Positions 1 to 64,000 of a stretch of DNA of 64,000 nucleotides are shown here, piece by piece (within the stretch, counting starts at the first letter, position 1; every line of letters starts with the position of its first letter). A program made the position numbers and the translations under genes. Location: positions 6,170-70,169 of the forward strand of contig MGFR01000003.1 of assembly GCA_001791995.1 (NCBI GenBank), written 5' to 3'. Source of the stretch: Candidatus Woesebacteria bacterium RBG_13_46_13 (GTDB taxonomy: Bacteria > Patescibacteriota > Microgenomatia > UBA8517). The notes below the pieces were generated by a model. That model had not been told where the DNA came from. It saw nothing but the letters and a program-made list of their open reading frames with translations, and made no database searches.

Positions 1-2
1 AA

Positions 3-137
3 CCAGCCGTTGAGGTGAACCAGGGCACGTTTGCCGCGGTTAATATCCCTTAAATAATACCTGTCGATTTTTCCACCCTTCTGCAGAAACGTGTCTATAA
101 GCTTTGTAAGTGAAGAATCAGTGATCAATATAGCCAT
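3..137 (-). CDS. 5'-partial hypothetical CDS (N-terminal 45 aa; continues beyond window start)
   Basis: Hand translation of the minus strand from ATG at 137 gives MAILITDSSLTKLIDTFLQKGGKIDRYYLRDINRGKRALVHLNGW with no stop before the window edge. A GGGGTGG SD-like motif lies 5-6 nt upstream. Not in the ORF track because it is under 60 aa. Confidence 0.25.
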   Translation of the reverse strand, partial: MAILITDSSLTKLIDTFLQKGGKIDRYYLRDINRGKRALVHLNGW

Positions 138-299
138 TATACCACCCCCAGGTGTCATTATGGGGCCAAAAATGCTATAATACCGCTAGGTTACTAGTCC
201 ATTCCGACAAAGCATACTAAATCGATACTTCCGGTATCCGTTTCCAGGCTTCTTGGTGGAGGAGTTTCCAAAAACAAAAGAAAGGAGGTGACAAAATTA

Positions 300-629
300 A
301 TGGCAAAAAGATTGTTTGTAGGGAGTCTTCCCTACACTACAACTTCTGAAGAGCTGAAGGAACTTTTCGCAAAAATTGGAGAAGTTACTGCGGCTGATGT
401 TATTACCGATAAATTTACCGGTCAAGGTAAAGGTTTTGCTTTTGTGGAGTTTGCAGATGATGCAAATGCCGATAAGGCAATCAAAGAGTTAAACGGTACG
501 GATTATAACGGAAGAAAGCTCGTTGTAAACGAAGCCAGACCTCGCGAAGAGAGATCTTCGGGTGGTGGTGGATACGGCGGCGACAGAGGTGGTGGATTTA
601 GAGGAGGCGGAGGCTCAAGGCGCTATTAA
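300..629 (+). CDS. RRM-type RNA-binding protein with Gly/Arg-rich (RGG-like) C-terminal tail
   Basis: RNP1-like GFAFVEF and RNP2-like LFVGSLPY motifs. C-terminal tail GGGGYGGDRGGGFRGGGGSRRY. Strong SD AAAGGAGGTG 7 nt upstream of ATG 300; the ORF track begins 12 nt earlier at 288. Confidence 0.85.
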   Translation: MAKRLFVGSLPYTTTSEELKELFAKIGEVTAADVITDKFTGQGKGFAFVEFADDANADKAIKELNGTDYNGRKLVVNEARPREERSSGGGGYGGDRGGGFRGGGGSRRY

Positions 630-757
630 GCGCTAATATCCTTTCGTTGTCCTTTGGATTGGCTGTGAGGAGAAACGGTTTTAAATTTAGTGTGAAGAAA
701 ACTCTGTCCAAACTGGATTTTGACACTTCGCTTAAGGTTTATTAGAATACTCCTGAT

Positions 758-1633
758 ATGAGCCCGGAAAGAAAGGTTGAGGTTGTTACCGACAGCGGCT
801 CTTCGATCAGACCCAAAGATACGCTGGCCAGAGAAAGCGGTGTTACCGTTGTTCCTTTGGATCTGAAATTCTTCGAAAACGACCAATATGTCAGCTACTC
901 CGATGCGGATGTGGAAACCGAAGAGTTCTACCGCCGGATGCGGGAAGGCAAAAAACTTCCCCAGACTTCGGGAGCAATTCCCGGAAGAATAGTCGAAACA
1001 TTCAAGCACCTTTCCGAAAAAGCCCAATCTATTGTTTCTATCCATATTACTTCCAAACACTCGGTTGTTTGGGAGTCGGCCGTATTGGGAAAGAAACTCT
1101 TTCAAGACGATACCCAAAAAGATACACCGATTGAGATTGTGGACTCAAAGCAGGTTTCCCTGGCCACCTGGTTTCCGGCGGAAGATGCCGCGCAGCTGGC
1201 CGAAAAAGGAGCGACCCTTGAGCAGATTATGGAAGAGCTCAAGCAAAGGATGCCCAAAATCAGCCTTTATGCGGTTCTGGAAAGCTTTGACAATCTCAAG
1301 CTCGGAGGTCGTGCTGAAGATTTGGTTAAGGGATATCTTGCCTCTCTACTCTCGATTTATCCAGTTCTGACCTTTGTCGAAGGGAAACTTACCCAAGCAG
1401 CCAGAGCCAGAACGGCCCAGAAAGCCAGAGACAAAATGGTTGAAATGGTTGCCGATGCGGGAAAACTCGTTAGACTTGCAGTTTTGCATGCAAACGCCCT
1501 CGAAACCGCCAGAAACGTCAAAGAAGCCTTAAGTAAAGCTTATAAAGGTGACATTCCCATTCACGAAGCCGGTCCGGTCCTTGCCGTCCACGCGGGTGAG
1601 GGCACGGTTGGGGTGGTTCTACAAAGGGCTTAA
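758..1633 (+). CDS. DegV family protein (fatty-acid-binding DegV/EDD fold)
   Basis: N-terminal VEVVTDSGSSI matches the DegV signature (I-x-TDS-x-x-D). 291 aa is typical for the family. Confidence 0.7.
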   Translation: MSPERKVEVVTDSGSSIRPKDTLARESGVTVVPLDLKFFENDQYVSYSDADVETEEFYRRMREGKKLPQTSGAIPGRIVETFKHLSEKAQSIVSIHITSKHSVVWESAVLGKKLFQDDTQKDTPIEIVDSKQVSLATWFPAEDAAQLAEKGATLEQIMEELKQRMPKISLYAVLESFDNLKLGGRAEDLVKGYLASLLSIYPVLTFVEGKLTQAARARTAQKARDKMVEMVADAGKLVRLAVLHANALETARNVKEALSKAYKGDIPIHEAGPVLAVHAGEGTVGVVLQRA

Positions 1634-1689
1634 TCTCTCTTCGGGTTTAAAGATTGACAGGCTAATTTAAAGGTGGTATTTATGTACAC

Positions 1690-2184
1690 ATGTCGGAAAG
1701 AACAACGGTAAATTTCGGTCCTCCCCAAAGCTACGAAGAGGCACTTCTCAGGTTCCCTAGGGGAATGGATTTAACCGTTGCAATGTATGAGTTTAAGCAA
1801 CTATTAACTTCACCTGTCCTGGATCGATTACCGCTTACGCGCAGAATAATGGAAGTATCGGCAGAATCCTTAAAGGCGATGGAAGAGATATCTTTCAGAA
1901 GGAATGTGGATAGCGTTGGGAAAACAAACTGGGATTACTTTTTACCTTACTGCCGGGTAGAACCCTTAAGCTCCGTATTTGAGGCCGATGAGCTATTTAG
2001 AGAACTCAAGATTTGGACGCTTAGGCCAGAGGTAAGGGATGACAAGTTTCTTTTGGTCTGTGTGCTGGCCGACCCGGGCTTTCACTTCGATTCTCCGGAG
2101 TATTATTTGGGAATTCTGAGACACCACGAATACGATTTGCTTATTCCCCCGGTTGTGCCTTCCAGCCTAAGCAGGAATCCATAA
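1690..2184 (+). CDS. hypothetical protein (164 aa), first gene of accessory island
   Basis: Long ORF with no recognisable motifs. Sits between the housekeeping degV and the defence-like genes. Confidence 0.4.
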   Translation: MSERTTVNFGPPQSYEEALLRFPRGMDLTVAMYEFKQLLTSPVLDRLPLTRRIMEVSAESLKAMEEISFRRNVDSVGKTNWDYFLPYCRVEPLSSVFEADELFRELKIWTLRPEVRDDKFLLVCVLADPGFHFDSPEYYLGILRHHEYDLLIPPVVPSSLSRNP

Positions 2185-2251
2185 AAACGGGAGAGTAGTC
2201 TTCAAGGTTCAGATTATTGTGGAGCTATATTACCTTAAGTAGCTGTTTTCT

Positions 2252-2602
2252 TTAATCTCTATCCTTGGCAATAAAGTCGACAAATTTGAATAATATTTCC
2301 AACAAGATGACGGAAAGCCATGCGAGGAAAGAATAATAAGCCAAAGGGTATAAGATAATAGCTGCAAGCGTTCCTTTGGCTACGCTTTTTTCGACCATTT
2401 CCGACGGAATCTCCAGGCAGGCAAGAACAAGATTTATTAAGTTTGATTTCACTTCCTGAAACTTTGCGGGATTTATACCGAAAGGATGACGGTTTACCCG
2501 CTTGGGGGCGTCCCACATAAAAAATATCTTGATCCACTTCCAGATACGCCCCAGATCCTTTTTGAATTCTTTCCTGCTGGCAACTTCAATTTCTAAGCCC
2601 AC
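2252..2602 (-). CDS. hypothetical small membrane protein (116 aa)
   Basis: ORF with a hydrophobic C-terminal half (LAAIILYPLAYYSFLAWLSVILLEILF). Fills the gap between flanking genes. No family recognised. Confidence 0.25.
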   Translation of the reverse strand: MGLEIEVASRKEFKKDLGRIWKWIKIFFMWDAPKRVNRHPFGINPAKFQEVKSNLINLVLACLEIPSEMVEKSVAKGTLAAIILYPLAYYSFLAWLSVILLEILFKFVDFIAKDRD

Positions 2603-2673
2603 TCCGCTATTTTACTCCCGAAATTCTACTTCGGAGAGATTATGGGGTCAAATTTTCAAACGCGTGCCACTCT

Positions 2674-3615
2674 TTATCTGTCAGGCGCTGCTTCATACGA
2701 TTCTTTAATAATCGGCATCATATAATCAATAGTTTTATCTGATTTTACATCTATCCACCAAAGCGGTGTTTTCCCCCATTTATAAGACTCCGGTATTTTG
2801 GTCAACTTATTGGCGGTATCGTGGTTTAATTTTTCCTTCCTCACAGTGACTCTAAGCTTATCTTTATATACATGAATTGAAACAAAGTTATACCAATTTA
2901 TTTTGTACCCAATATAGTTGCCTACCGGTTTTTCAATAATCTGATCATCGATCTGTTTAATCCTATCTCTAATTTCGTCAAGAAGTCGGGTAATCTGCGG
3001 CGAAGCTTTCTTATAGTGATCATCTACAGAGTAAACTTTTATTTCGCTACTGACTTTTCTTATTGCCTTGCTTTTCGTCACTTTGGTAATAGATTCTTCT
3101 GCCTCAGCTGGTTTTATCTGACTAAAGAAAACGGTATCGTTTTCAAAAAGTTCAGCTTCCCATAGCTCAAAGGGTAAATCTTTGAAAGCAACGGCACCCA
3201 ACTGATGGAGCGTAAAGGAAGGGGCGATAAACACAACTCTAGATTGCGTCCAATCAACGTCTGTTCTTTTAATAGATTTCTCTGTCCTTTCGGCGTATTC
3301 GAGAACGAATTCCGCCTTATTATTAAGCATAAGTCCCAAATAGTTGAAGCCTTGATCAATCACGGAAAAGCTTTCGTTTCGTTTGTATTCGATAATCACA
3401 AAGGATTTTGTTTCTGGATCAAATGCTAGTGTGTCAATAATAAAATTTCTTACAATAAACTGTTTGTTTTTCTTACCAGAGACAAACTGAAGTCCAAAAA
3501 CTTCTTCTAGCGATTCTTCCGTAAGAAGTTGTAAATCCTTTTCAAGATTAAAGGATCTTTCTTTAATTCTTGTTAGCTTCGGACCATTGATTTTAAAAAT
3601 CGGCATTTGAGGCAA
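2674..3615 (-). CDS. PD-(D/E)xK nuclease-fold protein (putative restriction-endonuclease-like / defence nuclease)
   Basis: Motif block NFIIDTLAFD ... SFVIIEYKRNE (D ... E-x-K) in the N-terminal half. Distinct beta-rich C-terminal domain. Located in the defence island. Confidence 0.5.
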   Translation of the reverse strand: MPQMPIFKINGPKLTRIKERSFNLEKDLQLLTEESLEEVFGLQFVSGKKNKQFIVRNFIIDTLAFDPETKSFVIIEYKRNESFSVIDQGFNYLGLMLNNKAEFVLEYAERTEKSIKRTDVDWTQSRVVFIAPSFTLHQLGAVAFKDLPFELWEAELFENDTVFFSQIKPAEAEESITKVTKSKAIRKVSSEIKVYSVDDHYKKASPQITRLLDEIRDRIKQIDDQIIEKPVGNYIGYKINWYNFVSIHVYKDKLRVTVRKEKLNHDTANKLTKIPESYKWGKTPLWWIDVKSDKTIDYMMPIIKESYEAAPDR

Positions 3616-3640
3616 TTATACTACTTCAAAAATCAACCAG

Positions 3641-4531
3641 CTAAACGTTCCTTTTGCACTCCATGCATAGACCCTGTGTTAAAGGATTGCTATCATATCC
3701 GTCAGATAGGCTGAGTGGTTTTCCACATCTTTTGCAGGGGTTAACAATATATGCAGACAGGGTTGGTCCAGAGGGCCCAGTTGGGAATGTCCCTGAAGCA
3801 ATACTTAAGTTGCTTAATGATTGCTCTGAAACTTTATTTTGTAATTTAGAGATGTCCGACTCTTTTTTAAGGATTTCTTTCTCAAGATCTTCAATCTCTT
3901 CTGTTTTATCCTTAGCAAGTTGGTCTTTCTGCGTTTTGAGACTTTTCAGTTCTCCATTTAGAGTGTTGATTGAATCTTCTTTAAGTCTCATTTCTTCAAA
4001 ATAATCCACTATTTCTACAGATGCTGGATTAATATCAGCCCAGTCAGTGATAGAATTTAAAATATCCTTGTCAACATTACTTATAAGATTTTGAATTTCA
4101 TCAAGATTCCTGTCATCCTTTTCGTTAAATATTTTTATGCGGTCGGAAATATTTTTAACTTTATATTTAAGCGATTGCAAATATCTTATTGATGTAACGC
4201 TTTTTTTTGAAAGGATTGTGTTCCCTTTGGCTTCAATCAAATTTTGTACTATGACCGCTGTAGTTACTGAAGAAAAGATAATTTCAAAAATTTCAAGAGC
4301 AATACGAGTAGTGCCTTCTAGAGATTGCGCATACAGAAACAGTGCGATTGCAATTAATGCCGGCGCAACTGCACCTGGCGTTAAAACAATCGATAATGCA
4401 AATACCCATTTTTCTTTCAGAGAAGCCAGATATATTTTGATGTTCGCGAGTGAAACATTTATAGTATTGTGTGGTACTTGCCTAGCAAATCTGTTTCCTG
4501 CTTCCATTCTTTTTTTACTATGTTTTTTCAT
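3641..4531 (-). CDS. membrane-anchored coiled-coil protein with C-terminal CxxC...CxxC zinc ribbon
   Basis: Two predicted TM helices after MKKHSKKR. Long charged heptad-like region (KEDSINTLNGELKSLKTQKDQLAKDKTEEIEDLEKEILKKESDISKLQNKV). C-terminal CKRCGKP...CMECK. The ORF track starts 30 nt earlier. Confidence 0.45.
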   Translation of the reverse strand: MKKHSKKRMEAGNRFARQVPHNTINVSLANIKIYLASLKEKWVFALSIVLTPGAVAPALIAIALFLYAQSLEGTTRIALEIFEIIFSSVTTAVIVQNLIEAKGNTILSKKSVTSIRYLQSLKYKVKNISDRIKIFNEKDDRNLDEIQNLISNVDKDILNSITDWADINPASVEIVDYFEEMRLKEDSINTLNGELKSLKTQKDQLAKDKTEEIEDLEKEILKKESDISKLQNKVSEQSLSNLSIASGTFPTGPSGPTLSAYIVNPCKRCGKPLSLSDGYDSNPLTQGLCMECKRNV

Positions 4532-4577
4532 AAAAAACTGCCCTTGCGGGCAGCAACTCAATAATATTCCTAAACGC

Positions 4578-6347
4578 CTATGGGGTCAAATTGGTCCACT
4601 TAGACGATGTTTGAATTATTGTGTTGAACCATTCAGTTTCATTGTCAAAATTATCCGCAATGGAGCTTGCCCATTTAAGAAAACTGTAGATTTGTTCCGC
4701 CTCAACACCGCCTTCATTATAAGCATGGTCTAATATTTTTTTAAACGCATCCAGGTTTAAAGGAATTATCTGTGCCTTACCACCATAATGTACAACATTT
4801 GTTTTTCGAAGCACAAAGAAAAGGGCCACGACTGAAGGATTTATCGAGGGGGCCAAAAATAATCCAAACACTGGCCGTTTATCTGCGTTAGTCCGCAATA
4901 CTTCGACAACATCTCCGAGGTGTCTTGCAACCGGTTCCCCCTCTGAATCATACTGCCTCGCACCAGTCGAAAGAGTAACTTCAACCACAAGGACAAAATT
5001 ATTGTAATAGCAGACCAAATCAGGAAGTTTTGGCGGGGCATTATGTAAAGGTCTACCGTCGTTATCGATAGAAAGATTTCCGATAATATTCCCATCGTCC
5101 AACATATTCAGCGCCCTCCAAGTGTTCCATTCAAAAAAAAGAGGCTTGTCTGGTATATCAATGTCGCCCCGGTCCTGAATTTTATTAAAAACCCCAATTA
5201 TATCCGGATACAACTTATAAGTTTGCAGTGCCTTTACCTCTTCATTGATTAAAGCCGACTGTAAAACCTGCTCAAGTTCTGTTTTCAAACCCCACAGCTC
5301 GTCTATCATTAGAGTGGTTAGCTTCCCCATCGAGTAGGTTTCATCTGGCTTTGGAAGTTTGCCAGATGCTGATCTAATTTTTACAACGAGTGCTATTATT
5401 TCTTCTCTCAATACACCAACATCATCTTCAGGAAGCGACGGCAAATTGGAATTACCGAGAAAGTCCAAAAAGACAGACGGTGATTTTTCATACTCTTCTG
5501 GTTCTCGCGGAAAAGTTTTAAGAATGGTCCTGACAATGCGCGTCTTGGTATCAAGAATTTCCAGCCTATAAGTCCTTCCAGAAATAGTAAAAAGGCCGGT
5601 CGCTCGAAAATATCGAATTGCTGCATCGGCGTAATCAATAGAATTTCTCATTTTTGTTTTAACAAAATCGTCTATGCTTGGTTTTCTGCCTTTCCTTTGC
5701 CTGAGTGTAATAGAGCCTTTGTTAATATCCACTAGATAGAGTGCAACATATTTTGCTAAATGAGTTTTTATAGCTAAGGCTTTCTTATCGCGACTGTTCT
5801 TTATGCTTTCTATGTTCTTTCGGAAATCAAGAATTTCTTTTTTCGTTCCCTCATAGTTTTGGTAATCAATTAGGGTTATCCCAAACATAGCGATTTCCCG
5901 CTTGCTTAGCCCATCAAGATCATAGACCAATCGCAAAATTTCCAAAAATGGCTTAATACGAAAGTCTTTATATCTCTCATCCCAATGTTTTGGTGATGGA
6001 TATTGCCATTTAAGGAGTTGTCGTAGAAATAAATCGTCTAATCGCCTTTTTTCTATTAGCCGCCTTCCTGCTGGAGTTATTTGTATTTTCTTTTCGTCAT
6101 CAAACCTCACGAAACCAAGAGTTTTTGGGCTTCTATTTATTCTGTCTCTAGCAGAAAATGAGGGTTCCTTTTCGTAGATTTTTCCCTCAAAAAAACCACT
6201 TTTCGCTAGCAATCTTGCGTATTGCTCTTGAATTTTGGAATCCCATTTCTTTCCTTCAAACCGGGCTAGCAGAGCTAGCTCATCACTTAGTTTATAAGGG
6301 TTTCTAGGCGAAGTTGACACCGACCACGTGTGTTTAGTTTCCGACAT
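4578..6347 (-). CDS. putative type II restriction endonuclease (589 aa), cognate of upstream methyltransferase
   Basis: Lies 8 bp downstream of the DNA methyltransferase on the same strand, the classic M-R arrangement. Its size and a C-terminal PD...E-V-T-like block (PDLVCYYNNFVLVVEVTLS) are compatible with a large type II REase such as the AlwI-like family. The family assignment is not verified. Confidence 0.45.
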   Translation of the reverse strand: MSETKHTWSVSTSPRNPYKLSDELALLARFEGKKWDSKIQEQYARLLAKSGFFEGKIYEKEPSFSARDRINRSPKTLGFVRFDDEKKIQITPAGRRLIEKRRLDDLFLRQLLKWQYPSPKHWDERYKDFRIKPFLEILRLVYDLDGLSKREIAMFGITLIDYQNYEGTKKEILDFRKNIESIKNSRDKKALAIKTHLAKYVALYLVDINKGSITLRQRKGRKPSIDDFVKTKMRNSIDYADAAIRYFRATGLFTISGRTYRLEILDTKTRIVRTILKTFPREPEEYEKSPSVFLDFLGNSNLPSLPEDDVGVLREEIIALVVKIRSASGKLPKPDETYSMGKLTTLMIDELWGLKTELEQVLQSALINEEVKALQTYKLYPDIIGVFNKIQDRGDIDIPDKPLFFEWNTWRALNMLDDGNIIGNLSIDNDGRPLHNAPPKLPDLVCYYNNFVLVVEVTLSTGARQYDSEGEPVARHLGDVVEVLRTNADKRPVFGLFLAPSINPSVVALFFVLRKTNVVHYGGKAQIIPLNLDAFKKILDHAYNEGGVEAEQIYSFLKWASSIADNFDNETEWFNTIIQTSSKWTNLTP

Positions 6348-6355
6348 TAAAAAAT

Positions 6356-7141
6356 TTAGAGCAACTTATTTTGTAAACTTTTTTTTAAATCTTCAGGCAA
6401 TGCGCTACGCTTTTGGTAAATGTCGATTCCTGTTTTAAGAAAGCAATCAGCCCTTTTTTTGGCTATTCGGCAGGCCTTTAGGGAAATGTCTGCACCAATG
6501 AAATCGCAACTCGCTTTCAGTGCGCCTATACTGGAGCTTCCACTACCAACAAACGGGTCACACACCAGAAACCCCGGGGAGGAGCTAGCTTTCAACATCA
6601 TATCAAAAAGCTCTACGGGTTTCTGCGTAGGGTAGATACCCCTAGGTATTCTTTTAATTCTCCAAACATCAGGAATACTTTTAGAGTTCAGTTTTCTATA
6701 TCCCTTAGTTGCAAAAAGAATGAACTCATGTCTTCGTCTAAAATAATGGCCCATTCCGAAATTAACCTTATCCCAAACTAGAAGGTTTTTAACGTCAAAA
6801 ACATCTCTAACTATGTGACCTAGCGAAAGGAGAGAAAAGCTGTCAAACATAATATATAAGTGTCTATTGTTTTTTAATACTCTATGACACAGTTTAAGAA
6901 AGTATAAAAAAGTTTCAGGCTCATCCTTAAATTCAGGAAACCATTTTTCATTTCCCCCCTTTTTATACTCACCAACAATCCTGCCATTACCAAAATTCAT
7001 TTTATTGTTCATTCCAGAATATGCTGGATCAGTCACAATAATATCTACGCTTTCTTCGGGAAGAGATTTTAAAAATTCGAGGCAATCTTTTTGCAAAATC
7101 TCAAATCTTGAGGCTTTTGTAACTTTTTTGGTCGGTCTCAT
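6356..7141 (-). CDS. DNA methyltransferase, beta-class (probable N6-adenine or N4-cytosine)
   Basis: Motif IV IIVTDPAYSG (DPPY-like) is N-terminal to motif I CDPFVGSGSS (FxGxG SAM-binding). This order is the hallmark of beta-class amino-MTases. Confidence 0.8.
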   Translation of the reverse strand: MRPTKKVTKASRFEILQKDCLEFLKSLPEESVDIIVTDPAYSGMNNKMNFGNGRIVGEYKKGGNEKWFPEFKDEPETFLYFLKLCHRVLKNNRHLYIMFDSFSLLSLGHIVRDVFDVKNLLVWDKVNFGMGHYFRRRHEFILFATKGYRKLNSKSIPDVWRIKRIPRGIYPTQKPVELFDMMLKASSSPGFLVCDPFVGSGSSSIGALKASCDFIGADISLKACRIAKKRADCFLKTGIDIYQKRSALPEDLKKSLQNKLL

Positions 7142-7239
7142 TATTTTCCCTCGCCCATTTTACTACTTTTTAGGTCTAGGAACTAAGGGTCGGATTTGTC
7201 TAACTCGCCTTCAATACCCACAATGGGGGCTATCTTACT

Positions 7240-9054
7240 CTATCCCGCCCCTCCGCCGCCACCTCCGCCTCCCCCACCCCCTCCTCCGGAGAATGCTCCG
7301 GAGGAGCCCACTCCGTGGGCGCCGTATCCGGAGAAAGACGACGAAAGCGAAGAGAAGCTATTGCCGAAATCCGCAAAGGTGGTCCCCACTAACGGATAAA
7401 GGTTTGAGTTTTTGGCGATGTTGTAATCGACAGGCAGTTCGCTTAAGGCTTTTTGGGATATCCCCAAGGCGGTTCCGTAGACAAGGTATTTTTCCCAGAG
7501 GATTACGGAATCGATGGGATAGTTTTTGGTAACTCTATAATCTTTGAGAAATTGTTTGAAGGCCAGCCATGAAGCCAGTTCAAGGTTTCCGATAGGAGTT
7601 CTTTTCATCATAAAAATTGCAAAGATGATAAGAATAATTATTCCGGCGATTGAAAGCATTCCTGCCGTGACCAGAAGGAGAGCGGTAGAGCTTGCAATGA
7701 GAAAAGGCATTGCTACAAAGTAGATGAATATTAGTATTCCGAAAAGTACGATATCGGCAATGATACTGCCGGACATTTCTTTACTTTTCTCTTCGAATAT
7801 TCCGGTATCCAGAAGACTATCGTGAACCTTTTCTTTCCAATCGGACCAAAACTCCGTTGTGGCCGAGGGTTTAGTTTTCGGAAAGGATTTAATCTCCGAG
7901 AAACTTATCTTCTTCTCCACTCCGGAAAAGATGAAATCGACAAGTTTTTTCTCCAGAGCGGTAAGTTTTACCTTTGATTCAGATTTTAAGATTAGGGTGT
8001 ATTCCGGGCCGACGCTGAAAAGCCCCATTACGAGTTTTTTGGGCTTTTCTATTTGGATTTCCAGAACCTTCTTCCTTATAAGATTAACGATAGTTGCCAC
8101 AATGCTTTTGCCGGTCGGGCCGTAGCCCGGCTGGCGGGTTAAAGCCTCAACCAGGGCCGGTTCCAGATCGCTCGGGGGCTCATGCAGTTTCCCGGAAAGG
8201 TTAACCTCGGGTAAGGGAGCGTCCTTCCCGTATTTAAGGAAGCGCTCGGTCCAGACTATTAGTCTATATAGAAGAAAAAGACAAATAGAGGCAAGAATAA
8301 CGTTCAGGGTTAAGGACGAAACGGCATTTTTGGTTTGGAAGCCTTTTTCTTCTTTGAGTATTTCCTCTTTTGAGGAAGTTCCCTTTTGGGCAAAGGCTGC
8401 ATTTTCCAGTTTGGGGAAAAGTATTCTTGCCTCAACGAATTTATTGGCCGGCAGGCCCATTGCCGAATAGGTAACCTTATCTCCCGCCACAATTGCCACC
8501 TTGCCGTTTAAGGGTCCGTGACCGAATGCGTAGAGGGAGTCGGAAGGATAGCTCTCCGGTAAGGTAATGGTTGCGGAAACATTGGAGACTCCCTTGGCCC
8601 AGGCGTCTCCTATAAGTTGCCAGTAAAATTCCGAAGTATCGACCTGGAGGATAACCGCGTTTTTGATTCTGTAGGACAGGCTAAAGGTTTTGGGTTCACT
8701 CTGGGCTTGATAGAACCATTTGATATAGAGCTTTTCCGGAGTTGGTCCCAGCTGATAGGTTCCCGGCTCCTCTTCTTCGGAAAGAAGATAATCCTTTCCG
8801 CCTTCCTTTATGGAAACGTCCTCGATTATGGAGTTTTTGCAGCCGTCGCATTTGGCCTTAAGGTTAATCCATTCATCCGCCCAGGAGAACGAGCCGTCAA
8901 AATCGTAGGTCCGGGTTTCGGCGACACTTGCACTGCCGTCGGAGTTGATATCAACAGAAATTGTGGCCTGGGTGATGGAATAGTCTTTGGCGAGGGCTGT
9001 TTTTGGGAAAAGAAGTAAAAGGAAGAAGAGGAGAACTAAAATCGCTTTCTTCAT
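7240..9054 (-). CDS. DUF2207-family membrane protein with poly-Gly C-terminal tail
   Basis: Signal peptide MKKAILVLLFFLLLLFPKTALA, a large extracytoplasmic domain and multiple TM helices. C-terminus is a Gly-rich SGAFSGGGGGGGGGGGGGAG tail. This architecture is typical of DUF2207. The ORF track gives an alternative upstream start at 9108. Confidence 0.65.
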   Translation of the reverse strand: MKKAILVLLFFLLLLFPKTALAKDYSITQATISVDINSDGSASVAETRTYDFDGSFSWADEWINLKAKCDGCKNSIIEDVSIKEGGKDYLLSEEEEPGTYQLGPTPEKLYIKWFYQAQSEPKTFSLSYRIKNAVILQVDTSEFYWQLIGDAWAKGVSNVSATITLPESYPSDSLYAFGHGPLNGKVAIVAGDKVTYSAMGLPANKFVEARILFPKLENAAFAQKGTSSKEEILKEEKGFQTKNAVSSLTLNVILASICLFLLYRLIVWTERFLKYGKDAPLPEVNLSGKLHEPPSDLEPALVEALTRQPGYGPTGKSIVATIVNLIRKKVLEIQIEKPKKLVMGLFSVGPEYTLILKSESKVKLTALEKKLVDFIFSGVEKKISFSEIKSFPKTKPSATTEFWSDWKEKVHDSLLDTGIFEEKSKEMSGSIIADIVLFGILIFIYFVAMPFLIASSTALLLVTAGMLSIAGIIILIIFAIFMMKRTPIGNLELASWLAFKQFLKDYRVTKNYPIDSVILWEKYLVYGTALGISQKALSELPVDYNIAKNSNLYPLVGTTFADFGNSFSSLSSSFSGYGAHGVGSSGAFSGGGGGGGGGGGGGAG

Positions 9055-9055
9055 C

Positions 9056-9268
9056 TTACTTTTCCGTTGGCCCTTCGGGGGCATCCGGGGCGGGCATTCC
9101 TTCGACAACCGTCTTGGTCACGACAGATTGGCTGGAATTACTGGGAACGGGCTCCACGGTAACCCCTCTTTCCTTAAAGGCCCTATCCGCTTTGAATACG
9201 TTTACCCCGGAGCTATTAACCCTTCTGGGTCTTCTTACCCAGTCTACTCTCTTTTCTTCCTCGGACAT
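9056..9268 (-). CDS. hypothetical small protein (70 aa)
   Basis: ORF ends 1 nt before the DUF2207 start. Acidic/Pro-rich, no known motif. Confidence 0.2.
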   Translation of the reverse strand: MSEEEKRVDWVRRPRRVNSSGVNVFKADRAFKERGVTVEPVPSNSSQSVVTKTVVEGMPAPDAPEGPTEK

Positions 9269-9299
9269 ATCTATATCCTAATTAAAAAAGCTTCCGTTA

Positions 9300-9599
9300 T
9301 CAAATCTTCCTTTTGGGATAGCCGGGACAAGAGGCGGGAGTTCCAAGTGGAGTATTTTCATAAAGAGAGACGGGGGTATAACCCTTGCTGCAGCCAAGAG
9401 CTACGACTTCTTTACCGTCTTTGCGTCCGAATCTAAGCTCCAGATTTTCGCATTTGCCGCATAAGCCCTCCAGGGCCCTAAGCCTGTTGGCGTTATCCTG
9501 GGCGGCATCGCCGTGTATACGGTGATGCGGTTTGGAATAACGCGTTTGCAGGTGCCGGACGACTTCCTTTGCGGCGGCAATTCGTTTCTCTGATTCCAT
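9300..9599 (-). CDS. hypothetical protein (99 aa) with Cys-rich segment
   Basis: ORF containing CGKCENLE...GCSKGY...CPGYP. No family recognised. Confidence 0.3.
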   Translation of the reverse strand: MESEKRIAAAKEVVRHLQTRYSKPHHRIHGDAAQDNANRLRALEGLCGKCENLELRFGRKDGKEVVALGCSKGYTPVSLYENTPLGTPASCPGYPKRKI

Positions 9600-9613
9600 T
9601 ATAGGGTATTATA

Positions 9614-9787
9614 TCACGGTTTCTTGCGGGGTTCCTTTTTCTGGGGTCTGGGCATGTCGCGGCGGATATGCCATTGAAGCTCTTCCGGCAGGGCCAGAGG
9701 CCTGGGCCGTGCCACCTCGTGGCTCCCGTTTCCGTTCCCGTTGCCGTTTGTCCTGTTTTTCTTAGCAAAAGATGCTTCAGGAGTCAT
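9614..9787 (-). CDS. hypothetical small ORF (57 aa) with NGNGNGNG repeat
   Basis: Hand translation gives MTPEASFAKKNRTNGNGNGNGSHEVARPRPLALPEELQWHIRRDMPRPQKKEPRKKP. It differs from the ORF-track frame 9493..9768. Stop lies 15 nt before the next gene. Confidence 0.15.
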   Translation of the reverse strand: MTPEASFAKKNRTNGNGNGNGSHEVARPRPLALPEELQWHIRRDMPRPQKKEPRKKP

Positions 9788-9928
9788 AGAAGTAACTAAT
9801 AACAGATAACGCCGAGCTTATTCAAGGGGAAATTTTTTGTAAATTGCCCCAGTTAGTATTAGAATAAGGCCAAGCACGTTGACTTTAACCCTCTTGTCAA
9901 ATGCGACAAGAATCATCAAGGAGGTAGC

Positions 9929-10153
9929 ATGGCAGACATGGATGTAGGAATAGAATCCTCCAGGGTCGAACCGTACTATCTTGCACAGACCGCTTTGGCG
10001 GAAACGTCGGTCAGGTGCAACAGATGCGTGTACGACGGAACCAAGTTCTGCCGGATTGCCTCGGAAGAGGAGATGCGTCACGCCGTCAAACGGCTGGTTC
10101 GCTACCGTATTCCCGTACCTCCCTGCCTCAAATGGGTTGAAGGCGAAATGTGA
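9929..10153 (+). CDS. hypothetical small Cys-containing protein (74 aa)
   Basis: Near-perfect SD AAGGAGGT 6 nt upstream of ATG 9929. Contains CNRC...C...C. Convergent with the hppA 3' end. Confidence 0.35.
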   Translation: MADMDVGIESSRVEPYYLAQTALAETSVRCNRCVYDGTKFCRIASEEEMRHAVKRLVRYRIPVPPCLKWVEGEM

Positions 10154-10216
10154 AGAAAGAGTTTTAAGAGAGCCGGTTTTGGCTTCTTACCCAAGAAGAC
10201 TACCGGCTTTCTCTCT

Positions 10217-12451
10217 TTAAGAAGCTACCTCTACTGCCTTACTCTGCTTTATTGCCCAGACGAAGATGACAAGAAGAACCGCGATGGCTATCTTGGCTCC
10301 GATTGATGCCTCGTAAGCCACAATTACGGGCGCGGCGATTAAGGAAACCAGGGTAACAACTTTAATCATTGGGTTTAAGGCCGGCCCAGCGGTATCTTTT
10401 AAGGGGTCCCCCACCGTATCACCCTCAATCGAAGCGTTATGCGCATCCGAACCTTTACCTCCCAAATGTCCGTCCTCGATGTACTTCTTGGCGTTATCCA
10501 TGGCCCCACCAGCTACGGCCATAAAGACGGCCATCAGTTGCCCCGTCAGGATAACCCCGGCCAGAAAAGCTCCCAAGGCTTCGACTTTAAAGATTAGCCC
10601 GACGATTAAAGGCAGGGTTACCGCTATCGCTACCAAGCTGATCAGGTCTTTTTGGGCTGCGGCGGTGGTGATACTTACCACTTTCTCGTATTCGGGCGTG
10701 ACCGTTCCTTCCATAACTCCGGGAACTTTAAACTGGCGTCTGACTTCCTCAACTACCTTGGCGGCACCTTTGGCCACCGCTTTGATGGAGATGGAGGAGA
10801 AAAGGAAAGGAAGAGAACCTCCTACCAGAAAGCCGATTACGGTATCGATGGTTGAGACCCGGATATCCTTAAGAACGGCCAGACCGAGCCTTGCCTGGAC
10901 AATGCCGACATCGGTCACAAAAGAGAAGAAAAGGGCCGTTGCGGCAATAACTGCGGAGGCAATTGCCAGCTGTTTGGTTATTGCCTTGGTGGTGTTTCCC
11001 ACCGAATCCAACTCGGCCATAATTTTCCAGGCCTTCTTGTCCACCCCGCTCATCTCCCCGATACCGTTGGCATTATCCGCAATCGGGCCGAATGTATCCA
11101 TCGCAACATTATTTCCCGTTAAGGACAACATGCCTATACCGATCATGGCCACGCCGTAAAGCATATAGATGGGAGGCATGCCCAGATAAACCAGGTAGCT
11201 TGAAGCCAGAGCCAAGGCGACGACGATGACGCTGGCAACCGAGGATTCCATACCGACCGCGAGGCCGGAAAGGATAGTTGTGGCCGGACCGGACTTGGTT
11301 GCCTCGACAATTTCCTTGACCGGGCGCTTTTTGTACGAGGTAAAGTAGCTGGTCAAGGGGTTAAAGACCACGGCCAGAAGAATTCCGATGGTATTTAAAA
11401 GGGCCAGTTTCCATTCCCCGGCGTAGTAGAAGGCGAAAGCAAAAGCCAGGACAATGGTGGTGATACTGGAAAGCTCGTAGGAGCGGAACATTGCCTCTTC
11501 CGCGTCTTTGGCCCTAACTAGCTTCAGAGGGAAGTTTTCCCAGATAGGCACAGCCAGGGTCCCGAGAATCGAGGAAAGTACCCCAATGGCCCTGACCACC
11601 AAAGGATAGACGATCCAGAAGGTGTTGCCGGTCAGGTGGAAAAGAACCAACCCCAAAATTAAGGCCGAGACAATGGTTACCTCGTAGGATTCGAAGATAT
11701 CCGCCGCCATTCCGGCACAATCCCCAACATTATCCCCGACCAAGTCGGCTATAACACCCGCGTTTCTCGGGTCATCCTCGGGAAGGCCTTTTTCGACTTT
11801 GCCCACCAAATCTGCCCCGACATCTGCGGCTTTGGTATATATTCCCCCACCGATTCTCATAAAAAGGGCAACCAGAGTGCCTCCGAAACCGAAACCCAAA
11901 AGCGCATCCGGTGCGGCTTTACCGAAGACCATGAATATTACCGTGCCGCCCAAAAGACCCAGCCCGTCGGTCAGCATTCCGGTAAAGGTTCCGGCCCGAT
12001 AGGCAACCGTTAATGCGCCGTTATGATCACCCGCAACGGCTTTGGCGGTGACCCGGACATTGCCTTCGATTGCCACGCGCATACCAAGCTGTCCCACCAA
12101 GGTTGAGAATGTAGCTCCGACGATAAAGGCGATGGTCCGGCCGATGGCAACAATCAGCGTGGCGTTGGAGCCGAATCTGGCGATTGCTTCGGAAGAGGGA
12201 GGAACGATATAAACCGAGAGAAAAAGAACTACGGTTAAAGGGACAAGAAACAAGAGGATTGTCTTAAGTTGTTTTTTGAGATATCCCTGGGCGCCTTTCT
12301 TGATGGCGTTCCACACCGCTTGGGCTTTTTCGCTGCCTTTATCCTGGGCAATGGTTTGGCGCCAAATCCAGAAAGCATAGACAAGGGCAGTTGCTGCAAC
12401 TCCGACAACACTCCAGAGGAAAATTTGTTCCAGATAGCTTAAGTCGCTCAT
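10217..12451 (-). CDS. hppA: membrane-bound proton/sodium-translocating pyrophosphatase
   Basis: Hallmark motifs GDNVGDCAGMAAD, DNAKKYIEDG and EGDTVGDPLKDTAGPALN. 744 aa, polytopic. Confidence 0.9.
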   Translation of the reverse strand: MSDLSYLEQIFLWSVVGVAATALVYAFWIWRQTIAQDKGSEKAQAVWNAIKKGAQGYLKKQLKTILLFLVPLTVVLFLSVYIVPPSSEAIARFGSNATLIVAIGRTIAFIVGATFSTLVGQLGMRVAIEGNVRVTAKAVAGDHNGALTVAYRAGTFTGMLTDGLGLLGGTVIFMVFGKAAPDALLGFGFGGTLVALFMRIGGGIYTKAADVGADLVGKVEKGLPEDDPRNAGVIADLVGDNVGDCAGMAADIFESYEVTIVSALILGLVLFHLTGNTFWIVYPLVVRAIGVLSSILGTLAVPIWENFPLKLVRAKDAEEAMFRSYELSSITTIVLAFAFAFYYAGEWKLALLNTIGILLAVVFNPLTSYFTSYKKRPVKEIVEATKSGPATTILSGLAVGMESSVASVIVVALALASSYLVYLGMPPIYMLYGVAMIGIGMLSLTGNNVAMDTFGPIADNANGIGEMSGVDKKAWKIMAELDSVGNTTKAITKQLAIASAVIAATALFFSFVTDVGIVQARLGLAVLKDIRVSTIDTVIGFLVGGSLPFLFSSISIKAVAKGAAKVVEEVRRQFKVPGVMEGTVTPEYEKVVSITTAAAQKDLISLVAIAVTLPLIVGLIFKVEALGAFLAGVILTGQLMAVFMAVAGGAMDNAKKYIEDGHLGGKGSDAHNASIEGDTVGDPLKDTAGPALNPMIKVVTLVSLIAAPVIVAYEASIGAKIAIAVLLVIFVWAIKQSKAVEVAS

Positions 12452-12495
12452 GCAAAAATTTTATGAAAAGCGGTCAGGCTTTTCAATAGCCTGTT

Positions 12496-14475
<1,980 letters not shown>

Positions 14476-14518
14476 TTATACCTCCAAAAGAACCTAATTT
14501 AAAGCGGGAAAAAACCTT

Positions 14519-15124
14519 TCAGGAAAGATTGACAACCAAATTTGTCAGCTGCAAAGAAACGTTGCCGTTGGCTTTCAGCCGGGTCAGAGTCAGACCTCCT
14601 GCCTTCAGATACTTGGCCAAAAGAGAGTGTTTGTCCCGGGTTTTATGCAGCAGGTCATGACAGGAAAGGATAAAGCTTTCGCTAAAAGCGACTGCTTCGT
14701 CCCGATTTCTGATTTTATCCAGGATTGCCAGTTTTTCCTCGGGGGGCATTTTGATAAATTCCAGAATCTTTTTACTATCCGAAAAGCCGCTGCCTTTAAC
14801 CTCAATCGTTTGGCAGCGGGAAAGAATGGTGGGCAGCACGGCTTTTTTGCTGCGGCAGGTCAGGAGGTAATAAAGGTTTTCCTGGGGTTCTTCCAGATTT
14901 TTCAGAAAGGCATTTTGGGCGGACACGGTTGCCGTGTCGATATCTTTGACTACAATGGCCGTGGGTTTGGTCAGCTTCAGATTGGCAAAGGAGTCCAAGC
15001 TCCTCACCTGCTCGATTTTTTGCAAAGGAAACTCCATTACGGCCACTCCGAGTTTTTTTATCTGTGTTTGGATTGCTTCGTCCGTACCTTCGGGATTTTG
15101 GCCTACAAAGAGAAATGCATGCAT
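14519..15124 (-). CDS. holB: DNA polymerase III delta' subunit-like clamp-loader protein (short form)
   Basis: AFLKNLEEPQ and ILSRCQ signature boxes of the clamp-loader delta'/tau family. HAFLFVG start. Degenerate P-loop, as in delta'. Confidence 0.55.
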   Translation of the reverse strand: MHAFLFVGQNPEGTDEAIQTQIKKLGVAVMEFPLQKIEQVRSLDSFANLKLTKPTAIVVKDIDTATVSAQNAFLKNLEEPQENLYYLLTCRSKKAVLPTILSRCQTIEVKGSGFSDSKKILEFIKMPPEEKLAILDKIRNRDEAVAFSESFILSCHDLLHKTRDKHSLLAKYLKAGGLTLTRLKANGNVSLQLTNLVVNLS

Positions 15125-15168
15125 GTAATAGATTTTAGAGGGCAAAAGCCAAATGTCAAAAGTCAAAA

Positions 15169-15198
15169 TTGCGGGAATTTCCCGAATATTGTTATAAT
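15169..15198 (+). promoter_or_regulatory. sigma70-like promoter of the pilus operon (TTGCGG-17-TTATAAT); transcript likely leaderless
   Basis: -35 TTGCGG at 15169-15174, 17-18 nt spacer, -10 TATAAT at 15193-15198. The pilB ATG at 15208 lies about 10 nt after the -10 with no SD. Confidence 0.4.
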
Positions 15199-15207
15199 GA
15201 ACATACC

Positions 15208-16935
15208 ATGCCTGCTGCCCCTATTCTCCCAAATACGGACGGTGCTGTAACCCTGGCGGACATTCTTGCCCAGCAGGGAGCTTTGGATCCCGAAAGAGCC
15301 AAGCAGGTCAAACTAGCGGAAATTCAGTCCGGCAAACCCCAGGAAGAAATTATCACAGGCCAAAAGCTGGTTACCGAAGACGCTTTGGTTAAGGCCAAGG
15401 CGGTTTTTTACAACATTCCCTTTATCGATTTAGGAGCAATTCCCACCTCCCCCGAAGCCCTAAATACGATTTCTCAGGAAGTGGCCGAAAGGTTTAAGGT
15501 CTATCCCGTTTCCATCGACGCTGCAGCCAAACAGTTGATTTTGGCCATGGCCGACCCTTTAAACTTAACCGCCATCGAATTTATCGAGCAGAAAACCGGC
15601 TTAAGGGTCAAGCCCGAGGCGGCCGTTCCTTCCAAGGTCGATGAGTTTATCTCAACCCGCTATTCGACCGAACTGTCCCAGCAGGTAACGGAAGCCTTAA
15701 AGGAAGTCGAGCCGGAAGAGGAAAAGAAATCTGTCGACTTGTCCAAGACCGGCTTTATCCGGGAAGAAAAAGTCTCCGAGATAGTCAGCCACATCTTGGA
15801 TTTTGCCATGCGGGCCAGGGCTTCCGACGTGCACATTGAACCCCAGGAGAAATTAACCAGAGTACGCTATCGAATCGACGGAATTTTGCAGGAGAAGCTC
15901 ACCATCCCGAGTAATTTGCACGACTCTTTGGTTTCAAGAATCAAAATCCTGTCGGGAATTAAAATAGACGAAAAGCGAATTCCCCAGGACGGCAGATTCA
16001 ATTTTAAGGCGGGAGATAATGAAGTGGACTTGAGGGTTTCGACCCTACCCACTTCCTGGGGAGAAAAGGTAGTCATGCGGCTTTTAAAAAAGTCCGGCGG
16101 TGTACCGGAACTTATAGAATTGGGACTAAGAGGAACCTCTCTTAAGAATCTGCAGGATGCGATTTTAAGACCTCACGGAATCGTTATCATCTGCGGCCCG
16201 ACCGGTTCGGGAAAAACCACCACTCTTTATTCCCTAATTTCCAAGATCAGTACCCCCAAGGTCAATATCGTGACACTGGAGGACCCGGTGGAATATAAAA
16301 TTGCCGGGGTCAACCAGGTGCAGATTAACCCGGCGGCGGGTTTGACCTTTGCTTCGGGACTGCGTTCTTTCTTAAGACAGGACCCGAACATTATTTTGGT
16401 GGGAGAAATCCGAGACCGCGAAACCGCCGATCTGGCCATCCAGGCCTCCTTAACCGGCCACTTGGTCTTTTCCACCCTGCACACCAACGATGCCTCGGGG
16501 GCCCTCCCCAGACTATTGGATATGGGGGCGGAACCCTATCTTCTGGCTTCCTCAATGACGGCCATTGTCGCCCAGAGGGTGGTCAGGAAAATTCACGACA
16601 AATGTAAAGTCAGCTATGTCCCCGACCCCAAGATAGTTGAAGACATGAAACAGGTACTGGGACCCTTGTGGCCGGCCGGTAAAGAGACGAAACTGTATAA
16701 AGGTCAGGGTGATGCCGAGTGCGGCGATTCGGGCTATTTGGGCAGGGTGGGAATCTTTGAGGTCTTACCCATCAGCGAGAAGATCTCAAGACTGATTCTG
16801 CAGCGCTCTCCCGCCTCGGATATCGAAAAGCAGGCCAAAGAGGAAGGAATGGTAACATTAAAGCAGGACGGATATTTGAAGGCTCTCGAAGGAGTTACCT
16901 CTATCGAGGAGATTCTCAGGGTTGCCCAGGAATAG
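15208..16935 (+). CDS. pilB: type IV pilus assembly ATPase PilB (GspE family)
   Basis: GspE N-terminal domain, Walker A GPTGSGKTTTLYS, Asp box, His box, and tetra-Cys C...C...C zinc motif. The ORF-track start at 15169 overlaps the promoter, so ATG 15208 is preferred. Confidence 0.85.
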   Translation: MPAAPILPNTDGAVTLADILAQQGALDPERAKQVKLAEIQSGKPQEEIITGQKLVTEDALVKAKAVFYNIPFIDLGAIPTSPEALNTISQEVAERFKVYPVSIDAAAKQLILAMADPLNLTAIEFIEQKTGLRVKPEAAVPSKVDEFISTRYSTELSQQVTEALKEVEPEEEKKSVDLSKTGFIREEKVSEIVSHILDFAMRARASDVHIEPQEKLTRVRYRIDGILQEKLTIPSNLHDSLVSRIKILSGIKIDEKRIPQDGRFNFKAGDNEVDLRVSTLPTSWGEKVVMRLLKKSGGVPELIELGLRGTSLKNLQDAILRPHGIVIICGPTGSGKTTTLYSLISKISTPKVNIVTLEDPVEYKIAGVNQVQINPAAGLTFASGLRSFLRQDPNIILVGEIRDRETADLAIQASLTGHLVFSTLHTNDASGALPRLLDMGAEPYLLASSMTAIVAQRVVRKIHDKCKVSYVPDPKIVEDMKQVLGPLWPAGKETKLYKGQGDAECGDSGYLGRVGIFEVLPISEKISRLILQRSPASDIEKQAKEEGMVTLKQDGYLKALEGVTSIEEILRVAQE

Positions 16936-16938
16936 ATT

Positions 16939-18009
16939 ATGACTATTAAGGATTTATTGCAGCTGACGGTTGAGAAAAACGCTTCCGATTTGCATGTTGT
17001 GGCGGGGATTCCCCCGACCTTAAGAATCGACGGAGAACTTGCCCCCATTGCCAACGAGGCATTTTTGACCCCGGATGCAATCGCCGCTCATCTTAAAGAG
17101 GTCATCTCGGCCGAACAGCTGGAGCGGCTAATGGTCAATAAGGAAATCGATTTTTCCCTGGCCTTTTCGGATAAGGCCCGTTTCCGGGTTAACGCCTATA
17201 CCCAAAAAGGCTCTTTGGCAGCCGCTTTCAGGAGAATCCCCCTGATTATTCCGGAAATAGACAACCTGGGCTTGCCCAAAATACTGCACTCTTTTACCGG
17301 TCTGAGACAGGGCTTTATTCTGGTTACGGGTCCAACCGGTCACGGAAAATCAACCACTCTGGCGGCGATGATTAACGAAATCAATAAAACCCGCGCCTGC
17401 CATGTGGTCACCATCGAGGACCCCATTGAATTTGTCTTTAGAGCGGAAAAGTCGATTATCTCCCAGCGGGAGATGCGCAGCGATACCCACTCCTGGCAGG
17501 TAGCCTTAAGAAGCGTACTCCGGGAAGATCCGGATGTTGTTTTGGTGGGAGAAATGAGGGATTACGAAACAATCGCCGCGGCCCTAACCGTTGCGGAGAC
17601 CGGCCACTTGGTTTTTGCAACCCTACATACCAACTCGGCCGCTCAAACCATCGACAGAATAGTGGACGTCTTTCCCGAGGAGCAGCAATCCCAGGTGCGG
17701 CTGCAGCTTTCCAACGTTATCGAGGCGGTTTTTTCGCAAAGACTTATCCCGGCTCTCGCCGGCGGCAGAGTCGTGGGCTACGAGGTGATGTTGGGTACAA
17801 CCGCCATCAGAACCGCCATCCGGGAAGGTAAGACCCACCAGATAGACTCCATGCTGCAGACTTCACAGGAGGTCGGAATGAATACCATCGAAAACTCCCT
17901 GGCCGCACTTATCAAGGACGGAAAGATCAGCCTGGAGGTGGCCCAAAGTTATTCCTTAAGACCCGAACAGCTGACCAGACTGGTCCGTGTTCCCGAAGGA
18001 ATTAAGTAA
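16939..18009 (+). CDS. pilT: type IV pilus retraction ATPase PilT
   Basis: DLHVVAGIPPTLRIDGEL, Walker A GPTGHGKSTT, 356 aa. Confidence 0.85.
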   Translation: MTIKDLLQLTVEKNASDLHVVAGIPPTLRIDGELAPIANEAFLTPDAIAAHLKEVISAEQLERLMVNKEIDFSLAFSDKARFRVNAYTQKGSLAAAFRRIPLIIPEIDNLGLPKILHSFTGLRQGFILVTGPTGHGKSTTLAAMINEINKTRACHVVTIEDPIEFVFRAEKSIISQREMRSDTHSWQVALRSVLREDPDVVLVGEMRDYETIAAALTVAETGHLVFATLHTNSAAQTIDRIVDVFPEEQQSQVRLQLSNVIEAVFSQRLIPALAGGRVVGYEVMLGTTAIRTAIREGKTHQIDSMLQTSQEVGMNTIENSLAALIKDGKISLEVAQSYSLRPEQLTRLVRVPEGIK

Positions 18010-18012
18010 TGA

Positions 18013-19218
18013 ATGAAAAGATTTACCTACAAGGCAAAAGATAAAGAGGGCAAGGTAGTTACGGGAGAAGTAGAAGCATCTTCGGACTCGGTCGCAGCCA
18101 AACTCGTCAGACAGAAGGGCTTAACCGTGATCTCGATTAAGCCTGCCAGGGAAAATTTGCTCTCCTTTATCAGAAGATTAAGGGAGCGGATAAGCCTGAC
18201 CGACGTGTCAACCTTCACCCGACAGCTGGCCACCATGGTCAATGCCGGTCTGCCCATTACCGAGGCTTTGCTTATTTTGCGTTCCCAAACCAAGGGACCG
18301 ATGCAGAAGGTGGCTGCCCAAATCTTAACCGATGTCGAAGGCGGAGAATCCCTCTCCATTGCCCTATCCCGCCACCCCAAGGTTTTCGGGCCCACCTATA
18401 TCGCCTTGGTTAAATCCGGCGAACTCGGAGGGGTTATCGATGAGGTCTTGGCGAGGCTTGCCGATAACTTGGAGAAACAACAGGAATTTAAAGGTAAGGT
18501 CAAGGGAGCTTTAATCTACCCCGCAATAATTGTTGTCGGCATGTTTGTGGTGGGGATGGTGATGATGATTTTTGTCATTCCCCGCTTAACCTCCCTTTAC
18601 GGGGATTTTAATGCCCAGCTGCCCGCCGCTACCAAACTGTTGATAGGAATTTCCAATATCTTCCTCAAATTCTGGCCGTTTTTGATCGTTTTGCTGGTAG
18701 GCGGTATTTGGGGCTTTACCGCCTTCCGCAGAACGCCTGCCGGAAAAAGGAAAACCGATGAGCTGATCTTTAAACTTCCGATAGTGGGAGAGCTGCAGAA
18801 GGAAGTTCTTTTGGCCGAGCTGACCCGGACGCTTTCTTTAATGGTGGGATCGGGTGTATCTATTCTTGATGCCTTAAACATCTCGGCCGGAGTTGTCGGA
18901 AATGAAGTTGTGGCCAGTGCCTTAAGGGATGCATCCAAGCAGGTGGAAAAGGGTTTCCCCATCGCCTACTCTTTCTCCAAACATCCTGAGGCCTTCCCTT
19001 TTATTCTCTCCCAGATGGTGGCCGTGGGAGAGGAAACCGGAAAGATGGAAGAGGTACTGGGCAAGGTCAGTCACGTCTTTGAAGTGGAGAGCGATCAGAA
19101 AGTCAAAGCTCTAACCTCGGCGGTAGAGCCTTTGGTGATGATAATTTTAGGTCTGGGGGTGGGCTTCTTGGTTATTGCCATCATCTTGCCTATTTATAAC
19201 CTGACCAGCCAGTTTTAA
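18013..19218 (+). CDS. pilC: type IV pilus platform protein PilC (GspF family)
   Basis: Two T2SSF repeats, each with TM helices. N-terminal FTYKAKDKEGKVVTGEVEA motif typical of PilC. Confidence 0.85.
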   Translation: MKRFTYKAKDKEGKVVTGEVEASSDSVAAKLVRQKGLTVISIKPARENLLSFIRRLRERISLTDVSTFTRQLATMVNAGLPITEALLILRSQTKGPMQKVAAQILTDVEGGESLSIALSRHPKVFGPTYIALVKSGELGGVIDEVLARLADNLEKQQEFKGKVKGALIYPAIIVVGMFVVGMVMMIFVIPRLTSLYGDFNAQLPAATKLLIGISNIFLKFWPFLIVLLVGGIWGFTAFRRTPAGKRKTDELIFKLPIVGELQKEVLLAELTRTLSLMVGSGVSILDALNISAGVVGNEVVASALRDASKQVEKGFPIAYSFSKHPEAFPFILSQMVAVGEETGKMEEVLGKVSHVFEVESDQKVKALTSAVEPLVMIILGLGVGFLVIAIILPIYNLTSQF

Positions 19219-19297
19219 TGCCTTGACAGCCAATTGCTTAATAGACGATACTGGATTAGAAAGCGAGAGGGGGTGAAAAGTAATTAATACTGCTCAT

Positions 19298-19888
19298 ATG
19301 ATAAGACAAAAGGGTTTCACCTTGGTTGAACTTCTTATTGTTATTGCACTTTTGGGAGTCTTGGCAGCTGCCGTTTTGGCGGCTATCAATCCTCTCGAGC
19401 AGGCAAATAGGGCCAGAGACACCAGAGTCCGCTCCGATGCCAGCCAACTTTTGGCGGCAACCGACAGATATTTCGTTGCACAGGATAAGTTTCCCTGGGT
19501 AACCAGCGGAGACGTAACCACCAACGACGGTGCTTATGGGTTTATCAGTGCCCAGGACGACGGAGCCGGGATTTGTGCTGCGACCGGTTGTGCCGGTGCG
19601 GCCGACGACGGCTTCCTGATTACCAACAACGAGCTGAAGACGGAATTCAGAAACAGGGATTTTGTCAAAGCAACCGTAGATACGGAGATGCTCTATATCG
19701 GTAAGGCCACGGGAGCATCGTCCTCGGTCTATGCCTGTTGGGTTCCCAAGAGCAAATCGGAAAGGCAAAAATCAACAAAGACGCTTACGCTGGGAAGTAC
19801 CACATTGGGTACAACCACAACCGCGGATTGCGGAACCAGAACATATGCTGATTTGGCGACGTCCTGCGTTGTTTGCTTGCCGCAATAA
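19298..19888 (+). CDS. pilA: type IV major pilin (PilA-like)
   Basis: Class III signal MIRQKG|FTLVELLIVIALLGVLAA with Glu+5. 196 aa with a C-terminal Cys pair. Confidence 0.8.
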   Translation: MIRQKGFTLVELLIVIALLGVLAAAVLAAINPLEQANRARDTRVRSDASQLLAATDRYFVAQDKFPWVTSGDVTTNDGAYGFISAQDDGAGICAATGCAGAADDGFLITNNELKTEFRNRDFVKATVDTEMLYIGKATGASSSVYACWVPKSKSERQKSTKTLTLGSTTLGTTTTADCGTRTYADLATSCVVCLPQ

Positions 19889-19891
19889 TTC

Positions 19892-20674
19892 GTGGTTTTA
19901 ATAATATTTTTGCTGGGACTTGCATTCGGGTCCTTTGTGGGAGTTTTAACTTGGAGACTTCCGAGGGGAAAGCAATTTCTTCTCGGTCGCTCCATTTGTC
20001 CCCACTGTAAACATCAAATTGCCTGGTTTGACAATATTCCGCTTGTTTCTTTCCTGGCCTTAAAGGGAAGATGCAGACACTGTAGGGCCAGAATTTCACG
20101 GCGCTATCCGGCTGTTGAGCTTGCTTTGGGAGTGCTGTTTGTTCTTCTCTACCTTAGACTTTTATCCTGTCCGTCCCCAGAGGCGGTTTGTCTGATAAGA
20201 ACCACTTATGCTTTACCCGGAATACTCTTTTTATTTTTTATCCTGCTTCTTAATCTGGCTATTTTTGTGATCGATATCGAAAAAAGAATAATTCCCGACG
20301 AGCTGGTGTTTGCGGGTTTGGCTAGCTTAAGCATTCTTCTGGTTTTGGGTCCCCAGCATGCGTTCTATCTTCGTTTTTTCTCGGCATTTTTGGCAGCATT
20401 TTTACTGCTTACCTTAAACATTGCCACCAAAGGCAAAGGTATGGGCCTCGGGGACGTCAAATATGCCCTTTTGGGAGGTCTTTTTTTCGGCTGGCCCTTG
20501 ACCCTTGTCTGGCTTCTGACCGCTTTCTTGACAGGGGCTTTGGCCGCAATCATACTGATTTTGACGGGTAAGGCAGGTATGAAGGACAAGATTGCCTTCG
20601 GTCCTTTTATGGCAATCGCCTTAGTAATAGTGATGTTTTTCGGAGAAAGGATTTTAGGACTAATTTGGCTATGA
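19892..20674 (+). CDS. pilD: prepilin peptidase (A24 family)
   Basis: CPHC...CRHC zinc-binding motif. Polytopic, with a GTG start immediately after the pilin stop. Confidence 0.85.
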   Translation: MVLIIFLLGLAFGSFVGVLTWRLPRGKQFLLGRSICPHCKHQIAWFDNIPLVSFLALKGRCRHCRARISRRYPAVELALGVLFVLLYLRLLSCPSPEAVCLIRTTYALPGILFLFFILLLNLAIFVIDIEKRIIPDELVFAGLASLSILLVLGPQHAFYLRFFSAFLAAFLLLTLNIATKGKGMGLGDVKYALLGGLFFGWPLTLVWLLTAFLTGALAAIILILTGKAGMKDKIAFGPFMAIALVIVMFFGERILGLIWL

Positions 20675-20679
20675 GAAAA

Positions 20680-21285
20680 ATGCGTTTAATGCGGGGGTTA
20701 ACCGTTACGGAACTGATGATTGTGGTGGTAATTATTGCGTTCTTGGCTCTTTTGGCATTTTGGGCTGTCAGAACCCAGGTTTATAAAGGCTTCGACGCCC
20801 GACGCAAAGCGGATATCCACAGAATTAAAGTGGCGGTTGAGGAATACGAAAAGGACCACGACTGCTACCCCACCCCGGATTTGGTTGTTTGTAAGCCCCA
20901 GGATACCGGTCTAAGGCCCTACCTGGACAAAATTCCCTGCGACCCGAGAACGAACGGGTCTTATTATTACGACCACGAAAACTCTTCCTGTCCCAAGTGG
21001 TACCGGCTATATACGGCTTTTGAAAACATCAAGGATTCAGACTATATGGGTCCTTTGGGGCCCGGTAATTCCTTCAACTATTTTTCGGGCAGTCCCAACG
21101 CTCCTTATCCCTCAGCTCCACCCTCCAACTTTTACGGCTGCAGAAGCGGAGTCTGCGTTCCCATCCTATGGAACCCCACCCGCCCGGGTGCGGAGTGCGA
21201 CCCGAATTTCGGTAGCTCCTCCTGCTACGGTAAATGTACGGATCCGAATACCGGGGCTCCGATTAACGAATGCACCCAAATATGA
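20680..21285 (+). CDS. pilin-like protein with Cys-rich C-terminal domain
   Basis: Prepilin-type N-terminus MRLMRG|LTVTELMIVVVIIAFLALL with Glu+5. The C-terminal half has 8 Cys. Start ambiguous: in-frame starts at 20665, 20671, 20680 and 20689. Confidence 0.6.
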   Translation: MRLMRGLTVTELMIVVVIIAFLALLAFWAVRTQVYKGFDARRKADIHRIKVAVEEYEKDHDCYPTPDLVVCKPQDTGLRPYLDKIPCDPRTNGSYYYDHENSSCPKWYRLYTAFENIKDSDYMGPLGPGNSFNYFSGSPNAPYPSAPPSNFYGCRSGVCVPILWNPTRPGAECDPNFGSSSCYGKCTDPNTGAPINECTQI

Positions 21286-21899
21286 AGAACTTTTTGACCC
21301 GGAAAGAAATTGTCGGGATTACACTTATCTTAACCTTCATTTTCGCCCTCTCTTCTTATAACTTCAAACTCAGTCTGCGCCGCTCGCGGGATATCCAAAG
21401 AAGAGACGACTTAACCGCCCTCGCCCAGGGTCTGGAGAGCTTTTACGATGACGACGACTTCGGTTTCTATCCCCCGTCCAGTCCGGACGGAAAGATATTG
21501 GCTTGTATTCCCGCCGGGGTTGACCCCGAAACGATCAAAGAGATTGTCGGAGGAAGAGCGGTGAACAAGAAAAAGATTTTTGCCGCTCTCACCGGCTGCG
21601 AGTGGGGCAACTCCGCTTTAGTAGATGCGTCTGACTTGTCCAAGGAACCCTATTTAAGCGCAATTCCCCAAGATGTTAAGGAATCCTCGGGTTATTCCTA
21701 TATCTATTTCTCTACCGGAAAGCATTTTCAGGTTTACGGGGCTTATGAAGGCAAAGGCTTACCCGAATACGACCCTAAGATAGTTGCCAGGGGGATTCTT
21801 TGTGGAAGGCAAATCTGCACTTTCGGTAAAGCCTCCCGCGGAACACCTTTGGACAAATCTTTGGAAGAATTTGAAAGAGAACTTCAAAAAGGTCCGTAA
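21282..21899 (+). CDS. pseudopilin-like protein with non-canonical N-terminus
   Basis: Hydrophobic N-terminus TRKEIVGITLILTFIFAL lacks the G-F-x-x-x-E motif. It retains the pseudopilin RRSRDIQRRDDLTALAQGLESFY block. ATGA overlap with the upstream gene. Confidence 0.5.
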   Translation: MKNFLTRKEIVGITLILTFIFALSSYNFKLSLRRSRDIQRRDDLTALAQGLESFYDDDDFGFYPPSSPDGKILACIPAGVDPETIKEIVGGRAVNKKKIFAALTGCEWGNSALVDASDLSKEPYLSAIPQDVKESSGYSYIYFSTGKHFQVYGAYEGKGLPEYDPKIVARGILCGRQICTFGKASRGTPLDKSLEEFERELQKGP

Positions 21900-21923
21900 T
21901 TTGAGTATAGTGTATATAGGGAT

Positions 21924-22472
21924 ATGCCCACTGCCAAAAGAAAATACCAAAAGACTTCCCCGGGTTTTACCCTGGTAGAGCTTCTGGTGGTCATGGCCAT
22001 CATCTCCATTCTGGCAACCCTTATCGTCGGCGGATTCCGGACGGCCCAGATGCGCGGCCGGGACGCCCAAAGGAAAAGCGATTTAAAACAAATTTCAAAC
22101 GCTTTGGAGCTTTTCTATGCGGATTACGGAAAATACCCTGCGGCCTCGGGAACACAAATCGCAGCCTGTGCATATAACCCCCAAACCGGGGCGGGTGCGG
22201 CCTGTGTCTGGGGAACATCGCAGGTAACGGACGGCAAGACCACCTACTTCAGGGTTATTCCCAAAGATCCGGCAACGGGACAGAATTATGTTTATAAAGT
22301 CTCAAGTGCCAAAAACATGTACCAGCTCTATGCCCACATAGAAAATCCCCAGGATAAAAACTGCATCGACGCAAATTGCGTAAACCCCGTTACGGACACC
22401 TGCGGAGGAACTTTGGTTTGTAACTTTGCCGTAAACAGTACCAATACGACAGCCACGGAGGTTTTGCCATGA
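21924..22472 (+). CDS. pseudopilin (GspG-like), paralogue 1 of 4
   Basis: SPG|FTLVELLVVMAIISILA with Glu+5. RGRDAQRKSDLKQISNALELFYADYGKYP block. Confidence 0.75.
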   Translation: MPTAKRKYQKTSPGFTLVELLVVMAIISILATLIVGGFRTAQMRGRDAQRKSDLKQISNALELFYADYGKYPAASGTQIAACAYNPQTGAGAACVWGTSQVTDGKTTYFRVIPKDPATGQNYVYKVSSAKNMYQLYAHIENPQDKNCIDANCVNPVTDTCGGTLVCNFAVNSTNTTATEVLP

Positions 22473-22963
22473 ACAGACTCAAAACCACAATTTCCAAGGG
22501 CTTTACGCTGGTTGAGCTCTTGGTGACAATTTCCATAATTGCCATAATTTCCACAGTGCTCCTTTCCAACTTCAATGCGGCCAGGGAAAGAGGCAGGGAC
22601 GCTCAAAGAAAAGCGGATTTGAGAAATATTCAGACAGCACTCAGAATTTTTTACAACGACTACGGAGGATTTCCGACAAGCGGAACGGGGGCAAACTTGG
22701 GTAAAATCGTAGCCTGCGGGCAATCCACCACGCCCGGTCCTTTTACCTGTGAGTACGGTTCGGCCTGGAGTGCCGACAATAAGACAATTATGTCCGTCCT
22801 TCCCAAAGATCCCCTTTCTAGCCAGGCCTATCAGTATACCCAGACCGATGCGGACTCGTATACTCTTCAGGCGTGCCTGGAAAACAAAAGCGACGACAAA
22901 GGTATTACCGCCGGAGGAACCACCTGGTGTCCGACCAACTGGATGTATCAGGTCAAACCATGA
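22469..22963 (+). CDS. pseudopilin (GspG-like), paralogue 2 of 4
   Basis: SKG|FTLVELLVTISIIAI. RGRDAQRKADLRNIQTALRIFYNDYGGFP block. ATGA overlap upstream. Confidence 0.75.
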   Translation: MNRLKTTISKGFTLVELLVTISIIAIISTVLLSNFNAARERGRDAQRKADLRNIQTALRIFYNDYGGFPTSGTGANLGKIVACGQSTTPGPFTCEYGSAWSADNKTIMSVLPKDPLSSQAYQYTQTDADSYTLQACLENKSDDKGITAGGTTWCPTNWMYQVKP

Positions 22964-23448
22964 AGAAAATAAAATTAAATAAGGGTTTTACTTTGGTTGA
23001 ACTGTTAGTGGTTATCTCCATCATCGGGATTTTGGCGGCCATTGCTTTGGTATCCTTTACCAGTTCGCAAAAACAGGCCAGGGATACGGCCAGAAAATCC
23101 GATATCAAGCAGTACCAGCTGGCTCTGGAAGGTAACGCCAATAAAACGGGCGGGCTATATCCGCAGAGACCGGATGGGGGCGGCGTAGTTGCCTGGACTA
23201 CCCTTTGTACCGATTTGGCCTTAACCACTTGCCCGCAGGATTTACGCTACACCAAGGATGCAACTTTTGTATATCAATACCAATCCGACGGAACGGTTTC
23301 CGACGGCACCGCGGTGGGAACCAAATATGTACTTTGGGCAAAACTGGAAAATATATCCCCCACCAACTACTGGATAGTCTGTTCCAACGGCAAATCGGGT
23401 CAGTCGGCATCGGGAGTTCCGCCTTCGGGAGGAACGTGTCCTATATGA
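22960..23448 (+). CDS. pseudopilin (GspG-like), paralogue 3 of 4
   Basis: NKG|FTLVELLVVISIIGILAA. ARDTARKSDIKQYQLALEG block. ATG overlaps the upstream TGA (ATGA). The ORF track starts at 22873 in the same frame. Confidence 0.7.
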   Translation: MKKIKLNKGFTLVELLVVISIIGILAAIALVSFTSSQKQARDTARKSDIKQYQLALEGNANKTGGLYPQRPDGGGVVAWTTLCTDLALTTCPQDLRYTKDATFVYQYQSDGTVSDGTAVGTKYVLWAKLENISPTNYWIVCSNGKSGQSASGVPPSGGTCPI

Positions 23449-23882
23449 TCAAAAAAGGTTTTACCCTTATCGAGTTGTTGGTGGTTATTTCCATCGTGGG
23501 GATTTTAATCGGGCTTTCGATCTTCGGCTTGGCGGGGGCCAGGGAGAGCTCGCGCGATGCCAGACGCAAAGCTGACTTGGAGCTTGTCAGGAGCGGGATC
23601 GAAATTTACCGCGCGGACTGCAACACCTACCCGGTTGCAACCTATACGACCAACTGGCCGGCACAGATTGTCGGGGACGGAAGCAGTACCTCGTGTGCGG
23701 TAGCCAATTCTTATCTGAGTAGCCCCGCCGATCCCAACTCCCCGACCAGATATTATCGGTACTCATCAGCCGGTACGACCTATGAGCTCTGTGCCTCCCT
23801 TGAACAAGGCACGGGATCCGTAACCTGTGGGGGTTCAGGCGACTGTGGTCAAGCGTGTAATTACAAAGTAACCAATCCCTGA
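23445..23882 (+). CDS. pseudopilin (GspG-like), paralogue 4 of 4
   Basis: KKG|FTLIELLVVISIVGILIG. SRDARRKADLELVRSGIEIYRADCNTYP block. ATGA overlap. The ORF track starts at 23205 in the same frame. Confidence 0.7.
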   Translation: MIKKGFTLIELLVVISIVGILIGLSIFGLAGARESSRDARRKADLELVRSGIEIYRADCNTYPVATYTTNWPAQIVGDGSSTSCAVANSYLSSPADPNSPTRYYRYSSAGTTYELCASLEQGTGSVTCGGSGDCGQACNYKVTNP

Positions 23883-23888
23883 CATGAG

Positions 23889-24389
23889 ATGCAAAAACAT
23901 TCTGCCTACACAAAACTAAACTCCGCCTATACCTTCATCGAGATTTTGGTTGCCTTAACCATCATCAGCCTGATCTTCGGCGTGGGCTACGTCAGCTTTA
24001 GGGATTTCTCCAGACGTCAGGCCTTAGCCGGTGCCGCCAGAGGAATCGTCGGAGATCTGCGTCTGGCCCAGGAAGAAGCCATCGCGGGCCAGAAACCAGC
24101 GGATATTTTTTGCAACCCGCCGGCAATCCTTAACGGATATAACTTTCGTGTGGTAAATGCCCAGAATTATGTGGTGGAAGCCAACTGCTCGGGAGGCAAT
24201 GTTCAGGTAAAAAGCGTAACCATCGCTTCCGATATTTCGATGTCCATTCCGTCTCCCAACCCCATTACTTTCAAGATTTTGGCCCAGGGAACCAATATTA
24301 ATGCCCCGTCCGCTACTCTGACACTGACTCAAAAAGGCACCGCGGCCACGCGGCCAATTTCCATCAGCCAAGCGGGAGAAATAAAATAG
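23889..24389 (+). CDS. minor pilin, GspH/FimT-like
   Basis: Prepilin-like N-terminus SAYTFIEILVALTIISLIF, with Ala replacing Gly at -1. RRQALAGAARGIVGDLRLAQEEAI block resembles FimT/GspH. Confidence 0.55.
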   Translation: MQKHSAYTKLNSAYTFIEILVALTIISLIFGVGYVSFRDFSRRQALAGAARGIVGDLRLAQEEAIAGQKPADIFCNPPAILNGYNFRVVNAQNYVVEANCSGGNVQVKSVTIASDISMSIPSPNPITFKILAQGTNINAPSATLTLTQKGTAATRPISISQAGEIK

Positions 24390-24860
24390 ATGACCAAAAA
24401 AATGGAAAAAGGACAAAGCCTGTTCGAAATAGTTTTGGCTCTGGCAATTGCTACCTTAATTGTTGTGGCCTTGGTTGCTCTGGCCTCCTCCGCCATCAGA
24501 AACTCCACCTTTGCCAAAAACAAAAGTTTGGCTACCCGCTATTCCCAGGAGGCAACCGAATGGTTGAGGGGGGAAAGGGACACGGATTGGGACGTCTTCT
24601 ACGCCCGAACGGCAAATCCCCTTTACTGCCTAAAATCTCTTTCCTGGACCGAGGCGACGATCGGTCAGTGTACCTCCGGGCAGGAAATAACGGGCACGGT
24701 TTATAAAAGAGAGATTGGTTTTACCCGCGAGACAGTCGATGTGGGTGGCGTCCCCAAGAACGTAGTCGAGGCGGAAATAAATGTCTATTGGCAGGACGCC
24801 CAGGGGATTCATGAGGTTAAATCCGTAACCAACTTTACCGACTGGAGGGACACAATATGA
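24390..24860 (+). CDS. minor pilin (GspI/PilV-like)
   Basis: KG|QSLFEIVLALAIATLIV with Glu+5. 156 aa. Confidence 0.6.
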   Translation: MTKKMEKGQSLFEIVLALAIATLIVVALVALASSAIRNSTFAKNKSLATRYSQEATEWLRGERDTDWDVFYARTANPLYCLKSLSWTEATIGQCTSGQEITGTVYKREIGFTRETVDVGGVPKNVVEAEINVYWQDAQGIHEVKSVTNFTDWRDTI

Positions 24861-25357
24861 AAAAACAGATATCTGCCCGCGGGGTGAGCTTTATCGAGAT
24901 TTTGGTGGTTATTGCCATTTTTGCAATTTTGGGTGTTTTGGTCGGCAGAATTACCTTGATTACCCTTAGGGGTTCCAATAAAAGCGAGTCTTTGGGAAAG
25001 GTTAGGACCAACCTGGATTATTCGTTGGCCGTAATGGAGCGCCAGTTGAGAAATGCCGAAACCGCATCTCCCTGCAACAACACCGCAGTGACGACCATCA
25101 ATTATACCGATATCGATGGAATCCCAAGTTCCTTCTCCTGTGTCAATATCGGCCCTACGGGCTATATTGCCTCAAGCTCGGCAAGGCTGACCACCGATGA
25201 GATAAAAATAACCGCCTGTTCCTTTACCTGCTCCCCTGCCGCAGGCAGGGTTCCGCCGGCAGTGACGATTTCGCTGGAGGCAGCTGATGCCAAAACAACC
25301 GGAATAGAGGCTGCCAAAGTTACGGCAACCACCAAAATCTTTCTTAGAACTTATTAG
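24857..25357 (+). CDS. minor pilin (GspJ/PilW-like)
   Basis: ARG|VSFIEILVVIAIFAIL with Glu+5. YSLAVMERQLRNA block. ATGA overlap upstream. Confidence 0.6.
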   Translation: MKKQISARGVSFIEILVVIAIFAILGVLVGRITLITLRGSNKSESLGKVRTNLDYSLAVMERQLRNAETASPCNNTAVTTINYTDIDGIPSSFSCVNIGPTGYIASSSARLTTDEIKITACSFTCSPAAGRVPPAVTISLEAADAKTTGIEAAKVTATTKIFLRTY

Positions 25358-25406
25358 CAAGTTTTAAGATTGACCGGGGTATACTTGATTGCTAAACTGA
25401 TAACGT

Positions 25407-26309
25407 ATGAAAAAACTGTCCCTGTGGGAAAATAGCTCCGGCCAGGCACTTCTTCTGGTACTTTTGTCGATGGCGGTTGTTTTGACTATTGTTCTTTCGA
25501 TACTTTCCCGAAGCGTAACCGACGTTGCGGTAACAACCCGGGAAGAGGAGGCCTTACGGGCCTTTTCCGCAGCCGAGGCAGGGGTGGAAAGGGCTTTGAT
25601 AGTAGGCTCGAGTATTGGTAGTACCGAAATAGGAGACGCTTCCTTTACCGCTGATGTTTCGGGTACTGCCCAGGCCGGTATCGAGTTTGCCAACCCGGTC
25701 GGAATCCTTTCCGGGGAATCCCTTATCTTTTGGTTCGTTGCCCATGACGATACGGGAAATTTAATCTGTAATGCCGGCAACCCCTGTTTTACGGGAAGTA
25801 AGTTTAAAATTTGTTGGGGCAAGGAAGGAACCGCTTCTGGTGATGCAACCACTCCTGCGATAGAGGTTTCCACTTATTATGCAACCACCCCGGGAGATTA
25901 CGCGACCGTCCAAATTGTCAGAGACACAGCGGATCCCAATAGTTCCAGACGGGGAACGAACAATTTCTCTGCCAACGATGCGGGAACCTGTACGGCAGGC
26001 GGGGAAAATTTCCAGTTTCAAAAGACCGTGGATTTGGCTCTCTTGGGAGTTCCGGTAGGCGCATACGGCGTGCAAAACGGATTGCAGTTTGCCAAGGTCA
26101 GAATGTTTTACAACACGGGTGTGGGTCACCAGATCGGTATCACTACGAGTTTTCCGGGCAATACATTACTCCCCTCCCAAGGTTTAAGGATCGTTTCAAC
26201 CGGGGTATCAGGAGACTCCAACAGAAAGATAGAAGTCTTTCAGGGCTTCGGGGAACTTCCGCCGATATTCGACTCTGCGGTATTTAGCTCAGGAGGAATC
26301 TCCAAATAA
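25407..26309 (+). CDS. minor pilin PilX/GspK-like
   Basis: SSG|QALLLVLLSMAVVLTIVLSIL followed by ALRAFSAAEAGVERAL, typical of PilX/GspK. No Glu+5, as in the GspK class. Confidence 0.55.
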   Translation: MKKLSLWENSSGQALLLVLLSMAVVLTIVLSILSRSVTDVAVTTREEEALRAFSAAEAGVERALIVGSSIGSTEIGDASFTADVSGTAQAGIEFANPVGILSGESLIFWFVAHDDTGNLICNAGNPCFTGSKFKICWGKEGTASGDATTPAIEVSTYYATTPGDYATVQIVRDTADPNSSRRGTNNFSANDAGTCTAGGENFQFQKTVDLALLGVPVGAYGVQNGLQFAKVRMFYNTGVGHQIGITTSFPGNTLLPSQGLRIVSTGVSGDSNRKIEVFQGFGELPPIFDSAVFSSGGISK

Positions 26310-26310
26310 C

Positions 26311-27321
26311 ATGGTGGGGCTGGACATAGGTTCCAAAACGATAAAAGTAGTTGAGTTGGCCAAAGAGGGCAACTCTTGGAGGCTTAAAGCCTCGGGTGTG
26401 ATCGGTTTTCAGGGAACCAGCCCGGATAAAGCCAAGGACCAAAGCGAACTGGCTGCCCTTGCACAAATAATTAAAAAGCTTTTTAAGGAGGCGAATATTT
26501 CCTCAAAAGAGGTAGCCCTTGCACTTCCCGAATCGCAGGTTTTCTCACGCACCGTGAAGTTCCCGCCCTTAACCGATCAGGAAATAGACTCGGCTGTTAA
26601 ATGGGAAGCCGAACAATATATTCCGATTCCGGTCAATGAGGCAATCATCGAGCATCAGATAATTGAAAGGAGAGACACCGCCTCTCCTCCGGAAGTGGTT
26701 GTTCTTTTGGTGGCGGCGCCCAGGAATCTGGTCGAACCTTATGTCAGAACGGTGCAGATGGCGGGACTCACGGTTGTCGGGGTAGAAACGGAACTAATTG
26801 CTCTGGCCAGATCCATCTCCCCCGCCAACCAAACCGTTCTCTTGGTGGATTTTGGTGCCCGCTCAACCGATATCGCCATTGTCAGGAATAACCAGTTAAG
26901 CTTTACCCGCACTATTCCCACAGCCGGAGAGGCCTTCACCAGAGCTGTTGCCCAGAGCTTGGGAGTGGAGGTTCAGCAGGCCGAAGAGTACAAAAGGGCC
27001 TATGGGCTTTCCCAAAGCCAGTTGGAGGGCAAGGTTAAGGGAGCTTTAGAGCCCATCTTCAGGGTTGTAGTCGATGAGATGAAAAAAGCAATCCATTTTT
27101 ACCAGTCGGAGGAAAAAGGGGAAGCTCCGAAATCGATTATTCTTTCGGGAGGTACGGCGGGCATGCCCGAGGCGCTATCACTTCTGACCAAGATGATGGG
27201 ACTGGAAGTGGTGGTGGGCAATCCTTTTGCCAAGGTTGCGGTTGATGCCCAGGCCGCCAAGAGTTTAGCAGCATTCGCCCCTCTCTACTCGATTGCCGTG
27301 GGGCTCGCGATGAGGGAGTAA
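26311..27321 (+). CDS. pilM: type IV pilus assembly protein PilM (actin-like ATPase)
   Basis: N-terminal VGLDIGSKTIKVVEL and internal DFGARSTDIAIV actin-fold phosphate motifs. 336 aa. Confidence 0.85.
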   Translation: MVGLDIGSKTIKVVELAKEGNSWRLKASGVIGFQGTSPDKAKDQSELAALAQIIKKLFKEANISSKEVALALPESQVFSRTVKFPPLTDQEIDSAVKWEAEQYIPIPVNEAIIEHQIIERRDTASPPEVVVLLVAAPRNLVEPYVRTVQMAGLTVVGVETELIALARSISPANQTVLLVDFGARSTDIAIVRNNQLSFTRTIPTAGEAFTRAVAQSLGVEVQQAEEYKRAYGLSQSQLEGKVKGALEPIFRVVVDEMKKAIHFYQSEEKGEAPKSIILSGGTAGMPEALSLLTKMMGLEVVVGNPFAKVAVDAQAAKSLAAFAPLYSIAVGLAMRE

Positions 27322-27324
27322 GTT

Positions 27325-27855
27325 ATGGCCGCCATTAATCTTCTACCCAAAGATCTGTTGCCGAGCGCGGGGCTAATCAAAACCGCGAAACTTCTCAAAA
27401 ATCTTTTAACCTTGGGCTTTGGCATTTTTACGATAGTCCTTGTCGGTTTGGTTGCTTTTTTTGTCCTAAACTCGATTAGCCTGCGTTCCTCCACCGCCCG
27501 CCAGGAAGAATTGAAAAATTCCATCAAGGCCCTCGAGCAAACGGAGCAGGGACTGGTCTTGGTCAAGGATAGACTTACCAAAGTCAAGGAGGTATTGGCC
27601 AAAGATTCGGGAGCGGAAGAGGTGGATAACCTGGCCAAAGTTTCGTCTTTGACCACAGCCGGTGTGGATTTGACCGAAGCCGTTGTCTTTAAAGAAGAGT
27701 TGGATACGACCTTTAACGTTTCCGATGCCAGCGTTCTGACCAGTTTTATGGCCCAGATAATTGCCTCCGGGGACTACAAGAGAATCGATTTAAACTCCTT
27801 CAGTTTTAATCCCAGCGTGGGTTATCTTATCAGTCTGGCCTTTATCAGCAAATAA
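27325..27855 (+). CDS. pilN: PilN-like bitopic pilus alignment protein
   Basis: Short cytoplasmic INLLPKD motif, which binds PilM. Single TM, coiled coil. Position immediately after pilM. Confidence 0.6.
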   Translation: MAAINLLPKDLLPSAGLIKTAKLLKNLLTLGFGIFTIVLVGLVAFFVLNSISLRSSTARQEELKNSIKALEQTEQGLVLVKDRLTKVKEVLAKDSGAEEVDNLAKVSSLTTAGVDLTEAVVFKEELDTTFNVSDASVLTSFMAQIIASGDYKRIDLNSFSFNPSVGYLISLAFISK

Positions 27856-27856
27856 C

Positions 27857-28552
27857 ATGGCACAAAGCGATTTATCAAAAAAACTACTCTCCCCCAACGT
27901 CAAGGCCTTTATGGGGCCTGTCGGGCTTTTACTGCTTTTGGCAATTTTGAGTGTTTTTGCCTTCCGCTTCGGTTTTGCCAAGATCTCCGAACAAAGGCAG
28001 TCTGTGGCCACGGCCAGACAAAACGAGTCGGTCCTGTCCCAGAAAGAGTCTATCTTAAAGGATGTCCAATCCGGTGTGCCCTCTTACGTCAAGGCGGTTG
28101 CGGCGGCACTCCCTGAGAAAAACCCCAGCCTTTCGATGGTTTCGCAACTGAGAATATTAAGCGGAGAAAAGGGCCTATCTTTGGGAAATATTAAGGTCGG
28201 TTCGGAAATAGCGGCAGGTGGGGCTTCGATTTCCGAGGTCGACGTCACCTTCGGGATAGAAGGTCCGGCCGCAGAAATAGTTTCTTTTTTGGCAGCCGTC
28301 AAGGATCTTGCACCGGTCTCAACCATTGAAAAGGCCAAAATCAACAGATCCTCAATCGGTACCCGGGCCGATATTACCTTAAGAGTCTATAAATCGGAAT
28401 TTCCCCAGAAGTTACCATCGTTAACGGAGCCCGCCAGAGCCTTAACCGATGACGAGAAGACCACTCTCACCAAACTCTCGGCTTTAAGGCTGCCCATATT
28501 TTCGGAGCTGACCCCGCAAGGAGGAGCCGTGAGGGAAAATCCCTTCGAGTAA
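27857..28552 (+). CDS. pilO: PilO-like bitopic pilus alignment protein
   Basis: Single TM followed by a coiled coil and a C-terminal alpha/beta domain. Position after pilN. Confidence 0.5.
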   Translation: MAQSDLSKKLLSPNVKAFMGPVGLLLLLAILSVFAFRFGFAKISEQRQSVATARQNESVLSQKESILKDVQSGVPSYVKAVAAALPEKNPSLSMVSQLRILSGEKGLSLGNIKVGSEIAAGGASISEVDVTFGIEGPAAEIVSFLAAVKDLAPVSTIEKAKINRSSIGTRADITLRVYKSEFPQKLPSLTEPARALTDDEKTTLTKLSALRLPIFSELTPQGGAVRENPFE

Positions 28553-28562
28553 TAATACGGAG

Positions 28563-28796
28563 TTATTGCTTTTCTACGACTTCGACCGAAACCGCTATTT
28601 TGTCCAGTGTGGCCCTGACCCTTAAGATATTTCTGATCGCTTTGATTGTACTACCCCCTTTGCCGATAATTATCCCCATGGCTTCTTTAGGAGCCTTAAC
28701 AGTCAGACTTAGTCTGCCTTCGTCTTGCACCTCTTCGATTTCGAAGTCCTTTATACCGGTGATGTTTTCGATGACAAAAGACAACAGCTCTTTCAT
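28563..28796 (-). CDS. KH-domain RNA-binding protein (YlqC/UPF0109 family)
   Basis: GIIIGKGGSTIKAIRNIL KH motif, 77 aa. Conserved position downstream of rpsP. Confidence 0.75.
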   Translation of the reverse strand: MKELLSFVIENITGIKDFEIEEVQDEGRLSLTVKAPKEAMGIIIGKGGSTIKAIRNILRVRATLDKIAVSVEVVEKQ

Positions 28797-29023
28797 TTTG
28801 CCTTCTTATCTATGAGTTCTTTGACCGCCTTGGTAACCTGTGCTCCCTTTTTCAACCATTTATCCAATTTTTCCTTGTCGATTTCGAGGGCATCTTTGGA
28901 GGGGTGCCAATAACCGATTATCTCAAGGGCCACCCCGCTGGCTTTTTGGGAGTCCTCGATGGCCACAATTCTGTAAAAGGCTTTTTTTCTGACACCAAGA
29001 CGATAGAGTCGTATTTTTACCAT
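28793..29023 (-). CDS. rpsP: 30S ribosomal protein S16
   Basis: MVKIRLYRLGVRKKAFYRIVA...GYWHP is a textbook bS16 N-terminus. Confidence 0.9.
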   Translation of the reverse strand: MVKIRLYRLGVRKKAFYRIVAIEDSQKASGVALEIIGYWHPSKDALEIDKEKLDKWLKKGAQVTKAVKELIDKKAK

Positions 29024-29034
29024 ATTGCTGGATT

Positions 29035-29718
29035 CTACTTTTTTTGAGGCTTTTTTACAAGCTCAAGTGCGGCCTCTGCCGCTTTTTGTTCCGCTTCGCT
29101 TTTGCTCTTTCCTTCGCCTTTGCCCAGGCATTTCCCGTCCGCCTTAACCTCGACGATAAAGCGCTTGTTGTGGTCGGGACCGGATTCCTCTACCACCGAA
29201 TACTTGGGAGCACCCAAGCCTTCTGACTGGACGTATTCCTGAAGACGGCTCTTGGGGTCTTTGAGGGGTCCTGCTACTTTCTCGGGTACCTCGCTGATAA
29301 GGTTGACCTTGATAAATTCATGGGTAGTTTCCAACCCCTGATCCAAAAAAAGAGCTCCGATGATGGCCTCGACGGTATCGGCCAAAAGCGAAGGGTTGTC
29401 CCGGCCTCCGCCCTCCTCTTCGCCTTTGGAAAGAAAAAGAGACGCTCCGACATTAAGCTTTCTGGCCAAACCCGCCAGGTTATCGGTATTTACCAGATTT
29501 GCCCTTAAGGCCGTGAGGTACCCTTCTTCCTTCTCCGGGAAGGAGCTGTAAAGCTCTTTGGAGACGACGAATTCGAGGATTGCATCCCCCAGAAATTCCA
29601 GTCTTTCGTTGGAGGCTCTTTCGCCCAGGTGTTCGTTAACCCAGGATTTGTGGGTAAAAGCCTGGTCCAAAAGGTTTTTGTCGCTAAAAAGATTTCTTAA
29701 GTTTTCCAGTTTATCCAT
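29035..29718 (-). CDS. rnc: ribonuclease III
   Basis: ERLEFLGDAILEF RNase III signature plus a C-terminal dsRBD (GPDHNKRF...AEQKAAEAAL). Confidence 0.9.
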   Translation of the reverse strand: MDKLENLRNLFSDKNLLDQAFTHKSWVNEHLGERASNERLEFLGDAILEFVVSKELYSSFPEKEEGYLTALRANLVNTDNLAGLARKLNVGASLFLSKGEEEGGGRDNPSLLADTVEAIIGALFLDQGLETTHEFIKVNLISEVPEKVAGPLKDPKSRLQEYVQSEGLGAPKYSVVEESGPDHNKRFIVEVKADGKCLGKGEGKSKSEAEQKAAEAALELVKKPQKK

Positions 29719-29719
29719 A

Positions 29720-29962
29720 TTATTCGGCTACGTGTGAAGAAACCGTTTCCACCAGCTCCTCGACACTTAAGGCGGGGGAAAGCTCCAGGGATTGGGCATC
29801 AATGCCCAGCCCGCCAAGGGTATTTAAAAAGTCGGTGAAATCGGTGGCACTCATGTGCAGCTCTTCGGAGAAGGTGTCGGTATCCTCGATATCTTCAACC
29901 TCCACCCCAATGGTGTCCGCGATTTTACCTTTGATGAACTCTTTGAGTTTTTCTTCTTTCAT
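29720..29962 (-). CDS. acyl-carrier-protein-like small acidic protein
   Basis: 80 aa, acidic, four-helix pattern. Sits in the acpP position upstream of rnc. The phosphopantetheine-Ser context (EELHMSATDF) is non-canonical relative to D-S-L. Confidence 0.45.
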   Translation of the reverse strand: MKEEKLKEFIKGKIADTIGVEVEDIEDTDTFSEELHMSATDFTDFLNTLGGLGIDAQSLELSPALSVEELVETVSSHVAE

Positions 29963-30321
29963 TGGGCCTGTTCCTCCTTTTTGTATATAGTACCCAATAC
30001 ACCGTTGATAAATGAAGAGGAGTTTTCGCTGCCGAACTCTTTGGCCAGCTCTACCGCCTCATCGATGACTACCTTGGGTGGGGCTTCCCCCACCTCCAGC
30101 TCATAGATTGCCAGTCTTAAAATGGCCAAATCAATTCTATTGAGTTTATCTATCGGCCAGGCTGTGGCAGCTTTCTGAATCTCGGCGTCAATAGTGTCCT
30201 TTTTGGCCAGAATTGCAGCCACCGCTTCGTTCTTGGAAGGTTGCGGGGTATAACTTTCGGCAAAGAGCTCTTTGACGATTTCTCTTCTTTTTTGGTGACG
30301 GGGATCTCGGGCAGTCTTCAT
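29959..30321 (-). CDS. nusB: transcription antitermination factor NusB
   Basis: RIDLAILRLAIYEL and FINGVLG motifs, 120 aa. Confidence 0.85.
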   Translation of the reverse strand: MKTARDPRHQKRREIVKELFAESYTPQPSKNEAVAAILAKKDTIDAEIQKAATAWPIDKLNRIDLAILRLAIYELEVGEAPPKVVIDEAVELAKEFGSENSSSFINGVLGTIYKKEEQAQ

Positions 30322-30333
30322 TGTTTGGGTGCC

Positions 30334-30498
30334 TTAGGCATTCTTATAAAATCCACAATGGGGGCATGCACGGTGAGGTTCCCTGAGTTTTCCGCAGGAA
30401 GGGCATTTGACCAAAGAAGTCAGACCCAACTTGGCGGTAATGGCCCTGCGGGTATTACTGCGACCCCTGGTATGTTTCTTCTTGGGTAGCGGTGTCAT
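30334..30498 (-). CDS. rpmF: 50S ribosomal protein L32
   Basis: Hand translation gives MTPLPKKKHTRGRSNTRRAITAKLGLTSLVKCPSCGKLREPHRACPHCGFYKNA (54 aa), with the bL32 CxxC...CxxC zinc ribbon. Missed by the ORF track because of the 60-aa cutoff. Confidence 0.75.
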   Translation of the reverse strand: MTPLPKKKHTRGRSNTRRAITAKLGLTSLVKCPSCGKLREPHRACPHCGFYKNA

Positions 30499-30510
30499 AC
30501 TTCGGCAATT

Positions 30511-32517
30511 TTAAACCATACTAGCCTTAGTGGCAAGCACGAAACCCTTGTCTGAAAGCATCTGGGCTACCCGCTTGGCTTTTTGGATTAACTCCGTGTC
30601 CTGCCAGGAAGCGATCTTTAGTTCGGGGAATCCGTGCTGTCTGGTGCCGAAGACTTCTCCGGGACCTCTTAAGCTCAAATCCAACTCGGCGAGTTCAAAT
30701 CCGGAAATCCCTTTTTCGAGTGCGGCCAAGCGTGTCAAAACTCGCGGTGCTGCGGAATCAGAGAAGATTAGGCAGTAGGATTTCTTTTCCCCTCTGCCCA
30801 CCCTGCCCCTCAGCTGGTGCAGCTGGGCCAGACCGAAGCGCTCGGAGCCTTCGATGAGCATGATGGTGGCGTTGGCAACGTCGATACCGACCTCGACCAC
30901 GGGAGTTGCGACCAGGACGTCTATTTTTCCTTTTCTGAAGTCCGACATCACTCGATCCTTGTCTTTACCGGAGAGCTTACCGTGTATCAGACCGAATGAA
31001 AGTTCGGAAAAAATCTTTTTCTGCTCGGCGTATTCCTTGGCAGCCGCTTTGACCGACTGCATGGTCTCTTTGTCCGACTCTTCGATTAAGGGGCAAATCA
31101 GAAAAGCCTGAACTTTGTCTTTGAGAATTTCGTCTTTGACCCAGGTCATGGCCTTGGGCCTCTTGGCCGGTGGAACTATCCAGGTGGTTATTTTTTGTCT
31201 GCCTCCCGGAAGTTCTTTCAAAACAGACAGGTCCAAGTCTCCATAGAGGGTTAGGGCTACCGTTCTGGGAATTGGGGTTGCGGTCATAGTCAGAATATGC
31301 GGCATCAGTTTCTTTTTGCCGACTTGTTTGACCAGCAGGGCTCTTTGTTCAACGCCAAAGCGGTGCTGTTCGTCGATTACCACCAGACCTACATTTTCAA
31401 AGAGACCCTTTTTGTTAAGAAGAGCGTGGGTGCCAACAAAAATATCCGTTCTGCCCAGGTCTTTTTTAACCAAACCCGAAGTAATCAGGGCTACCCTAAG
31501 CTTGAAAGGCTTAAAAATTCTCTGCAGGGTTTCGTAGTGCTGCTGGGCCAGAATTTGGGTAGGCGCCATTACGGCGGTCTGTAGGCCGTTGATGAAACAA
31601 ACGAAAGCCGCAATTGCTGCCACCACGGTTTTGCCGCTACCCACATCACCCTCCAAAAGCCTATTCATCGGCCAGGCGCGGGTTAGGTCCCCAAGAATTT
31701 CTTCCACGGCGCTTTGCTGCGATGCGGTTAGGGCAAATGGAAGAGAATCTATAAATTTATCGACATCGCTTTCTTCAAAGGCCAAGGTATGTCCCGTTTG
31801 GTTATTCTTCCAACCTGCTTTTCTGGAGATGCTTGTCAACTGTAATTCCAACAACTCATCAAACGCCAGCCGCTGCCTACCTTTCTCGGCCTCATCTTCA
31901 CTGGCAGGATGATGAACGGCGTGAATTGCGTCGGTCAAAGGTATCAGCCCTTCGGACTTAATGAATTTTAAAGGAAGAGTTTCTTTTATCGTGCTTCCCA
32001 GACTGGCCAAGGTTTCGGCAATTCTTCCCCTAAGCCACTTGGAAGAAAGTCCGAAAGTTTCGGGATAGATGGGCACCAGACCCGAGGTGTGAATGCTTGT
32101 CTTGCCTTGCTTTATCAGTTCGTATTCCGGGGAGATTAAAGCCTTTCGTCCGGAGAAGAACCCGACCTTACCTGCCAGAGAGATTTCGGCTTCGGGAAAA
32201 AGAACCCTAACCAAAAACGGCTGGTTAAACCAGACAACCGTAATTTTGCCCGATGCATCCTCAACCTCCCCGATTTGGATTTTGCGCCCGGATCGGGTGT
32301 ACTGGTTTTTAATGGAAACTACCTTGCCTCTTATCGTTAAAACATCTTCCGGAGCGGCCGCTCTCACGGGAGAGGAGACCCTAAAGTCCAGATATCTGTG
32401 GGGAACGTGATAGAGCAGATCTTTGATTGAAACAATCCCAAGATTATTCAGGCGCCTTGCGTAAGAAGGACCGACCAGAGGAAGCTCCTCAACCGGTGAG
32501 TTTAGATACATTGTCAA
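30511..32517 (-). CDS. recG: ATP-dependent DNA helicase RecG
   Basis: N-terminal wedge/OB domain. Helicase motifs GDVGSGKT and DEQHRFG. Motif VI QLRGRVGRG. 668 aa. Confidence 0.85.
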   Translation of the reverse strand: MTMYLNSPVEELPLVGPSYARRLNNLGIVSIKDLLYHVPHRYLDFRVSSPVRAAAPEDVLTIRGKVVSIKNQYTRSGRKIQIGEVEDASGKITVVWFNQPFLVRVLFPEAEISLAGKVGFFSGRKALISPEYELIKQGKTSIHTSGLVPIYPETFGLSSKWLRGRIAETLASLGSTIKETLPLKFIKSEGLIPLTDAIHAVHHPASEDEAEKGRQRLAFDELLELQLTSISRKAGWKNNQTGHTLAFEESDVDKFIDSLPFALTASQQSAVEEILGDLTRAWPMNRLLEGDVGSGKTVVAAIAAFVCFINGLQTAVMAPTQILAQQHYETLQRIFKPFKLRVALITSGLVKKDLGRTDIFVGTHALLNKKGLFENVGLVVIDEQHRFGVEQRALLVKQVGKKKLMPHILTMTATPIPRTVALTLYGDLDLSVLKELPGGRQKITTWIVPPAKRPKAMTWVKDEILKDKVQAFLICPLIEESDKETMQSVKAAAKEYAEQKKIFSELSFGLIHGKLSGKDKDRVMSDFRKGKIDVLVATPVVEVGIDVANATIMLIEGSERFGLAQLHQLRGRVGRGEKKSYCLIFSDSAAPRVLTRLAALEKGISGFELAELDLSLRGPGEVFGTRQHGFPELKIASWQDTELIQKAKRVAQMLSDKGFVLATKASMV

Positions 32518-32620
32518 CGGAAGGCAGTCAGAAAAGGCAGGAACGACCCCAACACCAAAAGCAGCCCCGCGACAATGATTATTGCCGTGAACAGCCTTCT
32601 TTGTTTTCTGGTAAGTATCA

Positions 32621-33775
32621 TTATTTAGTGGCTATCAAGAAGGTTCTTTCCCCGACCCTAATTTTGTCCCCGACTTTAACAACATAGGCCGCATCGGAAA
32701 CCGTTTTGCCGTTAATATCAACCGCATGCTGTTTAATTATCCGTTTGGCGTCACTGATGCTTTCAAGACGGGTGTAGGGCGAGATGGTTTTGGCCAGGCT
32801 TTCTCCGGCCGAGACTCTGATATCAAAAGAGGGTGCTCTTTCCTGGAACGTTCTTTCGAAATATTTTTGGGCAGCCTCTGCGGATGCTCCTCCCCAAAGG
32901 AGTTTAACAAGCTCATATGCCAGTCTTTTTTTCTCTGCGAGGGGTTCTTTTTTGACTTTGGCCTCGATCCCCTGCAAAGGAAAGGAAGTCAAAAGTTCAT
33001 AAGCCAAAGGCAGTACTGTGTCGGGGAAAGACATGATGCCTGCATAGAAATTCTCCGGAGAACTATCCAAAAACAAAGCGTTGCCCGTGGTTTTACCGAC
33101 TTTATTGCCCTCTTTATCTACCAAGAGTTTGGTTCCGAGTACGAATTTTTCTTTACCCTTAATCGCCTGCATCAGGGTACGGCCGACAAGCATGTTAAAT
33201 ATCTGATCGCTGCCCCCTATTTCCAAATCAACATCCATGGCGACGGAATCATAGCCCTGAAGAACCGGATAGAGAAACTCATGCACTCTGACCGTTCCTT
33301 CTTCTTTAAGTCTTTTTTGGAACATATCCCGCTCGATAAGCTGGGGAACGGTTAAATTTGCACAGATGGTCAGAAACTCTTCCATCGAGAGTGCCGAGAG
33401 CCATTCGGAGTTAAAGAGCATTTTGGCGGGGTTGGGCCCTTCAAAATCCAAAACCTTAGCGGCTTGCTCTTTCCACTTGGCAACATTTTCCTTAACCTCT
33501 TTGGGGGAAAGCTGTTTTCTGGTTGCGAGCTTATCCGTCGGGTCCCCGATCATTCCCGTAAAATCCCCGACCAAAAATATCACTTTGTGGCCCAATTCTT
33601 GGAATTGGGAGAGTTTTAATAGTCCAACCAGATTTCCCAAATGCAAAGAGGGCATGGAAGGGTCGAAGCCCTGATAAAGGGTAATCGGTCCCTTGGCCAT
33701 GATCTTGGCCAGTCCTTCTTTTGAGGGCAGGATTTCGGCAACTCCGCGGGTTAAAACTTCATCGATTGGGTTCAT
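32621..33775 (-). CDS. tyrS: tyrosine--tRNA ligase
   Basis: HIGH-class motif PSLHLGNLV, KMSKS-like KVGKT, and a C-terminal S4 domain. Confidence 0.85.
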   Translation of the reverse strand: MNPIDEVLTRGVAEILPSKEGLAKIMAKGPITLYQGFDPSMPSLHLGNLVGLLKLSQFQELGHKVIFLVGDFTGMIGDPTDKLATRKQLSPKEVKENVAKWKEQAAKVLDFEGPNPAKMLFNSEWLSALSMEEFLTICANLTVPQLIERDMFQKRLKEEGTVRVHEFLYPVLQGYDSVAMDVDLEIGGSDQIFNMLVGRTLMQAIKGKEKFVLGTKLLVDKEGNKVGKTTGNALFLDSSPENFYAGIMSFPDTVLPLAYELLTSFPLQGIEAKVKKEPLAEKKRLAYELVKLLWGGASAEAAQKYFERTFQERAPSFDIRVSAGESLAKTISPYTRLESISDAKRIIKQHAVDINGKTVSDAAYVVKVGDKIRVGERTFLIATK

Positions 33776-33814
33776 TTATACCCATTTTAAGCTCGTTTTG
33801 ATACAATAACAAGT

Positions 33815-36361
33815 ATGTGGAGAGAGAGGGCGAGAAGAAGAACCAGTGCATACGTTCCGGAAAGGGTTCGCAAGAGCAGACAGGTAGTTAGGCTTGCCAA
33901 GCTGATGTTTCTGGGAGTTATCGGACTTTTTCTGGCCAGCTTTCTCATTTTCCCCATTTTTGCATTCAACCTGCCTTCCCCCGACAAAATAGTCAGGCGG
34001 GAAGGTTTTTCCACCAAGATTCTGGACAGAAACGGAGAGGTGCTCTACGACATCTTTGCCGACCAAAGAAGAACCCCGGCCAGCCTCGCCGATATCCCCC
34101 TTTACCTGCGCCAGGCAACGGTGGCAATTGAGGATAAGAATTTTTACAAGCACCAGGGCTTTGACCCCTTAGGAATCATCAGGGGTTTTACCAGACTCTT
34201 TACTTCAGGCCGCGCCCAGGGGGGCTCTACCCTAACCCAGCAGCTGGTCAAAAACGTTTTGCTGACGCCCGAGCGGTCAATCTTCAGGAAAATCAAAGAA
34301 TTTATTCTGGCCGTGCAAATCGAAAGAAAATATACCAAGGACGAAATCCTGCAGATGTACTTAAACGAAGCGCCCTACGGAGGAACCGCCTGGGGAGTCG
34401 AAACCGCTGCCGAGACTTATTTCGGAAAGAAAGCTAAAGACCTTTCCCTTGTCGAGTCGGCAATCTTGGCGGGCTTGCCCCAAAGACCCTCGGCTTATTC
34501 CCCCTATTCCTCAACCCCGAAAGCCTATGTCGGTAGAACCCAGGATGTCCTCAGGCGGATGCGCGAGGACGGATATATCAACAAAGACCAGGAAGCCCAG
34601 GCCAAAGCAGAACTGGAGAGTGTTACCTTCCAAGAACGCGGGGGTTCATTTAAGGCCCCGCACTTTGTCCAATATGTCCAAAAGATATTGGAGGAGCGCT
34701 ACGGCGAAGCATCGGTTGAGCAGGGAGGGCTGAAAGTGACCACCACCCTGGATTGGAAACTGCAGGAAGCAGCCCAAGATATCGTCAAGGAGGAAATTGC
34801 CAAGGTCGAATCGCAAAGGATCACAAACGGCGCAGCCGTGGTTCTAAATCCCGAAACCGGGGAAATCGTGGCCATGGTCGGATCCAAGAATTTTAACGAT
34901 CCCAACTATGACGGACAGGTCAACGTCACCATGAGTCTCAGGCAGCCCGGCTCTGCAATTAAACCTGTTACTTATGTAACGGCTTTTAAGGAAGGCTATA
35001 CCCCCTCTACTCTACTAATGGATGTTCCGACCACCTTTCCGGGAGGGGTCGGCCAGCCGGATTATAACCCGGTAAACTACGACGGCAAATACCGGGGCCC
35101 CATCCAGGTCAGATACGCTCTGGGAAATTCGATCAACGTGGCCGCGGTTAAGATGCTGGCTATGGTGGGAATCAAGGACACTCTGGAGACGGCCTACGAT
35201 TTGGGTATAACCACTCTGGCTCCCACCCAGGAAACCTTAAACAGGGTAGGGCTTTCCCTGACTTTGGGAGGAGGCGAAGTGCGTCTTTTGGAGCTAACCG
35301 GTGCTTATGCGGCTTTCATGAACAAGGGTTATAAGATAGAGCCTACCGCGATACTTAAGGTTGAAGATTCCGAAGGCAAGGTGCTGGAGGAGACCAAGCC
35401 GGAAAAGAAAAAGCGGGTTCTCTCCGAAGGCCAGGCGTACCTGATTGCCAATATCCTTTCGGACAATTCCGCCCGTTCGCAGGTTTTCGGAACCAACTCG
35501 CTGTTGAATATTCCGGGCAAAACCATTGCGGTTAAAACCGGTACCACCAACGACAAAAGGGACAACTGGACGATAGGGGGCAATCCCCAGGCGATGGTCG
35601 GAGTTTGGGTCGGCAATAACGATAACTCCCCGATGCTTAACGTAGCCTCCGGAGTATCCGGGGCCTCGCCTATCTGGAGAAGGGTTCTTTTGGAGGCTTT
35701 ATCCGGTAAGCCCAATGTCTCGTTTGAAACCCCTTCCGAAATAGTGACGGCTACGGTTGATGCGGTTTCCGGATATCGGGCTCACGACGGATTTGCGGAA
35801 AGAAGCGAAAGTTTTATCAAGGGTACCGAGCCGGGAGAAGACCCGATACATGTTAAGCTGAAAGTCTGTAAAACCGACGGTAAGCTGGCCTCCCCGTTTG
35901 ATATCAACCAAAGCAATTACGAGGAAAAGGAATATTTTGTCTTCAAAGAAGAGGATCCGACCGCAGCCAAGGGCCAGCCCAATAAATGGCAGGAAGGAAT
36001 TCTTAACTGGCTGGCTACCCAAACCGAAGCGAAATACCACCCGCCGACGGATTATTGCGGTACGGCCAATCCGATAAGTATTAAGTTTTTGACTCCAACC
36101 GATCAAACCTCGAATCTGGGTAGTGCCTTTAAGATCAGATTTGAGGCTGCTTCAACCGTCGCCATTACCCAAGCCGATCTATATATAGACGCCAACAAGG
36201 TCAGGGGTTATAGCGGTCCGCCTTACGAATACGATGCTTCGGGCCTATCCGACGGAGCCCATACCCTAAAAGTGGTTGCCACAGATGCCAACTCGAAGCA
36301 GTCCGACAGCATAATCAGAATTGGCGTCAATAGCCTCTGGGACGCTACCCCTACTCCCTAG
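33815..36361 (+). CDS. class A penicillin-binding protein (PBP1A-type transglycosylase/transpeptidase)
   Basis: GT51 motifs AIEDKNFYKHQGFD and GGSTLTQQLVKN. Transpeptidase SAIKP, SIN and KTGTT motifs. N-terminal TM anchor. Extra C-terminal beta-rich domain. Confidence 0.85.
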   Translation: MWRERARRRTSAYVPERVRKSRQVVRLAKLMFLGVIGLFLASFLIFPIFAFNLPSPDKIVRREGFSTKILDRNGEVLYDIFADQRRTPASLADIPLYLRQATVAIEDKNFYKHQGFDPLGIIRGFTRLFTSGRAQGGSTLTQQLVKNVLLTPERSIFRKIKEFILAVQIERKYTKDEILQMYLNEAPYGGTAWGVETAAETYFGKKAKDLSLVESAILAGLPQRPSAYSPYSSTPKAYVGRTQDVLRRMREDGYINKDQEAQAKAELESVTFQERGGSFKAPHFVQYVQKILEERYGEASVEQGGLKVTTTLDWKLQEAAQDIVKEEIAKVESQRITNGAAVVLNPETGEIVAMVGSKNFNDPNYDGQVNVTMSLRQPGSAIKPVTYVTAFKEGYTPSTLLMDVPTTFPGGVGQPDYNPVNYDGKYRGPIQVRYALGNSINVAAVKMLAMVGIKDTLETAYDLGITTLAPTQETLNRVGLSLTLGGGEVRLLELTGAYAAFMNKGYKIEPTAILKVEDSEGKVLEETKPEKKKRVLSEGQAYLIANILSDNSARSQVFGTNSLLNIPGKTIAVKTGTTNDKRDNWTIGGNPQAMVGVWVGNNDNSPMLNVASGVSGASPIWRRVLLEALSGKPNVSFETPSEIVTATVDAVSGYRAHDGFAERSESFIKGTEPGEDPIHVKLKVCKTDGKLASPFDINQSNYEEKEYFVFKEEDPTAAKGQPNKWQEGILNWLATQTEAKYHPPTDYCGTANPISIKFLTPTDQTSNLGSAFKIRFEAASTVAITQADLYIDANKVRGYSGPPYEYDASGLSDGAHTLKVVATDANSKQSDSIIRIGVNSLWDATPTP

Positions 36362-36422
36362 AAAAATCCACATTTGCCTTCTGTAGTATAATATTTGTTA
36401 AGTATGAACCTGCCGAAACAAA

Positions 36423-36854
36423 ATGGGAAAAGAACAACTCACAAGTTGTAACGATGAGTTTGAGGCCAAACTTCAGGCCAAAGATCCCCGTTTGCCCAAA
36501 CACCTTCGTACCTACATCAGAAGATTAAAACAGGCCGGAAAAATCGATGAGGCGATAAAGCACCGAGAGCATTTTGTCCACCAGAGGAGAAACAAACACG
36601 AGATAGCCGTTGATGAGCTTCACAAAACCATAGCCGAGGTTATCTGCACCGACGACCCGGTAAAGGAAGCTGCGGGAAATATCAAAGTTACCTGGCTTTT
36701 GAATGTTGTGGGAGTTATCGAGACCCCGGAGGAAAGAAAAGCCCAGATATTAGAGATTTACGAATCTACACCCGAACACGTTCAGGTTGTACTTGAGGAG
36801 TTGATGCCTCTAATCAGAAACGAAGTTTCACCCCTGATGCCGACCGCGGCCTAG
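36423..36854 (+). CDS. hypothetical protein (143 aa)
   Basis: ORF with no recognised motif. Confidence 0.35.
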   Translation: MGKEQLTSCNDEFEAKLQAKDPRLPKHLRTYIRRLKQAGKIDEAIKHREHFVHQRRNKHEIAVDELHKTIAEVICTDDPVKEAAGNIKVTWLLNVVGVIETPEERKAQILEIYESTPEHVQVVLEELMPLIRNEVSPLMPTAA

Positions 36855-36855
36855 C

Positions 36856-38802
36856 TTATTTTGCAATCGCTCCGAAGTCCCTCTTGAGGATTTTAAGAAT
36901 GGTTCCCCTGATCTTTTCTGTTTCGCTATCGGTTAAAGTCTTTTGGGGGTGCTGGTAATTAAGCCTGAAGGTATAGGCATCGTTATATATCGTCCCCAGG
37001 ACGACCTCGGATATCAGAGGTGATGTAGATTTGATGGCAAAAATTACATCCCCGACCCTGCTCTTTGCGGGAAGAATCAAAGTAATATCTTCGATTTGGG
37101 CCGGGTGAGAAGGAATCTTTTTGTACTGCCTGGGCTGAATTCCTAATTTCAGAAGAGCCATATCCAATTCGTAGTAAATCTCTCCCGTTTCCAACATCCC
37201 GAACTGGCCCAGAAATTTATTTGAGCATTTTAACAAGAGCCTTTGGCTGGGCTGAAAATATTGCGAATCTTCGGGAATAAACCCAAGGGTAACGTTTAGC
37301 TCTTCCGCCAGGGCTTCAATAATTCCTTTAGCTTGCCTAAAGCCGGTATTAACAAATATTCCGGCCAGCATCATTTTTTCCTGAGGCAGGTCTCCCTTTC
37401 TGGGAAGATAAACATTGGCCATTTCAAAAAGGTGGAAAGCCTCCTTTACCCCGGCATTTTCCCCGGCGGCACGGGCAAGAGACGGCAGAAGTGAAGTTCT
37501 CAGGAATGAGGAATCCTCGCCCAATGGATTCGCCAGCTGAAGGGCTCCTTGTCCGGCTTCATGCTTTGCAACAAGAGACAGGCTATAGACTTCTATGCCT
37601 GCGTACCCCTTGAGTATATTTTTGACCTTCGCCTCGAAGCCAAACGGAGAATCTACCAAGGGTTCGGTTAAGGCTCCCTGCATGATAATACCGGGCAGCC
37701 TTTGATACCCCCAAATTCTGGCAATCTCTTCGATAACATCCTCTTTAATCTGTACATCTTTAAGTCTCCACGAGGGAACTTTTACGGATAGCGATTTGCC
37801 CCTCCAGCCAGCTTCGAAACCCAAGGACGTCAGGGCTTTTCCTATCTGATGTTTAGGAAGGACAGTTCCCAGAAAGCCGCTTATAAAATCAAAGTCCAAA
37901 GCAATAGTTTTAGCCCCGGGAGGGTTGGGATAAATATCGAGGATCGTCTCTTCCGCTTTTCCGCCGGTTAGGGTTTCGAAAAGATCTATGCCGCGGCGGA
38001 TAGCCAAGCTTATCAGTTCCGGGTCCGTTCCTTTTTCGAATATATCCGAAGCCTCGGAGCGGTGGGCCAAGGACATCGCGGTCCTTCTGATATTTAAGGG
38101 GTTATAAGTTTGGACAAACAAAAGAACATTTTTGGTTTTGTCATCAATGGCGCTTAGTGTCCCGCCCATTATTCCGGCCAAATCAATAAGTCTTCCCTTT
38201 CCGTCTTCGATGACGATATCTCCCCCCGGGAGTGTATGCTTTTTCTCATCAAGCGTGGTTATGGTTTCTCCCTTACGACTGGGCCTTAAGAGCATCTTTC
38301 CTTTAAGGATTTTGTCGTAGTCGAAGGTATGTACGGGCTGGCCCAGCTCCTTCATGATGTAGTTGGAGATATCAACAACGTTATTAATGGATCTAACTCC
38401 TACTCTTTCCAGTCTTTGGCTCATCCATTCGGGAGATGCCGCCATCTTGACTCCTTTGATCAAGACAGCCGCAAACCTGGGGCACAAAGTAGTGTCAACC
38501 TCGGCTTTTAAGTACCTTACCGTCTTGGCAAATGTCTGTCGGGACTTACTTTTTAAGGGCACAAGTGAAGCCTTAACGGTGTGTGCAGGAAGGGCGGCTG
38601 AGGCTTCCCTGGCAATGCCGTAGACGCCCATGCAGTCTACCCTATTGGTGGTTACTTCGATTGAATAAAGCGAGTCGTCTTTGAGCCTGGTGACCTTTTC
38701 TACAGATGGGCCGGATAAAGAAAGGGCATCGGCGATTTTACTTGAGGCGGCCTTGGTTTTTAGATAATCTCTTAACCAGTTATCCGATATTGTTATATTC
38801 AT
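36856..38802 (-). CDS. pheT: phenylalanine--tRNA ligase beta subunit (short form)
   Basis: N-terminal DNWLRDYL B3/B4 region. Directly downstream of pheS. 648 aa, lacking the N-terminal tRNA-binding extension. Confidence 0.8.
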   Translation of the reverse strand: MNITISDNWLRDYLKTKAASSKIADALSLSGPSVEKVTRLKDDSLYSIEVTTNRVDCMGVYGIAREASAALPAHTVKASLVPLKSKSRQTFAKTVRYLKAEVDTTLCPRFAAVLIKGVKMAASPEWMSQRLERVGVRSINNVVDISNYIMKELGQPVHTFDYDKILKGKMLLRPSRKGETITTLDEKKHTLPGGDIVIEDGKGRLIDLAGIMGGTLSAIDDKTKNVLLFVQTYNPLNIRRTAMSLAHRSEASDIFEKGTDPELISLAIRRGIDLFETLTGGKAEETILDIYPNPPGAKTIALDFDFISGFLGTVLPKHQIGKALTSLGFEAGWRGKSLSVKVPSWRLKDVQIKEDVIEEIARIWGYQRLPGIIMQGALTEPLVDSPFGFEAKVKNILKGYAGIEVYSLSLVAKHEAGQGALQLANPLGEDSSFLRTSLLPSLARAAGENAGVKEAFHLFEMANVYLPRKGDLPQEKMMLAGIFVNTGFRQAKGIIEALAEELNVTLGFIPEDSQYFQPSQRLLLKCSNKFLGQFGMLETGEIYYELDMALLKLGIQPRQYKKIPSHPAQIEDITLILPAKSRVGDVIFAIKSTSPLISEVVLGTIYNDAYTFRLNYQHPQKTLTDSETEKIRGTILKILKRDFGAIAK

Positions 38803-38806
38803 ATTA

Positions 38807-39892
38807 TTAAAATTGTTTCAAGAATCGTAGGTCCGATCCGTATATTAGCCTGATATCGGGAATCTGCAGTCCGGACTTCATCATATAGGTTCTTTCCACT
38901 CCCCACCCGAAGGCATAACCGGAATATTTCTCGGGGTTTATTCCCCCGGCCGCAAGAACCCTGGGGTGAACCATGCCTGCACCCCCGAGCTCGAGCCAGC
39001 CGTTTTTACAAAGCTTACATCCTCTCCCCAGGCAAACTCCGCAGGTCACGTCTACTTCGAAAGAGGGCTCGGTAAATTGAAAATGAAACGGTCTAAGTCT
39101 GGTTTTTCTCTCCGGACCAAAGAAATTCCTGGCAAAATAGTCCAAAGTTCCTTTGAGGTTGGCAACGGATATGCCTTTATCGATAACCAATCCTTCAAAC
39201 TGATGGAACATCGGTACGTGAGAAGCATCGATTTGCCTGCGGTAGCACTTGGCGATGTTAATCATCCTGACGGGAGGGGATTTGACCCTTTGCATTTCCC
39301 TGACCTGGGCGGAGGAAGTATGGGGGGTCAGAACCATTTGTCCGAATTTGGGGTTGGCCGGGGCATCCACGAAAAAAGTTTCCCATTCGTCCCGCGCCGG
39401 GTGCCCCTCGGGCATATTTAAAGTCTCGAATGCATACCAGTCCCATTCGACTTCCGGGTACCTATTTCTGACAAAGCCCAATTGGGTAAAAAGAGCCGAT
39501 ATTTCCTCAATCGCCTGAGTCACCAGGTGCAGATGTCCCATCGCCGGCTTTATCCCCGGAACCGTTGGGTCAAACCAGGCCCTGGCGCTTTCTTTGAGAT
39601 GATTTTTCTGCGAAGCTAAGGCTTTGACAATTGTATTTTTGGCTTCGTTGACGAGCAGCCCTGCTTGCTTCCTCTTTTCGGGAGAGACTTCCCTAATTCT
39701 TTTGATTAAGGAGGTAAACTTGCCGCTTCTTCCCAGGTAGGTAACCCTGATTGTTTCGAGCTCTTCAAAAGAGGACACCTCCATTATTTGGGCCAGGGCT
39801 TCGTTTTTGAGATTGATTACTTCTTCCTGCATATTGTCTCGAACCATTAAAAAAGCTCTCCGGAGGAGAGCTGTCTTGATAGTGTTCTCCAC
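38807..39892 (-). CDS. pheS: phenylalanine--tRNA ligase alpha subunit
   Basis: Class II motifs, FHQFEGLVID motif 2 region, 361 aa. Confidence 0.85.
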   Translation of the reverse strand: MENTIKTALLRRAFLMVRDNMQEEVINLKNEALAQIMEVSSFEELETIRVTYLGRSGKFTSLIKRIREVSPEKRKQAGLLVNEAKNTIVKALASQKNHLKESARAWFDPTVPGIKPAMGHLHLVTQAIEEISALFTQLGFVRNRYPEVEWDWYAFETLNMPEGHPARDEWETFFVDAPANPKFGQMVLTPHTSSAQVREMQRVKSPPVRMINIAKCYRRQIDASHVPMFHQFEGLVIDKGISVANLKGTLDYFARNFFGPERKTRLRPFHFQFTEPSFEVDVTCGVCLGRGCKLCKNGWLELGGAGMVHPRVLAAGGINPEKYSGYAFGWGVERTYMMKSGLQIPDIRLIYGSDLRFLKQF

Positions 39893-39936
39893 CGGCTAAC
39901 TAATATTACCGAAAAAGCCGGAGAAGAAAAAGAATT

Positions 39937-40278
39937 TCATTTTTTTACAACTTCGACTATCTTAGCGAAAGCCTTAGGGTCTGATATCGCGATATCCGAA
40001 AGAATTTTTCTATCAAGGCTGATATTGGCTTTTTTGGCCAGAAGAATGAACTTCGAATAGCTCAAGCCCTTTTCCCTTAATGCCGCATTCAGACGGGTTA
40101 TCCAGAGAGCCCTTAAGTCTCTTTTTTTGAGTCTTCGGCCTTCATAGGCATACTGTCCCGCATGCAAGAGTGCTTCTTTGGCTACCTGAATTCTTTTTCT
40201 CCTCGCTTGCCCGAAGCCTTTGGCACGTTTCAAAAACTTCCTGTGTTTTCTCGAAGCGGTTGATTTTACTCTGGCCAT
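39937..40278 (-). CDS. rplT: 50S ribosomal protein L20
   Basis: MARVKSTASRKHRKFLKRAKGF...YAYEGRRLKKRDLRALWITRLNAA matches bL20. Confidence 0.9.
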   Translation of the reverse strand: MARVKSTASRKHRKFLKRAKGFGQARRKRIQVAKEALLHAGQYAYEGRRLKKRDLRALWITRLNAALREKGLSYSKFILLAKKANISLDRKILSDIAISDPKAFAKIVEVVKK

Positions 40279-40279
40279 A

Positions 40280-40486
40280 TTATTTTTTTAGGGATTTACC
40301 CAAAGCCTTTCTAAGTTTCTTGGCATAAAAGCCTTTGATGGTTTTCATCTTTTTCAGTCCGGAAAGTCTTTTTTGCGACTTTCTGCCTTTCAAATGCCGC
40401 ATTCCGGCCTGTCTTCTTAAGACCTTGCCGGTTTTGGTGATACGGAATCTTCTGATGACCGATTTTCTAGTTTTCTGTTTTGGCAT
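40280..40486 (-). CDS. rpmI: 50S ribosomal protein L35
   Basis: MPKQKTRKSVIRRFRITKTGKVLRRQAGMRHL matches bL35. 68 aa. Confidence 0.85.
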   Translation of the reverse strand: MPKQKTRKSVIRRFRITKTGKVLRRQAGMRHLKGRKSQKRLSGLKKMKTIKGFYAKKLRKALGKSLKK

Positions 40487-41027
40487 CTAATTCTTCTTTC
40501 TTGGCAATTTTTTTGGCGGTCGGCGAGATAACCATAATCAAGTGCTTTCCCAAAAACTTGGGTTCCATGTCGATGGAAATCGCATCTCCCAACTCTTGGA
40601 CGATTCTTTTCAAGAGGGCAAAACCGAAGGGCTTACTGCCCATCTGTCTGCCTTTAAAAACTACAACCAGTCTGACCTTATTGCGTTCGGATAAAAATTC
40701 CTTAACCCTCGAGAGCCTGAAAGCGTAATCGTTTTCCGCGATAAAGGGAGAGAATCTGACTTCCTTGATGTCTCCGCCTTTGGTCTTGGTTCTGCTTCTT
40801 AGTTTTTTCTCTTCCTGGTATCTGAATTTTCCGAACTCAACAATCTTGGCAACCGGTGGGAGCGCTTTCGGCGCAATCTCAACCAGGGTCAGTCCGGCCT
40901 TTTTGGCCTTTTCGATTGCCTCGGCAGTTTTGATAATACCCAGCTGTTTGCCGTCCGAGCCGATTAGTCTTACTTCCGGGACGCGGATTGCTTCGTTTAC
41001 TCGCCAGAAAAGTGTGCTGTTTTTCAA
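40467..41027 (-). CDS. infC: translation initiation factor IF-3
   Basis: INEAIRVPEVRLIGSDGKQLGII...AGLTLVEIAP matches IF-3. Starts on TTG, which fits the unusual-start autoregulation known for infC. Overlaps rpmI by 20 nt. Confidence 0.85.
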   Translation of the reverse strand: MKNSTLFWRVNEAIRVPEVRLIGSDGKQLGIIKTAEAIEKAKKAGLTLVEIAPKALPPVAKIVEFGKFRYQEEKKLRSRTKTKGGDIKEVRFSPFIAENDYAFRLSRVKEFLSERNKVRLVVVFKGRQMGSKPFGFALLKRIVQELGDAISIDMEPKFLGKHLIMVISPTAKKIAKKEELDAKTEN

Positions 41028-41077
41028 CTTACGGTCTAAATTCTACTAAATGTTAGCCTCGCAAGCAAGAAGAGCTT

Positions 41078-42829
41078 CTAGGAGATTATTTTTTTGGCGA
41101 TCTCCTCCTTAATATCTGCCATAAATTTAGGAAGCCCTACCGCCCCGGAGGTCTTTCCCAGCCTGTTTCTGACCGAAACCAAAGATGCTTCTTCTTCCTT
41201 GGGACCCAGGATTAACATATATGGTACCTTGGCAAGCTGCGCATCCCTGATCTTGGCCGCAAGCGTTTCATTGCGGCTATCCACTTCCGTGCGGATACCG
41301 GCCTCCTTAAGTTTAAGGTAGACGGAGTTAGCGTATTTAAGAGCCTTTTCCGTAATGGGCAAGACTTTAACCTGGACCGGGGAAAGCCACAAGGGAAAAC
41401 TGCCGTGATATTTCTCGATCAAAAAAGCAATCGTTCTTTCCAGACAGCCGATTGATGCCCGATGGATAACCACGATTTCTTTCTCCTTGCCGTCCTTGTC
41501 GATATATTTCAGATCGAAACGCTTGGGCATGACAAAGTCGTACTGCACGGTAAAGGCGGTTTCTTCCTTGCCCGAAAGTTTTCTGACCTGGACATCGATT
41601 TTGGGACCGTAAAAGGCCGCCTCTCCTGCGGCTTCATAGAAGGGCACGTCCTGGGCCTTGAGCACTTTTCTTAAGATTCCTTCCGCCTTATCCCAGGCTT
41701 TATCGTCCTTGTAATATTTCTTGGCATCGCCTCTATCCCCCAAAGACAATCGGTAGCGATAGTCCTCGCCTTTTTTAAGTCCCATCACCGAATTGGCGTA
41801 ACTTATCAAATCCAAAACTCCTTCTATCTCGCCTTCGGCGGCCTCCGGTGCAGTAAAGATATGGGCATCGGCCAAGTTAAACATCCGGATTCGGATAAGC
41901 CCGGTCAGCTCCCCGCTCTTTTCGTAACGGTATTGGGGAGCGATCTCGGCAATTCTGATGGGTAGCTCCCGGTAGCTGTGGACTTCGGAGCTATAAAGCA
42001 TGAAATGGTGGGGACACGTCATGGGCCGAAGAATGAGTTCCTCGTCGTCAACCTTCATGACCGGATACATAGTGTCCTTGTAATAGGGATAGTGACCCGA
42101 TTTTTTATAAAGGTCGGTTTTGGCCAAAGGCGGAGTGTAAACGTGCTGGTAACCTCTTTTTATTTCCTCATCAACGATAAATCTTTCCAGCTCCCGCCTG
42201 ATGGTTGAACCCTTGGCGGTTAACAGCGGAAGTCCTTTGCCGACCAAATCCGAGAAGACAAAAAGCCCCAGATCTTTACCTATTTTGCGGTGGTCGTTTT
42301 CCGAAGCTTCTTCGATGGAATCAAGATATTTGTCCAGTTCTGCTTTTGATGTAAAAGCCGTTCCGTAAATCCTGGTCAGCATTTTGTTTTTTTCGCTGCC
42401 CCGCCAGTAAGCACCGGCCAGAGAAAGCAGTTTGAAGTATTTTATTTCGGAAGCTTTGGTTACATGACCACCCCTGCACAAATCCACAAAGGCCCCGGAC
42501 TTATAAAGAGTGATTCCTTCACCTGATTTTTCCAGTTCCTCAATCAGCTCTATCTTGTAGGAGTTTTCTTTGAATAATTTCTTGGCTTGAGTAGCCGTGA
42601 CCTCTTTTTTCGCGAATTTATCCCATCCCGGGAGAATTTGGGACATTGCCTCTTCGATTTTGCCGAGGTCTTTTTCGGATATTTTTACCTTACCCATATC
42701 GAAGTCGTAATAAAAACCGTTTTCGATAACGGGTCCTATTGTCGGCTTGGCATCGGGCCAGAGTTTAACCACGGCCGCTGCCAAAAGATGGGCCGTTGAA
42801 TGCCGCAGATTATCCAAAACGTTTTTCAT
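41078..42829 (-). CDS. thrS: threonine--tRNA ligase
   Basis: Class II core RPMTCPHHFMLY and RIRMFNLADAHIF, plus a C-terminal anticodon-binding domain. First gene of the thrS-infC-rpmI-rplT-pheST cluster. Confidence 0.85.
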   Translation of the reverse strand: MKNVLDNLRHSTAHLLAAAVVKLWPDAKPTIGPVIENGFYYDFDMGKVKISEKDLGKIEEAMSQILPGWDKFAKKEVTATQAKKLFKENSYKIELIEELEKSGEGITLYKSGAFVDLCRGGHVTKASEIKYFKLLSLAGAYWRGSEKNKMLTRIYGTAFTSKAELDKYLDSIEEASENDHRKIGKDLGLFVFSDLVGKGLPLLTAKGSTIRRELERFIVDEEIKRGYQHVYTPPLAKTDLYKKSGHYPYYKDTMYPVMKVDDEELILRPMTCPHHFMLYSSEVHSYRELPIRIAEIAPQYRYEKSGELTGLIRIRMFNLADAHIFTAPEAAEGEIEGVLDLISYANSVMGLKKGEDYRYRLSLGDRGDAKKYYKDDKAWDKAEGILRKVLKAQDVPFYEAAGEAAFYGPKIDVQVRKLSGKEETAFTVQYDFVMPKRFDLKYIDKDGKEKEIVVIHRASIGCLERTIAFLIEKYHGSFPLWLSPVQVKVLPITEKALKYANSVYLKLKEAGIRTEVDSRNETLAAKIRDAQLAKVPYMLILGPKEEEASLVSVRNRLGKTSGAVGLPKFMADIKEEIAKKIIS

Positions 42830-42897
42830 CAGTTCAATTGTATCCTATTTACAGGCACATTCAAATCAATTATATAAGGAGAAAGGCAAGTACGACC

Positions 42898-44394
42898 TTG
42901 AGAAAAATAATTCTGGGAATAGTTGTTTTCGTAACCGGTGCAAGCGTGATGGTCACGGAGATCGTGGCTTCCAGAATTCTAGCTCCTTATATCGGCACTT
43001 CAATAATCGTCTGGACGAGCTTAATCGGGGTAATTCTCGGGGGTCTGGCATTGGGATACTATTGGGGAGGAAGGCTTGCGGATAAGGCGGGAAGCTATTT
43101 TCTTTTAAGAAACATTCTCTTTCTGGCCTCGGTTTATATTTTCGGCGTCAGCCAGGCAAGCGGATATCTTTTAACCCGGCTGATAGAGGCCAATGCGGAT
43201 ATCAGAATCTCCTCTCTGGTTTCATCACTGACTCTATTTCTGCCCCCAACAATTTTGCTGGGGATGGTTATACCCTTTGCGGTGGCCCTCTCGCTGAAAG
43301 AAGTAAATAAAGCCGGCAGGGTTGCGGGAGGGCTTTATGCCCTCTCTACGCTTGGGAGTATTTTGGGAACTTTCTGGTGCGGCTTTTTCCTTTTGGCAGA
43401 TATCGGCAGTATAAAGATATTGGTTCTTATCTCGCTTCTTCTTATTTTAATTGCGATTTTGCTCAATTTTGCAGCAGAGAAGGCAAAAACCCTTTGGTTT
43501 CTGATATTGCTCTCCGCAGCTTTGCTTTTTGTCTTTATTGCGGCAGGAGCCAAGGTTAAGGAAGAGGGATTGCTTTTGGATACGGACACTTTATATTCCC
43601 GGGTGATAATTAAAGCCGGGAGAGAGCCAGAAACAGGTAGAGAAACCATCGAACTGACTAAAGGCAGATTTATCGAAAGCTATGCTTACACTCAGGGGGA
43701 CGATTTATTCGGATATTACAACTATTATGATCTGGCCTCTATTTTTAATCCCGAGCTGTCGAGGGTTTTGATGATCGGCGGAGCGGGGTTTGTCTACCCA
43801 AAGCATTTTTTGAAAACCCTTCCCAAGACGTTGCTGGACGTGGTTGAATTAGACCCTGCGATGTTGGAGCTTGCAGAAGAATACTTCGGATTTACCCCCA
43901 ACCCCACGCTTCAGGTGTATCACGAAGATGCCAGAACCTATCTCAACTCCACGCAGAAAAAATATGACGCTTTATTGATTGACGTTTTCGATAGCGACAT
44001 TACACTTCCCTTCCAACTGACAACCGTGGAGGTAATCAAAAAATACTATGAGGCGTTAACCCCAAAAGGAGTGTTAATTGTTAACATTATCGGTCAGATA
44101 GAGGGCGAGGAAGGAGAGTTCTTGCGTTCGGAGTATCTAACCTACTTACAAATGTTCCCTTTTGTAGAGCTCTACCCGATAAGCGATGCCAAAGACGGAA
44201 GTCGAATTCAAAATATTATGCTGGTGGCTACCAAAAACAAACAAGAAGAAATATCGAAAGATGCCAGGATAGCCGCAATGCTCGGGCACCGATGGGAGAA
44301 AACAATTGAAGGAAAGGCAATAATCTTGACAGACGATTTTGCACCTGTGGAACAGATGATGGCCAAACGGACCAGGTGGGATTATCTGTATTAA
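42898..44394 (+). CDS. polyamine aminopropyltransferase (spermidine-synthase-like) fused to an N-terminal polytopic membrane domain
   Basis: C-terminal VLMIGGAGFV...VVELDPAMLELAEEYF...DALLIDVFDSD motifs. About 7 predicted TM helices N-terminally. Start ambiguous: TTG 42898 or ATG 42949. The ORF-track start at 42796 would overlap thrS. Confidence 0.65.
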   Translation: MRKIILGIVVFVTGASVMVTEIVASRILAPYIGTSIIVWTSLIGVILGGLALGYYWGGRLADKAGSYFLLRNILFLASVYIFGVSQASGYLLTRLIEANADIRISSLVSSLTLFLPPTILLGMVIPFAVALSLKEVNKAGRVAGGLYALSTLGSILGTFWCGFFLLADIGSIKILVLISLLLILIAILLNFAAEKAKTLWFLILLSAALLFVFIAAGAKVKEEGLLLDTDTLYSRVIIKAGREPETGRETIELTKGRFIESYAYTQGDDLFGYYNYYDLASIFNPELSRVLMIGGAGFVYPKHFLKTLPKTLLDVVELDPAMLELAEEYFGFTPNPTLQVYHEDARTYLNSTQKKYDALLIDVFDSDITLPFQLTTVEVIKKYYEALTPKGVLIVNIIGQIEGEEGEFLRSEYLTYLQMFPFVELYPISDAKDGSRIQNIMLVATKNKQEEISKDARIAAMLGHRWEKTIEGKAIILTDDFAPVEQMMAKRTRWDYLY

Positions 44395-44397
44395 GAG

Positions 44398-44471
44398 TGG
44401 ACCCGGGGGGATTCGAACCCCCAACCCCCTGACTGCCAGCCAGGTGCGCTAACCAATTGTGCCACGGGCCC
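44398..44471 (-). tRNA. tRNA-Ala (anticodon GGC), CCA encoded
   Basis: Hand-folded cloverleaf. G3:U70 alanine identity pair, anticodon loop CUGGCAG, T-loop GGTTCGAATCC. Confidence 0.8.
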
Positions 44472-44475
44472 GCGG

Positions 44476-44549
44476 TGGACGGTAAGGGACTCGAACCCCT
44501 GACCTTTCGCACGTCAAGCGAACGCTCTAGCCAACTGAGCTAACCGTCC
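44476..44549 (-). tRNA. tRNA-Val (anticodon GAC), CCA encoded
   Basis: Cloverleaf with acceptor GGACGGU/ACCGUCC and anticodon loop UUGACGU. 4 nt from tRNA-Ala. Confidence 0.8.
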
Positions 44550-44592
44550 TTCAAGTTAAATATTATACCTTCTGGGGAAACCTTAGACAAAT

Positions 44593-44898
44593 TCAGGCCG
44601 AATTGGCACTGTCCAAATAGAAGCCAAAAGCAGGAATAGAATGCTCTTCGCAGGTAGCATAAAGTGTGTGTATACCTTGATCGCCCTTATGGTCCGTCAG
44701 GAATCTGGCTTTCTTTTCGCAGTGCGCACAAGTAAAAAGAGGAGTTTGTTCGGTGGCGGGTTTGATTTCGTAAAGTCTTGAGACGTGGTTTGTTTCGTCC
44801 GAAGGAAATTCACTTAAAAGTCTGACGGCGTCAATGCGCAGCGCAATCAAAGCTTCGGCTGCGGTCATGACAAACAGGTGGGAATTTTCCGGAGTCAC
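44593..44898 (-). CDS. hypothetical protein (101 aa) with CxxC ... C-x2-H motif
   Basis: ORF containing FTCAHCEKK and ATCEEH. No family recognised. Confidence 0.35.
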   Translation of the reverse strand: MTPENSHLFVMTAAEALIALRIDAVRLLSEFPSDETNHVSRLYEIKPATEQTPLFTCAHCEKKARFLTDHKGDQGIHTLYATCEEHSIPAFGFYLDSANSA

Positions 44899-44899
44899 G

Positions 44900-45529
44900 C
44901 TAGCCGGCCGAACGTTGTAGGTAATGGTCTGGAGACAGGAGAAACTTGCTGCCGTGTTTCTTATAAATACTCCAGAAATTCTTCTTTTCCGCCCGTCTGT
45001 TGGAGGCGTGCATCCAGATACCCGCGTTGTCTATCTTTTTCCTGAAAGACTTAACGAAATCCAAAAGTTTTTCGAAAAATACGATATGGTAGACCCCGGG
45101 GTTGACGGGTGCCTGCATAGAGGCTACTTCGATTTCTTCTCCCAAGCCTTGAGTACTTTGGGCCAGGGCGTAGACTTCCTGCATCAGAGCATGTAGTTGC
45201 AGTTTAAGCTGATTGCCTTTTTCCTCTATTCTGCGGTTTTCTTCCTGCAAGAGACTTCGCTCAAAAGCCATTTGGACTTTTTGTTTCTTTTTTTCTTCCC
45301 TGTCCCCCGTAAAAACATCGGTTAACTCTAAGGTTTCACCCGGAGTTATCTCTCCGGAGTATTTTTGTTTCTCGGCCCCGAAAAGCTGTTGCAAAAACTC
45401 CTCGGAAGAGGCCTTTAGAAGGTCGTTCTTGAGGCTACGTGAGGTGCCTCCTCCGATATCCTTGAGGCTCTCCAGAACATTGCTTCTGCGGATATTTTGC
45501 AGGTTTTTGGGCTTTTGGGATTTGTCCAT
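44900..45529 (-). CDS. hypothetical protein (209 aa), coiled-coil-rich
   Basis: ORF adjacent to the preceding one with a 1-nt gap. Charged coiled-coil middle region. Confidence 0.4.
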   Translation of the reverse strand: MDKSQKPKNLQNIRRSNVLESLKDIGGGTSRSLKNDLLKASSEEFLQQLFGAEKQKYSGEITPGETLELTDVFTGDREEKKKQKVQMAFERSLLQEENRRIEEKGNQLKLQLHALMQEVYALAQSTQGLGEEIEVASMQAPVNPGVYHIVFFEKLLDFVKSFRKKIDNAGIWMHASNRRAEKKNFWSIYKKHGSKFLLSPDHYLQRSAG

Positions 45530-45539
45530 ACTTGCGAGA

Positions 45540-46415
45540 TTACAATAAGGTCGTCAGCCAGTCAAGAGAGGCCCTGCGTCTTAAAATCGAAGCAATGAGC
45601 CGCCTTTGTTCGGGGGTATCCAGCCTTTGTTTGGTTTTTGCATCCGCCGTGCTGGCCGTGATGACCGCTTCGATTTCTTTTTCGTCAACCTTAAGATTTT
45701 GCTCGTCGGCGATTTTGTTGAGGATCAAATCCATGGTAATGGCTTCCTTGGCCTGCTTTTCGTAATCTTCCCTTAAAGTTTCGGGTGTTTTGCCGATTGA
45801 AGAAAGGTATCCTTCCAGGGTCAGGCCGAGTTTTTCGAGTCGGTCCAGAAGGTTAGAGAGTCTGGAGTTTGCCTCTTCTTCGATCAGCATTTTGGGGACA
45901 GTGACGTTAATCGTGGAAAGCAGAATTTTCAACACTTCCTGCTGTTTATCCTCCCTGGTCGGTTCCTTTGCCTCTTTCTTGGTATCCTTACCGGGAGTCC
46001 AGATCTTGCCCGAGGCCAAAGCGCCTTTGAGAGCTTTCTTGTAATTCCCCAAGACAATCTCGGGAAGTTCACAAGTTAGGGCCGTCACCTGCCAGTCCTT
46101 GTCTTCGTCCGCGCTTAGCACTTCGATTCTGGGATACGTGGCCGGCTTGAGCTTGTTGGCAACAATTGCGTCCCCTATCGCTTTGGGAATAATCCGGCCT
46201 ACGGTTTTTTCCACCAGCGTCATTCTGGAGACCCTTTCGGAGACTTTGGAGATAGGAGCGTTACCTTTTCTGAAACCGGGAACCTCGGTTTCTTTGGCCA
46301 ACTCGGCCAAGGCCTCGGCTTTGGCTTGCTTTACCGTTTCCCAAGGAAGGGTAAAGTTAAGCTGTACGCCACCGTCAGCTTCCTTGGCCAGTGTAGAGGA
46401 TATTTTAGTGCTCAT
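45540..46415 (-). CDS. tig: trigger factor (short form lacking PPIase domain)
   Basis: N-terminal ribosome-binding signature PGFRKGNAP (GFRxGxxP). 291 aa, where canonical Tig is about 430 aa. No FKBP-type region. Confidence 0.7.
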   Translation of the reverse strand: MSTKISSTLAKEADGGVQLNFTLPWETVKQAKAEALAELAKETEVPGFRKGNAPISKVSERVSRMTLVEKTVGRIIPKAIGDAIVANKLKPATYPRIEVLSADEDKDWQVTALTCELPEIVLGNYKKALKGALASGKIWTPGKDTKKEAKEPTREDKQQEVLKILLSTINVTVPKMLIEEEANSRLSNLLDRLEKLGLTLEGYLSSIGKTPETLREDYEKQAKEAITMDLILNKIADEQNLKVDEKEIEAVITASTADAKTKQRLDTPEQRRLIASILRRRASLDWLTTLL

Positions 46416-46474
46416 TTTAATTGGTTCTCAAAAAATCCACGTTCAGTCGAACGTGGTGGGCAATTATAACACAA

Positions 46475-46621
46475 CTAGCCGCCCTTGTGCTGGGTTCTAA
46501 ACTGGCTGGGGTTAAACTTGGCGGCCTTGAGATTGCCCTTACCCCCGAACCTGCTGGCTTTAAAAAACGAAGGGGTTCTGAAGCCCAAGGCCGGAGCCGC
46601 CTTCTTTTTGGTAAATGTCAT
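46475..46621 (-). CDS. hypothetical small basic protein (48 aa)
   Basis: Hand translation gives MTFTKKKAAPALGFRTPSFFKASRFGGKGNLKAAKFNPSQFRTQHKGG. AGAGGT SD about 9 nt upstream. Lies in the intergenic region upstream of tig. Confidence 0.2.
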   Translation of the reverse strand: MTFTKKKAAPALGFRTPSFFKASRFGGKGNLKAAKFNPSQFRTQHKGG

Positions 46622-46662
46622 AGGCTTATTTTACCTCTTAAAGGCTACTTCCTCAATATAAA

Positions 46663-46691
46663 TTGTCAATTGCGTGAAATTACTTTATACT
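46663..46691 (+). promoter_or_regulatory. sigma70-like promoter TTGTCA-17-TATACT upstream of second RRM gene
   Basis: -35 TTGTCA at 46663-46668, 17-nt spacer, -10 TATACT at 46686-46691. About 45-nt leader to GTG 46741. Confidence 0.35.
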
Positions 46692-46740
46692 TTGTAAAGT
46701 GCGAACAAGAGTGTTTGCATCTTAGAAAGGAGACAAGTTA

Positions 46741-46998
46741 GTGGCAACTAAGTTATTTGTCGGTAATCTTGAATACACTGTTACTGCCGATGATCTTCGA
46801 GAAGCTTTTTCTCAAGCCGGTACAGTGGCAGACGCCGTTGTAATTTCAGACAAAATGTCTGGTCGAAGCCGAGGATTCGGTTTCGTTGAAATGAGTTCGG
46901 ATGAGGAAGCGAAAGCTGCAATCGAAAAGATAAACGGTACAGAGATTAAAGGCAGAAAGATAAATGTGAACGAGGCTCGTCCTCAAGTAACTCGCTAA
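46741..46998 (+). CDS. RRM-type RNA-binding protein (85 aa)
   Basis: RNP2 LFVGNLEY and RNP1 RGFGFVEM motifs. GTG start with AAAGGAGA SD. Confidence 0.8.
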   Translation: MATKLFVGNLEYTVTADDLREAFSQAGTVADAVVISDKMSGRSRGFGFVEMSSDEEAKAAIEKINGTEIKGRKINVNEARPQVTR

Positions 46999-47062
46999 GT
47001 TATTCTTCTTAGCAACAAATTTAAGTCCTTTGGCTTTTAAGGGAGGAGTTTTTGTGGCCGAA

Positions 47063-47401
47063 TCAGTCCTGAGCCAGCCTGTGCAGAAACCAGGAGACCA
47101 AAGAAAGAACTATCGAAGCGGCAATTGCTGTCCAGAAGGTTGAGATTTCAAACCCCGGGACGATTTTGCTGGACAGATACAAAAGGCCAACGTTAATCAG
47201 AAAGGCAGCAATGCCAAAGGTGAATATTGATATCGGCAGGGCGATAAGCTGTAAAATAGGTTTGATAAAGGTATTGACCACCCCGATGACAACCGCCGCA
47301 ACAGTTGCCGTTGCCAGATCCTTAAGGATAAACCCCGGAACAAGATATTCAACAATCAGAAGAGCAAAGATATTGATGGCCAACCTCATTAAAAGTCTCA
47401 T
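47063..47401 (-). CDS. phage-holin-4 / DUF360 (YvlD-like) family small membrane protein
   Basis: 112 aa with four TM segments. NTFIKPILQLIALPISIFTFGIAAFLINV is a characteristic stretch of that family. Confidence 0.6.
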   Translation of the reverse strand: MRLLMRLAINIFALLIVEYLVPGFILKDLATATVAAVVIGVVNTFIKPILQLIALPISIFTFGIAAFLINVGLLYLSSKIVPGFEISTFWTAIAASIVLSLVSWFLHRLAQD

Positions 47402-47419
47402 TATTTAATAATCCCCTAT

Positions 47420-48433
47420 TTAATCCGCCTTTGTCAAATCCTGATTGAAGAACAGGAGGTTTCTGGCTACAACCGTGTTCCACGCAGGGTTTAGGTTATG
47501 GTCGGCCCCCGGGTATTTGAAGTAGGCTATATCTTTTTCTAGGTCTTTAAGGCTTTTGGAGAGAGAATCGCTCCATTCAACAGGCACGGCATCATCTACC
47601 GTACCCTGATGTAACTCTAGGGGGGCATTTATTCTGTCGTAGTAGCGGTCGATGGCATATAAGTCTGGGTCATAAAGTCTTTCAAAATCCGCCAGCTCGT
47701 GCCTGATCAGCTTGCCCCTGTCTTCGGATTCATCCGTGTAGTAAAGGATTGAGTAAGGGAAGGGCTTTGATACCGGAGCCCAGAGGACGGTTGGAATTTG
47801 TCTTTGCGTAATCTCCAAAAGAGTTAAGGCAATCTGGCCGCCGTTGGAGTGAGCCCAAATAAAGACGTTTTGGCTGTCCCAATCTTTAATCGAGGGAAGC
47901 GAAGCCAGAAGGACCAGGGCGGTGGTATAGGTTTGGAAGCGCGATTCGAAAATGTTGCCCGCCTCGGGGTCGGACTCTGCATATCCCAAAAAGTCCGGAG
48001 CCAGGGTGATATAACCGTTTGAGGCAAAATATTCTGCGGCCCGCTGGGTTCCCGTACCCGTTTTGTATATTTTCTGGTCGACATAACCCCGAAACATGAT
48101 AACCAGAGGGAAAGGACCCTGGCCTTTGGGGATATTTATTTGACCGCTGACCTTTTTGGCAGCTTTATTGGAGAGAGTCGGATCAAACGAAAAATAAAAC
48201 AAGAATGAGGTGTAATCAGGAGTTTCCTTAATAGTTTCCCCCTTTTCGATAGCAACCGGCTTGATAGATAATTCCGATAGGTTTTCTATAGAATATTTAT
48301 CCAAAGGTCGGGGGATTATTTTTTCAGCCGCCTTTTCCAAGCCTGTATCTCGTATTTCAAAAAACGAGTGAATGTACCACCCCAAAACCAGAGATAATAA
48401 GATTACGATCGGAAGATATAAATAGTTTTTCAT
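47420..48433 (-). CDS. alpha/beta-hydrolase fold protein (S9 peptidase / dienelactone-hydrolase-like), membrane-anchored
   Basis: Nucleophile elbow G-H-S-N-G-G (IWAHSNGGQIA), downstream Asp and His. N-terminal TM helix. Confidence 0.6.
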   Translation of the reverse strand: MKNYLYLPIVILLSLVLGWYIHSFFEIRDTGLEKAAEKIIPRPLDKYSIENLSELSIKPVAIEKGETIKETPDYTSFLFYFSFDPTLSNKAAKKVSGQINIPKGQGPFPLVIMFRGYVDQKIYKTGTGTQRAAEYFASNGYITLAPDFLGYAESDPEAGNIFESRFQTYTTALVLLASLPSIKDWDSQNVFIWAHSNGGQIALTLLEITQRQIPTVLWAPVSKPFPYSILYYTDESEDRGKLIRHELADFERLYDPDLYAIDRYYDRINAPLELHQGTVDDAVPVEWSDSLSKSLKDLEKDIAYFKYPGADHNLNPAWNTVVARNLLFFNQDLTKAD

Positions 48434-49836
48434 GCCCCGAAAAGCCTCGGCATATTTTGGATTATGGTAAGAGCGCTAAAGACTCCGTAGAAGATGAAAG
48501 CAGCTGCAATTACCGCAACTCGGATAAAGGAAGGCCTGAGAGCAGGCGAAAAAGTTCTAACGTTTAAGAAAACTATTAAGGCGCTATATACAAACATCGC
48601 CATGGCATTAAGTGCCGCACCTATCACGACCAGGGTTAAAGGTTCTGTTAACCCTAAAGAAAAGATAGCGACACCGGCCAATATTTGAATCCATAAAAAG
48701 ATGTAGTAGTAGACCGGAAGTTTTCCGATTTTAAACCTATTGGATGCAATTATCAGGTTTTCAGACATTATTCTACTTGTAGCGTCTAAGACTGAAAATT
48801 GTGTGGAAAAAAGCATCGCAGCAGCGATTAGCAAAAACAGAGTTCCGATTATGGGTAAAGTTTTGGCTGCAATAACTCCGGCTTCGCTTAAAAGAAACAT
48901 TATTCCCTGTGACCCCTGGGGATTTCCGTAAACCGTAGTGTAGGCAAGCAAGGAAAGCATAATCATGGAGACGGCTCCCGTTGCCCAAAAAATAAGCAAA
49001 TGTTCGATATTGATTCTTTTCCACCAAACTCTAAAAAACTTAAGATTTTTAGGGGTAGGTTCAAAAGTTACCCCTTCCAGCTTTATGTTCTCTTTCCTCC
49101 CTGTTAAGATGCTCGTAATTCTTCCAGAATATTTTCCCATTCCATAACCTTTTTCCTTGACATAATAACCCTGAGCCAAATTTAAATTCCCGCCCGCTCC
49201 TGCATAGGCAAAGGCACCCAAAAAGGTCGCCAGAGAGATTCCTGCAGGCAGAAATAAATAGCCTCGACCCTGCCCAACAAGACCTTTTGCAAGTTCAACC
49301 CAATCGGGAGTCTTGGCTAAGATAAAGGCGACAGCGAAGATAAAAGGCACACCGATTAAGATCAGTGTTTTTTGAAAGACCTCTTGAGTTTTATAGACCA
49401 CCGGACCCAAGGTGAGGACCAAACCGATAAGCACAAGTAGGATTATCGGAATAATTGGAGAGTAGGTTAATCCAAAAATATGGGCGATAAGGGTTGCCGA
49501 GGAAGCAATTATTCCGGGCCACATCCAGGGGATTAGGGTGGAGAAAATAAACCACACCGGCGATACGAGCTTAAGCTTTCTGGCAAGGCCCACAAAAACG
49601 CTTTCTCCGGTAACTAGTGTATATCTTTCAATTTCCATATTGATAAAAAACTGAAAAGTTATTCCCAGAAGAGCCCCCCAGATTATCCCCAGACCATAAT
49701 TGGCGGAAAGAAAAGGCCAGAGGATAAGTTCGCCACTGCCGAAACCTAAACCCAAAAGAATAAAACTTGGACCGATTAGCCTTAAGAGAGGTAACGGTTT
49801 AGGGAGGTTTCCTTTTCCCAAAGGTGCAAGTTTCAT
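48430..49836 (-). CDS. Nramp-fold (MntH-related) membrane transporter with non-canonical metal-site motif
   Basis: TM1-TM2 region IGPSFILLGLGFGSGELILWP...QFFINMEIERYTLVTGESV aligns with Nramp GP-x-(DPGN)...E-x-R-x-G-I-x-TG. DPGN is replaced by GSGE. 468 aa, about 11 TM helices. Confidence 0.55.
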   Translation of the reverse strand: MKLAPLGKGNLPKPLPLLRLIGPSFILLGLGFGSGELILWPFLSANYGLGIIWGALLGITFQFFINMEIERYTLVTGESVFVGLARKLKLVSPVWFIFSTLIPWMWPGIIASSATLIAHIFGLTYSPIIPIILLVLIGLVLTLGPVVYKTQEVFQKTLILIGVPFIFAVAFILAKTPDWVELAKGLVGQGRGYLFLPAGISLATFLGAFAYAGAGGNLNLAQGYYVKEKGYGMGKYSGRITSILTGRKENIKLEGVTFEPTPKNLKFFRVWWKRINIEHLLIFWATGAVSMIMLSLLAYTTVYGNPQGSQGIMFLLSEAGVIAAKTLPIIGTLFLLIAAAMLFSTQFSVLDATSRIMSENLIIASNRFKIGKLPVYYYIFLWIQILAGVAIFSLGLTEPLTLVVIGAALNAMAMFVYSALIVFLNVRTFSPALRPSFIRVAVIAAAFIFYGVFSALTIIQNMPRLFGA

Positions 49837-49914
49837 TCTCCCAGTTTAGGATTTTACGGGGTTTTTGGCAAGGAAATTGACTAAGTTTTCAAGGTGAAGT
49901 ATTATAGGCTTCCC

Positions 49915-50727
49915 ATGAAAGAAAACGAAGACAGATTGGGCAGAAGGGACTTCTTAAAAGCCAGTGCAATTGTGGCGGCCACGATTTTGGTAAGACCCGT
50001 CGCACACATTCCTCCGGAGCAGCCTGATGAGTGTATTCCCCAGGGTGTAACACCCGAGTTGCAGGAGTTTCTCGCTTCCCACGAAGTCAGAAAAGGAGAT
50101 ATCGATAGAAACGTGGTTTTGATGACCTACGACGATTTCGGCAACCACGAACGCTTTAACGCCATTCTGGATACTTACCAGGAATTGGGGGCCAAAGCCA
50201 CCTTTTTTGTACCCGGAGGATACGCCCGGGATAAAATTTACCTAAGGTATTACTCCAGGGAGATAGAAAGAATTGTTGCCGAAGGTCATGCACTGGGTTG
50301 CCACGGGCTCATCCACGAACCGCTCACGGTTTATAAAAAAGACCAGTTAAGCAAAGATATAAGACAATGGTTGGGACTGGTATCTTCTATAGTCCCGGGA
50401 TACGAAGTAAAATATTTCAGGTTTCCTTTCGGTGCCAGCGATCAGGACGCAAGGGAGGTTTTTGCCGAATACGGCCTGCAAAGCGTTCTTTGGTCCTTGG
50501 AGTCCGGGGGAACCGAAGAGCGTACCTTACAAAACGTACTCGAACGCGTCAGCGCGGGAGATATCGTCTTGAGCCATACCCCCCGTTTTTACGATGCCTA
50601 TTACTCCAGGCAAATAGTCGAAAGTCTGTTATCCTCCGGTTATAGCCTGGAAAGTGTCGCGACTGGACTTAAAAAGGAAGATTGTCCTTCTGCCAGGCTT
50701 GATCCCCAAGAATGTCCGAATAACTAG
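49915..50727 (+). CDS. polysaccharide deacetylase (NodB/CE4) with twin-arginine signal peptide
   Basis: Tat motif GRRDFLKASAIVAA. NodB motifs VLMTYDD and HGLIHE. The ORF-track start at 49894 is in frame. Confidence 0.7.
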   Translation: MKENEDRLGRRDFLKASAIVAATILVRPVAHIPPEQPDECIPQGVTPELQEFLASHEVRKGDIDRNVVLMTYDDFGNHERFNAILDTYQELGAKATFFVPGGYARDKIYLRYYSREIERIVAEGHALGCHGLIHEPLTVYKKDQLSKDIRQWLGLVSSIVPGYEVKYFRFPFGASDQDAREVFAEYGLQSVLWSLESGGTEERTLQNVLERVSAGDIVLSHTPRFYDAYYSRQIVESLLSSGYSLESVATGLKKEDCPSARLDPQECPNN

Positions 50728-50763
50728 TCTTGACTTCGGGTTTTATTCGGGATAGATTGAGAT

Positions 50764-51024
50764 ATGTTGGAGAAGATTTCAGCTCCGGTTTCCGTAACCC
50801 TGGTTTTTGACCACGCCAAAAGAAAAGTTTTTCCCAAGTGGCTGGTTTGGGAAGGAAAGCTCTATCCGCTCGAAAAAGTCGGCCTGCACCACACCTTCAG
50901 ACAGGGCCGCACCCTTTTCCACGTCTTCTCCGTGGCCTCAGAAACCCTATTTTTCCGACTTGTTTTCAATACCGACAATTTATTCTGGCGCCTGGAGGAA
51001 ATTTCAGATGGTCTTCCCGACTAA
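50764..51024 (+). CDS. hypothetical small protein (86 aa) immediately upstream of Y-family polymerase
   Basis: ORF ending within 17 nt of the polymerase start. No motif recognised. A YolD/UmuD-like accessory role is speculative. Confidence 0.3.
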   Translation: MLEKISAPVSVTLVFDHAKRKVFPKWLVWEGKLYPLEKVGLHHTFRQGRTLFHVFSVASETLFFRLVFNTDNLFWRLEEISDGLPD

Positions 51025-52270
51025 CCTTCCTTTCAATTCCAAACCCTCGACCGTGATGCATCTGGATTTGAATTCCTGCTTTGCCACCATCGAACAACAG
51101 GCCAACCCGCTTTTAAGGGGAAAGCCCGTGGCCGTGGCAGCCTACACTACTCCTTCGGGTTGTATTGTGGCCCCCTCTGTCGAGGCCAAACGCCTGGGCA
51201 TAAAAGTCGGAATGAGGGTCAAAGACGGAAAACTTCTTTGCCCCAGCCTGATAGTTTTGGCTCCCGACCCTTGGAAATACCGCAATGTCCACCTGGGCTT
51301 AAGGAAGATTGTCTCCGACTATACGCAGGAGTTTAGCCCCAAATCGATAGACGAGTTTGTGCTTAACCTGGAAGGCTACCCCGCCTTGCAGAAAGGCATG
51401 TGTAACCTCGCCAGAGAGATCAAGAGGCGGATTAGGGCCGAAGTCGGTGATTGGCTCAGCGTCTCAATAGGAATCGCTCCCAACAGGTTCCTGGCCAAGA
51501 CCGCGGCCGGGTTGCACAAGCCCGACGGGCTGGACGAGATCAATAAGGATAATTTCGTCAAGGTCTACTCCGGACTTGAACTTACGGACCTCTGCGGGAT
51601 TAAGGAGAGAAACGCGGTCAGGCTAAACGGTATGGGCATATATAGCGTTCCGGACTTTTACAAGGCCCCTTTCTGGAAGCTGAAGGCAGCCTTCAGCTCG
51701 ATTGCCGGCTATTATTGGTATTTGAGGCTTAGAGGTTGGGAAATAGACGATGTGGCCTTTGCCCGACGAAGCTACGGCAATTCCTACGCCTTACCCAAGC
51801 CTTTCTCAAGCATCAAGGAACTATCCCCCATTCTCTCCAAGCTGGTCGAGAAAATGGGGATACGGCTAAGGAGGGCCGGGTATAAAGCCAAAGGGGTCCA
51901 CCTGGCCATCTTCTTCAGAAACGGCTCTTTTTGGCACAAAGCGGCAGCCTCAGCCAAAGTTCTTTTCGATTCCAGAGACATCTATCAAGAGGCTTTTAGA
52001 CTCCTTGTCCGTTGTCCCCACCGTAGCCCGGTACGTGAACTGGCGGTTTCCTGCTTCAACCTTTCCCGGGATACAAGCCTACAAATGGAACTTTTCGCAG
52101 ACGTTGCCAGAAAACAAAAAATAGTCGAGGCGCTCGATGCAGTCAATGAACGCTGGGGAAACTTTGTGGTTACTCCGGCCAGAATGGCGGGGATGAACGA
52201 CACGGTTTTGGACAGGGTGGCTTTCGGTGGGGTGAAAGAACTGGAAGAGTTTACTCTAAATTCCAGATAG
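51008..52270 (+). CDS. Y-family DNA polymerase, UmuC/UvrX-like
   Basis: MHLDLNSCFATIEQ...LRGKPVAV...GCIVAPSVEAKRLGIKVGM closely parallels the UmuC N-terminus (CDVNAFYAS...GKPVVV...GCVIARNAEAKALGVKMG). GGAGGA SD 8 nt upstream of ATG 51008. An alternative start is ATG 51056. Confidence 0.75.
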   Translation: MVFPTNLPFNSKPSTVMHLDLNSCFATIEQQANPLLRGKPVAVAAYTTPSGCIVAPSVEAKRLGIKVGMRVKDGKLLCPSLIVLAPDPWKYRNVHLGLRKIVSDYTQEFSPKSIDEFVLNLEGYPALQKGMCNLAREIKRRIRAEVGDWLSVSIGIAPNRFLAKTAAGLHKPDGLDEINKDNFVKVYSGLELTDLCGIKERNAVRLNGMGIYSVPDFYKAPFWKLKAAFSSIAGYYWYLRLRGWEIDDVAFARRSYGNSYALPKPFSSIKELSPILSKLVEKMGIRLRRAGYKAKGVHLAIFFRNGSFWHKAAASAKVLFDSRDIYQEAFRLLVRCPHRSPVRELAVSCFNLSRDTSLQMELFADVARKQKIVEALDAVNERWGNFVVTPARMAGMNDTVLDRVAFGGVKELEEFTLNSR

Positions 52271-52747
52271 ATCAACTTCAGTTCCAAGAGTAACGTTGTT
52301 ATTGTCCGAGAAGCCGGCGTTAACCTCAAGAACGTAGTCGATCGGCTTTTCAGGATAATAAAGAGTCAAATGTCCTTCGGGTATGTCCTTATCAGGAGGT
52401 TGGAGAGCCTTGTCTATCTTGACCACCTTGGCATCGTTGACCCAGATAATATCGATGGGGATCAGCATCTCTTTCATCCAGAAAGAAGGGTAAATGTCTT
52501 TTTTGTCGAAGATAAAAAGCATTCCTGAATCGGCACCCAAGGAGGTTTTCCCGGATAGCCCGTTTTTTCTTTCGGCCTCATTATCCGCCAAGGTTACGCT
52601 AATCACTTTTTCCCCAACCTTGATCTCCTTTTTCGGTTCAGAACCCAAGGAAAGAGGAATTTTGGCCTGAAAATGGGAACTTCCCAGGACCCCGGCCAGA
52701 ACAACTATAATCCCGGTTACCAAAAACAGAAAAATAATACTTCTCAT
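52256..52747 (-). CDS. DUF192 domain protein, secreted/membrane-anchored
   Basis: VTLADNEAERKNGL...GMLFIFD...FWMKEMLIPIDIIWV...YVLEVNAG matches the DUF192 consensus. N-terminal TM or signal. Confidence 0.75.
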   Translation of the reverse strand: MRSIIFLFLVTGIIVVLAGVLGSSHFQAKIPLSLGSEPKKEIKVGEKVISVTLADNEAERKNGLSGKTSLGADSGMLFIFDKKDIYPSFWMKEMLIPIDIIWVNDAKVVKIDKALQPPDKDIPEGHLTLYYPEKPIDYVLEVNAGFSDNNNVTLGTEVDLSGI

Positions 52748-52754
52748 CGGGCCC

Positions 52755-53003
52755 TTACTCTGAAGATCCTATTTCGGCCTCAATTTCGGAGAGTTCCTTG
52801 TCGATATCATTTAGATTAGTTGCCTCCAGATCCTTCTCGATTTCATCGATTTCGGTAGAATCCGACTGTACTTCCATTTCCCTGATCGACGTTTCATAAG
52901 GAACGCGCGACGTCAGATTCCCGCTTGCCAGAAGGTAAGAAAATGCACCCAATGTTATTAAGAGAATTGCTGCTAAAACCAATATAAGTGTTTTATCTTT
53001 CAT
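52755..53003 (-). CDS. hypothetical small membrane-anchored acidic protein (82 aa)
   Basis: N-terminal TM followed by an acidic tail. Confidence 0.3.
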   Translation of the reverse strand: MKDKTLILVLAAILLITLGAFSYLLASGNLTSRVPYETSIREMEVQSDSTEIDEIEKDLEATNLNDIDKELSEIEAEIGSSE

Positions 53004-53004
53004 A

Positions 53005-53568
53005 TCAGCTTGGTGTAGGCGTAGGGGTAGGAGAATCGCCTCCTACTCTCAGCCCTTTTATACTTCCTATCGCATGCACAAGAAGCTTGTGTATTTCAAC
53101 CAGATTTGCCTTAATGTCCTGGACGGTGTCAATAACCTTTCCGAGAGCAAATTTCGGGTCTTCGCTTTCCAATACGATTTCGATATCTCCTTTTGCTGTT
53201 TCCAGCATTACCCCAGCTTCATTAAGAAGTTTCTTGGCCTCCGCAAGGTCTCCCTTGGCAAGCGTGGTATCGATATCCGAATCTCCGGAATCGATAATTG
53301 CCAGTCTATCCTCGATTCTCTCGATCAGCTTCTGGAGACGATCAATCGCAGCCGTGATTCTGGTCAACATCCTGCTCCAGTAAGTTCTCACTCTCTCTCT
53401 TCGTATCAAGCTTAGCTTTGCCGCTACCGTTGCCCTGTTTTGATCTCTTGCCTGAGACGAGCTTGGAGATACGGTTGCCACTCGATTTATGGCGGACGGC
53501 GAAGTTGTAATCCTGTTGGTGTTGGGAGAAGCCAAAAGCAGATTTAATGCCAAAAGTAAAGTAAACAT
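53005..53568 (-). CDS. hypothetical secreted protein (187 aa) with PTPTPTPS tail
   Basis: Signal-peptide-like N-terminus, coiled-coil core, Pro/Thr repeat at the C-terminus. Confidence 0.4.
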   Translation of the reverse strand: MFTLLLALNLLLASPNTNRITTSPSAINRVATVSPSSSQARDQNRATVAAKLSLIRRERVRTYWSRMLTRITAAIDRLQKLIERIEDRLAIIDSGDSDIDTTLAKGDLAEAKKLLNEAGVMLETAKGDIEIVLESEDPKFALGKVIDTVQDIKANLVEIHKLLVHAIGSIKGLRVGGDSPTPTPTPS

Positions 53569-53573
53569 CTTAT

Positions 53574-53786
53574 CTATTTTGCAGGAACTGTTGAATTATT
53601 GTCAAGTTTTACCTCGTCTCCCAAAACATCCGGACTGGAAGTAGAGGCTGTTTGTCTGCCTCGCTGGGAAGAAACAAAAAGGGCCAAAACCAGAATGAAA
53701 GCCAAAAGAGGTATGAAAAGCAGATAGATGGTAGAGTTTTTGGAGATTTTGTTGGTATGGATGTGTAGGATTTCCAGTTCGGGCAT
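53574..53786 (-). CDS. hypothetical small membrane protein (70 aa)
   Basis: One TM helix (LLFIPLLAFILVLALFV). Confidence 0.3.
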   Translation of the reverse strand: MPELEILHIHTNKISKNSTIYLLFIPLLAFILVLALFVSSQRGRQTASTSSPDVLGDEVKLDNNSTVPAK

Positions 53787-53829
53787 AGATTAAGTTTACA
53801 CCTTAATCTCAAGACACAAAACAGGAGGG

Positions 53830-53912
53830 TGCCGAGGAAGGGAGTCGAACCCCCACGTCCTTAAGGACACGTGGCCCTAAACCACGCGCGTCTGCCATTC
53901 CGCCACCTCGGC
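53830..53912 (-). tRNA. tRNA-Leu (anticodon TAG), type II long variable arm; CCA not encoded
   Basis: Hand fold: acceptor GCCGAGG/CCUCGGC, anticodon loop UUUAGGG, variable stem-loop UGUCCUUAAGGACGU, T-loop GGTTCGACTCC. Confidence 0.8.
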
Positions 53913-53920
53913 GCGGCTAT

Positions 53921-53955
53921 ATTATAACAAAAAGGGACCCCCTTTCGGGGGTCCC
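53921..53955 (-). terminator. intrinsic-terminator-like hairpin (9-bp GC stem, UUUC loop, U-tract) downstream of methyltransferase gene
   Basis: Plus-strand gggaccccc-tttc-gggggtccc. On the minus strand it is followed by UUUUUGUUAUAAU. It lies only 8 nt before the tRNA-Leu(TAG) 5' end. Confidence 0.45.
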
Positions 53956-54097
53956 AGGAAAAATTCCGACGCTCAGACCAGTAAACTGGCTTTGCCTCAG
54001 AATCTAGTAGGGACTATAACATAATACTCTAGGATTGTCAAGTGTAGAGGAAGGTGCGAAGATGCCTACATTAAGGGTTTTCTCTGACTACTAAAGG

Positions 54098-54856
54098 CTA
54101 TCCCCTTTTCCTGGCTAAGACAAAGACCGACGGTCCGAAATTAAACAAGGATAGGGGTTTTTGTAAATGCTTCTCGTAAGCCAAAAGCGTATAACTGGGA
54201 ACAAGTCTCTTGATAAAGGCACTTCTGATGTTTGATACCGAACGCTTTTCGACTATAGAAAAGCCGAAATGCTCGAGTTTCTCCAGGATGACATCGGGGT
54301 GGTAGTTGAGAAAATTGATCGAGTGCTGCCTGCGCGATTTTTTGCTACGCTTATCCGAAGGAAAAATATCAAAGCGGAAAGTCAGATTCCCCTTTAAGAA
54401 CTGAATCAGCGTGGCTTTAAGGTGCATCTTGTTGGGAAATTCCAGAATAAAATAACCGTTGGGCTTAACAAGTTTTTCGACCGCAGTTAAGGCCTTATCC
54501 AAATCCTCTATGTGGTGTAGCACCCTGACCATGATGACCAGATCGGCGCTTTGCGCCCTTAGCTTCTCATTGAGGTTTTCTACGCCGGAATGGATGATCC
54601 GTATATTTTTGAGCTGGGAGAATTCCTCTCTGGCGATTTTCAGCAGTTTGGAGGACGGATCGGTCAAGATTACCCTTTTGGCCCGGTAGAGATATGTCGG
54701 AACAAGTCTACCGAAACCCGCTCCGATTTCGATAATGGTGGAAATCCTGGGTATCCGTTCCAAAAAAGCCTTTAAGGCAATTATTTCCGAACCGTGCTCG
54801 TAATCCCTGCCTATCCAGTAGTTTGGGTAATCGTAGGTGTCATAATGCGCAGCCAT
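54098..54856 (-). CDS. class I SAM-dependent methyltransferase
   Basis: Motif I IIEIGAGFGRL and motif II region DLVIMVRVLHH. 252 aa. Substrate unknown. Confidence 0.7.
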   Translation of the reverse strand: MAAHYDTYDYPNYWIGRDYEHGSEIIALKAFLERIPRISTIIEIGAGFGRLVPTYLYRAKRVILTDPSSKLLKIAREEFSQLKNIRIIHSGVENLNEKLRAQSADLVIMVRVLHHIEDLDKALTAVEKLVKPNGYFILEFPNKMHLKATLIQFLKGNLTFRFDIFPSDKRSKKSRRQHSINFLNYHPDVILEKLEHFGFSIVEKRSVSNIRSAFIKRLVPSYTLLAYEKHLQKPLSLFNFGPSVFVLARKRG

Positions 54857-54899
54857 ATTGTTTTGAGGCGAAACTCGATTATACAGGAGAGTTCAAAAA

Positions 54900-55538
54900 C
54901 TACTCCATTTCGCTCATGAATTTATTTACTCCCGCAGCCCATGAGCCATTGGAAAGAGGAGTGTATTTACTCATAATATCCTCGATAGTTTCGTAGCCCT
55001 TGTTCAGGTATTCGTTTCTTATCCCTTGCGAGACCGTATCTATTCCTTCTTCGAAGGAGGTAAAGCCGAGAGTGCCCCGGCTGTGGATTCCCCAACCCCA
55101 GCAATTGTAGCTTCCGGGAGGTATTATTTTACAGAGGTTTGATTCCTGTTGGGCGATGGCGGTAATTAAACGATAATCGAGCTGGTATCTATCGGCTGTG
55201 GCGACAATAAAGTCCGAATAAGGGACCAAAGGAGAGGCGTAGCTTGCCAGATACTGGCGGACTATTTCGCTTCTGGCATCGGCAGTATTGGGATCTCCCG
55301 AGATTTCCGGAAGAGTAGTCGGAAGAGATGCAAAAACTTTGACTCCCGATTGCGGATACAAAATATAGTTGGATTCCATCAGATTCGGATTTTCTGCCTT
55401 ACCGTTCTTGGAGAGAGAAAGCAAAGAGAATAGGCTGGTGGCCAAAGTAAGCGGGGCAACGGTAAAGAATATCGCAATCAAAAAAAGGTTTTTCCAAAAG
55501 GAAAAATCTTCCTTGAAGGTAAAGTTTTCTTGATGCAT
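54900..55538 (-). CDS. membrane-anchored lysozyme-like (putative peptidoglycan glycosidase/transglycosylase) protein
   Basis: N-terminal TM. LITAIAQQESN...CWGWGI resembles the catalytic Glu-Ser and Gly-rich motifs of lysozyme-like/SLT/glucosaminidase folds. Confidence 0.4.
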   Translation of the reverse strand: MHQENFTFKEDFSFWKNLFLIAIFFTVAPLTLATSLFSLLSLSKNGKAENPNLMESNYILYPQSGVKVFASLPTTLPEISGDPNTADARSEIVRQYLASYASPLVPYSDFIVATADRYQLDYRLITAIAQQESNLCKIIPPGSYNCWGWGIHSRGTLGFTSFEEGIDTVSQGIRNEYLNKGYETIEDIMSKYTPLSNGSWAAGVNKFMSEME

Positions 55539-55604
55539 ATCGGGCAGAGTATGCTGCCAAAGTCAGGATGCCACAAATGACCAGGCAAAGTCAAGAAATT
55601 TTAG

Positions 55605-55676
55605 TGAGCCTGGGAGGAATCGAACCTCCAACCGCTTCCTTAAGAGGGAATCGCTCTACCGTTGAGCTACAGGCCC
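55605..55676 (-). tRNA. tRNA-Lys (anticodon CTT); CCA not encoded
   Basis: Hand fold: acceptor GGGCCUG/CAGGCUC, anticodon loop CUCUUAA, T-loop GGTTCGATTCC. The 5' end overlaps the upstream CDS stop by 10 nt. Confidence 0.75.
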
Positions 55677-57064
55677 TTGATTAGCTTCAATATTGTAGCA
55701 AAGAAACCGTCTATTTTCATTCTTGGAGGGGAAACGATAAACAATTGGAAAAATTCAGGGGAAGAAATTGCATTACCGCCTTTTGTCAGAGTCAAGGATT
55801 TTAGCTGGACACCGGACTCTTCGGGGGCCAGTATCTTGAAAGAGATGAAGCCTATAGAGCCGGGTTCAAGGGTCTCGAAGGAGGGAGATATTCCTAATGC
55901 AGATTCTTCTTGCGAAATTAAACCTATATCACTTTTGTTCCAGATAGACTGGCCGGTATTCTTTACAAGTAAGGTGCCGGAGATTATGGAACCTGTTAAG
56001 CGGAAGGGTTGAACGATAACGCTTTCGATTTCGGCCTTTTCTTCCTGGACAGGTTCCCCCTTGACCTTATTTAGGCTTGCTACCTCAAAATAGAAAGGGT
56101 AAAAAAATCCTTCTTTGTCTTTCCAGGAAAAAGTGTCGAAAGGAGGCTCGTTATAGGAAAGCAGAAACGGGGTAACCGCGATAATTTTTTTGTCCGTCCA
56201 GACTTGGGTAAAGGCAAAAGAAAGCCTTTCTCCGATTATATCGGTACTTATGGCTTTTTTCTTTTCGCCGTTCATGGCATGGGCCCAACCGGTTTCGGTA
56301 ATAAATACGGGTAATTCTTTGGCTATCCCCAGCTCCTTTAAAAGAGAAAGTTCCCAGTCATATGTTCTAACGGAGCCCCTTCCGTATCCGTTTTGGCTAC
56401 CGGAAAAATCGGGGTTGGGGTAGGAATGCGACGCCCAGCCGTCGACGTTTGCAAAGACTTGCGGCTCTTTGGCCAGCATTTTTTTGATAAAAGTAGCTTC
56501 GTCCATGGTATCTTTTGAATTCCCGGCGGAGGCATCTAGTCCTGCGGGTAAGACGAAAAAGTCGGAGGAGGCACCCTTTAGTTTTGAGGAAAATTCCCTC
56601 AGATAAGTCGCATACTCTTCCGGATTTATCTCACCACCCCACTCCTTGGTGTGATTGGGTTCGTTGGCGATAACCACATAGCGGTTTTTGACAACCCAAT
56701 TTAGAGAGTTTAAAAAACTCACCCAGCCGTCAATTTCGCCCAGACTTGGCTTTTCCCAAATATCTCCCAAGGGTCTGGTGGCAATTCTTACAATTGGTAT
56801 CAGATGCAGCCGTCGGGCTTTGTTAAAAGTATCCTGCCATTTATCCTTGTTTTTGTCGGTTTGCTGGATAACCAGAGTTACGTAACCCCAGTCTCCTCCG
56901 CTGGAATTGACCAGTTTGGCCGCATCCTCCAAATCGTTGGAATCGATAATGTGGATTCCGAAACGGTTATTGGCAACCGAGGCAAGATCGTAAGCAGCTG
57001 CTATTCTTGAGCCAAAAAGCAAAAAACAGATTGAAACAAATAATGAGGTTAGTAGTTTTTTCAT
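55667..57064 (-). CDS. secreted GH-A clan (GH5-like) glycoside hydrolase
   Basis: Signal peptide. VIANEPN (acid/base Glu of the NEP motif) and FITETGWA (nucleophile Glu), spaced as in TIM-barrel GH5-type enzymes. C-terminal beta-rich domain. Confidence 0.6.
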   Translation of the reverse strand: MKKLLTSLFVSICFLLFGSRIAAAYDLASVANNRFGIHIIDSNDLEDAAKLVNSSGGDWGYVTLVIQQTDKNKDKWQDTFNKARRLHLIPIVRIATRPLGDIWEKPSLGEIDGWVSFLNSLNWVVKNRYVVIANEPNHTKEWGGEINPEEYATYLREFSSKLKGASSDFFVLPAGLDASAGNSKDTMDEATFIKKMLAKEPQVFANVDGWASHSYPNPDFSGSQNGYGRGSVRTYDWELSLLKELGIAKELPVFITETGWAHAMNGEKKKAISTDIIGERLSFAFTQVWTDKKIIAVTPFLLSYNEPPFDTFSWKDKEGFFYPFYFEVASLNKVKGEPVQEEKAEIESVIVQPFRLTGSIISGTLLVKNTGQSIWNKSDIGLISQEESALGISPSFETLEPGSIGFISFKILAPEESGVQLKSLTLTKGGNAISSPEFFQLFIVSPPRMKIDGFFATILKLIKGL

Positions 57065-57096
57065 CCAGAATAATCTTAGCAGAAGCGAATTATTTG

Positions 57097-57170
57097 TGCC
57101 CCCGGCGCGACTCGAACGCGCAACCCTATCGTTAGAACCGATGCGCTCTATCCAATTGAGCTACGGGGGC
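57097..57170 (-). tRNA. tRNA-Arg (anticodon TCT); CCA not encoded
   Basis: Hand fold: acceptor GCCCCCG/CGGGGGC, anticodon loop GUUCUAA, T-loop GTTCGAGTC. Confidence 0.75.
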
Positions 57171-57174
57171 TCGG

Positions 57175-57246
57175 AGCGGGCGAAGGGAATTGAACCCTCT
57201 GTCTCTTCCTTGGCAAGGAAGCATTTTACCGGTAAACTACGCCCGC
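57175..57246 (-). tRNA. tRNA-Gly (anticodon GCC); CCA not encoded
   Basis: Hand fold: acceptor GCGGGCG/CGCCCGC, anticodon stem CUUCC/GGAAG with loop UUGCCAA, T-loop GGTTCAATTCC. Confidence 0.8.
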
Positions 57247-57433
57247 ACTGTGCTGAAGGCGCTATCAGAGTCAAGCACCCCAATTTGATTCCAGCAATTC
57301 AATAATACTATAAACGAGGCTGAAATTCTAATTACACAACAGAAAGTTCTAAAAGCTTACCAAGCGGAGCATATAATTATACTTAAACCATATTAAAATT
57401 GTGCGAATAATTGACATAGTTTGTTGTATATAA

Positions 57434-57462
57434 TTGACTTTTTGATGATAAGTGGGTATATT
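57434..57462 (+). promoter_or_regulatory. near-consensus sigma70 promoter TTGACT-17-TATATT with AT-rich upstream region
   Basis: -35 TTGACT at 57434-57439, 17-nt spacer, -10 TATATT at 57457-57462. AT-rich UP-like tract at 57370-57430. Confidence 0.45.
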
Positions 57463-57468
57463 CGAGGT

Positions 57469-57560
57469 GTGCTGGTGGGCGAAAGCCCCTCTTCGGCTAA
57501 GGTATATCTAAGCTGAGAGCCAGCACACTAGGAGCGTCCGCGAGGACGCTTCTTGTTTCT
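57469..57560 (+). ncRNA. candidate small structured RNA (about 92 nt), function unknown
   Basis: Bounded by the promoter above and an intrinsic terminator. Predicted closing helix GUGUGCUGG/CCAGCACAC encloses a GGGC-GAAA-GCCC hairpin and a UCGGCUAAG/CUAAGCUGA hairpin. No plus-strand ORF in the transcript. Confidence 0.4.
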
Positions 57561-57944
57561 GGAACGTTTATTGTTAGGCATTACACTTACAAATTCAACC
57601 TTTCCCGTTCCTATTTTCTCAAGAACGACCCTCATTTCTGTATCTTTTGCTATTTCGCTAACCAGGCCGTATTGGATAACAGATTTCTTTTTACCCTTTA
57701 TTTCTTTTGTTGTGTTTCTAGCTTTAAACTCCTTACTTTCTCTTATTACTCTAGGTGCATGAGGTAAACACATTAACTTGAGATATTGTTCGTCAATCGT
57801 TCGTGGCCTTCGATTTTTCTTGTACAGAAGGTGATTGAAGCCATTCGATGTAAAGAAAACGGTATCTCCCAAGGCTGGACAATAAATTGAAACAATGCTG
57901 TTATAGAAAGCACGCCTTCGAAGTTTTAGAATTTCAATATTCAT
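57528..57944 (-). CDS. hypothetical basic protein (138 aa) in AT-rich segment
   Basis: ORF in a low-GC stretch between tRNA genes. Lys/Arg-rich C-terminus. The ORF-track start at 57998 would overlap tRNA-Phe, so the internal ATG at 57944 is used. No SD. Confidence 0.25.
   Translation of the reverse strand: MNIEILKLRRRAFYNSIVSIYCPALGDTVFFTSNGFNHLLYKKNRRPRTIDEQYLKLMCLPHAPRVIRESKEFKARNTTKEIKGKKKSVIQYGLVSEIAKDTEMRVVLEKIGTGKVEFVSVMPNNKRSRNKKRPRGRS
57533..57560 (+). terminator. rho-independent terminator (7-bp stem AGCGUCC/GGACGCU, GCGA tetraloop, UCUUGUUUCU tract)
   Basis: Read directly from the sequence. The U-tract occurs only on the plus strand. Confidence 0.55.
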
Positions 57945-57971
57945 TAAGCGAAAGCTAACAGAAAATTTCTG

Positions 57972-58044
57972 TGCCGAGAGTGTGAGTCGAACACACATCT
58001 GACGCTCTTCAGGCGCCCGCCGTGACCACCTTGGCTATCTCGGC
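57972..58044 (-). tRNA. tRNA-Phe (anticodon GAA); CCA not encoded
   Basis: Hand fold: acceptor GCCGAGA/UCUCGGC, anticodon stem GGCGC/GCGUC with loop CUGAAGA, T-loop TGTTCGACTCA. Confidence 0.7.
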
Positions 58045-58056
58045 AAATTACTCCTG

Positions 58057-58130
58057 TGGTCGCTGAGGGTCTCGAACCCCCGACCTTGCGGATGTAAACC
58101 GCACGCTCTAACCAACTGAGCTAAGCGACC
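58057..58130 (-). tRNA. tRNA-Val (anticodon TAC); CCA not encoded
   Basis: Hand fold: acceptor GGUCGCU/AGCGACC, anticodon loop UUUACAU, T-loop GGTTCGAGACC. Confidence 0.8.
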
Positions 58131-58215
58131 TGGTGCCGGGAAGAGGACTCGAACCTCCACACCTTGCGGTACACGCACCTCAAGCGTGCCTGTCTACCAG
58201 TTTCAGCATCCCGGC
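58131..58215 (-). tRNA. tRNA-Leu (anticodon GAG), type II; CCA encoded
   Basis: Acceptor GCCGGGA/UCCCGGC, anticodon loop UUGAGGU, long variable arm. Directly abuts tRNA-Val with 0-nt spacing. Confidence 0.8.
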
Positions 58216-58247
58216 ATGGTGCAGATAAGCCAAGCTTGTCTGCTCTG

Positions 58248-58333
58248 TGCAGATGAGAGGACTTGAACCTCTACGGACGTTTAAAGTCCATACGGCCCTG
58301 AACCGTACGCGTCTGCCATTCCGCCACATCTGC
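58248..58333 (-). tRNA. tRNA-Leu (anticodon CAG), type II; CCA not encoded
   Basis: Acceptor GCAGAUG/CAUCUGC, anticodon loop UUCAGGG, variable arm GGACUUUAAACGUCC. Confidence 0.8.
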
Positions 58334-58362
58334 AAATAACCTGAATATTATATCAAAAAGGG

Positions 58363-59442
58363 CTATATAAATCTTACTTGGAGTTCTGGACTAACTTTGG
58401 TGGTTAGAGGTACCTCCTGACCGGGAAAATGTGCGGCCGGTCCCCAGATTTTGGCCAGCTTTTTATCAGAGGCAAAATCTTCTCCTATCTCTTCGGCGAC
58501 CTGGGCCAGTGTTTTTCCTTCTTTGGTAATCATGGGGTTTGCCGTTCCCGGCTCCTCATCCGCCTTGACCAGATAAATCTTAAGAAGCCTAAGCCTCTGC
58601 CAAATTTGAGTCAAAAGCTCATCTATTCCCTCTCCGGTTTCTGCGCTGATTGCTATGAAAATGTCTTTCGGCAGTCTATTAATTTTTTTGTCCTGGTCGA
58701 TTTTATTGATTACGAAGATAGCGTCAAGATAGGCCCTACTTGGAGAAAAAGCGTCAAGCAGCCGCTCCATTGAAAAATTCTCTTTTAAGACGATATCAGC
58801 ATTTTTGATGCCGTATTCCTTAGCTATCTCCTTGATGGTCTCTTTGGACAGCTGTTGGGTTATGTTCGACTGAACGTTTAGGCCCCCTTCGGGCTTTTTG
58901 TCGATACGAATCCCAGGTTGGGTTTTGTTTATCCTTATTCCTGCCTCCTCGAGTTCCTTCTGAAGTGTTTGGGTTTGGTCGGCCCTCTCGACGTCGGTCA
59001 TGATCAGCAATAGATCCGCACCGCGAGCAACGGAGAGGACTTCTTTGCCTCTTCCTTTACCGTGCCTTGCGCCTTCGATCAGCCCCGGTACGTCCATAAT
59101 TTGAATATAGGCGTCGTTGAATTTAAGCATTCCGGGAATTACCGAGACCGTGGTAAAAGCATATGGGGCTACCTTGCTTTCGGCGTTGGTCAGTCGATTG
59201 ATTAAAGTGGATTTTCCGGCAGAAGGAGGACCTATAAGTACAACCGTAGCGTCACCCTCTTTCCTGACGGCATAACCTCCTCCGCCCCCTCCGTGGGCAC
59301 GGATGACCCCTTCGAATTGTCTGTCTTTTAGACGCGAAAGTCTGGCTCTTAACTTTCCGATATGGTGCTCCGTCCCTTTGTGGTAGGGGGTTTCTCTTAT
59401 CTCCTTTTCGATATCCTCAATTTGTTGGGTAAAATCGGCCAT
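58363..59442 (-). CDS. DRG/Rbg1-family (Obg-like, TGS-containing) GTPase
   Basis: Near-colinear with eukaryotic/archaeal DRG1: EIEKEI..T..NK.TEHH.G.L.A.L, the GGGGGG...GDA stretch, G1 GPPSAGKSTL, G2 FTT, G3 DVPGLIEGA..GKGRG, NKID, and C-terminal TGS block LVKADEEPG...IWG. Confidence 0.8.
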   Translation of the reverse strand: MADFTQQIEDIEKEIRETPYHKGTEHHIGKLRARLSRLKDRQFEGVIRAHGGGGGGYAVRKEGDATVVLIGPPSAGKSTLINRLTNAESKVAPYAFTTVSVIPGMLKFNDAYIQIMDVPGLIEGARHGKGRGKEVLSVARGADLLLIMTDVERADQTQTLQKELEEAGIRINKTQPGIRIDKKPEGGLNVQSNITQQLSKETIKEIAKEYGIKNADIVLKENFSMERLLDAFSPSRAYLDAIFVINKIDQDKKINRLPKDIFIAISAETGEGIDELLTQIWQRLRLLKIYLVKADEEPGTANPMITKEGKTLAQVAEEIGEDFASDKKLAKIWGPAAHFPGQEVPLTTKVSPELQVRFI

Positions 59443-59467
59443 TGTTGTATAATTATATCTGATTTTA

Positions 59468-59539
59468 GCCTCTGTGGCTTAACGGATAGAGCATCGGTCT
59501 TCGGAACCGAGGGTGGAGGTTCGATTCCTCCCAGAGGCA
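59468..59539 (+). tRNA. tRNA-Arg (anticodon TCG); CCA not encoded
   Basis: Hand fold: acceptor GCCUCUG/CAGAGGC, anticodon stem UCGGU/ACCGA with loop CUUCGGA, T-loop GGTTCGATTCC. Confidence 0.75.
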
Positions 59540-59588
59540 CATTATATCTACTCCGAAGAAAATGTGGAGTTTCCCCAACGAAACGGGA

Positions 59589-60032
59589 TTATCTTGCGGG
59601 CTTGATAAAGGTTTTTACCCTGGCAACGCTAAAGCCGATAAATAGGCCCAAAAGTAAAGCCCAGCGGTAATTGACTATCCCCAACCCGGTAAAGGGTGCA
59701 AATCTGGCCACGGTCCAAACGGCTGCGCTGCCGATTAGGATGTAAAAAACCAGAGAGCCGAATCTGCTTTCGGGATGAAGGCCCCTTACCACAACCAAAT
59801 CCTTAATGGCCCAGTTTAGGAAACTGATCCAAAATCCCGAATAGATAATGGCGTCAATTAGCCCGAACTTGTAGTTTCCCAAGACGACGCTATCCGGAAA
59901 AATGATGTGGGCCAAATAAACAAAGAAAGACGTGATAAGCCAGGATAGTAAAAAGACAAAATGCTCGCTCAGATAATTCACCCCCTTTTCACCTTGAGTA
60001 TCGTATTTGGTGAAAAGTTTGTCAATGAGCAT
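59589..60032 (-). CDS. hypothetical polytopic membrane protein (147 aa)
   Basis: Four predicted TM helices. No motif recognised. Confidence 0.4.
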   Translation of the reverse strand: MLIDKLFTKYDTQGEKGVNYLSEHFVFLLSWLITSFFVYLAHIIFPDSVVLGNYKFGLIDAIIYSGFWISFLNWAIKDLVVVRGLHPESRFGSLVFYILIGSAAVWTVARFAPFTGLGIVNYRWALLLGLFIGFSVARVKTFIKPAR

Positions 60033-60060
60033 GCAGGCATAGTAAAATATGCATAGCTTA

Positions 60061-60145
60061 GCCGAGGTGGCGGAACGGTAGACGCACAGGACTTAAAATC
60101 CTGAGACCCATTTGGGTCGTGGGGGTTCGACTCCCTTCCTCGGCA
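60061..60145 (+). tRNA. tRNA-Leu (anticodon TAA), type II; CCA not encoded
   Basis: Acceptor GCCGAGG/CCUCGGC, anticodon loop CUUAAAA, variable arm GACCCAUUUGGGUCG. Confidence 0.8.
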
Positions 60146-60146
60146 C

Positions 60147-60221
60147 CGGGGAGTAGCTCAGCTGGTTTAGAGTGCGCGCTTTGGGAGCGCGAGGTCGCCG
60201 GTTCGAATCCGGCCTCCCCGA
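60147..60221 (+). tRNA. tRNA-Pro (anticodon TGG); CCA not encoded
   Basis: Acceptor CGGGGAG/CUCCCCG, anticodon stem CGCGC/GCGCG with loop UUUGGGA, T-loop GGTTCGAATCC. Only 1 nt after tRNA-Leu. Confidence 0.8.
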
Positions 60222-60222
60222 C

Positions 60223-60690
60223 TTACCTGGAGACTTGAATTGTGGCGCTGTTCTCCGCGTTACAGGCCTTAACGGTAACTATACTATTTGAATCCGAAAC
60301 TACCGAATAGTAGGTAGTGCTGGCAGAGCCCCCACCGGGATCAACGGGAATAGACTTCAAATACTTGGCCAAGGTCACGGAAAGATCCAAACAGGCAGCG
60401 GCCGCTCCGGTACATTGAGATCCTCCCCCTGAGCCGCAGGTTCCGAGCTGCTTTTCGGTTGAGGTAACGCCGGTTGGAAGGCTTCCGTTATTGTCGATGA
60501 TGTATTCATGAACCGCGGTCAAGACAGAATTGACGTCATTCCACCGACGGGAGTTTCTGGCATCCGCAAATCTTTGTACGGGATTTAGGGCCACGATTAC
60601 GATTGAAGCCAAAATAGCGATGATGGCAATAACCAAGAGTAATTCAATGAGTGTAAAACCGCTTTTGTTAGAAGATGGAGCGTTGGGCAT
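60223..60690 (-). CDS. type IV pilin (second PilA-like paralogue)
   Basis: KSG|FTLIELLLVIAIIAILASI with Glu+5. NPVQRFADARNSRRWNDVNSVLTAVHEY parallels the first pilin (19298..19888). Cys pair. Confidence 0.75.
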   Translation of the reverse strand: MPNAPSSNKSGFTLIELLLVIAIIAILASIVIVALNPVQRFADARNSRRWNDVNSVLTAVHEYIIDNNGSLPTGVTSTEKQLGTCGSGGGSQCTGAAAACLDLSVTLAKYLKSIPVDPGGGSASTTYYSVVSDSNSIVTVKACNAENSATIQVSR

Positions 60691-60735
60691 GTCTTTAATT
60701 ACTACAGCACATAGCCGATTTTAAGTCAAGGCCGC

Positions 60736-61107
60736 TCAAATCTCTTTCCAAAAAACCGGTGTGATCGTTGTCGCCCTGGTTGTTATAACCCGTATCGATT
60801 TGCCGTAGCCGTTGACCGTTGCCGAGACCGTAAAGGTCCAGTCAAAGCCGGTATGCGAATCCACGACCAGAGAGCAGATTCCCTCGGGCAGGGTTATTGT
60901 CGAAGGAAGGCTGTTGTTGGTATTGATGGAGTAAATCGCATCCTCAATGCAGGCTTCAACACGATTAATAGTTTCTTCCCTTCTTCTTCCGGATAGAGAT
61001 TTTTGGGCTTCGGAGATTGATGTTAGGGCCAAAGTTACACCTATAACCAAAAGAACAGCCGAAATAATCAGAACGCTTGAAAACGCAATGTAACCCTTTT
61101 GTCTCAT
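60736..61107 (-). CDS. minor-pilin-like protein with degenerate prepilin motif
   Basis: QKGYIAFSSVLIISAVLLVIGV hydrophobic N-terminus without Glu+5. Start taken at ATG 61107 to avoid a 71-nt overlap with the upstream gene; the ORF track gives 61179. Confidence 0.4.
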   Translation of the reverse strand: MRQKGYIAFSSVLIISAVLLVIGVTLALTSISEAQKSLSGRRREETINRVEACIEDAIYSINTNNSLPSTITLPEGICSLVVDSHTGFDWTFTVSATVNGYGKSIRVITTRATTITPVFWKEI

Positions 61108-61108
61108 T

Positions 61109-61633
61109 TTAATTAGATCTAACCTCCGCTGCCGAAATAAACGTCTGAGAACGATCAAATTCGCTCCTGGTAGAGGCATTAACCGAGTCGATGGTTAAGG
61201 AAAACCTGATATTTTTGGTCAGAGATCCGCTGGTTAGATTGGTAAAGGTCAGGCCGCTCACGCTAACCAAGTTTGAGGTCAGGGCTACGTCATTTGAGAG
61301 CGCGGCGCAGACAGGTGAGCCTCCTCCCCAACCGATTCTTAAAACTCCTGACGCAAGATAAATTCTGGTAGGATTTCTGGTAGCGTCGGAATTAGACATA
61401 CAAATAGAAGTGGCCGAGACGGAATTAATGTCGGAGGCATTTCTTATTTCAAAGAGAATCCTTTTTGAAGCCAGTCTAAGATTCTGGGTAACTTCTGTGT
61501 AAACGTTTGATTTGATCCTACCGTAAATAATGTTCCAGCCAAACTGGACAGCACCATAAACAAAAATTGTAACCAGAGCGATATAGACGATCAGTTCGAT
61601 AAAGGTAAAACCGTTGTTTATATTTTTTCTCAT
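61109..61633 (-). CDS. pseudopilin / minor pilin
   Basis: NNG|FTFIELIVYIALVTIFV with Glu+5. 174 aa. Confidence 0.65.
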   Translation of the reverse strand: MRKNINNGFTFIELIVYIALVTIFVYGAVQFGWNIIYGRIKSNVYTEVTQNLRLASKRILFEIRNASDINSVSATSICMSNSDATRNPTRIYLASGVLRIGWGGGSPVCAALSNDVALTSNLVSVSGLTFTNLTSGSLTKNIRFSLTIDSVNASTRSEFDRSQTFISAAEVRSN

Positions 61634-61634
61634 C

Positions 61635-63065
61635 TTATAAGGGCTTAAAACCGGCTAGTTCTTGTGCATTGGCCTCTGTTGCTCCGTATGCCCTGTCGTT
61701 AAACGCAGAGTAAGCGACGCCGTTAATGTTGTTCGTGTAATCAAACGATCCGAAAAGGGCTGGAGTAGAAAAAGTACCGATTGTCACGATTTGAAATTCG
61801 GAAGAGGCGTTATTGGTCCCCAGAAACACATAGTTGTTGGCGTTACCGAGCGCTATGTCGTTAATATTTGCCCCGGCCAGGTAGGTTCCGGAAAGCGTAG
61901 GCGCCGAGGGTGTTGAGACGCTTATCGTGTCCAATTCTCCCCCTTGTCTAGATATGATAATTGCTAAGTCAAATCCGGAGATTGAAGTTGCATCGGAACC
62001 TCCGGTAATGTCTAAAGACCCTACCAAGGAGGGCGAGGCAGGCGTTGAAACGCCTACCACTTGAAGCTCCTGGGTATTGGAGGAGGAAGCAACGAAGGCA
62101 TTAGATCCCAAAACAACAATCTCGTTGGCGTCGGCACCCAAGTCTAATGAACCGGTCAGAGAAGGGGCTGAAGGCGTACTGATATCCGTGACAATAAATT
62201 CATCATCCGCGCTGCTGTCCCTGACCAGATAGGCGTAGTTTCCGATAACAAACACGCCGTTGGCGTTGGCGGCCCCTGCAGCATCAAACGTGCCGACAGA
62301 ACTGGGGGTGGAGGGTGTACAAACGTCTATAATCTGCAATTCTGTGGCGTCCGCTTCGTTGGTAATGTAGGCGTATCTGCCCCAGACGTAGATGTTGGTG
62401 GGGTTACCCGAAAGAGTTAAAGATGAAGTCAAGCTGGGGGTAGAGGTCGAAATATCAAATATGGCAAAGTTCGGCGAGCCGGTATTCCTGGTCAGGTAAG
62501 CATAATGTCCCTGAACTTGGATTTTGTCTCCATTGTCGTTGCCAGCAAGGTCAACACTCGACTCCTGGGAAGGGCTGGCCCAGTTACCGACGGCTGTTTT
62601 TTTCCAATTCGTATAGTAAGTCTCGAAACTAACGGTATTTGCTCTGGCAATGGTGAAATTCCAACTGACGGTCGAAGTTATCTTCTTGGCGTTTAAATCC
62701 AGAACGTTGGCGCAGCCCGAAAGAACCGGATTATTCGTGGGAATATCCCGGTAGACGTCGGCAACACTGATTTGTCTGGTATAGCTACCTTTGGTGTCCG
62801 AAGAGCCCGAAAAAGCCCAAGTACCTCCACCGCTGGTAGCCCCATGGTTACCGTTGGTTAACAAAGACCAGGACTGGTTCTTGATGGAGCGTGCGGCTTC
62901 TATCCCCTCCTGGGCGTAAAGGGTTGCGTCACTTTCGTTGTCTCCGAGCCTATTTATAGAGAATATTTGCAGAATGGCGGTTACCGCGGAGACGGCGACA
63001 ACCACGAATATTCCGACTGCGACAATTACTTCAATGATTGCGAAGCCTGATTTAGATTTTACCAT
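61635..63065 (-). CDS. prepilin-leader protein fused to LVIVD-repeat beta-propeller (candidate pilus adhesin)
   Basis: N-terminus KSG|FAIIEVIVAVGIFVVVA with Glu+5. The C-terminal about 330 aa carries at least 7 tandem repeats of about 40 aa: [YAY(L/I/V)..x10-15..(E/N)(L/F)xI(I/V)D(I/V)S(T)P(S)xPSLxGS]. Confidence 0.7.
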   Translation of the reverse strand: MVKSKSGFAIIEVIVAVGIFVVVAVSAVTAILQIFSINRLGDNESDATLYAQEGIEAARSIKNQSWSLLTNGNHGATSGGGTWAFSGSSDTKGSYTRQISVADVYRDIPTNNPVLSGCANVLDLNAKKITSTVSWNFTIARANTVSFETYYTNWKKTAVGNWASPSQESSVDLAGNDNGDKIQVQGHYAYLTRNTGSPNFAIFDISTSTPSLTSSLTLSGNPTNIYVWGRYAYITNEADATELQIIDVCTPSTPSSVGTFDAAGAANANGVFVIGNYAYLVRDSSADDEFIVTDISTPSAPSLTGSLDLGADANEIVVLGSNAFVASSSNTQELQVVGVSTPASPSLVGSLDITGGSDATSISGFDLAIIISRQGGELDTISVSTPSAPTLSGTYLAGANINDIALGNANNYVFLGTNNASSEFQIVTIGTFSTPALFGSFDYTNNINGVAYSAFNDRAYGATEANAQELAGFKPL

Positions 63066-63066
63066 G

Positions 63067-63507
63067 TCAATTAATATCCAATTCCCCCGCGCTATTTAAT
63101 ATTAAGTTTTTGGTCCCGGTCGAGGCCGAAATTGTAATTGTCAGGGTAGAAGAGGGTTCGCCGCGGTCTGTCGAAAAGGTCACGTTGGAAAATCCGGAAA
63201 TGCCAACGCTGGAGGGATAACTAAAATCCTCCGAGAACGACGGAGAACCACAGGTTCCTCTAAAAAGGCGGATGTTTGTTCCGTCTAAACAGGCACCCCA
63301 GGCAACATTGTTTTTGCCGTCCATGGAATAGCTTTGGGCTTTCTTGAGGGTGCTGACAACTTTATCGACGGTGGCGTCAAGATTGGTTTGGATGAAAAAT
63401 CTGGCTAAAAAAGGAGATGTCGTTGCGGCCAGGATTGATATTAAGGCCACAACCATTAAAAGCTCTATAAAGGTAACACCGTTTTCCGGATAAGAGTTTT
63501 TCAGCAT
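63067..63507 (-). CDS. pseudopilin (GspH/FimT-like)
   Basis: ENG|VTFIELLMVVALISILAA with Glu+5. 146 aa. Confidence 0.65.
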   Translation of the reverse strand: MLKNSYPENGVTFIELLMVVALISILAATTSPFLARFFIQTNLDATVDKVVSTLKKAQSYSMDGKNNVAWGACLDGTNIRLFRGTCGSPSFSEDFSYPSSVGISGFSNVTFSTDRGEPSSTLTITISASTGTKNLILNSAGELDIN

Positions 63508-63511
63508 CTGG

Positions 63512-64000
63512 CTATCTGATACTTCCGGTAAGCTGGTAGATGGGACTGATTATTGCGATTGCAATTAAGGCCACGATAAGCCCCACGACAATCAGCAGAA
63601 TAGGCTCCAAAACGGTGGTCAGGTTTTTAGTAACATTGTCCAGCTCTTCGTCATAATAATCGGCCAAGTATAAAAGCGAGTCGGCGAGTTTACCGCTTTT
63701 TTCCCCTACCGATATCATTTTCGTAACCAGAACGGGGAAAAGACGATCTTTGGAGAGGGATTCGGTCAAGGATTTCCCCTGCTCAACCCCGGCTTGAGCT
63801 TGGTTGACTAATTTTTGAAAAGACTGGTTGGATAAAGTTTTCGCCGTAACCGCTAGGGCCTGAGATATCGGAACTCCGCTTTGCAGGAGAGTTCCCAGGT
63901 TTCTGCAGAATCGGGTAATCTGAAAATTCTTGGCGATTGCGCCCACAAAAGGAAGTCTAATAACTATCTGCCCCCAAACGGATTTAAGAGGAGTCAGGAT
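63512..64000 (-). CDS. GspF/PilC-family platform protein, C-terminal part (5'-truncated by window edge)
   Basis: The 144-aa ORF-track segment (63512..63946) is in frame to the window edge. T2SSF repeat with the SGKL motif region ISVGEKSGKLADSL and terminal TM helix. Confidence 0.7.
   Translation of the reverse strand: MLTPLKSVWGQIVIRLPFVGAIAKNFQITRFCRNLGTLLQSGVPISQALAVTAKTLSNQSFQKLVNQAQAGVEQGKSLTESLSKDRLFPVLVTKMISVGEKSGKLADSLLYLADYYDEELDNVTKNLTTVLEPILLIVVGLIVALIAIAIISPIYQLTGSIR

What the first reader, a model, noticed from the sequence alone, without database searches (positions are those of the whole stretch)
2674..4561. Candidate two-gene defence module next to an R-M pair: PD-(D/E)xK-motif protein plus membrane/coiled-coil/zinc-ribbon protein
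Two same-strand, closely spaced genes (26-bp gap) lie directly next to a methyltransferase-endonuclease pair. The 313-aa protein has an explicit D...E-x-K block (NFIIDTLAFD...VIIEYKRNE) followed by an unrelated beta-rich C-terminal domain. The 306-aa partner has two TM helices, a long charged coiled coil and a C-terminal CxxC...CxxC ribbon. Several described abortive-infection and anti-phage modules share this effector-nuclease plus membrane or sensor pairing. I cannot assign either protein to a named system from memory.
Basis: partly seen in the sequence, partly recalled or inferred. Interest (0 to 1): 0.7.

Follow-up and report, generated by a model that had tools for sequence, protein, structure and literature searches.

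The report
Stand-alone defence-candidate nuclease, not a pair
The two genes are real but do not form a conserved pair: one is a self-contained, catalogued but untested anti-phage nuclease candidate (PADLOC PDC-S18) that habitually sits in or beside restriction-modification systems, and the other is an unrelated membrane protein of an undescribed family.

Summary
Both ORFs exist on the minus strand next to a methyltransferase/endonuclease pair, inside a 4.6-kb low-GC island. The start codons need correcting, to 310 aa (ATG 3606) and 296 aa (ATG 4531).

The 310-aa protein matches PADLOC's single-gene candidate PDC-S18 over its full length (1e-95). It has an N-terminal NucS/RecB-like PD-(D/E)xK nuclease with invariant D58, D63, E73, K75 and QxxxY, plus a C-terminal DUF5655 domain with a YdhG/YjbR/T4 MotA-CTD-like fold. 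Its nuclease domain weakly matches PDC-S11 models. PDC-S11 is 'Madara', shown in a 2026 preprint to be a modification-dependent restriction protein.

None of 102 other loci carrying this gene encodes the membrane protein, and none of the informative membrane-protein loci carries the nuclease. Relatives of the R-M pair have neither gene. The recurrent neighbours of the nuclease are R-M genes, typically in the order hsdS-X-hsdR. The gene brings its own -10 box 8 nt before the ATG, which suggests a leaderless transcript.

The two-gene module is therefore not supported. The most likely function is a stand-alone, type IV-like restriction nuclease that backs up R-M systems. The membrane/coiled-coil/zinc-ribbon protein belongs to an unnamed family of about 460 clusters. 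In three of eight informative contexts that family lies beside DNA methyltransferases.

The parts
2674..3606 (-). PDC-S18-family gene, 310 aa: a stand-alone candidate defence nuclease.
   Evidence: PADLOC PDLC04945 at 1.1e-95 over the full length, and PDLC04946 at 3e-49. 4,428 homologues of about 310 aa. AlphaFold model with pLDDT 88.9 and pTM 0.84.
3097..3606 (-). N-terminal NucS/RecB-like PD-(D/E)xK nuclease domain (aa 1 to about 170). Invariant residues are D58, D63, E73-Y-K75 and Q85xxxY89.
2692..3027 (-). C-terminal DUF5655 domain with a YdhG/YjbR/T4 MotA-CTD-like alpha+beta fold. Proposed nucleic-acid-binding or sensing domain.
3615..3620 (-). TATAAT -10-like box, 8 nt upstream of ATG 3606. 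Probable own promoter giving a leaderless or near-leaderless mRNA.
   Evidence: Identical box and spacing in L007 and L008, although their upstream contexts differ. 18 of 79 homologue loci have a box matching at least 5 of 6 positions and ending 6-9 nt before the ATG, and only 14 of 79 have an SD-like motif. Promoter function is inferred.
3641..4531 (-). 296-aa membrane / helical / zinc-ribbon protein ('TMCC'), a member of an undescribed family. It is not a conserved partner of the nuclease.
   Evidence: 7 close homologues. A profile search of 1.84 billion representatives gave 457 clusters with E<=1e-3, all about 260-310 aa. No Pfam, NCBIfam or PADLOC family, only coiled-coil noise. Conserved motifs are KKGxSAIRNL and EEIxNLxxxLEKDIxNSIxxWxDIxPE.
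4235..4408 (-). Hydrophobic segments of TMCC (aa 42-72 and 77-99): putative transmembrane helices.
   Evidence: Kyte-Doolittle 19-residue windows above 1.6. Hydrophobic character is conserved across the family. No dedicated TM predictor was available.
3656..3736 (-). C-terminal CxxC...CxxC zinc ribbon of TMCC (C266, C269, C289, C292).
   Evidence: All four cysteines are invariant in 36 family members. Best PDB profile match is CT398 (coiled coil plus Zn ribbon, 3.8e-5).
4537..4554 (-). GC-rich hairpin followed by a T-run, between the endonuclease stop and the TMCC ATG. Terminator-like.
Evidence: Consensus scan.
4578..6347 (-). Type IIS AlwI-family endonuclease, a full-length homologue of N.BspD6I.
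   Evidence: Pfam RE_AlwI at 6.5e-59. PDB 5liz N.BspD6I at 2.4e-65 over residues 5-539. PADLOC REase_II at 1e-69.
6356..7141 (-). Beta-class N6/N4 DNA methyltransferase paired with the endonuclease.
   Evidence: Pfam N6_N4_Mtase at 8e-27 and PADLOC MTase_II at 2.5e-96. The same MTase-REase order occurs in 10 related metagenome loci, none of which has the two downstream genes.
2641..2654 (+). Copy 1 of an exact 14-nt direct repeat (TATGGGGTCAAATT), 20 nt beyond the nuclease stop codon.
   Evidence: Its meaning is unresolved.
4579..4592 (+). Copy 2 of the same 14-nt repeat. It overlaps the last codons and the stop of the endonuclease gene.
   Evidence: The two copies bracket exactly the TMCC + PDC-S18 segment (spacing 1,938 nt).

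Best explanation
The 4.6-kb low-GC island holds three independent units, not an R-M pair plus a two-gene module. The units are:
1. A self-contained type IIS R-M pair, an N.BspD6I-like endonuclease with a beta-class methyltransferase.
2. A gene for a membrane/coiled-coil/zinc-ribbon protein of an unnamed family.
3. A stand-alone PDC-S18 gene.

The PDC-S18 gene is a roughly 960-bp cassette with its own -10 box and probably a leaderless mRNA. It has spread across bacterial phyla and archaea, and it repeatedly lodges inside or beside R-M and BREX loci.

Its product most likely works alone as a type IV-like restriction nuclease. In this model the C-terminal DUF5655 domain binds DNA and recognises a feature of invading DNA, plausibly a base modification that lets phages escape the neighbouring R-M system. 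The N-terminal NucS-like PD-(D/E)xK domain, probably as a dimer, then cuts.

Shown here: family identity, fold, intact catalytic residues, lack of a conserved partner, and association with R-M. Inferred: nuclease activity, DNA binding by DUF5655, modification dependence, the defence phenotype and the leaderless transcript.
For: Identity: PADLOC PDC-S18 at 1.1e-95 over the full length. The hsdS-X-hsdR gene on Acinetobacter plasmids is the same family (9e-140).

Active site: D58, D63, E73, K75, Q85 and Y89 are invariant.

No partner:
- TMCC is absent from 102 other PDC-S18 loci.
- No recurrent neighbour family other than R-M and recombinase genes.
- Immediate neighbours are dominated by ResIII, SWI2_SNF2, HSDR_N, N6_Mtase, REase_I and MTase_I/II/III.
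- 12 of 18 IMG/VR loci show hsdM/hsdS upstream and/or hsdR downstream.
- A strain-specific DUF5655 gene lies beside BREX pglX in M. smithii U29 (PMC12487256).

R-M pair is independent: 35 relatives of the endonuclease, 10 of them with the same methyltransferase, carry neither downstream gene.

Autonomy: the conserved TATAAT box lies 8 nt before the ATG in different contexts, and DNA homology is limited to about 20 nt upstream plus the ORF.

Mechanistic analogy: the nuclease domain matches PDC-S11 models collinearly from residue 1 (1.7e-4 here, down to 1.2e-7 in homologues). PDC-S11 is 'Madara', a BREX-adjacent single protein with an N-terminal NucS-like nuclease, a linker and a C-terminal reader-like domain. 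It restricts glucosyl-hmC T4 but not unmodified T4, and a D63A mutation abolishes the effect (bioRxiv 10.64898/2026.09.05.749240). Type IV systems embedded in type I R-M loci are an established pattern, for example TgvAB (PMC11411939).
Against: - No member of PDC-S18 has been tested. The PDC set is explicitly 'untested', and I found no paper naming PDC-S18.
- The link to Madara rests on weak HMM scores over about 80-100 residues, and the C-terminal domains differ (DUF5655 here, EVE-like in Madara).
- Foldseek found no significant full-length PDB match.
- The 14-nt direct repeat bracketing both genes could mean they arrived together in this lineage.
- Only about 30% of the loci sampled had a recognisable R-M neighbour within four ORFs (23 of 79). 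That figure came from within-set clustering only and is probably an undercount.
Confidence: 0.55

Rival explanations
1. One reading: the nuclease and the membrane/coiled-coil/zinc-ribbon protein form one two-gene abortive-infection or defence module, a sensor or anchor plus an effector.
For: They are adjacent on the same strand with a 25-34 nt gap. An exact 14-nt direct repeat brackets exactly these two genes. Both lie in one low-GC island.
Against: There is no co-occurrence in 102 other PDC-S18 loci or in the informative TMCC-family contexts. The family sizes are very different. The closest PDC-S18 relatives (86-87% identity) stand alone or directly follow a different endonuclease. PDC-S18 has its own conserved -10 box, and homology stops about 20 nt upstream of the ATG. 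PADLOC models the family as a single gene.
Confidence: 0.05
2. PDC-S18 is a guard or backup of the neighbouring R-M complex in the manner of PrrC. In this model it is a latent nuclease held inactive by the R-M enzyme and released when a phage anti-restriction protein disables that enzyme.
For: The hsdS-X-hsdR position is the position that prrC occupies in the EcoprrI locus (from my own knowledge). Spacing to R-M genes is tight, at 9-28 nt. Neighbours are rich in type I R subunits.
Against: The gene occurs next to unrelated R-M types: type I, type IIS AlwI-like in two very different versions (25% identity in the catalytic domain only), BREX, or none at all. A specific physical partnership is therefore unlikely. 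Its own promoter also suggests independent expression.
Confidence: 0.15
3. PDC-S18 is a selfish, free-standing homing-type nuclease gene that inserts itself between genes, often R-M genes, and confers no defence benefit.
For: It is a minimal cassette of promoter plus ORF with sharp homology boundaries. It is inserted tightly between genes in unrelated contexts. Its distribution across bacteria and archaea is patchy. Serine recombinases and transposases are frequent nearby.
Against: The enrichment is specific to R-M and BREX loci rather than to one conserved target gene. There is no recurrent target sequence, and the 14-nt repeat is absent from the other 88 loci checked. Its nuclease domain is related to that of an experimentally protective protein, Madara.
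Confidence: 0.1
4. PDC-S18 supplies the second catalytic subunit of a heterodimeric type IIS endonuclease, like the small subunit of R.BspD6I, which is encoded downstream of the nickase gene.
Confidence: 0.03
5. The 310-aa protein is a housekeeping NucS/RecB-type repair nuclease.
Against: The domain order and partner domain differ from NucS, and there is no NucS N-terminal domain. The gene lies in a low-GC island. Its distribution is sporadic, with 45-59% identity between CPR bacteria, Bacteroidota, Proteobacteria and archaea. It is also found on plasmids and in IMG/VR contigs.
Confidence: 0.03

Closest known systems
PADLOC PDC-S18 (single-gene 'phage defence candidate'; Payne et al., bioRxiv 10.1101/2024.01.29.577857)
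   Same: Full-length profile match (1.1e-95), the same length, the same two-domain architecture, and the same habit of sitting in or next to R-M loci.
   Different: Nothing structural differs; this is a member of the family. Here it sits at the 3' end of a type IIS R-M island in a CPR bacterium (Ca. Woesebacteria), not between hsdS and hsdR. The family has no experimental validation.
Madara (PDC-S11), a BREX-adjacent modification-dependent restriction protein of E. coli ECOR34 (bioRxiv 10.64898/2026.09.05.749240)
   Same: A single protein with an N-terminal NucS-like PD-(D/E)xK nuclease, a linker and a C-terminal putative reader domain. The nuclease domain is weakly but collinearly homologous (PDC-S11 HMMs from residue 1, 1.7e-4 down to 1.2e-7). 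A catalytic Asp numbered 63 is essential in Madara and invariant here; exact equivalence of the two residues was not tested. Both lie next to a methylation-based defence system.
   Different: The C-terminal domain is different: DUF5655 (YdhG/YjbR/MotA-CTD-like) here, 'EVE-like' in Madara. The whole proteins fall in different PADLOC families. Modification dependence has not been shown for PDC-S18.
NucS/EndoMS (archaeal and actinobacterial mismatch endonuclease)
   Different: In NucS the nuclease is C-terminal, behind a dedicated N-terminal DNA-binding/dimerisation domain, and the gene is vertically inherited. Here the nuclease is N-terminal, fused to DUF5655, and lives on islands, plasmids and prophage-like contigs.
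Shedu SduA and Hachiman HamA (defence PD-(D/E)xK effectors)
   Different: No family-level sequence match: SduA_C reached only 0.014 in one homologue, and there were no PADLOC Shedu or Hachiman hits. The accessory domains differ, and HamA needs the HamB helicase.
R.BspD6I / N.BstNBI / MlyI / PleI group of AlwI-family type IIS enzymes (for the neighbouring R-M pair)
   Same: The endonuclease aligns end to end with N.BspD6I (2.4e-65). A single beta-class N6/N4 methyltransferase lies upstream.
   Different: No small-subunit gene is present. The recognition site, and whether the enzyme nicks or cuts both strands, are unknown.
CT398/HP0958-type coiled-coil plus zinc-ribbon proteins (for the 296-aa protein)
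   Same: A long helical region followed by a C4 zinc ribbon. Best PDB profile hit, 3.8e-5.
   Different: Those proteins are soluble and lack both the N-terminal hydrophobic segments and the conserved KKGxSAIRNL / DILNSIxDWxDIxP block. The score is probably driven by the coiled coil.

Membership tests
PADLOC PDC-S18 | Full-length match to the family profile HMMs (PDLC04945 / PDLC04946). | tested here: met
   1.1e-95 (residues 4-307 against profile positions 1-301 of 302) and 3.1e-49.
PADLOC PDC-S18 | Single-gene system with no obligate conserved partner. | tested here: met
   No recurrent neighbour family except R-M and recombinase genes in 79 loci. TMCC is absent from 102 loci.
PADLOC PDC-S18 | Embedded in or adjacent to known defence systems (the 'guilt by embedding' criterion). 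| tested here: met
   In the window it lies two genes from a type IIS R-M pair. Homologues lie between hsdS and hsdR and next to BREX. 23 of 79 loci have an R-M-type neighbour within four ORFs.
PADLOC PDC-S18 | Anti-phage activity. | not testable with these tools
   The PDC set is described as untested. No paper mentions PDC-S18.
PD-(D/E)xK nuclease superfamily (RecB/NucS-like branch) | Alpha-beta-beta-beta-alpha-beta core fold. | tested here: met
PD-(D/E)xK nuclease superfamily (RecB/NucS-like branch) | Catalytic D...(D/E)xK plus the QxxxY motif. | tested here: met
   D63, E73, K75, Q85 and Y89 are invariant in 37 sequences.
PD-(D/E)xK nuclease superfamily (RecB/NucS-like branch) | Metal-dependent nuclease activity. 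| not testable with these tools
   Needs biochemistry.
Madara / PDC-S11 | Match to the PDC-S11 profiles over the whole protein. | tested here: not met
   Only the first 80-100 residues or so match, and weakly (1.7e-4 here, best 1.2e-7 in a homologue). No match appears when the full protein is scanned at E<=0.1.
Madara / PDC-S11 | C-terminal EVE-like reader domain. | tested here: not met
   The C-domain is DUF5655 with YdhG/YjbR/MotA-CTD-like fold matches. No EVE, PUA or ASCH hits appeared.
Madara / PDC-S11 | Restriction that depends on phage DNA modification. | not testable with these tools
   Reported for Madara. Unknown for PDC-S18.
NucS/EndoMS | N-terminal NucS DNA-binding domain followed by a C-terminal nuclease, matching above the Pfam threshold. 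| tested here: not met
   No NucS_N match. NucS_C matches only below threshold in some homologues (1.4e-3, 19 bits against a cutoff of 24). The domain order is reversed.
Shedu (SduA) | DUF4263/SduA_C family match. | tested here: not met
   0.014 in one of ten homologues, and none for the window protein. No PADLOC Shedu hit.
   0 of 102 PDC-S18 loci have TMCC. None of the informative contexts of nine distinct TMCC-family proteins has PDC-S18/DUF5655.
Heterodimeric R.BspD6I-type endonuclease (small subunit) | A protein of about 186 aa, paralogous to the catalytic domain of the large subunit and encoded directly downstream. | tested here: not met
   No second catalytic-domain hit downstream in the window or in 35 related loci. 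The gene directly downstream is TMCC, which has no nuclease motif.
AlwI-family type IIS R-M (neighbouring pair) | RE_AlwI endonuclease with an adjacent DNA methyltransferase. | tested here: met
   RE_AlwI at 6.5e-59, N6_N4_Mtase at 8.3e-27, and the pair is conserved in 10 related loci.

The most novel reading that the evidence does not exclude
The 296-aa membrane / helical / zinc-ribbon protein belongs to an undescribed family of about 460 clusters at 50% identity, with no Pfam, NCBIfam or PADLOC model. It may be a new accessory or stand-alone component of DNA-methylation-based defence. In one locus (L150) it is translationally coupled between a 647-aa N6/N4 methyltransferase and a ResIII helicase plus a TnsA-like nuclease. 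In another (L146/L147) it lies directly before a methyltransferase-SNase fusion. In the window it directly follows an R-M pair. On this reading, the 14-nt direct repeats would mark the insertion of a 1.9-kb segment that added two further layers of immunity to the R-M island.
Probability: 0.2. Interest if true: 0.6.

Novelty: new member of a known kind. Interest (0 to 1): 0.33.

Why it matters
If the proposed function is right, PDC-S18 would be a second family of NucS-like, single-chain type IV restriction enzymes, with a new kind of DNA-reading domain (DUF5655). It is very widespread: more than 4,400 sequence clusters, spanning CPR bacteria, Bacteroidota, Proteobacteria, archaea and Acinetobacter plasmids. 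It would help explain why such genes nest inside R-M and BREX loci, namely to cover modified phages that escape methylation-based systems.

The apparent leaderless promoter-plus-ORF cassette suggests how one defence gene can stay functional when it moves between phyla and even domains.

For this particular finding the practical message is more modest. The nuclease is already catalogued, and the proposed two-gene system is not real. The one unnamed element, the membrane/zinc-ribbon family, deserves its own co-occurrence survey.

Tried and rejected
- **Pfam, NCBIfam and PHROGs on both proteins.** These gave only DUF5655 for the nuclease and coiled-coil noise for TMCC.
- **PDB sequence searches with the nuclease.** A single sequence and a 37-sequence profile both found nothing.
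- **Foldseek against PDB.** No significant full-length match, only domain-level hits. The afdb50 library was not available.
- **TMCC structure prediction.** Low confidence (pLDDT 60, pTM 0.23), so I did not fold-search it.
- **TMCC in other collections.** No relatives in IMG/VR (the broad alignment was too divergent for the tool) or in PLSDB plasmids with four different family members.
- **'Empty-site' test for the 14-nt repeat.** Not possible. The closest relatives of the endonuclease are at most 52% identical, and other assemblies of the same species carry the same island.
- **An apparent 241-aa truncated allele (P0004).** This is a scaffold-gap artefact.
- **Small-subunit hypothesis for PDC-S18.** Rejected.
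- **Literature.** There are no hits for 'PDC-S18' and none in the supplements held for the PADLOC-embedding preprint. 'DUF5655' appears in one genome note only.
- **tRNA genes or integrase at the island borders.** No tRNA genes in 1-14,000. I did not search specifically for an integrase.
Full report
**1. What is there**

Four minus-strand genes fill a low-GC island. It runs from about 2.5 to 7.1 kb at 34-41% G+C, against 42-54% in the flanks. The genes are:
- an N6/N4 DNA methyltransferase, 6356-7141
- an AlwI-family endonuclease, 4578-6347

The window is 99.98% identical to NCBI contig DATEXV010000004.1. It is the same species as Ca. Woesebacteria RBG_19FT_COMBO_47_8.

The TTG at 3615 overlaps a conserved TATAAT box. 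Every homologue, the PADLOC profile and the public annotation start at ATG 3606, giving 310 aa. The TTG at 4561 would place a GC-rich hairpin plus T-run (4537-4554) inside the ORF. Homologues and the public annotation support ATG 4531, giving 296 aa. Residue numbers below use these corrected starts.

**2. The nuclease gene**

The protein matches PADLOC's single-gene 'phage defence candidate' PDC-S18 over its whole length (1.1e-95, with a second model at 3e-49). Its C-terminal 110 residues are Pfam DUF5655 (6e-12).

PDC systems are 145 untested candidates. They were found because they sit embedded in BREX, DISARM or type I R-M loci (bioRxiv 10.1101/2024.01.29.577857). I found no paper that mentions PDC-S18 itself.

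The family is large, with 4,428 database clusters at E<=1e-3, nearly all about 310 aa. It is also taxonomically scattered. At least 557 species-representative genomes carry it, including CPR phyla, Bacteroidota, Proteobacteria, Spirochaetes, Methanobacteria, Thermoplasmata and Woesearchaeota. Identity to this CPR protein is 41-59%. It also occurs on Acinetobacter and Staphylococcus plasmids and on 18 IMG/VR contigs.

In a 37-sequence alignment D58, D63, E73, Y74, K75, S81, D84, Q85, G86 and Y89 are invariant. These residues form the RecB/Cas4-type motifs D, ExK and QxxxY.

- **C-terminal domain.** It resembles a YdhG-like protein (9.9), DR2400/DUF419 (8.4), YjbR (8.4) and the DNA-binding 'double-wing' C-terminal domain of T4 MotA (7.7).

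Foldseek agrees at the domain level but finds no full-length PDB match. Pfam sees the nuclease domain only below threshold (NucS_C, YhcG_C, HSDR_N_2, SduA_C).

**3. Is it a two-gene module? No.**

The 296-aa protein ('TMCC') had only seven close homologues in 5.8 billion clusters.

- **TMCC contexts.** The contexts of four close homologues contain no DUF5655 gene. The same holds for five more distant family members, although two of those contigs are too short to show neighbours.
- **PDC-S18 contexts.** tblastn found no TMCC in 82 loci carrying PDC-S18 homologues. An HMM of the wider TMCC family, run over all 153 sequences held (1.65 Mb), hit only the loci I had fetched for TMCC itself. That set includes 18 viral-contig loci and 2 plasmid loci with PDC-S18.
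- **Closest relatives.** The two closest PDC-S18 relatives are decisive. In L008 (86% identity) the gene follows, by 25 nt, a very different AlwI-family endonuclease (25% identity, catalytic domain only). In L007 (87%) it lies next to a methyltransferase fragment. Neither locus has TMCC.
- **R-M relatives.** 35 metagenomic relatives of the window's endonuclease, ten of them with the same upstream methyltransferase, have neither downstream gene.

The island is therefore three independent units.

**4. What PDC-S18 travels with**

I clustered the four ORFs on each side in 79 loci. The only recurrent neighbours were type I R subunits (15 loci), HsdM/HsdS or type IIG methyltransferases (15), serine recombinases (7), N6/N4 methyltransferases (5) and reverse transcriptases (4). 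Within four ORFs, 23 of 79 loci had an R-M-type neighbour.

Pfam and PADLOC scans of the 144 immediate neighbours gave the same picture. The hits were ResIII, SWI2_SNF2, HSDR_N, N6_Mtase, REase_I, MTase_I/II/III, type IV REase, PbeA and BrxL.

On Acinetobacter plasmids the order is hsdS - PDC-S18 (9e-140) - hsdR, with 9-nt and 28-nt gaps. Of the 18 IMG/VR loci, 12 show hsdM/hsdS upstream and/or hsdR downstream. In M. smithii U29 a strain-specific DUF5655 gene sits beside BREX pglX (PMC12487256).

**5. A self-contained cassette**

DNA similarity between the window and L007 or L008 (85% and 80%) begins about 20 nt upstream of the ATG. It ends at the stop codon in L008 and 5 nt before it in L007.

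Those 20 nt hold an invariant AGTAGTATAAT, with TATAAT ending 8 nt before the ATG and no Shine-Dalgarno motif. The same arrangement recurs in more distant homologues in unrelated contexts. In 18 of 79 loci a box matching at least 5 of 6 positions ends 6-9 nt before the ATG, and only 14 of 79 have an SD-like motif.

I infer an own promoter giving a leaderless or near-leaderless mRNA. That would suit a gene which moves between phyla and domains. This is inference from sequence and has not been shown.

**6. How it most likely works**

When only the nuclease domain is scanned, it matches the PDC-S11 profiles collinearly from residue 1. The score is 1.7e-4 for the window protein and reaches 1.2e-7, 2.4e-7 and 4.2e-7 against three PDC-S11 models for one homologue.

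PDC-S11 was named Madara in a September 2026 preprint. It is a single BREX-adjacent protein with an N-terminal NucS-like PD-(D/E)xK nuclease, a linker and a C-terminal EVE-like domain. It restricts T4 with glucosyl-hmC but not unmodified T4, and D63A abolishes the effect (bioRxiv 10.64898/2026.09.05.749240). Type IV systems nested in type I R-M loci are an established theme, for example TgvAB (PMC11411939).

PDC-S18 has the same layout with a different C-terminal domain. My best explanation is therefore a stand-alone, type IV-like restriction nuclease. DUF5655 would recognise a feature of foreign DNA, possibly a modification that defeats the neighbouring R-M, and the NucS-like domain would cut.

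Family identity, fold, active-site conservation, autonomy and R-M association are shown. Activity, substrate and phenotype are inferred.

Rivals, with my estimates of probability:
- a PrrC-like guard of R-M complexes (0.15)
- a selfish homing-type nuclease (0.10)
- a small subunit for the N.BspD6I-like enzyme (0.03)
- a housekeeping NucS-type repair nuclease (0.03)

**7. The other gene (TMCC)**

It is a real, conserved gene. A profile search of 1.84 billion cluster representatives found 457 clusters at E<=1e-3 (229 at <=1e-10). All are about 260-310 aa and match nearly end to end.

Family-wide features (hydropathy):
- two hydrophobic segments
- a KKGxSAIRNL motif
- an EEIxNLxxxLEKDIxNSIxxWxDIxPE block
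- a charged helix
- an invariant CxxC...CxxC

No Pfam, NCBIfam, PHROG or PADLOC family covers it. The LmuB/JetC hits, and a 24.8-bit EAD9 hit in one member, lie in the coiled coil. The best PDB profile hit is CT398, a coiled-coil plus Zn-ribbon protein (3.8e-5).

Contexts are varied:
- **L150:** N6/N4 methyltransferase (647 aa), TMCC overlapping it by 4 nt, then a ResIII helicase (682 aa) and a TnsA-like nuclease domain. This looks like a type III-like operon.
- **L146/L147:** TMCC followed 58 nt later by a methyltransferase-SNase fusion (PADLOC MTase_II 8.5e-190).
- **Others:** mobile-element or transposase surroundings, or a GIY-YIG/Ymh neighbourhood.

Three of eight informative contexts therefore have an adjacent DNA methyltransferase. 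That is a lead, not a result.

**8. Unexplained**

An exact 14-nt direct repeat (TATGGGGTCAAATT, at 2641-2654 and 4579-4592) brackets exactly the TMCC + PDC-S18 segment. One copy is the end of the endonuclease gene. Each copy supplies a TTGACC -35-like hexamer.

The window holds 25 exact direct repeats of at least 14 nt, seven of them spaced under 5 kb apart. Block shuffles give 8.3 and 1.3. The repeat is therefore suggestive of an insertion or recombination scar, but it is not proof.

**9. Verdict**

The nuclease is a bona fide member of an already catalogued, untested single-gene defence candidate family. The 'module' is an accident of adjacency within a small defence island.

Interest is modest. 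The more novel threads are DUF5655 as a possible new DNA-reader domain, the leaderless cassette, and the unnamed TMCC family.

Noticed in passing
window 3607-3620 (- strand); also L007-L014, L056 and others: A conserved TATAAT box ends 8 nt before the ATG of the PDC-S18 gene, with no Shine-Dalgarno motif. The same spacing recurs in many homologues in unrelated contexts, which suggests a portable leaderless promoter-plus-ORF cassette of about 960 bp.
   Followed up: partly
window 2641-2654 and 4579-4592: An exact 14-nt direct repeat brackets precisely the two genes of the finding. One copy is the 3' end of the endonuclease ORF, and both copies contain a TTGACC -35-like hexamer. It could be an insertion scar, microhomology recombination or chance; this is unresolved.
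   Followed up: partly
L150 1590-6821; L146 6001-8160; L147 889-3048: Distant members of the TMCC family lie inside or beside methyltransferase operons. L150 has N6/N4 MTase - TMCC (4-nt overlap) - ResIII helicase - TnsA-like nuclease domain. L146/L147 have TMCC followed by an MTase-SNase fusion.
   Followed up: partly
window 4578-6347: The endonuclease is an end-to-end homologue of the nickase N.BspD6I, the large subunit of a heterodimeric enzyme. No small-subunit paralogue is present here or in 35 related loci. GAGTC is mildly under-represented in the window (observed/expected 0.76, rank 35 of 1,024 pentamers).
   Followed up: partly
L008 282-5516: The closest context of the nuclease elsewhere is a RadC-D12 methyltransferase fusion, a second D12 methyltransferase and a 523-aa AlwI-family endonuclease, followed 25 nt later by an 86%-identical PDC-S18 gene. 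This is a second, unrelated AlwI-type R-M carrying the same passenger gene.
   Followed up: partly
L020, L027, L028, L035 (about 9-13 kb in each locus): Four PDC-S18 loci carry a reverse-transcriptase gene (RVT_1) close by, and three of these (L020, L027, L035) also carry a large serine recombinase. I did not determine whether this is a group II intron, a retron/DRT or a mobile element.
   Followed up: no
window about 3375-3512; L125, L126, L127: Three other assemblies of the same species end or have an N-gap inside the 5' part of the PDC-S18 gene. The database '241-aa' protein P0004 is an artefact of such a gap. This might reflect low coverage or strain heterogeneity at this spot.
   Followed up: partly
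window 7240-9108 (- strand) and 7196-7399 (+ strand): The 622-aa membrane protein that borders the island ends in a run of 13 glycines (…GGGGGGGGGGGGGAG), which reads as poly-proline on the opposite strand. It may be a low-complexity tail or a slippage-prone tract.
   Followed up: no
window 2252-2602 (- strand): A 116-aa ORF with a hydrophobic C-terminal half lies directly downstream of the nuclease gene. It has no family match and was found only in assemblies of this species. It is preceded by the promoter-like site that contains one copy of the 14-nt repeat.
   Followed up: partly

What the first reader, a model, noticed from the sequence alone, without database searches (positions are those of the whole stretch)
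4578..7141. M-then-R gene pair: beta-class amino-methyltransferase with an unusually large (589 aa) putative endonuclease
The MTase has motif IV (DPAY) before motif I (FVGSGSS), which is the beta-class signature. The next gene, 8 bp downstream on the same strand, is a 589-aa protein with a PD...EV-like block near residue 440. That is large for a type IIP enzyme partnered with a single small MTase. It could be an AlwI-like or other atypical REase, or a modification-dependent or abortive partner. Flanking genes (degV, DUF2207) look like core genome, so this is an inserted island.
Basis: partly seen in the sequence, partly recalled or inferred. Interest (0 to 1): 0.5.

Follow-up and report, generated by a model that had tools for sequence, protein, structure and literature searches.

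The report
Ordinary AlwI-family type IIS restriction-modification pair
The two genes are a standard bacterial restriction-modification pair, a small DNA adenine methylase followed by a cutting enzyme of the well-known AlwI/MlyI/N.BstNBI family, and public databases already annotate it that way, so it is real but ordinary.

Summary
On the minus strand, a 261-aa beta-class DNA methyltransferase gene (7141..6356) is followed after 8 bp by a 589-aa ORF (6347..4578).

- **Identity of the large protein.** It matches Pfam RE_AlwI over the full profile (E 6.5e-59). It aligns over residues 5-539 with the solved nickase N.BspD6I (E 2e-65). All catalytic residues are kept: E406, D443, E456-V-T, E469.
- **Size.** 589 aa is normal for this family (median 568 aa), because these type IIS enzymes have an N-terminal recognition domain and a C-terminal cleavage domain.
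- **Already annotated.** The identical protein is in GenBank from Candidatus Woesebacteria RBG_13_46_13, labelled 'AlwI family type II restriction endonuclease'.
- **Conserved module.** All 10 gene contexts I read have M directly upstream of R. Nine use the same beta-class methylase family (60-73% identical, motif IV DPAY/DPGY). None has a BspD6I-type small subunit.
- **Likely mechanism.** A MlyI/PleI-like system in which one methylase protects both strands of a quasi-palindromic site.
- **Likely target.** GAGTC is favoured at about 0.6, GGATC is not excluded at about 0.25.
- **Setting.** The pair sits in a low-GC stretch that also holds a PADLOC candidate defence gene (PDC-S18).

Low interest.

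The parts
6356..7141 (-). M gene: 261-aa beta-class N6-adenine DNA methyltransferase (motif IV DPAY at aa 38-41, motif I FVGSGSS at aa 197-203)
   Evidence: Pfam PF01555 E 8e-27. PADLOC MTase_II PDLC03379 E 2.5e-96 over the full length. Nearest curated model is CcrM at 77 bits, far below its cut-off. Identical to GenBank OGM09592.1 / HJX59541.1. 60-73% identical to the methylases next to nine homologous R genes.
6348..6355 (-). 8-bp M-R spacer, which suggests co-transcription
   Evidence: In homologous loci, M and R overlap by 4-8 bp, abut, or lie up to 33 bp apart.
4578..6347 (-). R gene: 589-aa AlwI-family type IIS restriction endonuclease
   Evidence: Pfam PF09491 RE_AlwI E 6.5e-59, profile positions 3-441 of 441. 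PDB N.BspD6I E 2.4e-65 over residues 5-539. PADLOC REase_II PDLC03394 E 1e-69. 100% identical to GenBank HJX59540.1 'AlwI family type II restriction endonuclease'.
5448..6347 (-). R residues 1-300: DNA-recognition domain
   Evidence: Aligns with the N-terminal DNA-binding domain of N.BspD6I at 39.6% identity (BLASTP E 2e-52). Identity to the Acinetobacter lwoffii AlwI-type enzyme is only 23.5%. Domain roles for N.BspD6I are taken from PMC8533099.
4668..5162 (-). R residues 396-560: PD-(D/E)XK-type cleavage domain (E406, D443, E456-V457-T458, E469, R475-H476)
   Evidence: This domain also matches the R.BspD6I small subunit 2p14, E 1e-15. E406 and D443 are invariant in 125/125 family members, E456 in 120/125 and E469 in 123/125. 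They align with E418 and D456 of Nt.BspD6I, whose alanine variants are catalytically deficient (PMC6261011).
4531..4554 (-). Intrinsic-terminator-like hairpin (7-bp stem, GCAA loop) plus a T6 run, starting 23 nt after the R stop codon. Likely end of the M-R transcript.
   Evidence: Terminator scan. Centroid fold -13.4 kcal/mol. This is a consensus match only, and the z-score of the 61-nt fold is not significant.

Best explanation
This is a two-gene type IIS restriction-modification system of the AlwI / MlyI / PleI / N.BstNBI family. It is carried by a Candidatus Woesebacteria (Patescibacteria) genome. The 261-aa beta-class N6-adenine methyltransferase methylates the adenine on both strands of a short quasi-palindromic site and so protects host DNA. 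The 589-aa endonuclease binds the same asymmetric 5-bp site as a monomer through its N-terminal domain (residues 1-300). It cuts a few bases to one side with the single PD-(D/E)XK-type active site in its C-terminal domain (E406, D443, E456, E469). No BspD6I-type small subunit is encoded nearby, so second-strand cleavage most likely needs transient dimerisation of two cleavage domains on DNA, as in MlyI, PleI and AlwI. The most likely target is GAGTC with GASTC/GANTC methylation, as in the MlyI single-methylase arrangement (my estimate about 0.6). GGATC with GATC methylation is the main alternative (about 0.25). Shown here: family membership, domain architecture, intact catalytic residues, and tight M-R linkage across many genomes. 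Inferred: the recognition sequence, the cleavage offset, dimerisation, and that the genes are expressed and active.
For: **Family membership**
- R matches RE_AlwI over the full profile, E 6.5e-59.
- R aligns with solved N.BspD6I over residues 5-539, E 2.4e-65, and with its small catalytic subunit over residues 400-547.
- GenBank already names the identical protein an AlwI family type II restriction endonuclease.
- Catalytic residues are invariant across 125 family members and align with the experimentally required E418 and D456 of Nt.BspD6I.
- M matches PF01555 with beta-class motif order.

**M-R linkage**
- M lies directly upstream of R in 10 of 10 contexts read; 9 use the same methylase family at 60-73% identity.

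**No small subunit**
- No second copy of the catalytic domain occurs anywhere in the 64-kb window (tblastn).
- No such gene lies next to any homologue read.

**Single-methylase logic**
- The review PMC4081073 says the MlyI system (GAGTC) uses one methylase (GASTC), whereas AlwI (GGATC) uses two methylases fused in one chain.

**GAGTC preference**
- Recognition-domain identity is 39.6% to N.BspD6I (GAGTC) against 23.5-27% to AlwI-type enzymes that sit beside fused double Dam methylases.
- GAGTC/GACTC is the 8th most depleted of 512 pentamer pairs across nine carrier loci (180 observed, 233 expected, z -3.5). GGATC ranks 119th. In 14 loci from Woesebacteria relatives where this pair was not found, GAGTC ranks 80th.
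Against: - No biochemical or methylome data exist for this protein, so activity, target and cut positions are inferred.
- A relative at 39% identity (P0064) is paired with a Dam-family (D12) methylase. That fits GATC methylation and a GGATC target somewhere in this part of the family.
- GATC is two-fold depleted in the window and in six of nine carrier loci, which the GAGTC reading does not explain.
- The pentamer-avoidance signal is modest, and several unrelated pentamers are more depleted.
- N.BspD6I is only 33% identical overall. No DNA co-crystal exists to identify base-contacting residues.
- No sigma-70-like promoter match was found in the 98 bp upstream of M.
Confidence: 0.9

Rival explanations
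1. Same family and mechanism, but the target is GGATC (AlwI isospecific). The beta-class methylase would then be a GATC adenine methylase that covers both GGATC and GATCC.
For: PMC4081073 notes that a single GATC methylase protects AlwI sites on both strands. A 39%-identical relative (P0064) and a Leuconostoc plasmid enzyme are paired with single Dam-family methylases. GATC is strongly depleted in the window (O/E 0.50) and in six of nine carrier loci (0.11-0.65), against 0.65-1.10 in 14 loci from Woesebacteria relatives.
Against: The recognition domain is only 23.5-27% identical to AlwI-type enzymes paired with fused double Dam methylases, against 39.6% to the GAGTC enzyme N.BspD6I. GGATC shows no depletion beyond that of GATC itself (O/E 0.93, rank 119 of 512), while GAGTC does (rank 8). 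Two carrier loci have GATC O/E of 1.0. Every Dam-partnered relative uses an alpha-class methylase, not this beta-class family.
Confidence: 0.25
2. R is a natural stand-alone nicking enzyme, like isolated Nt.BstNBI/Nt.BspD6I. It nicks one strand only and restricts by nicking.
For: The best-scoring PADLOC models and the closest solved structure are nickases. No small subunit is encoded in the window or next to any homologue read.
Against: Nt.BspD6I/BstNBI is a nickase only because it was separated from its small subunit, which is encoded by the adjacent ORF. Family members without a small subunit (MlyI, AlwI) cut both strands by dimerising. The C-terminal domain of the query clade is 50-58% conserved with its relatives but only 33% with N.BspD6I, so nothing ties it to the non-dimerising state.
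Confidence: 0.1
3. The pair is decayed or non-restricting: an orphan methylase beside an inactive endonuclease remnant, or a modification-dependent or abortive-infection partner.
For: No expression or activity data exist. No clear promoter match lies upstream of M.
Against: R is full length, matches the whole family profile, and keeps every invariant catalytic residue. M and R are 99.98% identical at the DNA level in a second MAG, with no disruptions. The M-R linkage holds in all 10 contexts read. There is no similarity to modification-dependent or Abi families.
Confidence: 0.03

Closest known systems
MlyI and PleI R-M systems (type IIS, GAGTC; one companion methylase recognising GASTC for MlyI)
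   Same: Same endonuclease family, with one catalytic site per chain, no small subunit, and one small methylase that can protect both strands of a quasi-palindromic site. This is the closest match in how the system is built and probably in how it works.
   Different: I could not obtain the MlyI or PleI sequences, so identity and the class of their methylases were not tested here. The target of the window enzyme is inferred, not shown.
N.BspD6I / N.BstNBI (large subunit of heterodimeric R.BspD6I, GAGTC 4/6; PDB 2EWF, 5LIZ)
   Same: Closest solved structure: E 2.4e-65, alignment over residues 5-539, 33% identity overall and 39.6% in the recognition domain. The E418, D456, E469 and E482 equivalents are all conserved.
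   Different: BspD6I needs a 186-aa small subunit, encoded by the adjacent ORF, to cut the second strand. No such gene exists in the window or next to any homologue read. The catalytic domain is only 33% identical.
AlwI R-M system (GGATC 4/5; two Dam-type methylases fused in one chain)
   Same: Same Pfam family (PF09491) and the same M-then-R order. The Acinetobacter lwoffii, Geobacillus kaustophilus and Priestia megaterium plasmid loci show this arrangement.
   Different: Those loci have a 632-708-aa fused alpha-class (Dam family) methylase. Their endonucleases are 26-27% identical to the query overall and 23.5-27% in the recognition domain. Here the methylase is a single 261-aa beta-class protein.
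CcrM / M.HinfI-type beta-class GANTC adenine methylases
   Same: Beta-class PF01555 fold. CcrM is the top NCBIfam model and a top PDB hit for M.
   Different: The score is far below the CcrM equivalog cut-off (77 against 830 bits). M lacks CcrM's C-terminal domain. Motif IV is DPAY/DPGY rather than DPPY. Specificity was not tested.

Membership tests
AlwI family type IIS restriction endonucleases (Pfam PF09491) | Full-length match to the family profile above the curated threshold | tested here: met
   200.5 bits against a 23.1-bit cut-off, profile positions 3-441 of 441. 1177 homologues at E <= 1e-5.
AlwI family type IIS restriction endonucleases (Pfam PF09491) | Three-part architecture: N-terminal recognition domain, linker, C-terminal cleavage domain, as in N.BspD6I | tested here: met
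   One continuous alignment of residues 5-539 to residues 4-546 of N.BspD6I. Domain description from PMC8533099.
AlwI family type IIS restriction endonucleases (Pfam PF09491) | Conserved catalytic residues (E418, D456, E469-V-T, E482 in N.BspD6I numbering) | tested here: met
   Query E406, D443, E456-V457-T458 and E469. They are conserved in 120-125 of 125 aligned members. D456A and E418A variants are catalytically deficient.
AlwI family type IIS restriction endonucleases (Pfam PF09491) | Recognition of an asymmetric 5-bp site with cleavage 4-6 nt to one side | not testable with these tools
   Needs enzyme assays or run-off sequencing.
AlwI family type IIS restriction endonucleases (Pfam PF09491) | Adjacent cognate methyltransferase gene | tested here: met
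   M lies 8 bp upstream in the window. M is directly upstream of R in 10 of 10 contexts read.
Heterodimeric BspD6I/BstNBI type (large nicking subunit plus small catalytic subunit) | Small (about 186-aa) catalytic subunit encoded next to the large subunit | tested here: not met
   tblastn with the R catalytic domain finds only R itself in the 64-kb window. The downstream ORFs do not match 2p14. No RE_AlwI-hitting small gene lies next to any homologue read.
AlwI proper (GGATC) systems | Two Dam-type methylases fused into one chain | tested here: not met
   M is a single 261-aa PF01555 protein. AlwI-type plasmid loci have 632-708-aa Dam-family methylases.
MlyI/PleI-type (GAGTC) single-methylase systems | One companion methylase only | tested here: met
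   Only one methylase gene lies in the island. tblastn with M finds no other copy in the window. MlyI precedent from PMC4081073.
MlyI/PleI-type (GAGTC) single-methylase systems | Target sequence GAGTC | tested here: inconclusive
   Indirect only. The recognition domain is closest to N.BspD6I among enzymes of known or presumed target. GAGTC avoidance ranks 8 of 512 in carrier loci, against 119 for GGATC. A Dam-partnered relative and the GATC depletion point the other way.
Beta-class N6-adenine DNA methyltransferases (Pfam PF01555) | Profile match and motif IV placed N-terminal to motif I | tested here: met
   95 bits against a 26.7-bit cut-off. DPAY at residues 38-41 precedes FVGSGSS at 197-203.
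Beta-class N6-adenine DNA methyltransferases (Pfam PF01555) | Motif IV (D/N)PP(Y/F), typical of adenine-N6 enzymes (from my own knowledge of the motif) | tested here: inconclusive
   The motif is D-P-A-Y (D-P-G-Y in two relatives), with Ala or Gly in place of the second Pro. It is conserved across the nine partner methylases checked. The leading Asp fits adenine, but the methylated base was not determined.

The most novel reading that the evidence does not exclude
The clade formed by this enzyme and its relatives of 45% identity or more, always paired with the DPAY/DPGY beta-class methylase family, recognises a sequence that is neither GAGTC nor GGATC. Alternatively, it is a natural stand-alone nicking restriction system. 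Either way it would be a new specificity or a new nickase scaffold from uncultured Patescibacteria, of some use as a reagent.
Probability: 0.12. Interest if true: 0.35.

Novelty: already known. Interest (0 to 1): 0.1.

Why it matters
It matters little beyond correct annotation. It documents a complete and apparently intact type IIS restriction-modification module in a small-genome Woesebacteria (CPR) organism, sitting beside a candidate defence gene. It also shows that this endonuclease sub-family travels with one tight family of beta-class methylases that carry an unusual DPAY motif IV. If someone characterised the enzyme, it could add a specificity assignment, or a MlyI/PleI-like enzyme from an uncultured lineage, to REBASE. 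No open biological question depends on it.

Tried and rejected
1. **Empty-site test for the island.** A genome-contig scan with the flanking DUF2207 protein returned 14 loci, mostly Woesebacteria or other Patescibacteria (several deposited under other names), at 47% identity or less. None keeps DegV, the PPase or GyrB next to it, so no with/without comparison was possible. The only near-identical contig (L032, 99.6-99.98% identical) has the same arrangement.
2. **Island borders.** There is no tRNA within 37 kb, no integrase, and no convincing flanking repeats. The 14-nt exact repeat at 2641 and 4579 does not extend.
3. **Primary papers.** Higgins 2001, Xu 2001 and Besnier 2001, on MlyI, PleI, N.BstNBI and AlwI, are not held. 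The class of M.MlyI and the dimerisation residues could not be checked.
4. **Naming the methylase's target.** The 120 best homologues carry only generic names. The best plasmid hits are orphan methylases with no informative partner. The supplements of Blow et al. 2016 contain no GAGTC entry and no Methanohalobium entry. 'GASTC' papers concern CcrM relatives only.
5. **Base-contact residues.** No DNA-bound N.BspD6I structure exists.
6. **GATC depletion as a marker of a GGATC target.** It looked striking in the first six loci. Two further carriers have O/E of 1.0, and the depletion is not specific to GGATC.
7. **Downstream ORFs as a small subunit.** The 306-aa and 313-aa ORFs show no similarity to 2p14 or to R. 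Homologous loci have unrelated downstream genes.
8. **Exact look-up of R.** It found no contig, although the protein is in the collection.
Full report
**What is there**

One is a 261-aa ORF (7141..6356). After an 8-bp spacer comes a 589-aa ORF (6347..4578).

The 261-aa protein matches Pfam PF01555 (N6_N4_Mtase, E 8e-27). Its motif IV, DPAY (residues 38-41), lies N-terminal to motif I, FVGSGSS (residues 197-203). This is the beta-class order.

The 589-aa protein matches Pfam PF09491, RE_AlwI (E 6.5e-59). The match covers profile positions 3-441 of 441.

**Identity of the endonuclease**

- The best solved structures are the nicking endonuclease N.BspD6I, the large subunit of heterodimeric R.BspD6I (target GAGTC). 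The match is E 2.4e-65 in a single alignment over query residues 5-539.
- The R.BspD6I small catalytic subunit (2p14) also matches, on residues 400-547.
- PADLOC's best models are REBASE-derived 'Type II nicking endonuclease' models (E 1e-69).
- A search of 5.8 billion proteins gives 1177 homologues. The top hit is 100% identical and already named 'AlwI family type II restriction endonuclease'.
- That hit comes from a Patescibacteria MAG: GenBank HJX59540.1 / OGM09591.1, Candidatus Woesebacteria bacterium RBG_13_46_13. The methylase is OGM09592.1 / HJX59541.1.
- A second MAG contig (L032) carries the same arrangement at 99.6-99.98% DNA identity.

**Size and catalytic site**

Family members listed have a median length of 568 aa. 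So 589 aa is typical. It is 'large' only against type IIP enzymes.

I aligned 125 family members: 120, N.BspD6I, and four plasmid enzymes. Conservation at the query's catalytic positions is as follows:

| Query residue | Conserved in |
|---|---|
| E406 | 125/125 |
| D443 | 125/125 |
| E456 | 120/125 |
| V457 | 122/125 |
| T458 | 123/125 |
| E469 | 123/125 |
| R475 | 123/125 |
| H476 | 123/125 |

From the residue numbering, E406 aligns with E418 of Nt.BspD6I and D443 with D456. The D456A and E418A variants of Nt.BspD6I are catalytically deficient (PMC6261011). E456-V457. The active site looks intact.

**The module and its partners**

I read ten genomic contexts of homologues at 39-56% identity.

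- All ten have a methylase gene immediately upstream on the same strand, either overlapping R or within 33 bp of it.
- Nine of these methylases belong to the same PF01555 family as the window's M. For the eight whose DNA was available, identity to the window's M is 60-73% and motif IV is DPAY or DPGY.
- The tenth (P0064, a Muribaculaceae MAG) is a Dam-family D12 methylase.
- The flanking genes differ in every case. Several contexts hold integrases, HNH, Mrr, Abi or HEPN genes. So the conserved and mobile unit is the two-gene M-R pair.
- M is more conserved (60-73%) than R (41-56%).

This rules out the 'orphan methylase' refutation.

**No small subunit**

BspD6I/BstNBI cuts the second strand with a 186-aa subunit encoded by the adjacent ORF (PMC3017599 and PMC4081073).

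- tblastn with the catalytic domain of R finds nothing else in the 64-kb window.
- The two downstream ORFs have no PDB match to 2p14.
- No homologous locus has such a gene.

By architecture, the system therefore resembles the Class I enzymes MlyI and AlwI. These have one catalytic site per chain and dimerise transiently on DNA. Dimerisation here is an inference.

**Which target sequence**

The characterised family members recognise GAGTC (MlyI, PleI, BstNBI/BspD6I) or GGATC (AlwI). The review PMC4081073 states that MlyI has a single methylase (GASTC), whereas AlwI has two methylases fused in one chain.

AlwI-type loci on plasmids of Acinetobacter lwoffii, Geobacillus kaustophilus and Priestia megaterium do show 632-708-aa Dam-family methylases. 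Identities of the query to enzymes of known or presumed target:

| Compared enzyme | Overall | Recognition domain (1-300) | Catalytic domain |
|---|---|---|---|
| AlwI-type plasmid enzymes | 26-27% | 23.5-27% | 31% |
| N.BspD6I (GAGTC) | 33% | 39.6% | 33% |

N.BspD6I's recognition domain is also closer to the query clade (36-42%) than to the second clade (31-34%). The similarity to the GAGTC enzyme is therefore concentrated in the recognition domain.

As an independent test I computed pentamer observed/expected ratios, using a maximal-order Markov model summed per locus, over nine loci that carry this M-R family (198 kb).

- GAGTC/GACTC: 180 observed against 233 expected (z -3.5), the 8th most depleted of 512 pentamer pairs. 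It ranks 10th if the window is left out.
- GGATC/GATCC: rank 119.
- In 14 loci from Woesebacteria relatives where this pair was not found, GAGTC ranks 80th.

There is also evidence against GAGTC.

- P0064 and a Leuconostoc plasmid enzyme pair with single Dam-family methylases.
- GATC is strongly depleted in the window (140 observed against 279 expected) and in six of nine carrier loci.
- However, that depletion is not specific to GGATC and is absent in two carriers.

I put GAGTC at about 0.6, GGATC at about 0.25, and another target at about 0.15.

**Island**

GC drops to 0.33-0.42 from about 2250 to 7200, against 0.47-0.53 in the flanks.

Besides M and R, this stretch holds two further genes:

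- A 306-aa coiled-coil protein with a C-terminal CxxC...CxxC. Its only match is a weak coiled-coil similarity to LmuB.
- A 313-aa protein that matches the PADLOC candidate defence family PDC-S18 over its full length (E 1e-95).

A terminator-like hairpin followed by T6 lies 23 nt after the R stop codon. This suggests that M-R is a separate transcription unit.

No tRNA, integrase or convincing border repeats were found. No relative close enough for an empty-site comparison exists in the collections searched. Horizontal acquisition is plausible but rests on composition and on the module's scattered distribution.

**Verdict**

This is a real but ordinary type IIS restriction-modification pair of a well-characterised family. 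It is already correctly labelled in GenBank. The only open points are the exact recognition sequence and whether the enzyme cuts both strands alone. Both need wet-lab or methylome data.

Noticed in passing
window 2674-3615 (- strand): A 313-aa protein matches the PADLOC candidate defence family PDC-S18 over its full length (E 1e-95). Pfam sees only a C-terminal DUF5655. The N-terminal half has a D...EYK block with a sub-threshold hit to the YhcG PD-(D/E)XK nuclease domain (E 0.06). With the R-M pair, this makes the low-GC stretch look like a small defence island.
   Followed up: partly
window 3641-4561 (- strand): A 306-aa ORF (called as 288 aa in the sister MAG, so it probably starts at the ATG at 4531). 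It has a hydrophobic N-terminal segment, a long coiled coil and a C-terminal CxxC...CxxC. It has no family match beyond weak coiled-coil similarity to LmuB and Mre11. It is not conserved next to homologous R-M pairs.
   Followed up: partly
whole window; loci L001, L002, L017, L018, L019, L028: GATC is two-fold under-represented in the window (140 sites against 279 expected, z -8.3), and CTAG is similarly low (O/E 0.52). Five of the eight other loci carrying the beta-methylase form of this pair, and the Dam-partnered locus L019, also have GATC O/E of 0.11-0.65, against 0.65-1.10 in 14 loci from Woesebacteria relatives. L029 and L030 are at 1.0 and L031 at 0.74. The cause is unknown. It may reflect another GATC-directed system outside the window.
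   Followed up: partly
window 2641-2654 and 4579-4592: An exact 14-nt direct repeat, TATGGGGTCAAATT, brackets the 306-aa and PDC-S18 genes. On the minus strand each copy contains a TTGACC hexamer that belongs to a sigma-70-like promoter match. The similarity does not extend beyond 14 nt. It could be chance, with roughly 0.07 such pairs expected in 6 kb by my estimate.
   Followed up: partly
window 7018-7029 (M residues 38-41); loci L001, L002, L017, L018, L028-L031: Motif IV of this methylase family is DPAY (DPGY in L002 and L028) rather than the usual DPPY. It is conserved across all nine partner methylases checked. Any consequence for base or sequence specificity is unknown.
   Followed up: partly
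window 7240-7300 (- strand), C-terminus of the DUF2207 protein: The DUF2207 membrane protein ends in a run of 13 glycines encoded by a GGN repeat. This creates a spurious poly-proline ORF on the opposite strand (7196..7399) and a local GC spike just at the island border.
   Followed up: no
locus L032 compared with window 3359-13115: A second Woesebacteria MAG (GCA_001792165.1) carries the same PPase, DUF2207, M, R and 288-aa gene arrangement. There is 1 mismatch in 3956 nt across the island against 11 in 2976 nt across the PPase gene. The DUF2207 gene was not called on that contig.
   Followed up: no
window 44397-60222: Thirteen tRNA genes cluster in the last 20 kb of the window, all far from the R-M pair.
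   Followed up: no

What the first reader, a model, noticed from the sequence alone, without database searches (positions are those of the whole stretch)
15169..28552. Complete secretin-less type IV pilus / competence-pilus locus (pilB-pilT-pilC-pilA-pilD, 10 pseudopilins, pilMNO)
All cytoplasmic and inner-membrane components plus an extensive pseudopilin set are encoded colinearly on one strand with many 4-bp ATGA overlaps. No PilQ-like secretin or PilP is present here. This arrangement is typical of monoderm-like or Patescibacteria-type cells. It suggests pili used for DNA uptake or host attachment. The set of ten pilin-like genes is unusually rich in minor pilins.
Basis: partly seen in the sequence, partly recalled or inferred. 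Interest (0 to 1): 0.5.

Follow-up and report, generated by a model that had tools for sequence, protein, structure and literature searches.

The report
Woesebacteria secretin-less type IV pilus operon
This is an intact 18-gene operon for a retractable type IV pilus in a Candidatus Woesebacteria (Patescibacteria/CPR) genome; it is real and complete but is the standard, already published pilus locus of this bacterial group.

Summary
Window 15169-28552 (+) holds 18 colinear, intact genes: pilB, pilT, pilC, a pilA-like prepilin, pilD, six GspG-like pilin paralogues, a GspH/PilV/PilW/PilX-like minor-pilin quartet, and pilM, pilN, pilO. There are six ATGA overlaps and no gap longer than 79 bp. No annotated ORF in the 64-kb window is a secretin, ComEC, ComEA or DprA.

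The window is 99.8% identical to Candidatus Woesebacteria bacterium RBG_19FT_COMBO_47_8. The whole block, including its gyrB-holB and RNase III-nusB-recG flanks, is syntenic in about 57 Woesebacteria/Microgenomates genomes.

It is a T4a-like, monoderm-type retractile pilus and not a ComG competence pseudopilus, because PilT and PilMNO are present. It is the counterpart of "T4P locus one" of the cultivated Saccharibacterium TM7x. Co-localised, PilQ-less CPR pilus loci are already published (PMC6744442, PMC7143001, PMC12206443), so novelty is low.

- A second, truncated type IV filament cluster lies at 60223-64000 (-). It has a PilC2 and five pilins, one of them fused to a 7-bladed beta-propeller.
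- One conserved pilin paralogue (21282-21899) has lost the Gly-1 cleavage site.
- The 11-pilin set is a conserved trait of the clade.

The parts
15169..16935 (+). pilB, extension ATPase. The longest ORF starts at TTG 15169. The likely true start is ATG 15208, which is preceded by TGTTATAAT.
   Evidence: Pfam T2SSE 3e-126 plus MshEN. The best NCBIfam model is type IV-A PilB, 553 bits, below the equivalog cut-off. Walker A GPTGSGKT and GEIRD are present. Sequence read.
16939..18009 (+). pilT, retraction ATPase.
   Evidence: NCBIfam pilT_fam 449 bits against a cut-off of 319. GPTGHGKS, GEMRD and AIRTAIRE motifs are present.
18013..19218 (+). pilC, inner-membrane platform protein.
   Evidence: Pfam T2SSF, two domains, 1e-63. 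NCBIfam GspF and PilC models at 1e-106 and 7e-100, below their equivalog cut-offs.
19298..19888 (+). pilA-like prepilin (MIRQKG|FTLVELL), the candidate major pilin. The 79-bp gap upstream holds a TTGACA-18-GATACT promoter-like site.
   Evidence: Pfam N_methyl 4e-9. Promoter-like site at 19223-19252. Its closest paralogue is the last pilin of the second cluster, 60223-60690 (2e-13). The major-pilin role is inferred, not shown.
19892..20674 (+). pilD, bifunctional prepilin peptidase / N-methyltransferase.
   Evidence: Pfam A24_N_bact 2e-32 plus Peptidase_A24 5e-14. CPHC/CRHC, PDE and GLGD motifs are present.
20671..21285 (+). GspG-like pilin paralogue 1 (MRKMRLMRG|LTVTELM), with 10 Cys.
   Evidence: Class-III signal seen in the sequence. 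BLASTP to 21924 gives 2e-15. The Pfam N_methyl and T2SSG hits are weak. ATGA overlap with pilD.
21282..21899 (+). GspG-like pilin paralogue 2 with a degenerate signal (MKNFLTRKE...) and no Gly-1. It is probably not cleaved by PilD.
   Evidence: BLASTP to 21924 gives 5e-13. Most of the 45 orthologues keep F[ST]KxE, and in the 43 where the position could be read only 8 have Gly at -1. No Pfam hit.
21924..22472 (+). GspG-like pilin paralogue 3 (G|FTLVELL).
   Evidence: Pfam N_methyl 2e-8 plus T2SSG 3e-5.
22469..22963 (+). GspG-like pilin paralogue 4 (G|FTLVELL).
   Evidence: Pfam N_methyl 1e-6. 42% identical to 21924.
22960..23448 (+). GspG-like pilin paralogue 5 (MKKIKLNKG|FTLVELL). The true start is 22960, not the ORF-list start 22873.
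   Evidence: Pfam N_methyl 8e-9. ATGA overlap.
23445..23882 (+). GspG-like pilin paralogue 6 (MIKKG|FTLIELL). The true start is 23445, not 23205.
   Evidence: Pfam N_methyl 2e-6. ATGA overlap.
23889..24389 (+). GspH/FimU-like minor pilin (A|YTFIEIL).
   Evidence: Pfam GspH 5e-6 plus N_methyl. NCBIfam GspH and ComGD hits are weak.
24390..24860 (+). PilV/GspI-like minor pilin (G|QSLFEIV).
   Evidence: Class-III signal. N-terminal similarity to the PilV-named propeller pilin 61635-63065 (7e-6). No family hit above threshold.
24857..25357 (+). PilW/GspJ-like minor pilin (G|VSFIEIL).
   Evidence: Pfam N_methyl 7e-4. The assignment rests on its position in the quartet.
25407..26309 (+). PilX/GspK-like large minor pilin (G|QALLLVL, no E5) with a beta-sandwich/jelly-roll-like head. 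Candidate tip subunit or adhesin.
26311..27321 (+). pilM, actin-like cytoplasmic alignment protein.
   Evidence: Pfam PilM_2 7e-55. NCBIfam pilM 210 bits against a cut-off of 133.
27325..27855 (+). pilN, a bitopic protein with the PilM-binding INLLP N-terminus.
   Evidence: N5, L6 and P8 are invariant in all 20 aligned sequences. N-termini listed. Only a weak co-linear hit to PilN 3jc8, E 0.88. No Pfam or NCBIfam hit.
27857..28552 (+). pilO.
   Evidence: Pfam PilO 5e-4, below the gathering score. The orthologue profile hits M. xanthus PilO 3jc8 at 2e-6.
60223..64000 (-). It holds a PilC2 C-terminus (63512-64000, cut by the window end), a GspH-like pilin (63067-63507), a pilin fused to a 7-bladed LVIVD beta-propeller (61635-63065), a pilin (61109-61633), a PilX-like protein (60736-61179) and a pilA2-like pilin (60223-60690).
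   Evidence: Pfam T2SSF 8e-31, LVIVD 1.5e-23 and N_methyl hits. AF2 pLDDT 92.6, with propeller matches by Foldseek. In relatives L081 and L082 the operon is PAS-histidine kinase, two receiver proteins, PilB2, PilC2, then the pilins.

Best explanation
The locus is the complete gene set for a type IVa-like, retractile pilus of a cell without an outer membrane, in a Candidatus Woesebacteria (Microgenomates, Patescibacteria) genome.

Proposed mechanism:
1. PilD cleaves and N-methylates the nine canonical prepilins.
2. The GspH-, PilV-, PilW- and PilX-like quartet (23889-26309) forms the priming and tip complex. The 300-aa PilX-like subunit carries a jelly-roll-like head that may bind host or surface glycans.
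3. The PilB hexamer, acting through the PilC platform, polymerises the major pilin from the membrane. The most likely major pilin is the product of 19298-19888; the six GspG-like paralogues are minor or alternative subunits.
4. PilM, PilN and PilO form the cytoplasmic-membrane alignment ring.
5. PilT depolymerises the fibre, giving retraction.
6. No secretin is needed because the fibre only has to cross peptidoglycan and a surface layer.

The most likely use is surface or host-cell attachment and twitching, as shown for the homologous T4P-1 of Saccharibacteria. DNA capture for ComEC-dependent uptake is a possible second role.

Shown here: gene identities, intactness, operon-like packing, conservation and taxon. 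Inferred: which pilin is the major one, the tip-complex assignment, the ligand and the biological role.
For: - Family assignments with strong scores for PilB, PilT, PilC, PilD and PilM.
- PilO by orthologue profile to 3jc8, 2e-6. PilN by the invariant INLLP motif and its position.
- Eleven pilin-like genes, nine of them with canonical class-III signals, linked by paralogy.
- The catalytic and nucleotide-binding motifs are intact.
- Gene lengths equal the orthologue medians.
- Gaps are at most 79 bp and there are six ATGA overlaps.
- The same gene order and the same flanks occur in about 57 Woesebacteria/Microgenomates loci.
- The taxon is fixed by a 100% identical PilX-like protein and 99.8% DNA identity to GCA_001792165.1.
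- The PilX-like model has a pilin helix plus a beta-sandwich, matching the description of TM7x PilX1.
- Literature: co-localised CPR T4P genes without PilQ (PMC6744442); a Microgenomates T4P single locus without pilQ (PMC7143001); T4P-driven twitching and host binding in Saccharibacteria (PMC9894109; PMC12206443).
Against: - PilN has no significant family or PDB hit. PilO is below the Pfam gathering score as a single sequence.
- PilB and PilC score below the NCBIfam equivalog cut-offs, and almost equally well against the GspE/GspF models.
- There are no expression data, so the major pilin is unknown.
- Absence of a secretin and presence of ComEC could only be checked in 64 kb, not in the genome.
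- No Woesebacteria pilus has been studied experimentally. The functional inference comes from Saccharibacteria, a different CPR class.
- In 11 related genomes the PilX-PilMNO module is not adjacent to the rest of the operon.
Confidence: 0.9

Rival explanations
1. It is a dedicated competence (ComG-type) pseudopilus whose only role is to bring DNA to ComEC.
For: - The pilins and the GspH-like protein give weak hits to ComGC, ComGD, ComGE and ComGF models, and PilB and PilC hit ComGA and ComGB.
- CPR bacteria cannot make nucleotides, and 86% of CPR genomes encode ComEC (PMC6744442).
- Retractile T4aP do mediate DNA uptake in other bacteria (established knowledge).
Against: - ComGA (259 bits, cut-off 300) and ComGB (126 bits, cut-off 240) score below their cut-offs and far below PilB (553) and GspF/PilC (356/335).
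- ComG systems lack PilT and PilMNO, and both are present here.
- No comEA, comEC or dprA lies in the window.
- In TM7x, T4P-2 mutants keep wild-type competence, while T4P-1 (the homologue of this locus) is essential and drives twitching (PMC12206443).
Confidence: 0.1
2. It is a type II secretion-like pseudopilus that pushes proteins out of the cell and does not build a long surface fibre.
For: - PilB scores almost as well against GspE (545 bits) as against PilB (553 bits), and the best model for PilC is GspF.
- Six pilins are GspG-like (T2SSG hit).
- There are GspH and weak GspK hits.
Against: - No GspD, GspC, GspL or GspM is present in the window.
- A PilT retraction ATPase passing its family cut-off, and PilM/N/O, are present.
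- As far as I know, T2SS is not known in cells without an outer membrane.
- Pili have been imaged on CPR cells (PMC9894109).
Confidence: 0.05
3. One machine builds several filament types. The seven PilA/GspG-like pilins are alternative major subunits that give distinct fibres for different hosts or tasks, not minor pilins of a single pilus.
For: - Seven full-length PilA/GspG-type pilin genes are each kept as 1:1 orthologues across Woesebacteria, so each seems to be individually selected.
- They are ancient paralogues at 27-43% identity.
- From my own knowledge, Thermus thermophilus makes two pilus types with one machinery. TM7x makes two pili (PMC12206443).
Against: - No expression or structural data exist.
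- A second dedicated PilB2/PilC2 system with its own pilins is present, which suggests separate machines for separate fibres.
- Tight translational coupling by ATGA overlaps suggests similar, low stoichiometries, as is typical of minor pilins.
Confidence: 0.2

Closest known systems
T4P locus one (T4P-1, 'thick' pilus) of the Saccharibacterium Nanosynbacter lyticus TM7x, and the T4P cluster of TM7i (PMC12206443, PMC9894109)
   Same: - A single locus encodes pilB, pilT, pilC, pilD, pilM/N/O and the pilins, with no secretin, in a CPR cell.
- The largest minor pilin (PilX1) lacks a canonical PilD signal and has a jelly-roll-like head, as modelled here for 25407-26309.
- A second, PilT-less system with a beta-propeller pilin exists in the same genome, as it does here.
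   Different: - Different CPR class (Microgenomates versus Saccharimonadia).
- There are 11 pilin-like genes in this locus against 5 in TM7x locus one.
- The second system here has no PilMNO of its own in relatives L081 and L082. It is preceded by a histidine kinase and two receiver proteins, not linked to recAX.
- Its propeller is of the LVIVD type and sits on the PilV-position pilin. In TM7x the propeller is RCC1-type and sits on PilX2.
CPR-wide co-localised T4P gene set (Meheust et al. 2019, PMC6744442) and the Microgenomates Ch65 T4P locus (Kadnikov et al. 2020, PMC7143001)
   Same: The components are the same (PilB, PilT, PilC, PilD, PilM, PilN, PilO, pilins). The papers also note co-localisation and the absence of PilQ, which they read as evidence for a non-Gram-negative envelope.
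   Different: Those papers give no gene-by-gene anatomy of the pilin set. The 6+4 pilin organisation, the Gly-1-less paralogue and the second system are not described there, as far as the passages read show.
Type IV pili of Gram-positive bacteria (Clostridium perfringens, Streptococcus sanguinis; reviewed by Melville and Craig 2013, cited in PMC6744442)
   Same: These are T4a-like machines with PilB, PilT, PilC, PilD and PilM/N/O and several pilins, no secretin and no PilP. They are retractile and mediate motility and adhesion. This comparison rests on my own knowledge.
   Different: The lineage is unrelated. The pilin sequences here are CPR-specific and the paralogue set is much larger.
Proteobacterial T4aP (Pseudomonas aeruginosa, Myxococcus xanthus)
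   Same: - PilB, PilT, PilC, PilD and PilMNO are shared. The PilO profile matches M. xanthus PilO and PilN has the INLLP motif.
- There is a FimU/PilV/PilW/PilX-type priming quartet.
   Different: No PilP, PilQ, TsaP or PilY1 is present in the locus or the window. All genes lie in one operon-like block, not in several loci.

Membership tests
Type IVa pilus machinery (monoderm/CPR form) | PilB-type extension ATPase | tested here: met
   T2SSE 3e-126 plus MshEN. The best NCBIfam model is type IV-A PilB, 553 bits, below the strict equivalog cut-off of 676. Walker motifs are intact.
Type IVa pilus machinery (monoderm/CPR form) | PilT-type retraction ATPase | tested here: met
   pilT_fam 449 bits against a cut-off of 319. 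The AIRTAIRE motif is present.
Type IVa pilus machinery (monoderm/CPR form) | PilC/GspF platform protein and PilD prepilin peptidase | tested here: met
   Two T2SSF domains at 1e-63, and A24_N_bact plus Peptidase_A24. The catalytic Asp motifs PDE and GLGD are present.
Type IVa pilus machinery (monoderm/CPR form) | PilM-PilN-PilO alignment subcomplex | tested here: met
   PilM passes the NCBIfam cut-off. The PilO profile hits 3jc8 at 2e-6. PilN is supported only by the invariant INLLP motif, its topology and its position.
Type IVa pilus machinery (monoderm/CPR form) | Prepilins with a short leader, Gly-1, Phe+1 and Glu+5, plus a set of core minor pilins | tested here: met
   Nine canonical signals are present. 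Pfam GspH hit for 23889. Weak PilX_N and GspK hits for 25407.
Canonical diderm T4aP (as in TXSScan-type definitions) | PilQ secretin (with PilP) | tested here: not met
   No Secretin-family hit in any window ORF scanned. The rest of the genome was not testable. The literature reports no PilQ in CPR (PMC6744442).
ComG competence pseudopilus | ComGA/ComGB/ComGC-GG set without PilT or PilMNO | tested here: not met
   The ComGA and ComGB models score below their cut-offs and well below the PilB and PilC models. PilT and PilMNO are present.
Type II secretion system | GspD secretin and GspC/GspL/GspM assembly platform | tested here: not met
   None was found in the window. Only the GspE/F/G/H/K-like similarities common to all type IV filament systems are present.
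Tad/Flp pilus (T4c) | TadA ATPase, TadB/TadC, short Flp pilins, TadV peptidase | tested here: not met
   The TadA-family model gives only 55 bits against a cut-off of 373. The pilins are 145-300 aa with T4a-type leaders.

The most novel reading that the evidence does not exclude
The most novel reading not excluded concerns the enlarged pilin repertoire of Woesebacteria and has three parts.
1. There are 11 pilin-like genes in this operon and 5 more in a second cluster 32 kb away. In relatives that second cluster is preceded by a two-component system. Together they could form a modular host-recognition toolkit, in which alternative PilA/GspG-type subunits and two different tip modules (a jelly-roll PilX-like protein and a 7-bladed LVIVD-propeller pilin) give several functionally distinct fibres.
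2. The conserved Gly-1-less paralogue (21282-21899) may not be a fibre subunit. It could be an uncleaved, membrane-retained pilin-fold component of the machine, a role with no described counterpart.
3. The LVIVD-propeller pilin family is widespread across CPR phyla. It does not appear in the searchable literature together with the word pilin in a CPR context.
Probability: 0.2. Interest if true: 0.55.

Novelty: already known. Interest (0 to 1): 0.2.

Why it matters
Type IV pili are thought to be the main organ by which ultrasmall CPR bacteria find, bind and perhaps feed on their hosts. A correct gene-by-gene map of the Woesebacteria operon is therefore useful for annotation. In the public record most of these proteins are "hypothetical", and pilM is missing from the gene calls returned for that record, where runs of N fall inside it.

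It does not change any concept. Secretin-less, co-localised T4P loci are an established hallmark of CPR genomes.

The side observations are modest leads for work on host specificity: the second cluster, which in relatives follows a two-component system and which includes a propeller pilin; the uncleavable pilin paralogue; and the variable linkage of PilX-PilMNO.

Tried and rejected
1. An exact-sequence look-up of PilM found nothing. This was later explained by runs of N inside pilM and pilT in MGGA01000029.1; it is not a frameshift.
It was redone with alignment A4.
4. The PilN profile against PDB gave only E = 0.88 to PilN. Pfam and NCBIfam gave nothing. PilN is accepted on motif and context only.
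5. Terminator-like sites in the locus are no more frequent than in shuffled sequence (25 against 23.0 +/- 5.8), so no transcript boundaries are claimed. Promoter-like sites are enriched (27 against 12.8), but they are consensus matches only.
6. Antisense ORFs inside the locus (for example 19256-19768 and 25364-25873 on the - strand) were not scanned. I judged them spurious because they lie wholly inside well-supported + strand genes.
7. The T2SS, ComG and Tad readings were rejected; see the membership tests.
8. A genome-wide search for a secretin or ComEC was not possible.

Full report
**1. Observation**

Some ORF-list starts are too far upstream. The likely true starts are 15208 (pilB), 20671, 21282, 22960 and 23445.

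With these starts, the intergenic distances are as follows:
- 79 bp between pilC and pilA
- 24 bp between 21282 and 21924
- 49 bp between 24857 and 25407
- 6 bp or less everywhere else
- six ATGA stop/start overlaps

Every product has the median length of its orthologues in up to 57 related genomes, so nothing is frameshifted or truncated.

**2. Identities of the machinery genes**

Pfam and NCBIfam give the following:
- PilB: T2SSE 3e-126 plus MshEN. The best model is type IV-A PilB at 553 bits, just ahead of GspE at 545.
- PilT: pilT_fam 449 bits against a cut-off of 319.
- PilC: two T2SSF domains.
- PilD: A24_N_bact plus Peptidase_A24.
- PilM: PilM_2 7e-55, and it passes the NCBIfam pilM cut-off.

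The Walker A and B boxes, the PilT AIRxxIRE motif, the two CxxC pairs of PilD and its two catalytic Asp motifs are all present.

PilO is below the Pfam gathering score as a single sequence (5e-4). A profile of 16 orthologues finds the Myxococcus xanthus PilO chain of 3jc8 at 2e-6.

PilN has no family hit, and its profile gives only a co-linear E = 0.88 match to PilN of 3jc8. All 20 aligned sequences begin with the PilM-binding INLLP motif, with N5, L6 and P8 invariant. They have one TM segment and sit between pilM and pilO. I accept PilN on that basis.

**3. The pilins**

A pattern scan of all window ORFs finds nine canonical class-III signals in the locus. One unrelated 518-aa ORF (42838-44394) also matched the pattern. 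Two more genes are pilin-like but non-canonical.

Gene 21282-21899 is a clear paralogue of the T2SSG-positive pilin 21924 (5e-13). Its family keeps F-[ST]-K-x-E, but only 8 of the 43 orthologues where the position could be read have Gly at -1. The window copy reads MKNFLTRKE.

Gene 25407-26309 (300 aa) starts G|QALLLVL without Glu5. It gives weak N-terminal matches to PilX_N and to GspK.

The set therefore falls into three groups:
- a PilA-like gene directly after pilC
- six GspG-like paralogues
- a terminal GspH-, PilV-, PilW- and PilX-like quartet, in the usual order of core minor pilins that prime assembly

**4. Organism and conservation**

PilC relatives in genome contigs are almost all Candidatus Woesebacteria, Microgenomates or "Patescibacteria group" MAGs. 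Several are obviously mislabelled as Gammaproteobacteria. The PilX-like protein is 100% identical to A2V61_01685 of Ca. Woesebacteria bacterium RBG_19FT_COMBO_47_8. The window is 99.8% identical to contig MGGA01000029.1. That record has runs of N inside pilT and pilM. This explains why no PilM is among the gene calls returned for it and why my exact look-up failed.

A tblastn synteny table shows the same order in about 57 loci:

gyrB-holB (-) | pilB-pilT-pilC-pilA-pilD, six pilins, three minor pilins, PilX-like, pilMNO (+) | rpsP-KH-RNase III-nusB-recG (-)

In 21 loci the PilX-like gene and pilMNO follow directly. In 11 loci, including the closed genome CP011214, they are absent from at least 3.7 kb downstream.

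**5. Secretin and competence genes**

All window ORFs of 400 aa or more, and most of those of 110 aa or more, were scanned against Pfam. None is a secretin, PilP, GspC/L/M, ComEC, ComEA or DprA. The neighbours are housekeeping genes: H+-PPase, GyrB, HolB, RNase III, NusB, RecG, TyrRS, PBP1, PheST, IF3 and ThrRS.

This is only 64 kb. [quoted passage not shown] The same is reported for a closed Microgenomates genome (PMC7143001).

**6. A second system in the same window**

On the - strand at 60223-64000 lie:
- the C-terminus of a second PilC (T2SSF 8e-31), cut by the window end
- a GspH-like pilin
- a 476-aa pilin with LVIVD repeats
- a further pilin
- a PilX-like protein
- a PilA-like pilin

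The 476-aa protein models with pLDDT 92.6 as a pilin helix and head plus a 7-bladed propeller. Homologues are widespread in CPR phyla.

In two relatives the complete operon reads as follows: PAS-histidine kinase, two receiver proteins, PilB2 (559 aa), PilC2 (about 346 aa), the pilins, then the same Obg-like GTPase gene that lies a little beyond this cluster in the window. There is no PilT, PilD or PilMNO of its own. That system presumably shares PilD, and perhaps PilT, with the locus under study.

This mirrors the two-pilus arrangement of TM7x, whose T4P-2 has a beta-propeller PilX2 that is needed for efficient host binding.

**7. Mechanism and function**

The parts list is that of a retractile T4a-like pilus in a cell without an outer membrane:
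1. PilD processes the prepilins.
2. The minor-pilin quartet primes assembly and ends up at the tip.
3. PilB, acting through PilC, extends the fibre. PilMNO aligns the machine.
4. PilT retracts the fibre.

The role is inferred from Saccharibacteria, where the pili drive twitching and host attachment (PMC9894109, PMC12206443). T4P-2 there is dispensable for competence, and T4P-1 is essential, so its role in competence is untested. DNA capture therefore remains possible but is unsupported. The ComG, T2SS and Tad alternatives fail their defining features (and the gene content).

**8. Novelty**

Three finer points are new at most in detail: the conserved 1+6+4 pilin organisation, the Gly-1-less paralogue, and the propeller-pilin system that in relatives follows a two-component system. 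All three are unverified experimentally. Overall interest is low.

Noticed in passing
window 60223-64000 (-); relatives L081 6844-12819 and L082 4503-13239: A second type IV filament operon: PilC2 (cut by the window end), a GspH-like pilin, a pilin fused to a 7-bladed LVIVD beta-propeller (476 aa), two more pilin-like genes and a PilA2-like pilin. In relatives it is preceded by a PAS-histidine kinase, two receiver proteins and PilB2, and it has no PilT, PilD or PilMNO of its own. The propeller-pilin family is widespread in CPR.
   Followed up: yes
window 21282-21899 (+): A conserved pilin paralogue whose family keeps F-[ST]-K-x-E but mostly lacks Gly at -1 (8 of 43 orthologues have it). It has charged residues at +3 and +4 and a leader of only 2-3 residues. 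It is probably not cleaved by PilD, and its role is unknown.
   Followed up: partly
L005, L009, L010, L013, L014, L017-L020, L033, L054 (downstream of the 24857 orthologue): In 11 related Woesebacteria genomes the operon stops after the PilW-like gene. The PilX-like gene and pilMNO are absent from at least 3.7 kb downstream. In L010 (closed genome CP011214) unrelated genes follow. Whether the module moved or was lost is unknown.
   Followed up: partly
window 15185-15210: A perfect extended -10 element (TGTTATAAT) ends 9 nt before the ATG at 15208, the probable pilB start. This suggests a leaderless or nearly leaderless pilB transcript. The TTG at 15169 from the ORF list is probably not the start.
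   Followed up: no
window ~2000-8000: A low-GC stretch (38-41% against about 49%) carries an AlwI-family restriction endonuclease (4578-6347, -), an N6/N4 DNA methylase (6356-7141, -), a DUF5655 protein and an unassigned 306-aa ORF. It is probably a horizontally acquired restriction-modification island.
   Followed up: no
window 44397-60222: Thirteen tRNA genes lie within 16 kb, several of them in tandem pairs or runs (for example 57971-58333: Phe, Val, Leu, Leu).
   Followed up: no
L083 257-372, 9293-9422, 9636-9711 (= window 17704-17819, 26740-26869, 27083-27158): The public record MGGA01000029.1 has runs of N inside pilT and pilM, and no pilM is among the gene calls returned for it. The window has these stretches filled and both genes are intact.
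   Followed up: yes
loci L003, L004, L006, L008, L013, L020 and others, and L001: Many GenBank MAG titles for loci that are clearly Woesebacteria-like are labelled "uncultured Gammaproteobacteria", "Alphaproteobacteria" or "Jorgensenbacteria". These loci have the same T4P synteny and 70-87% PilC identity, so the taxonomic labels look wrong.
   Followed up: no
window 48430-49836 (-), 55667-57064 (-), 47063-47401 (-): Two large ORFs (468 and 465 aa) have no significant Pfam family. A Phage_holin_4_2 family membrane protein (1e-29) lies next to an alpha/beta hydrolase.
   Followed up: no
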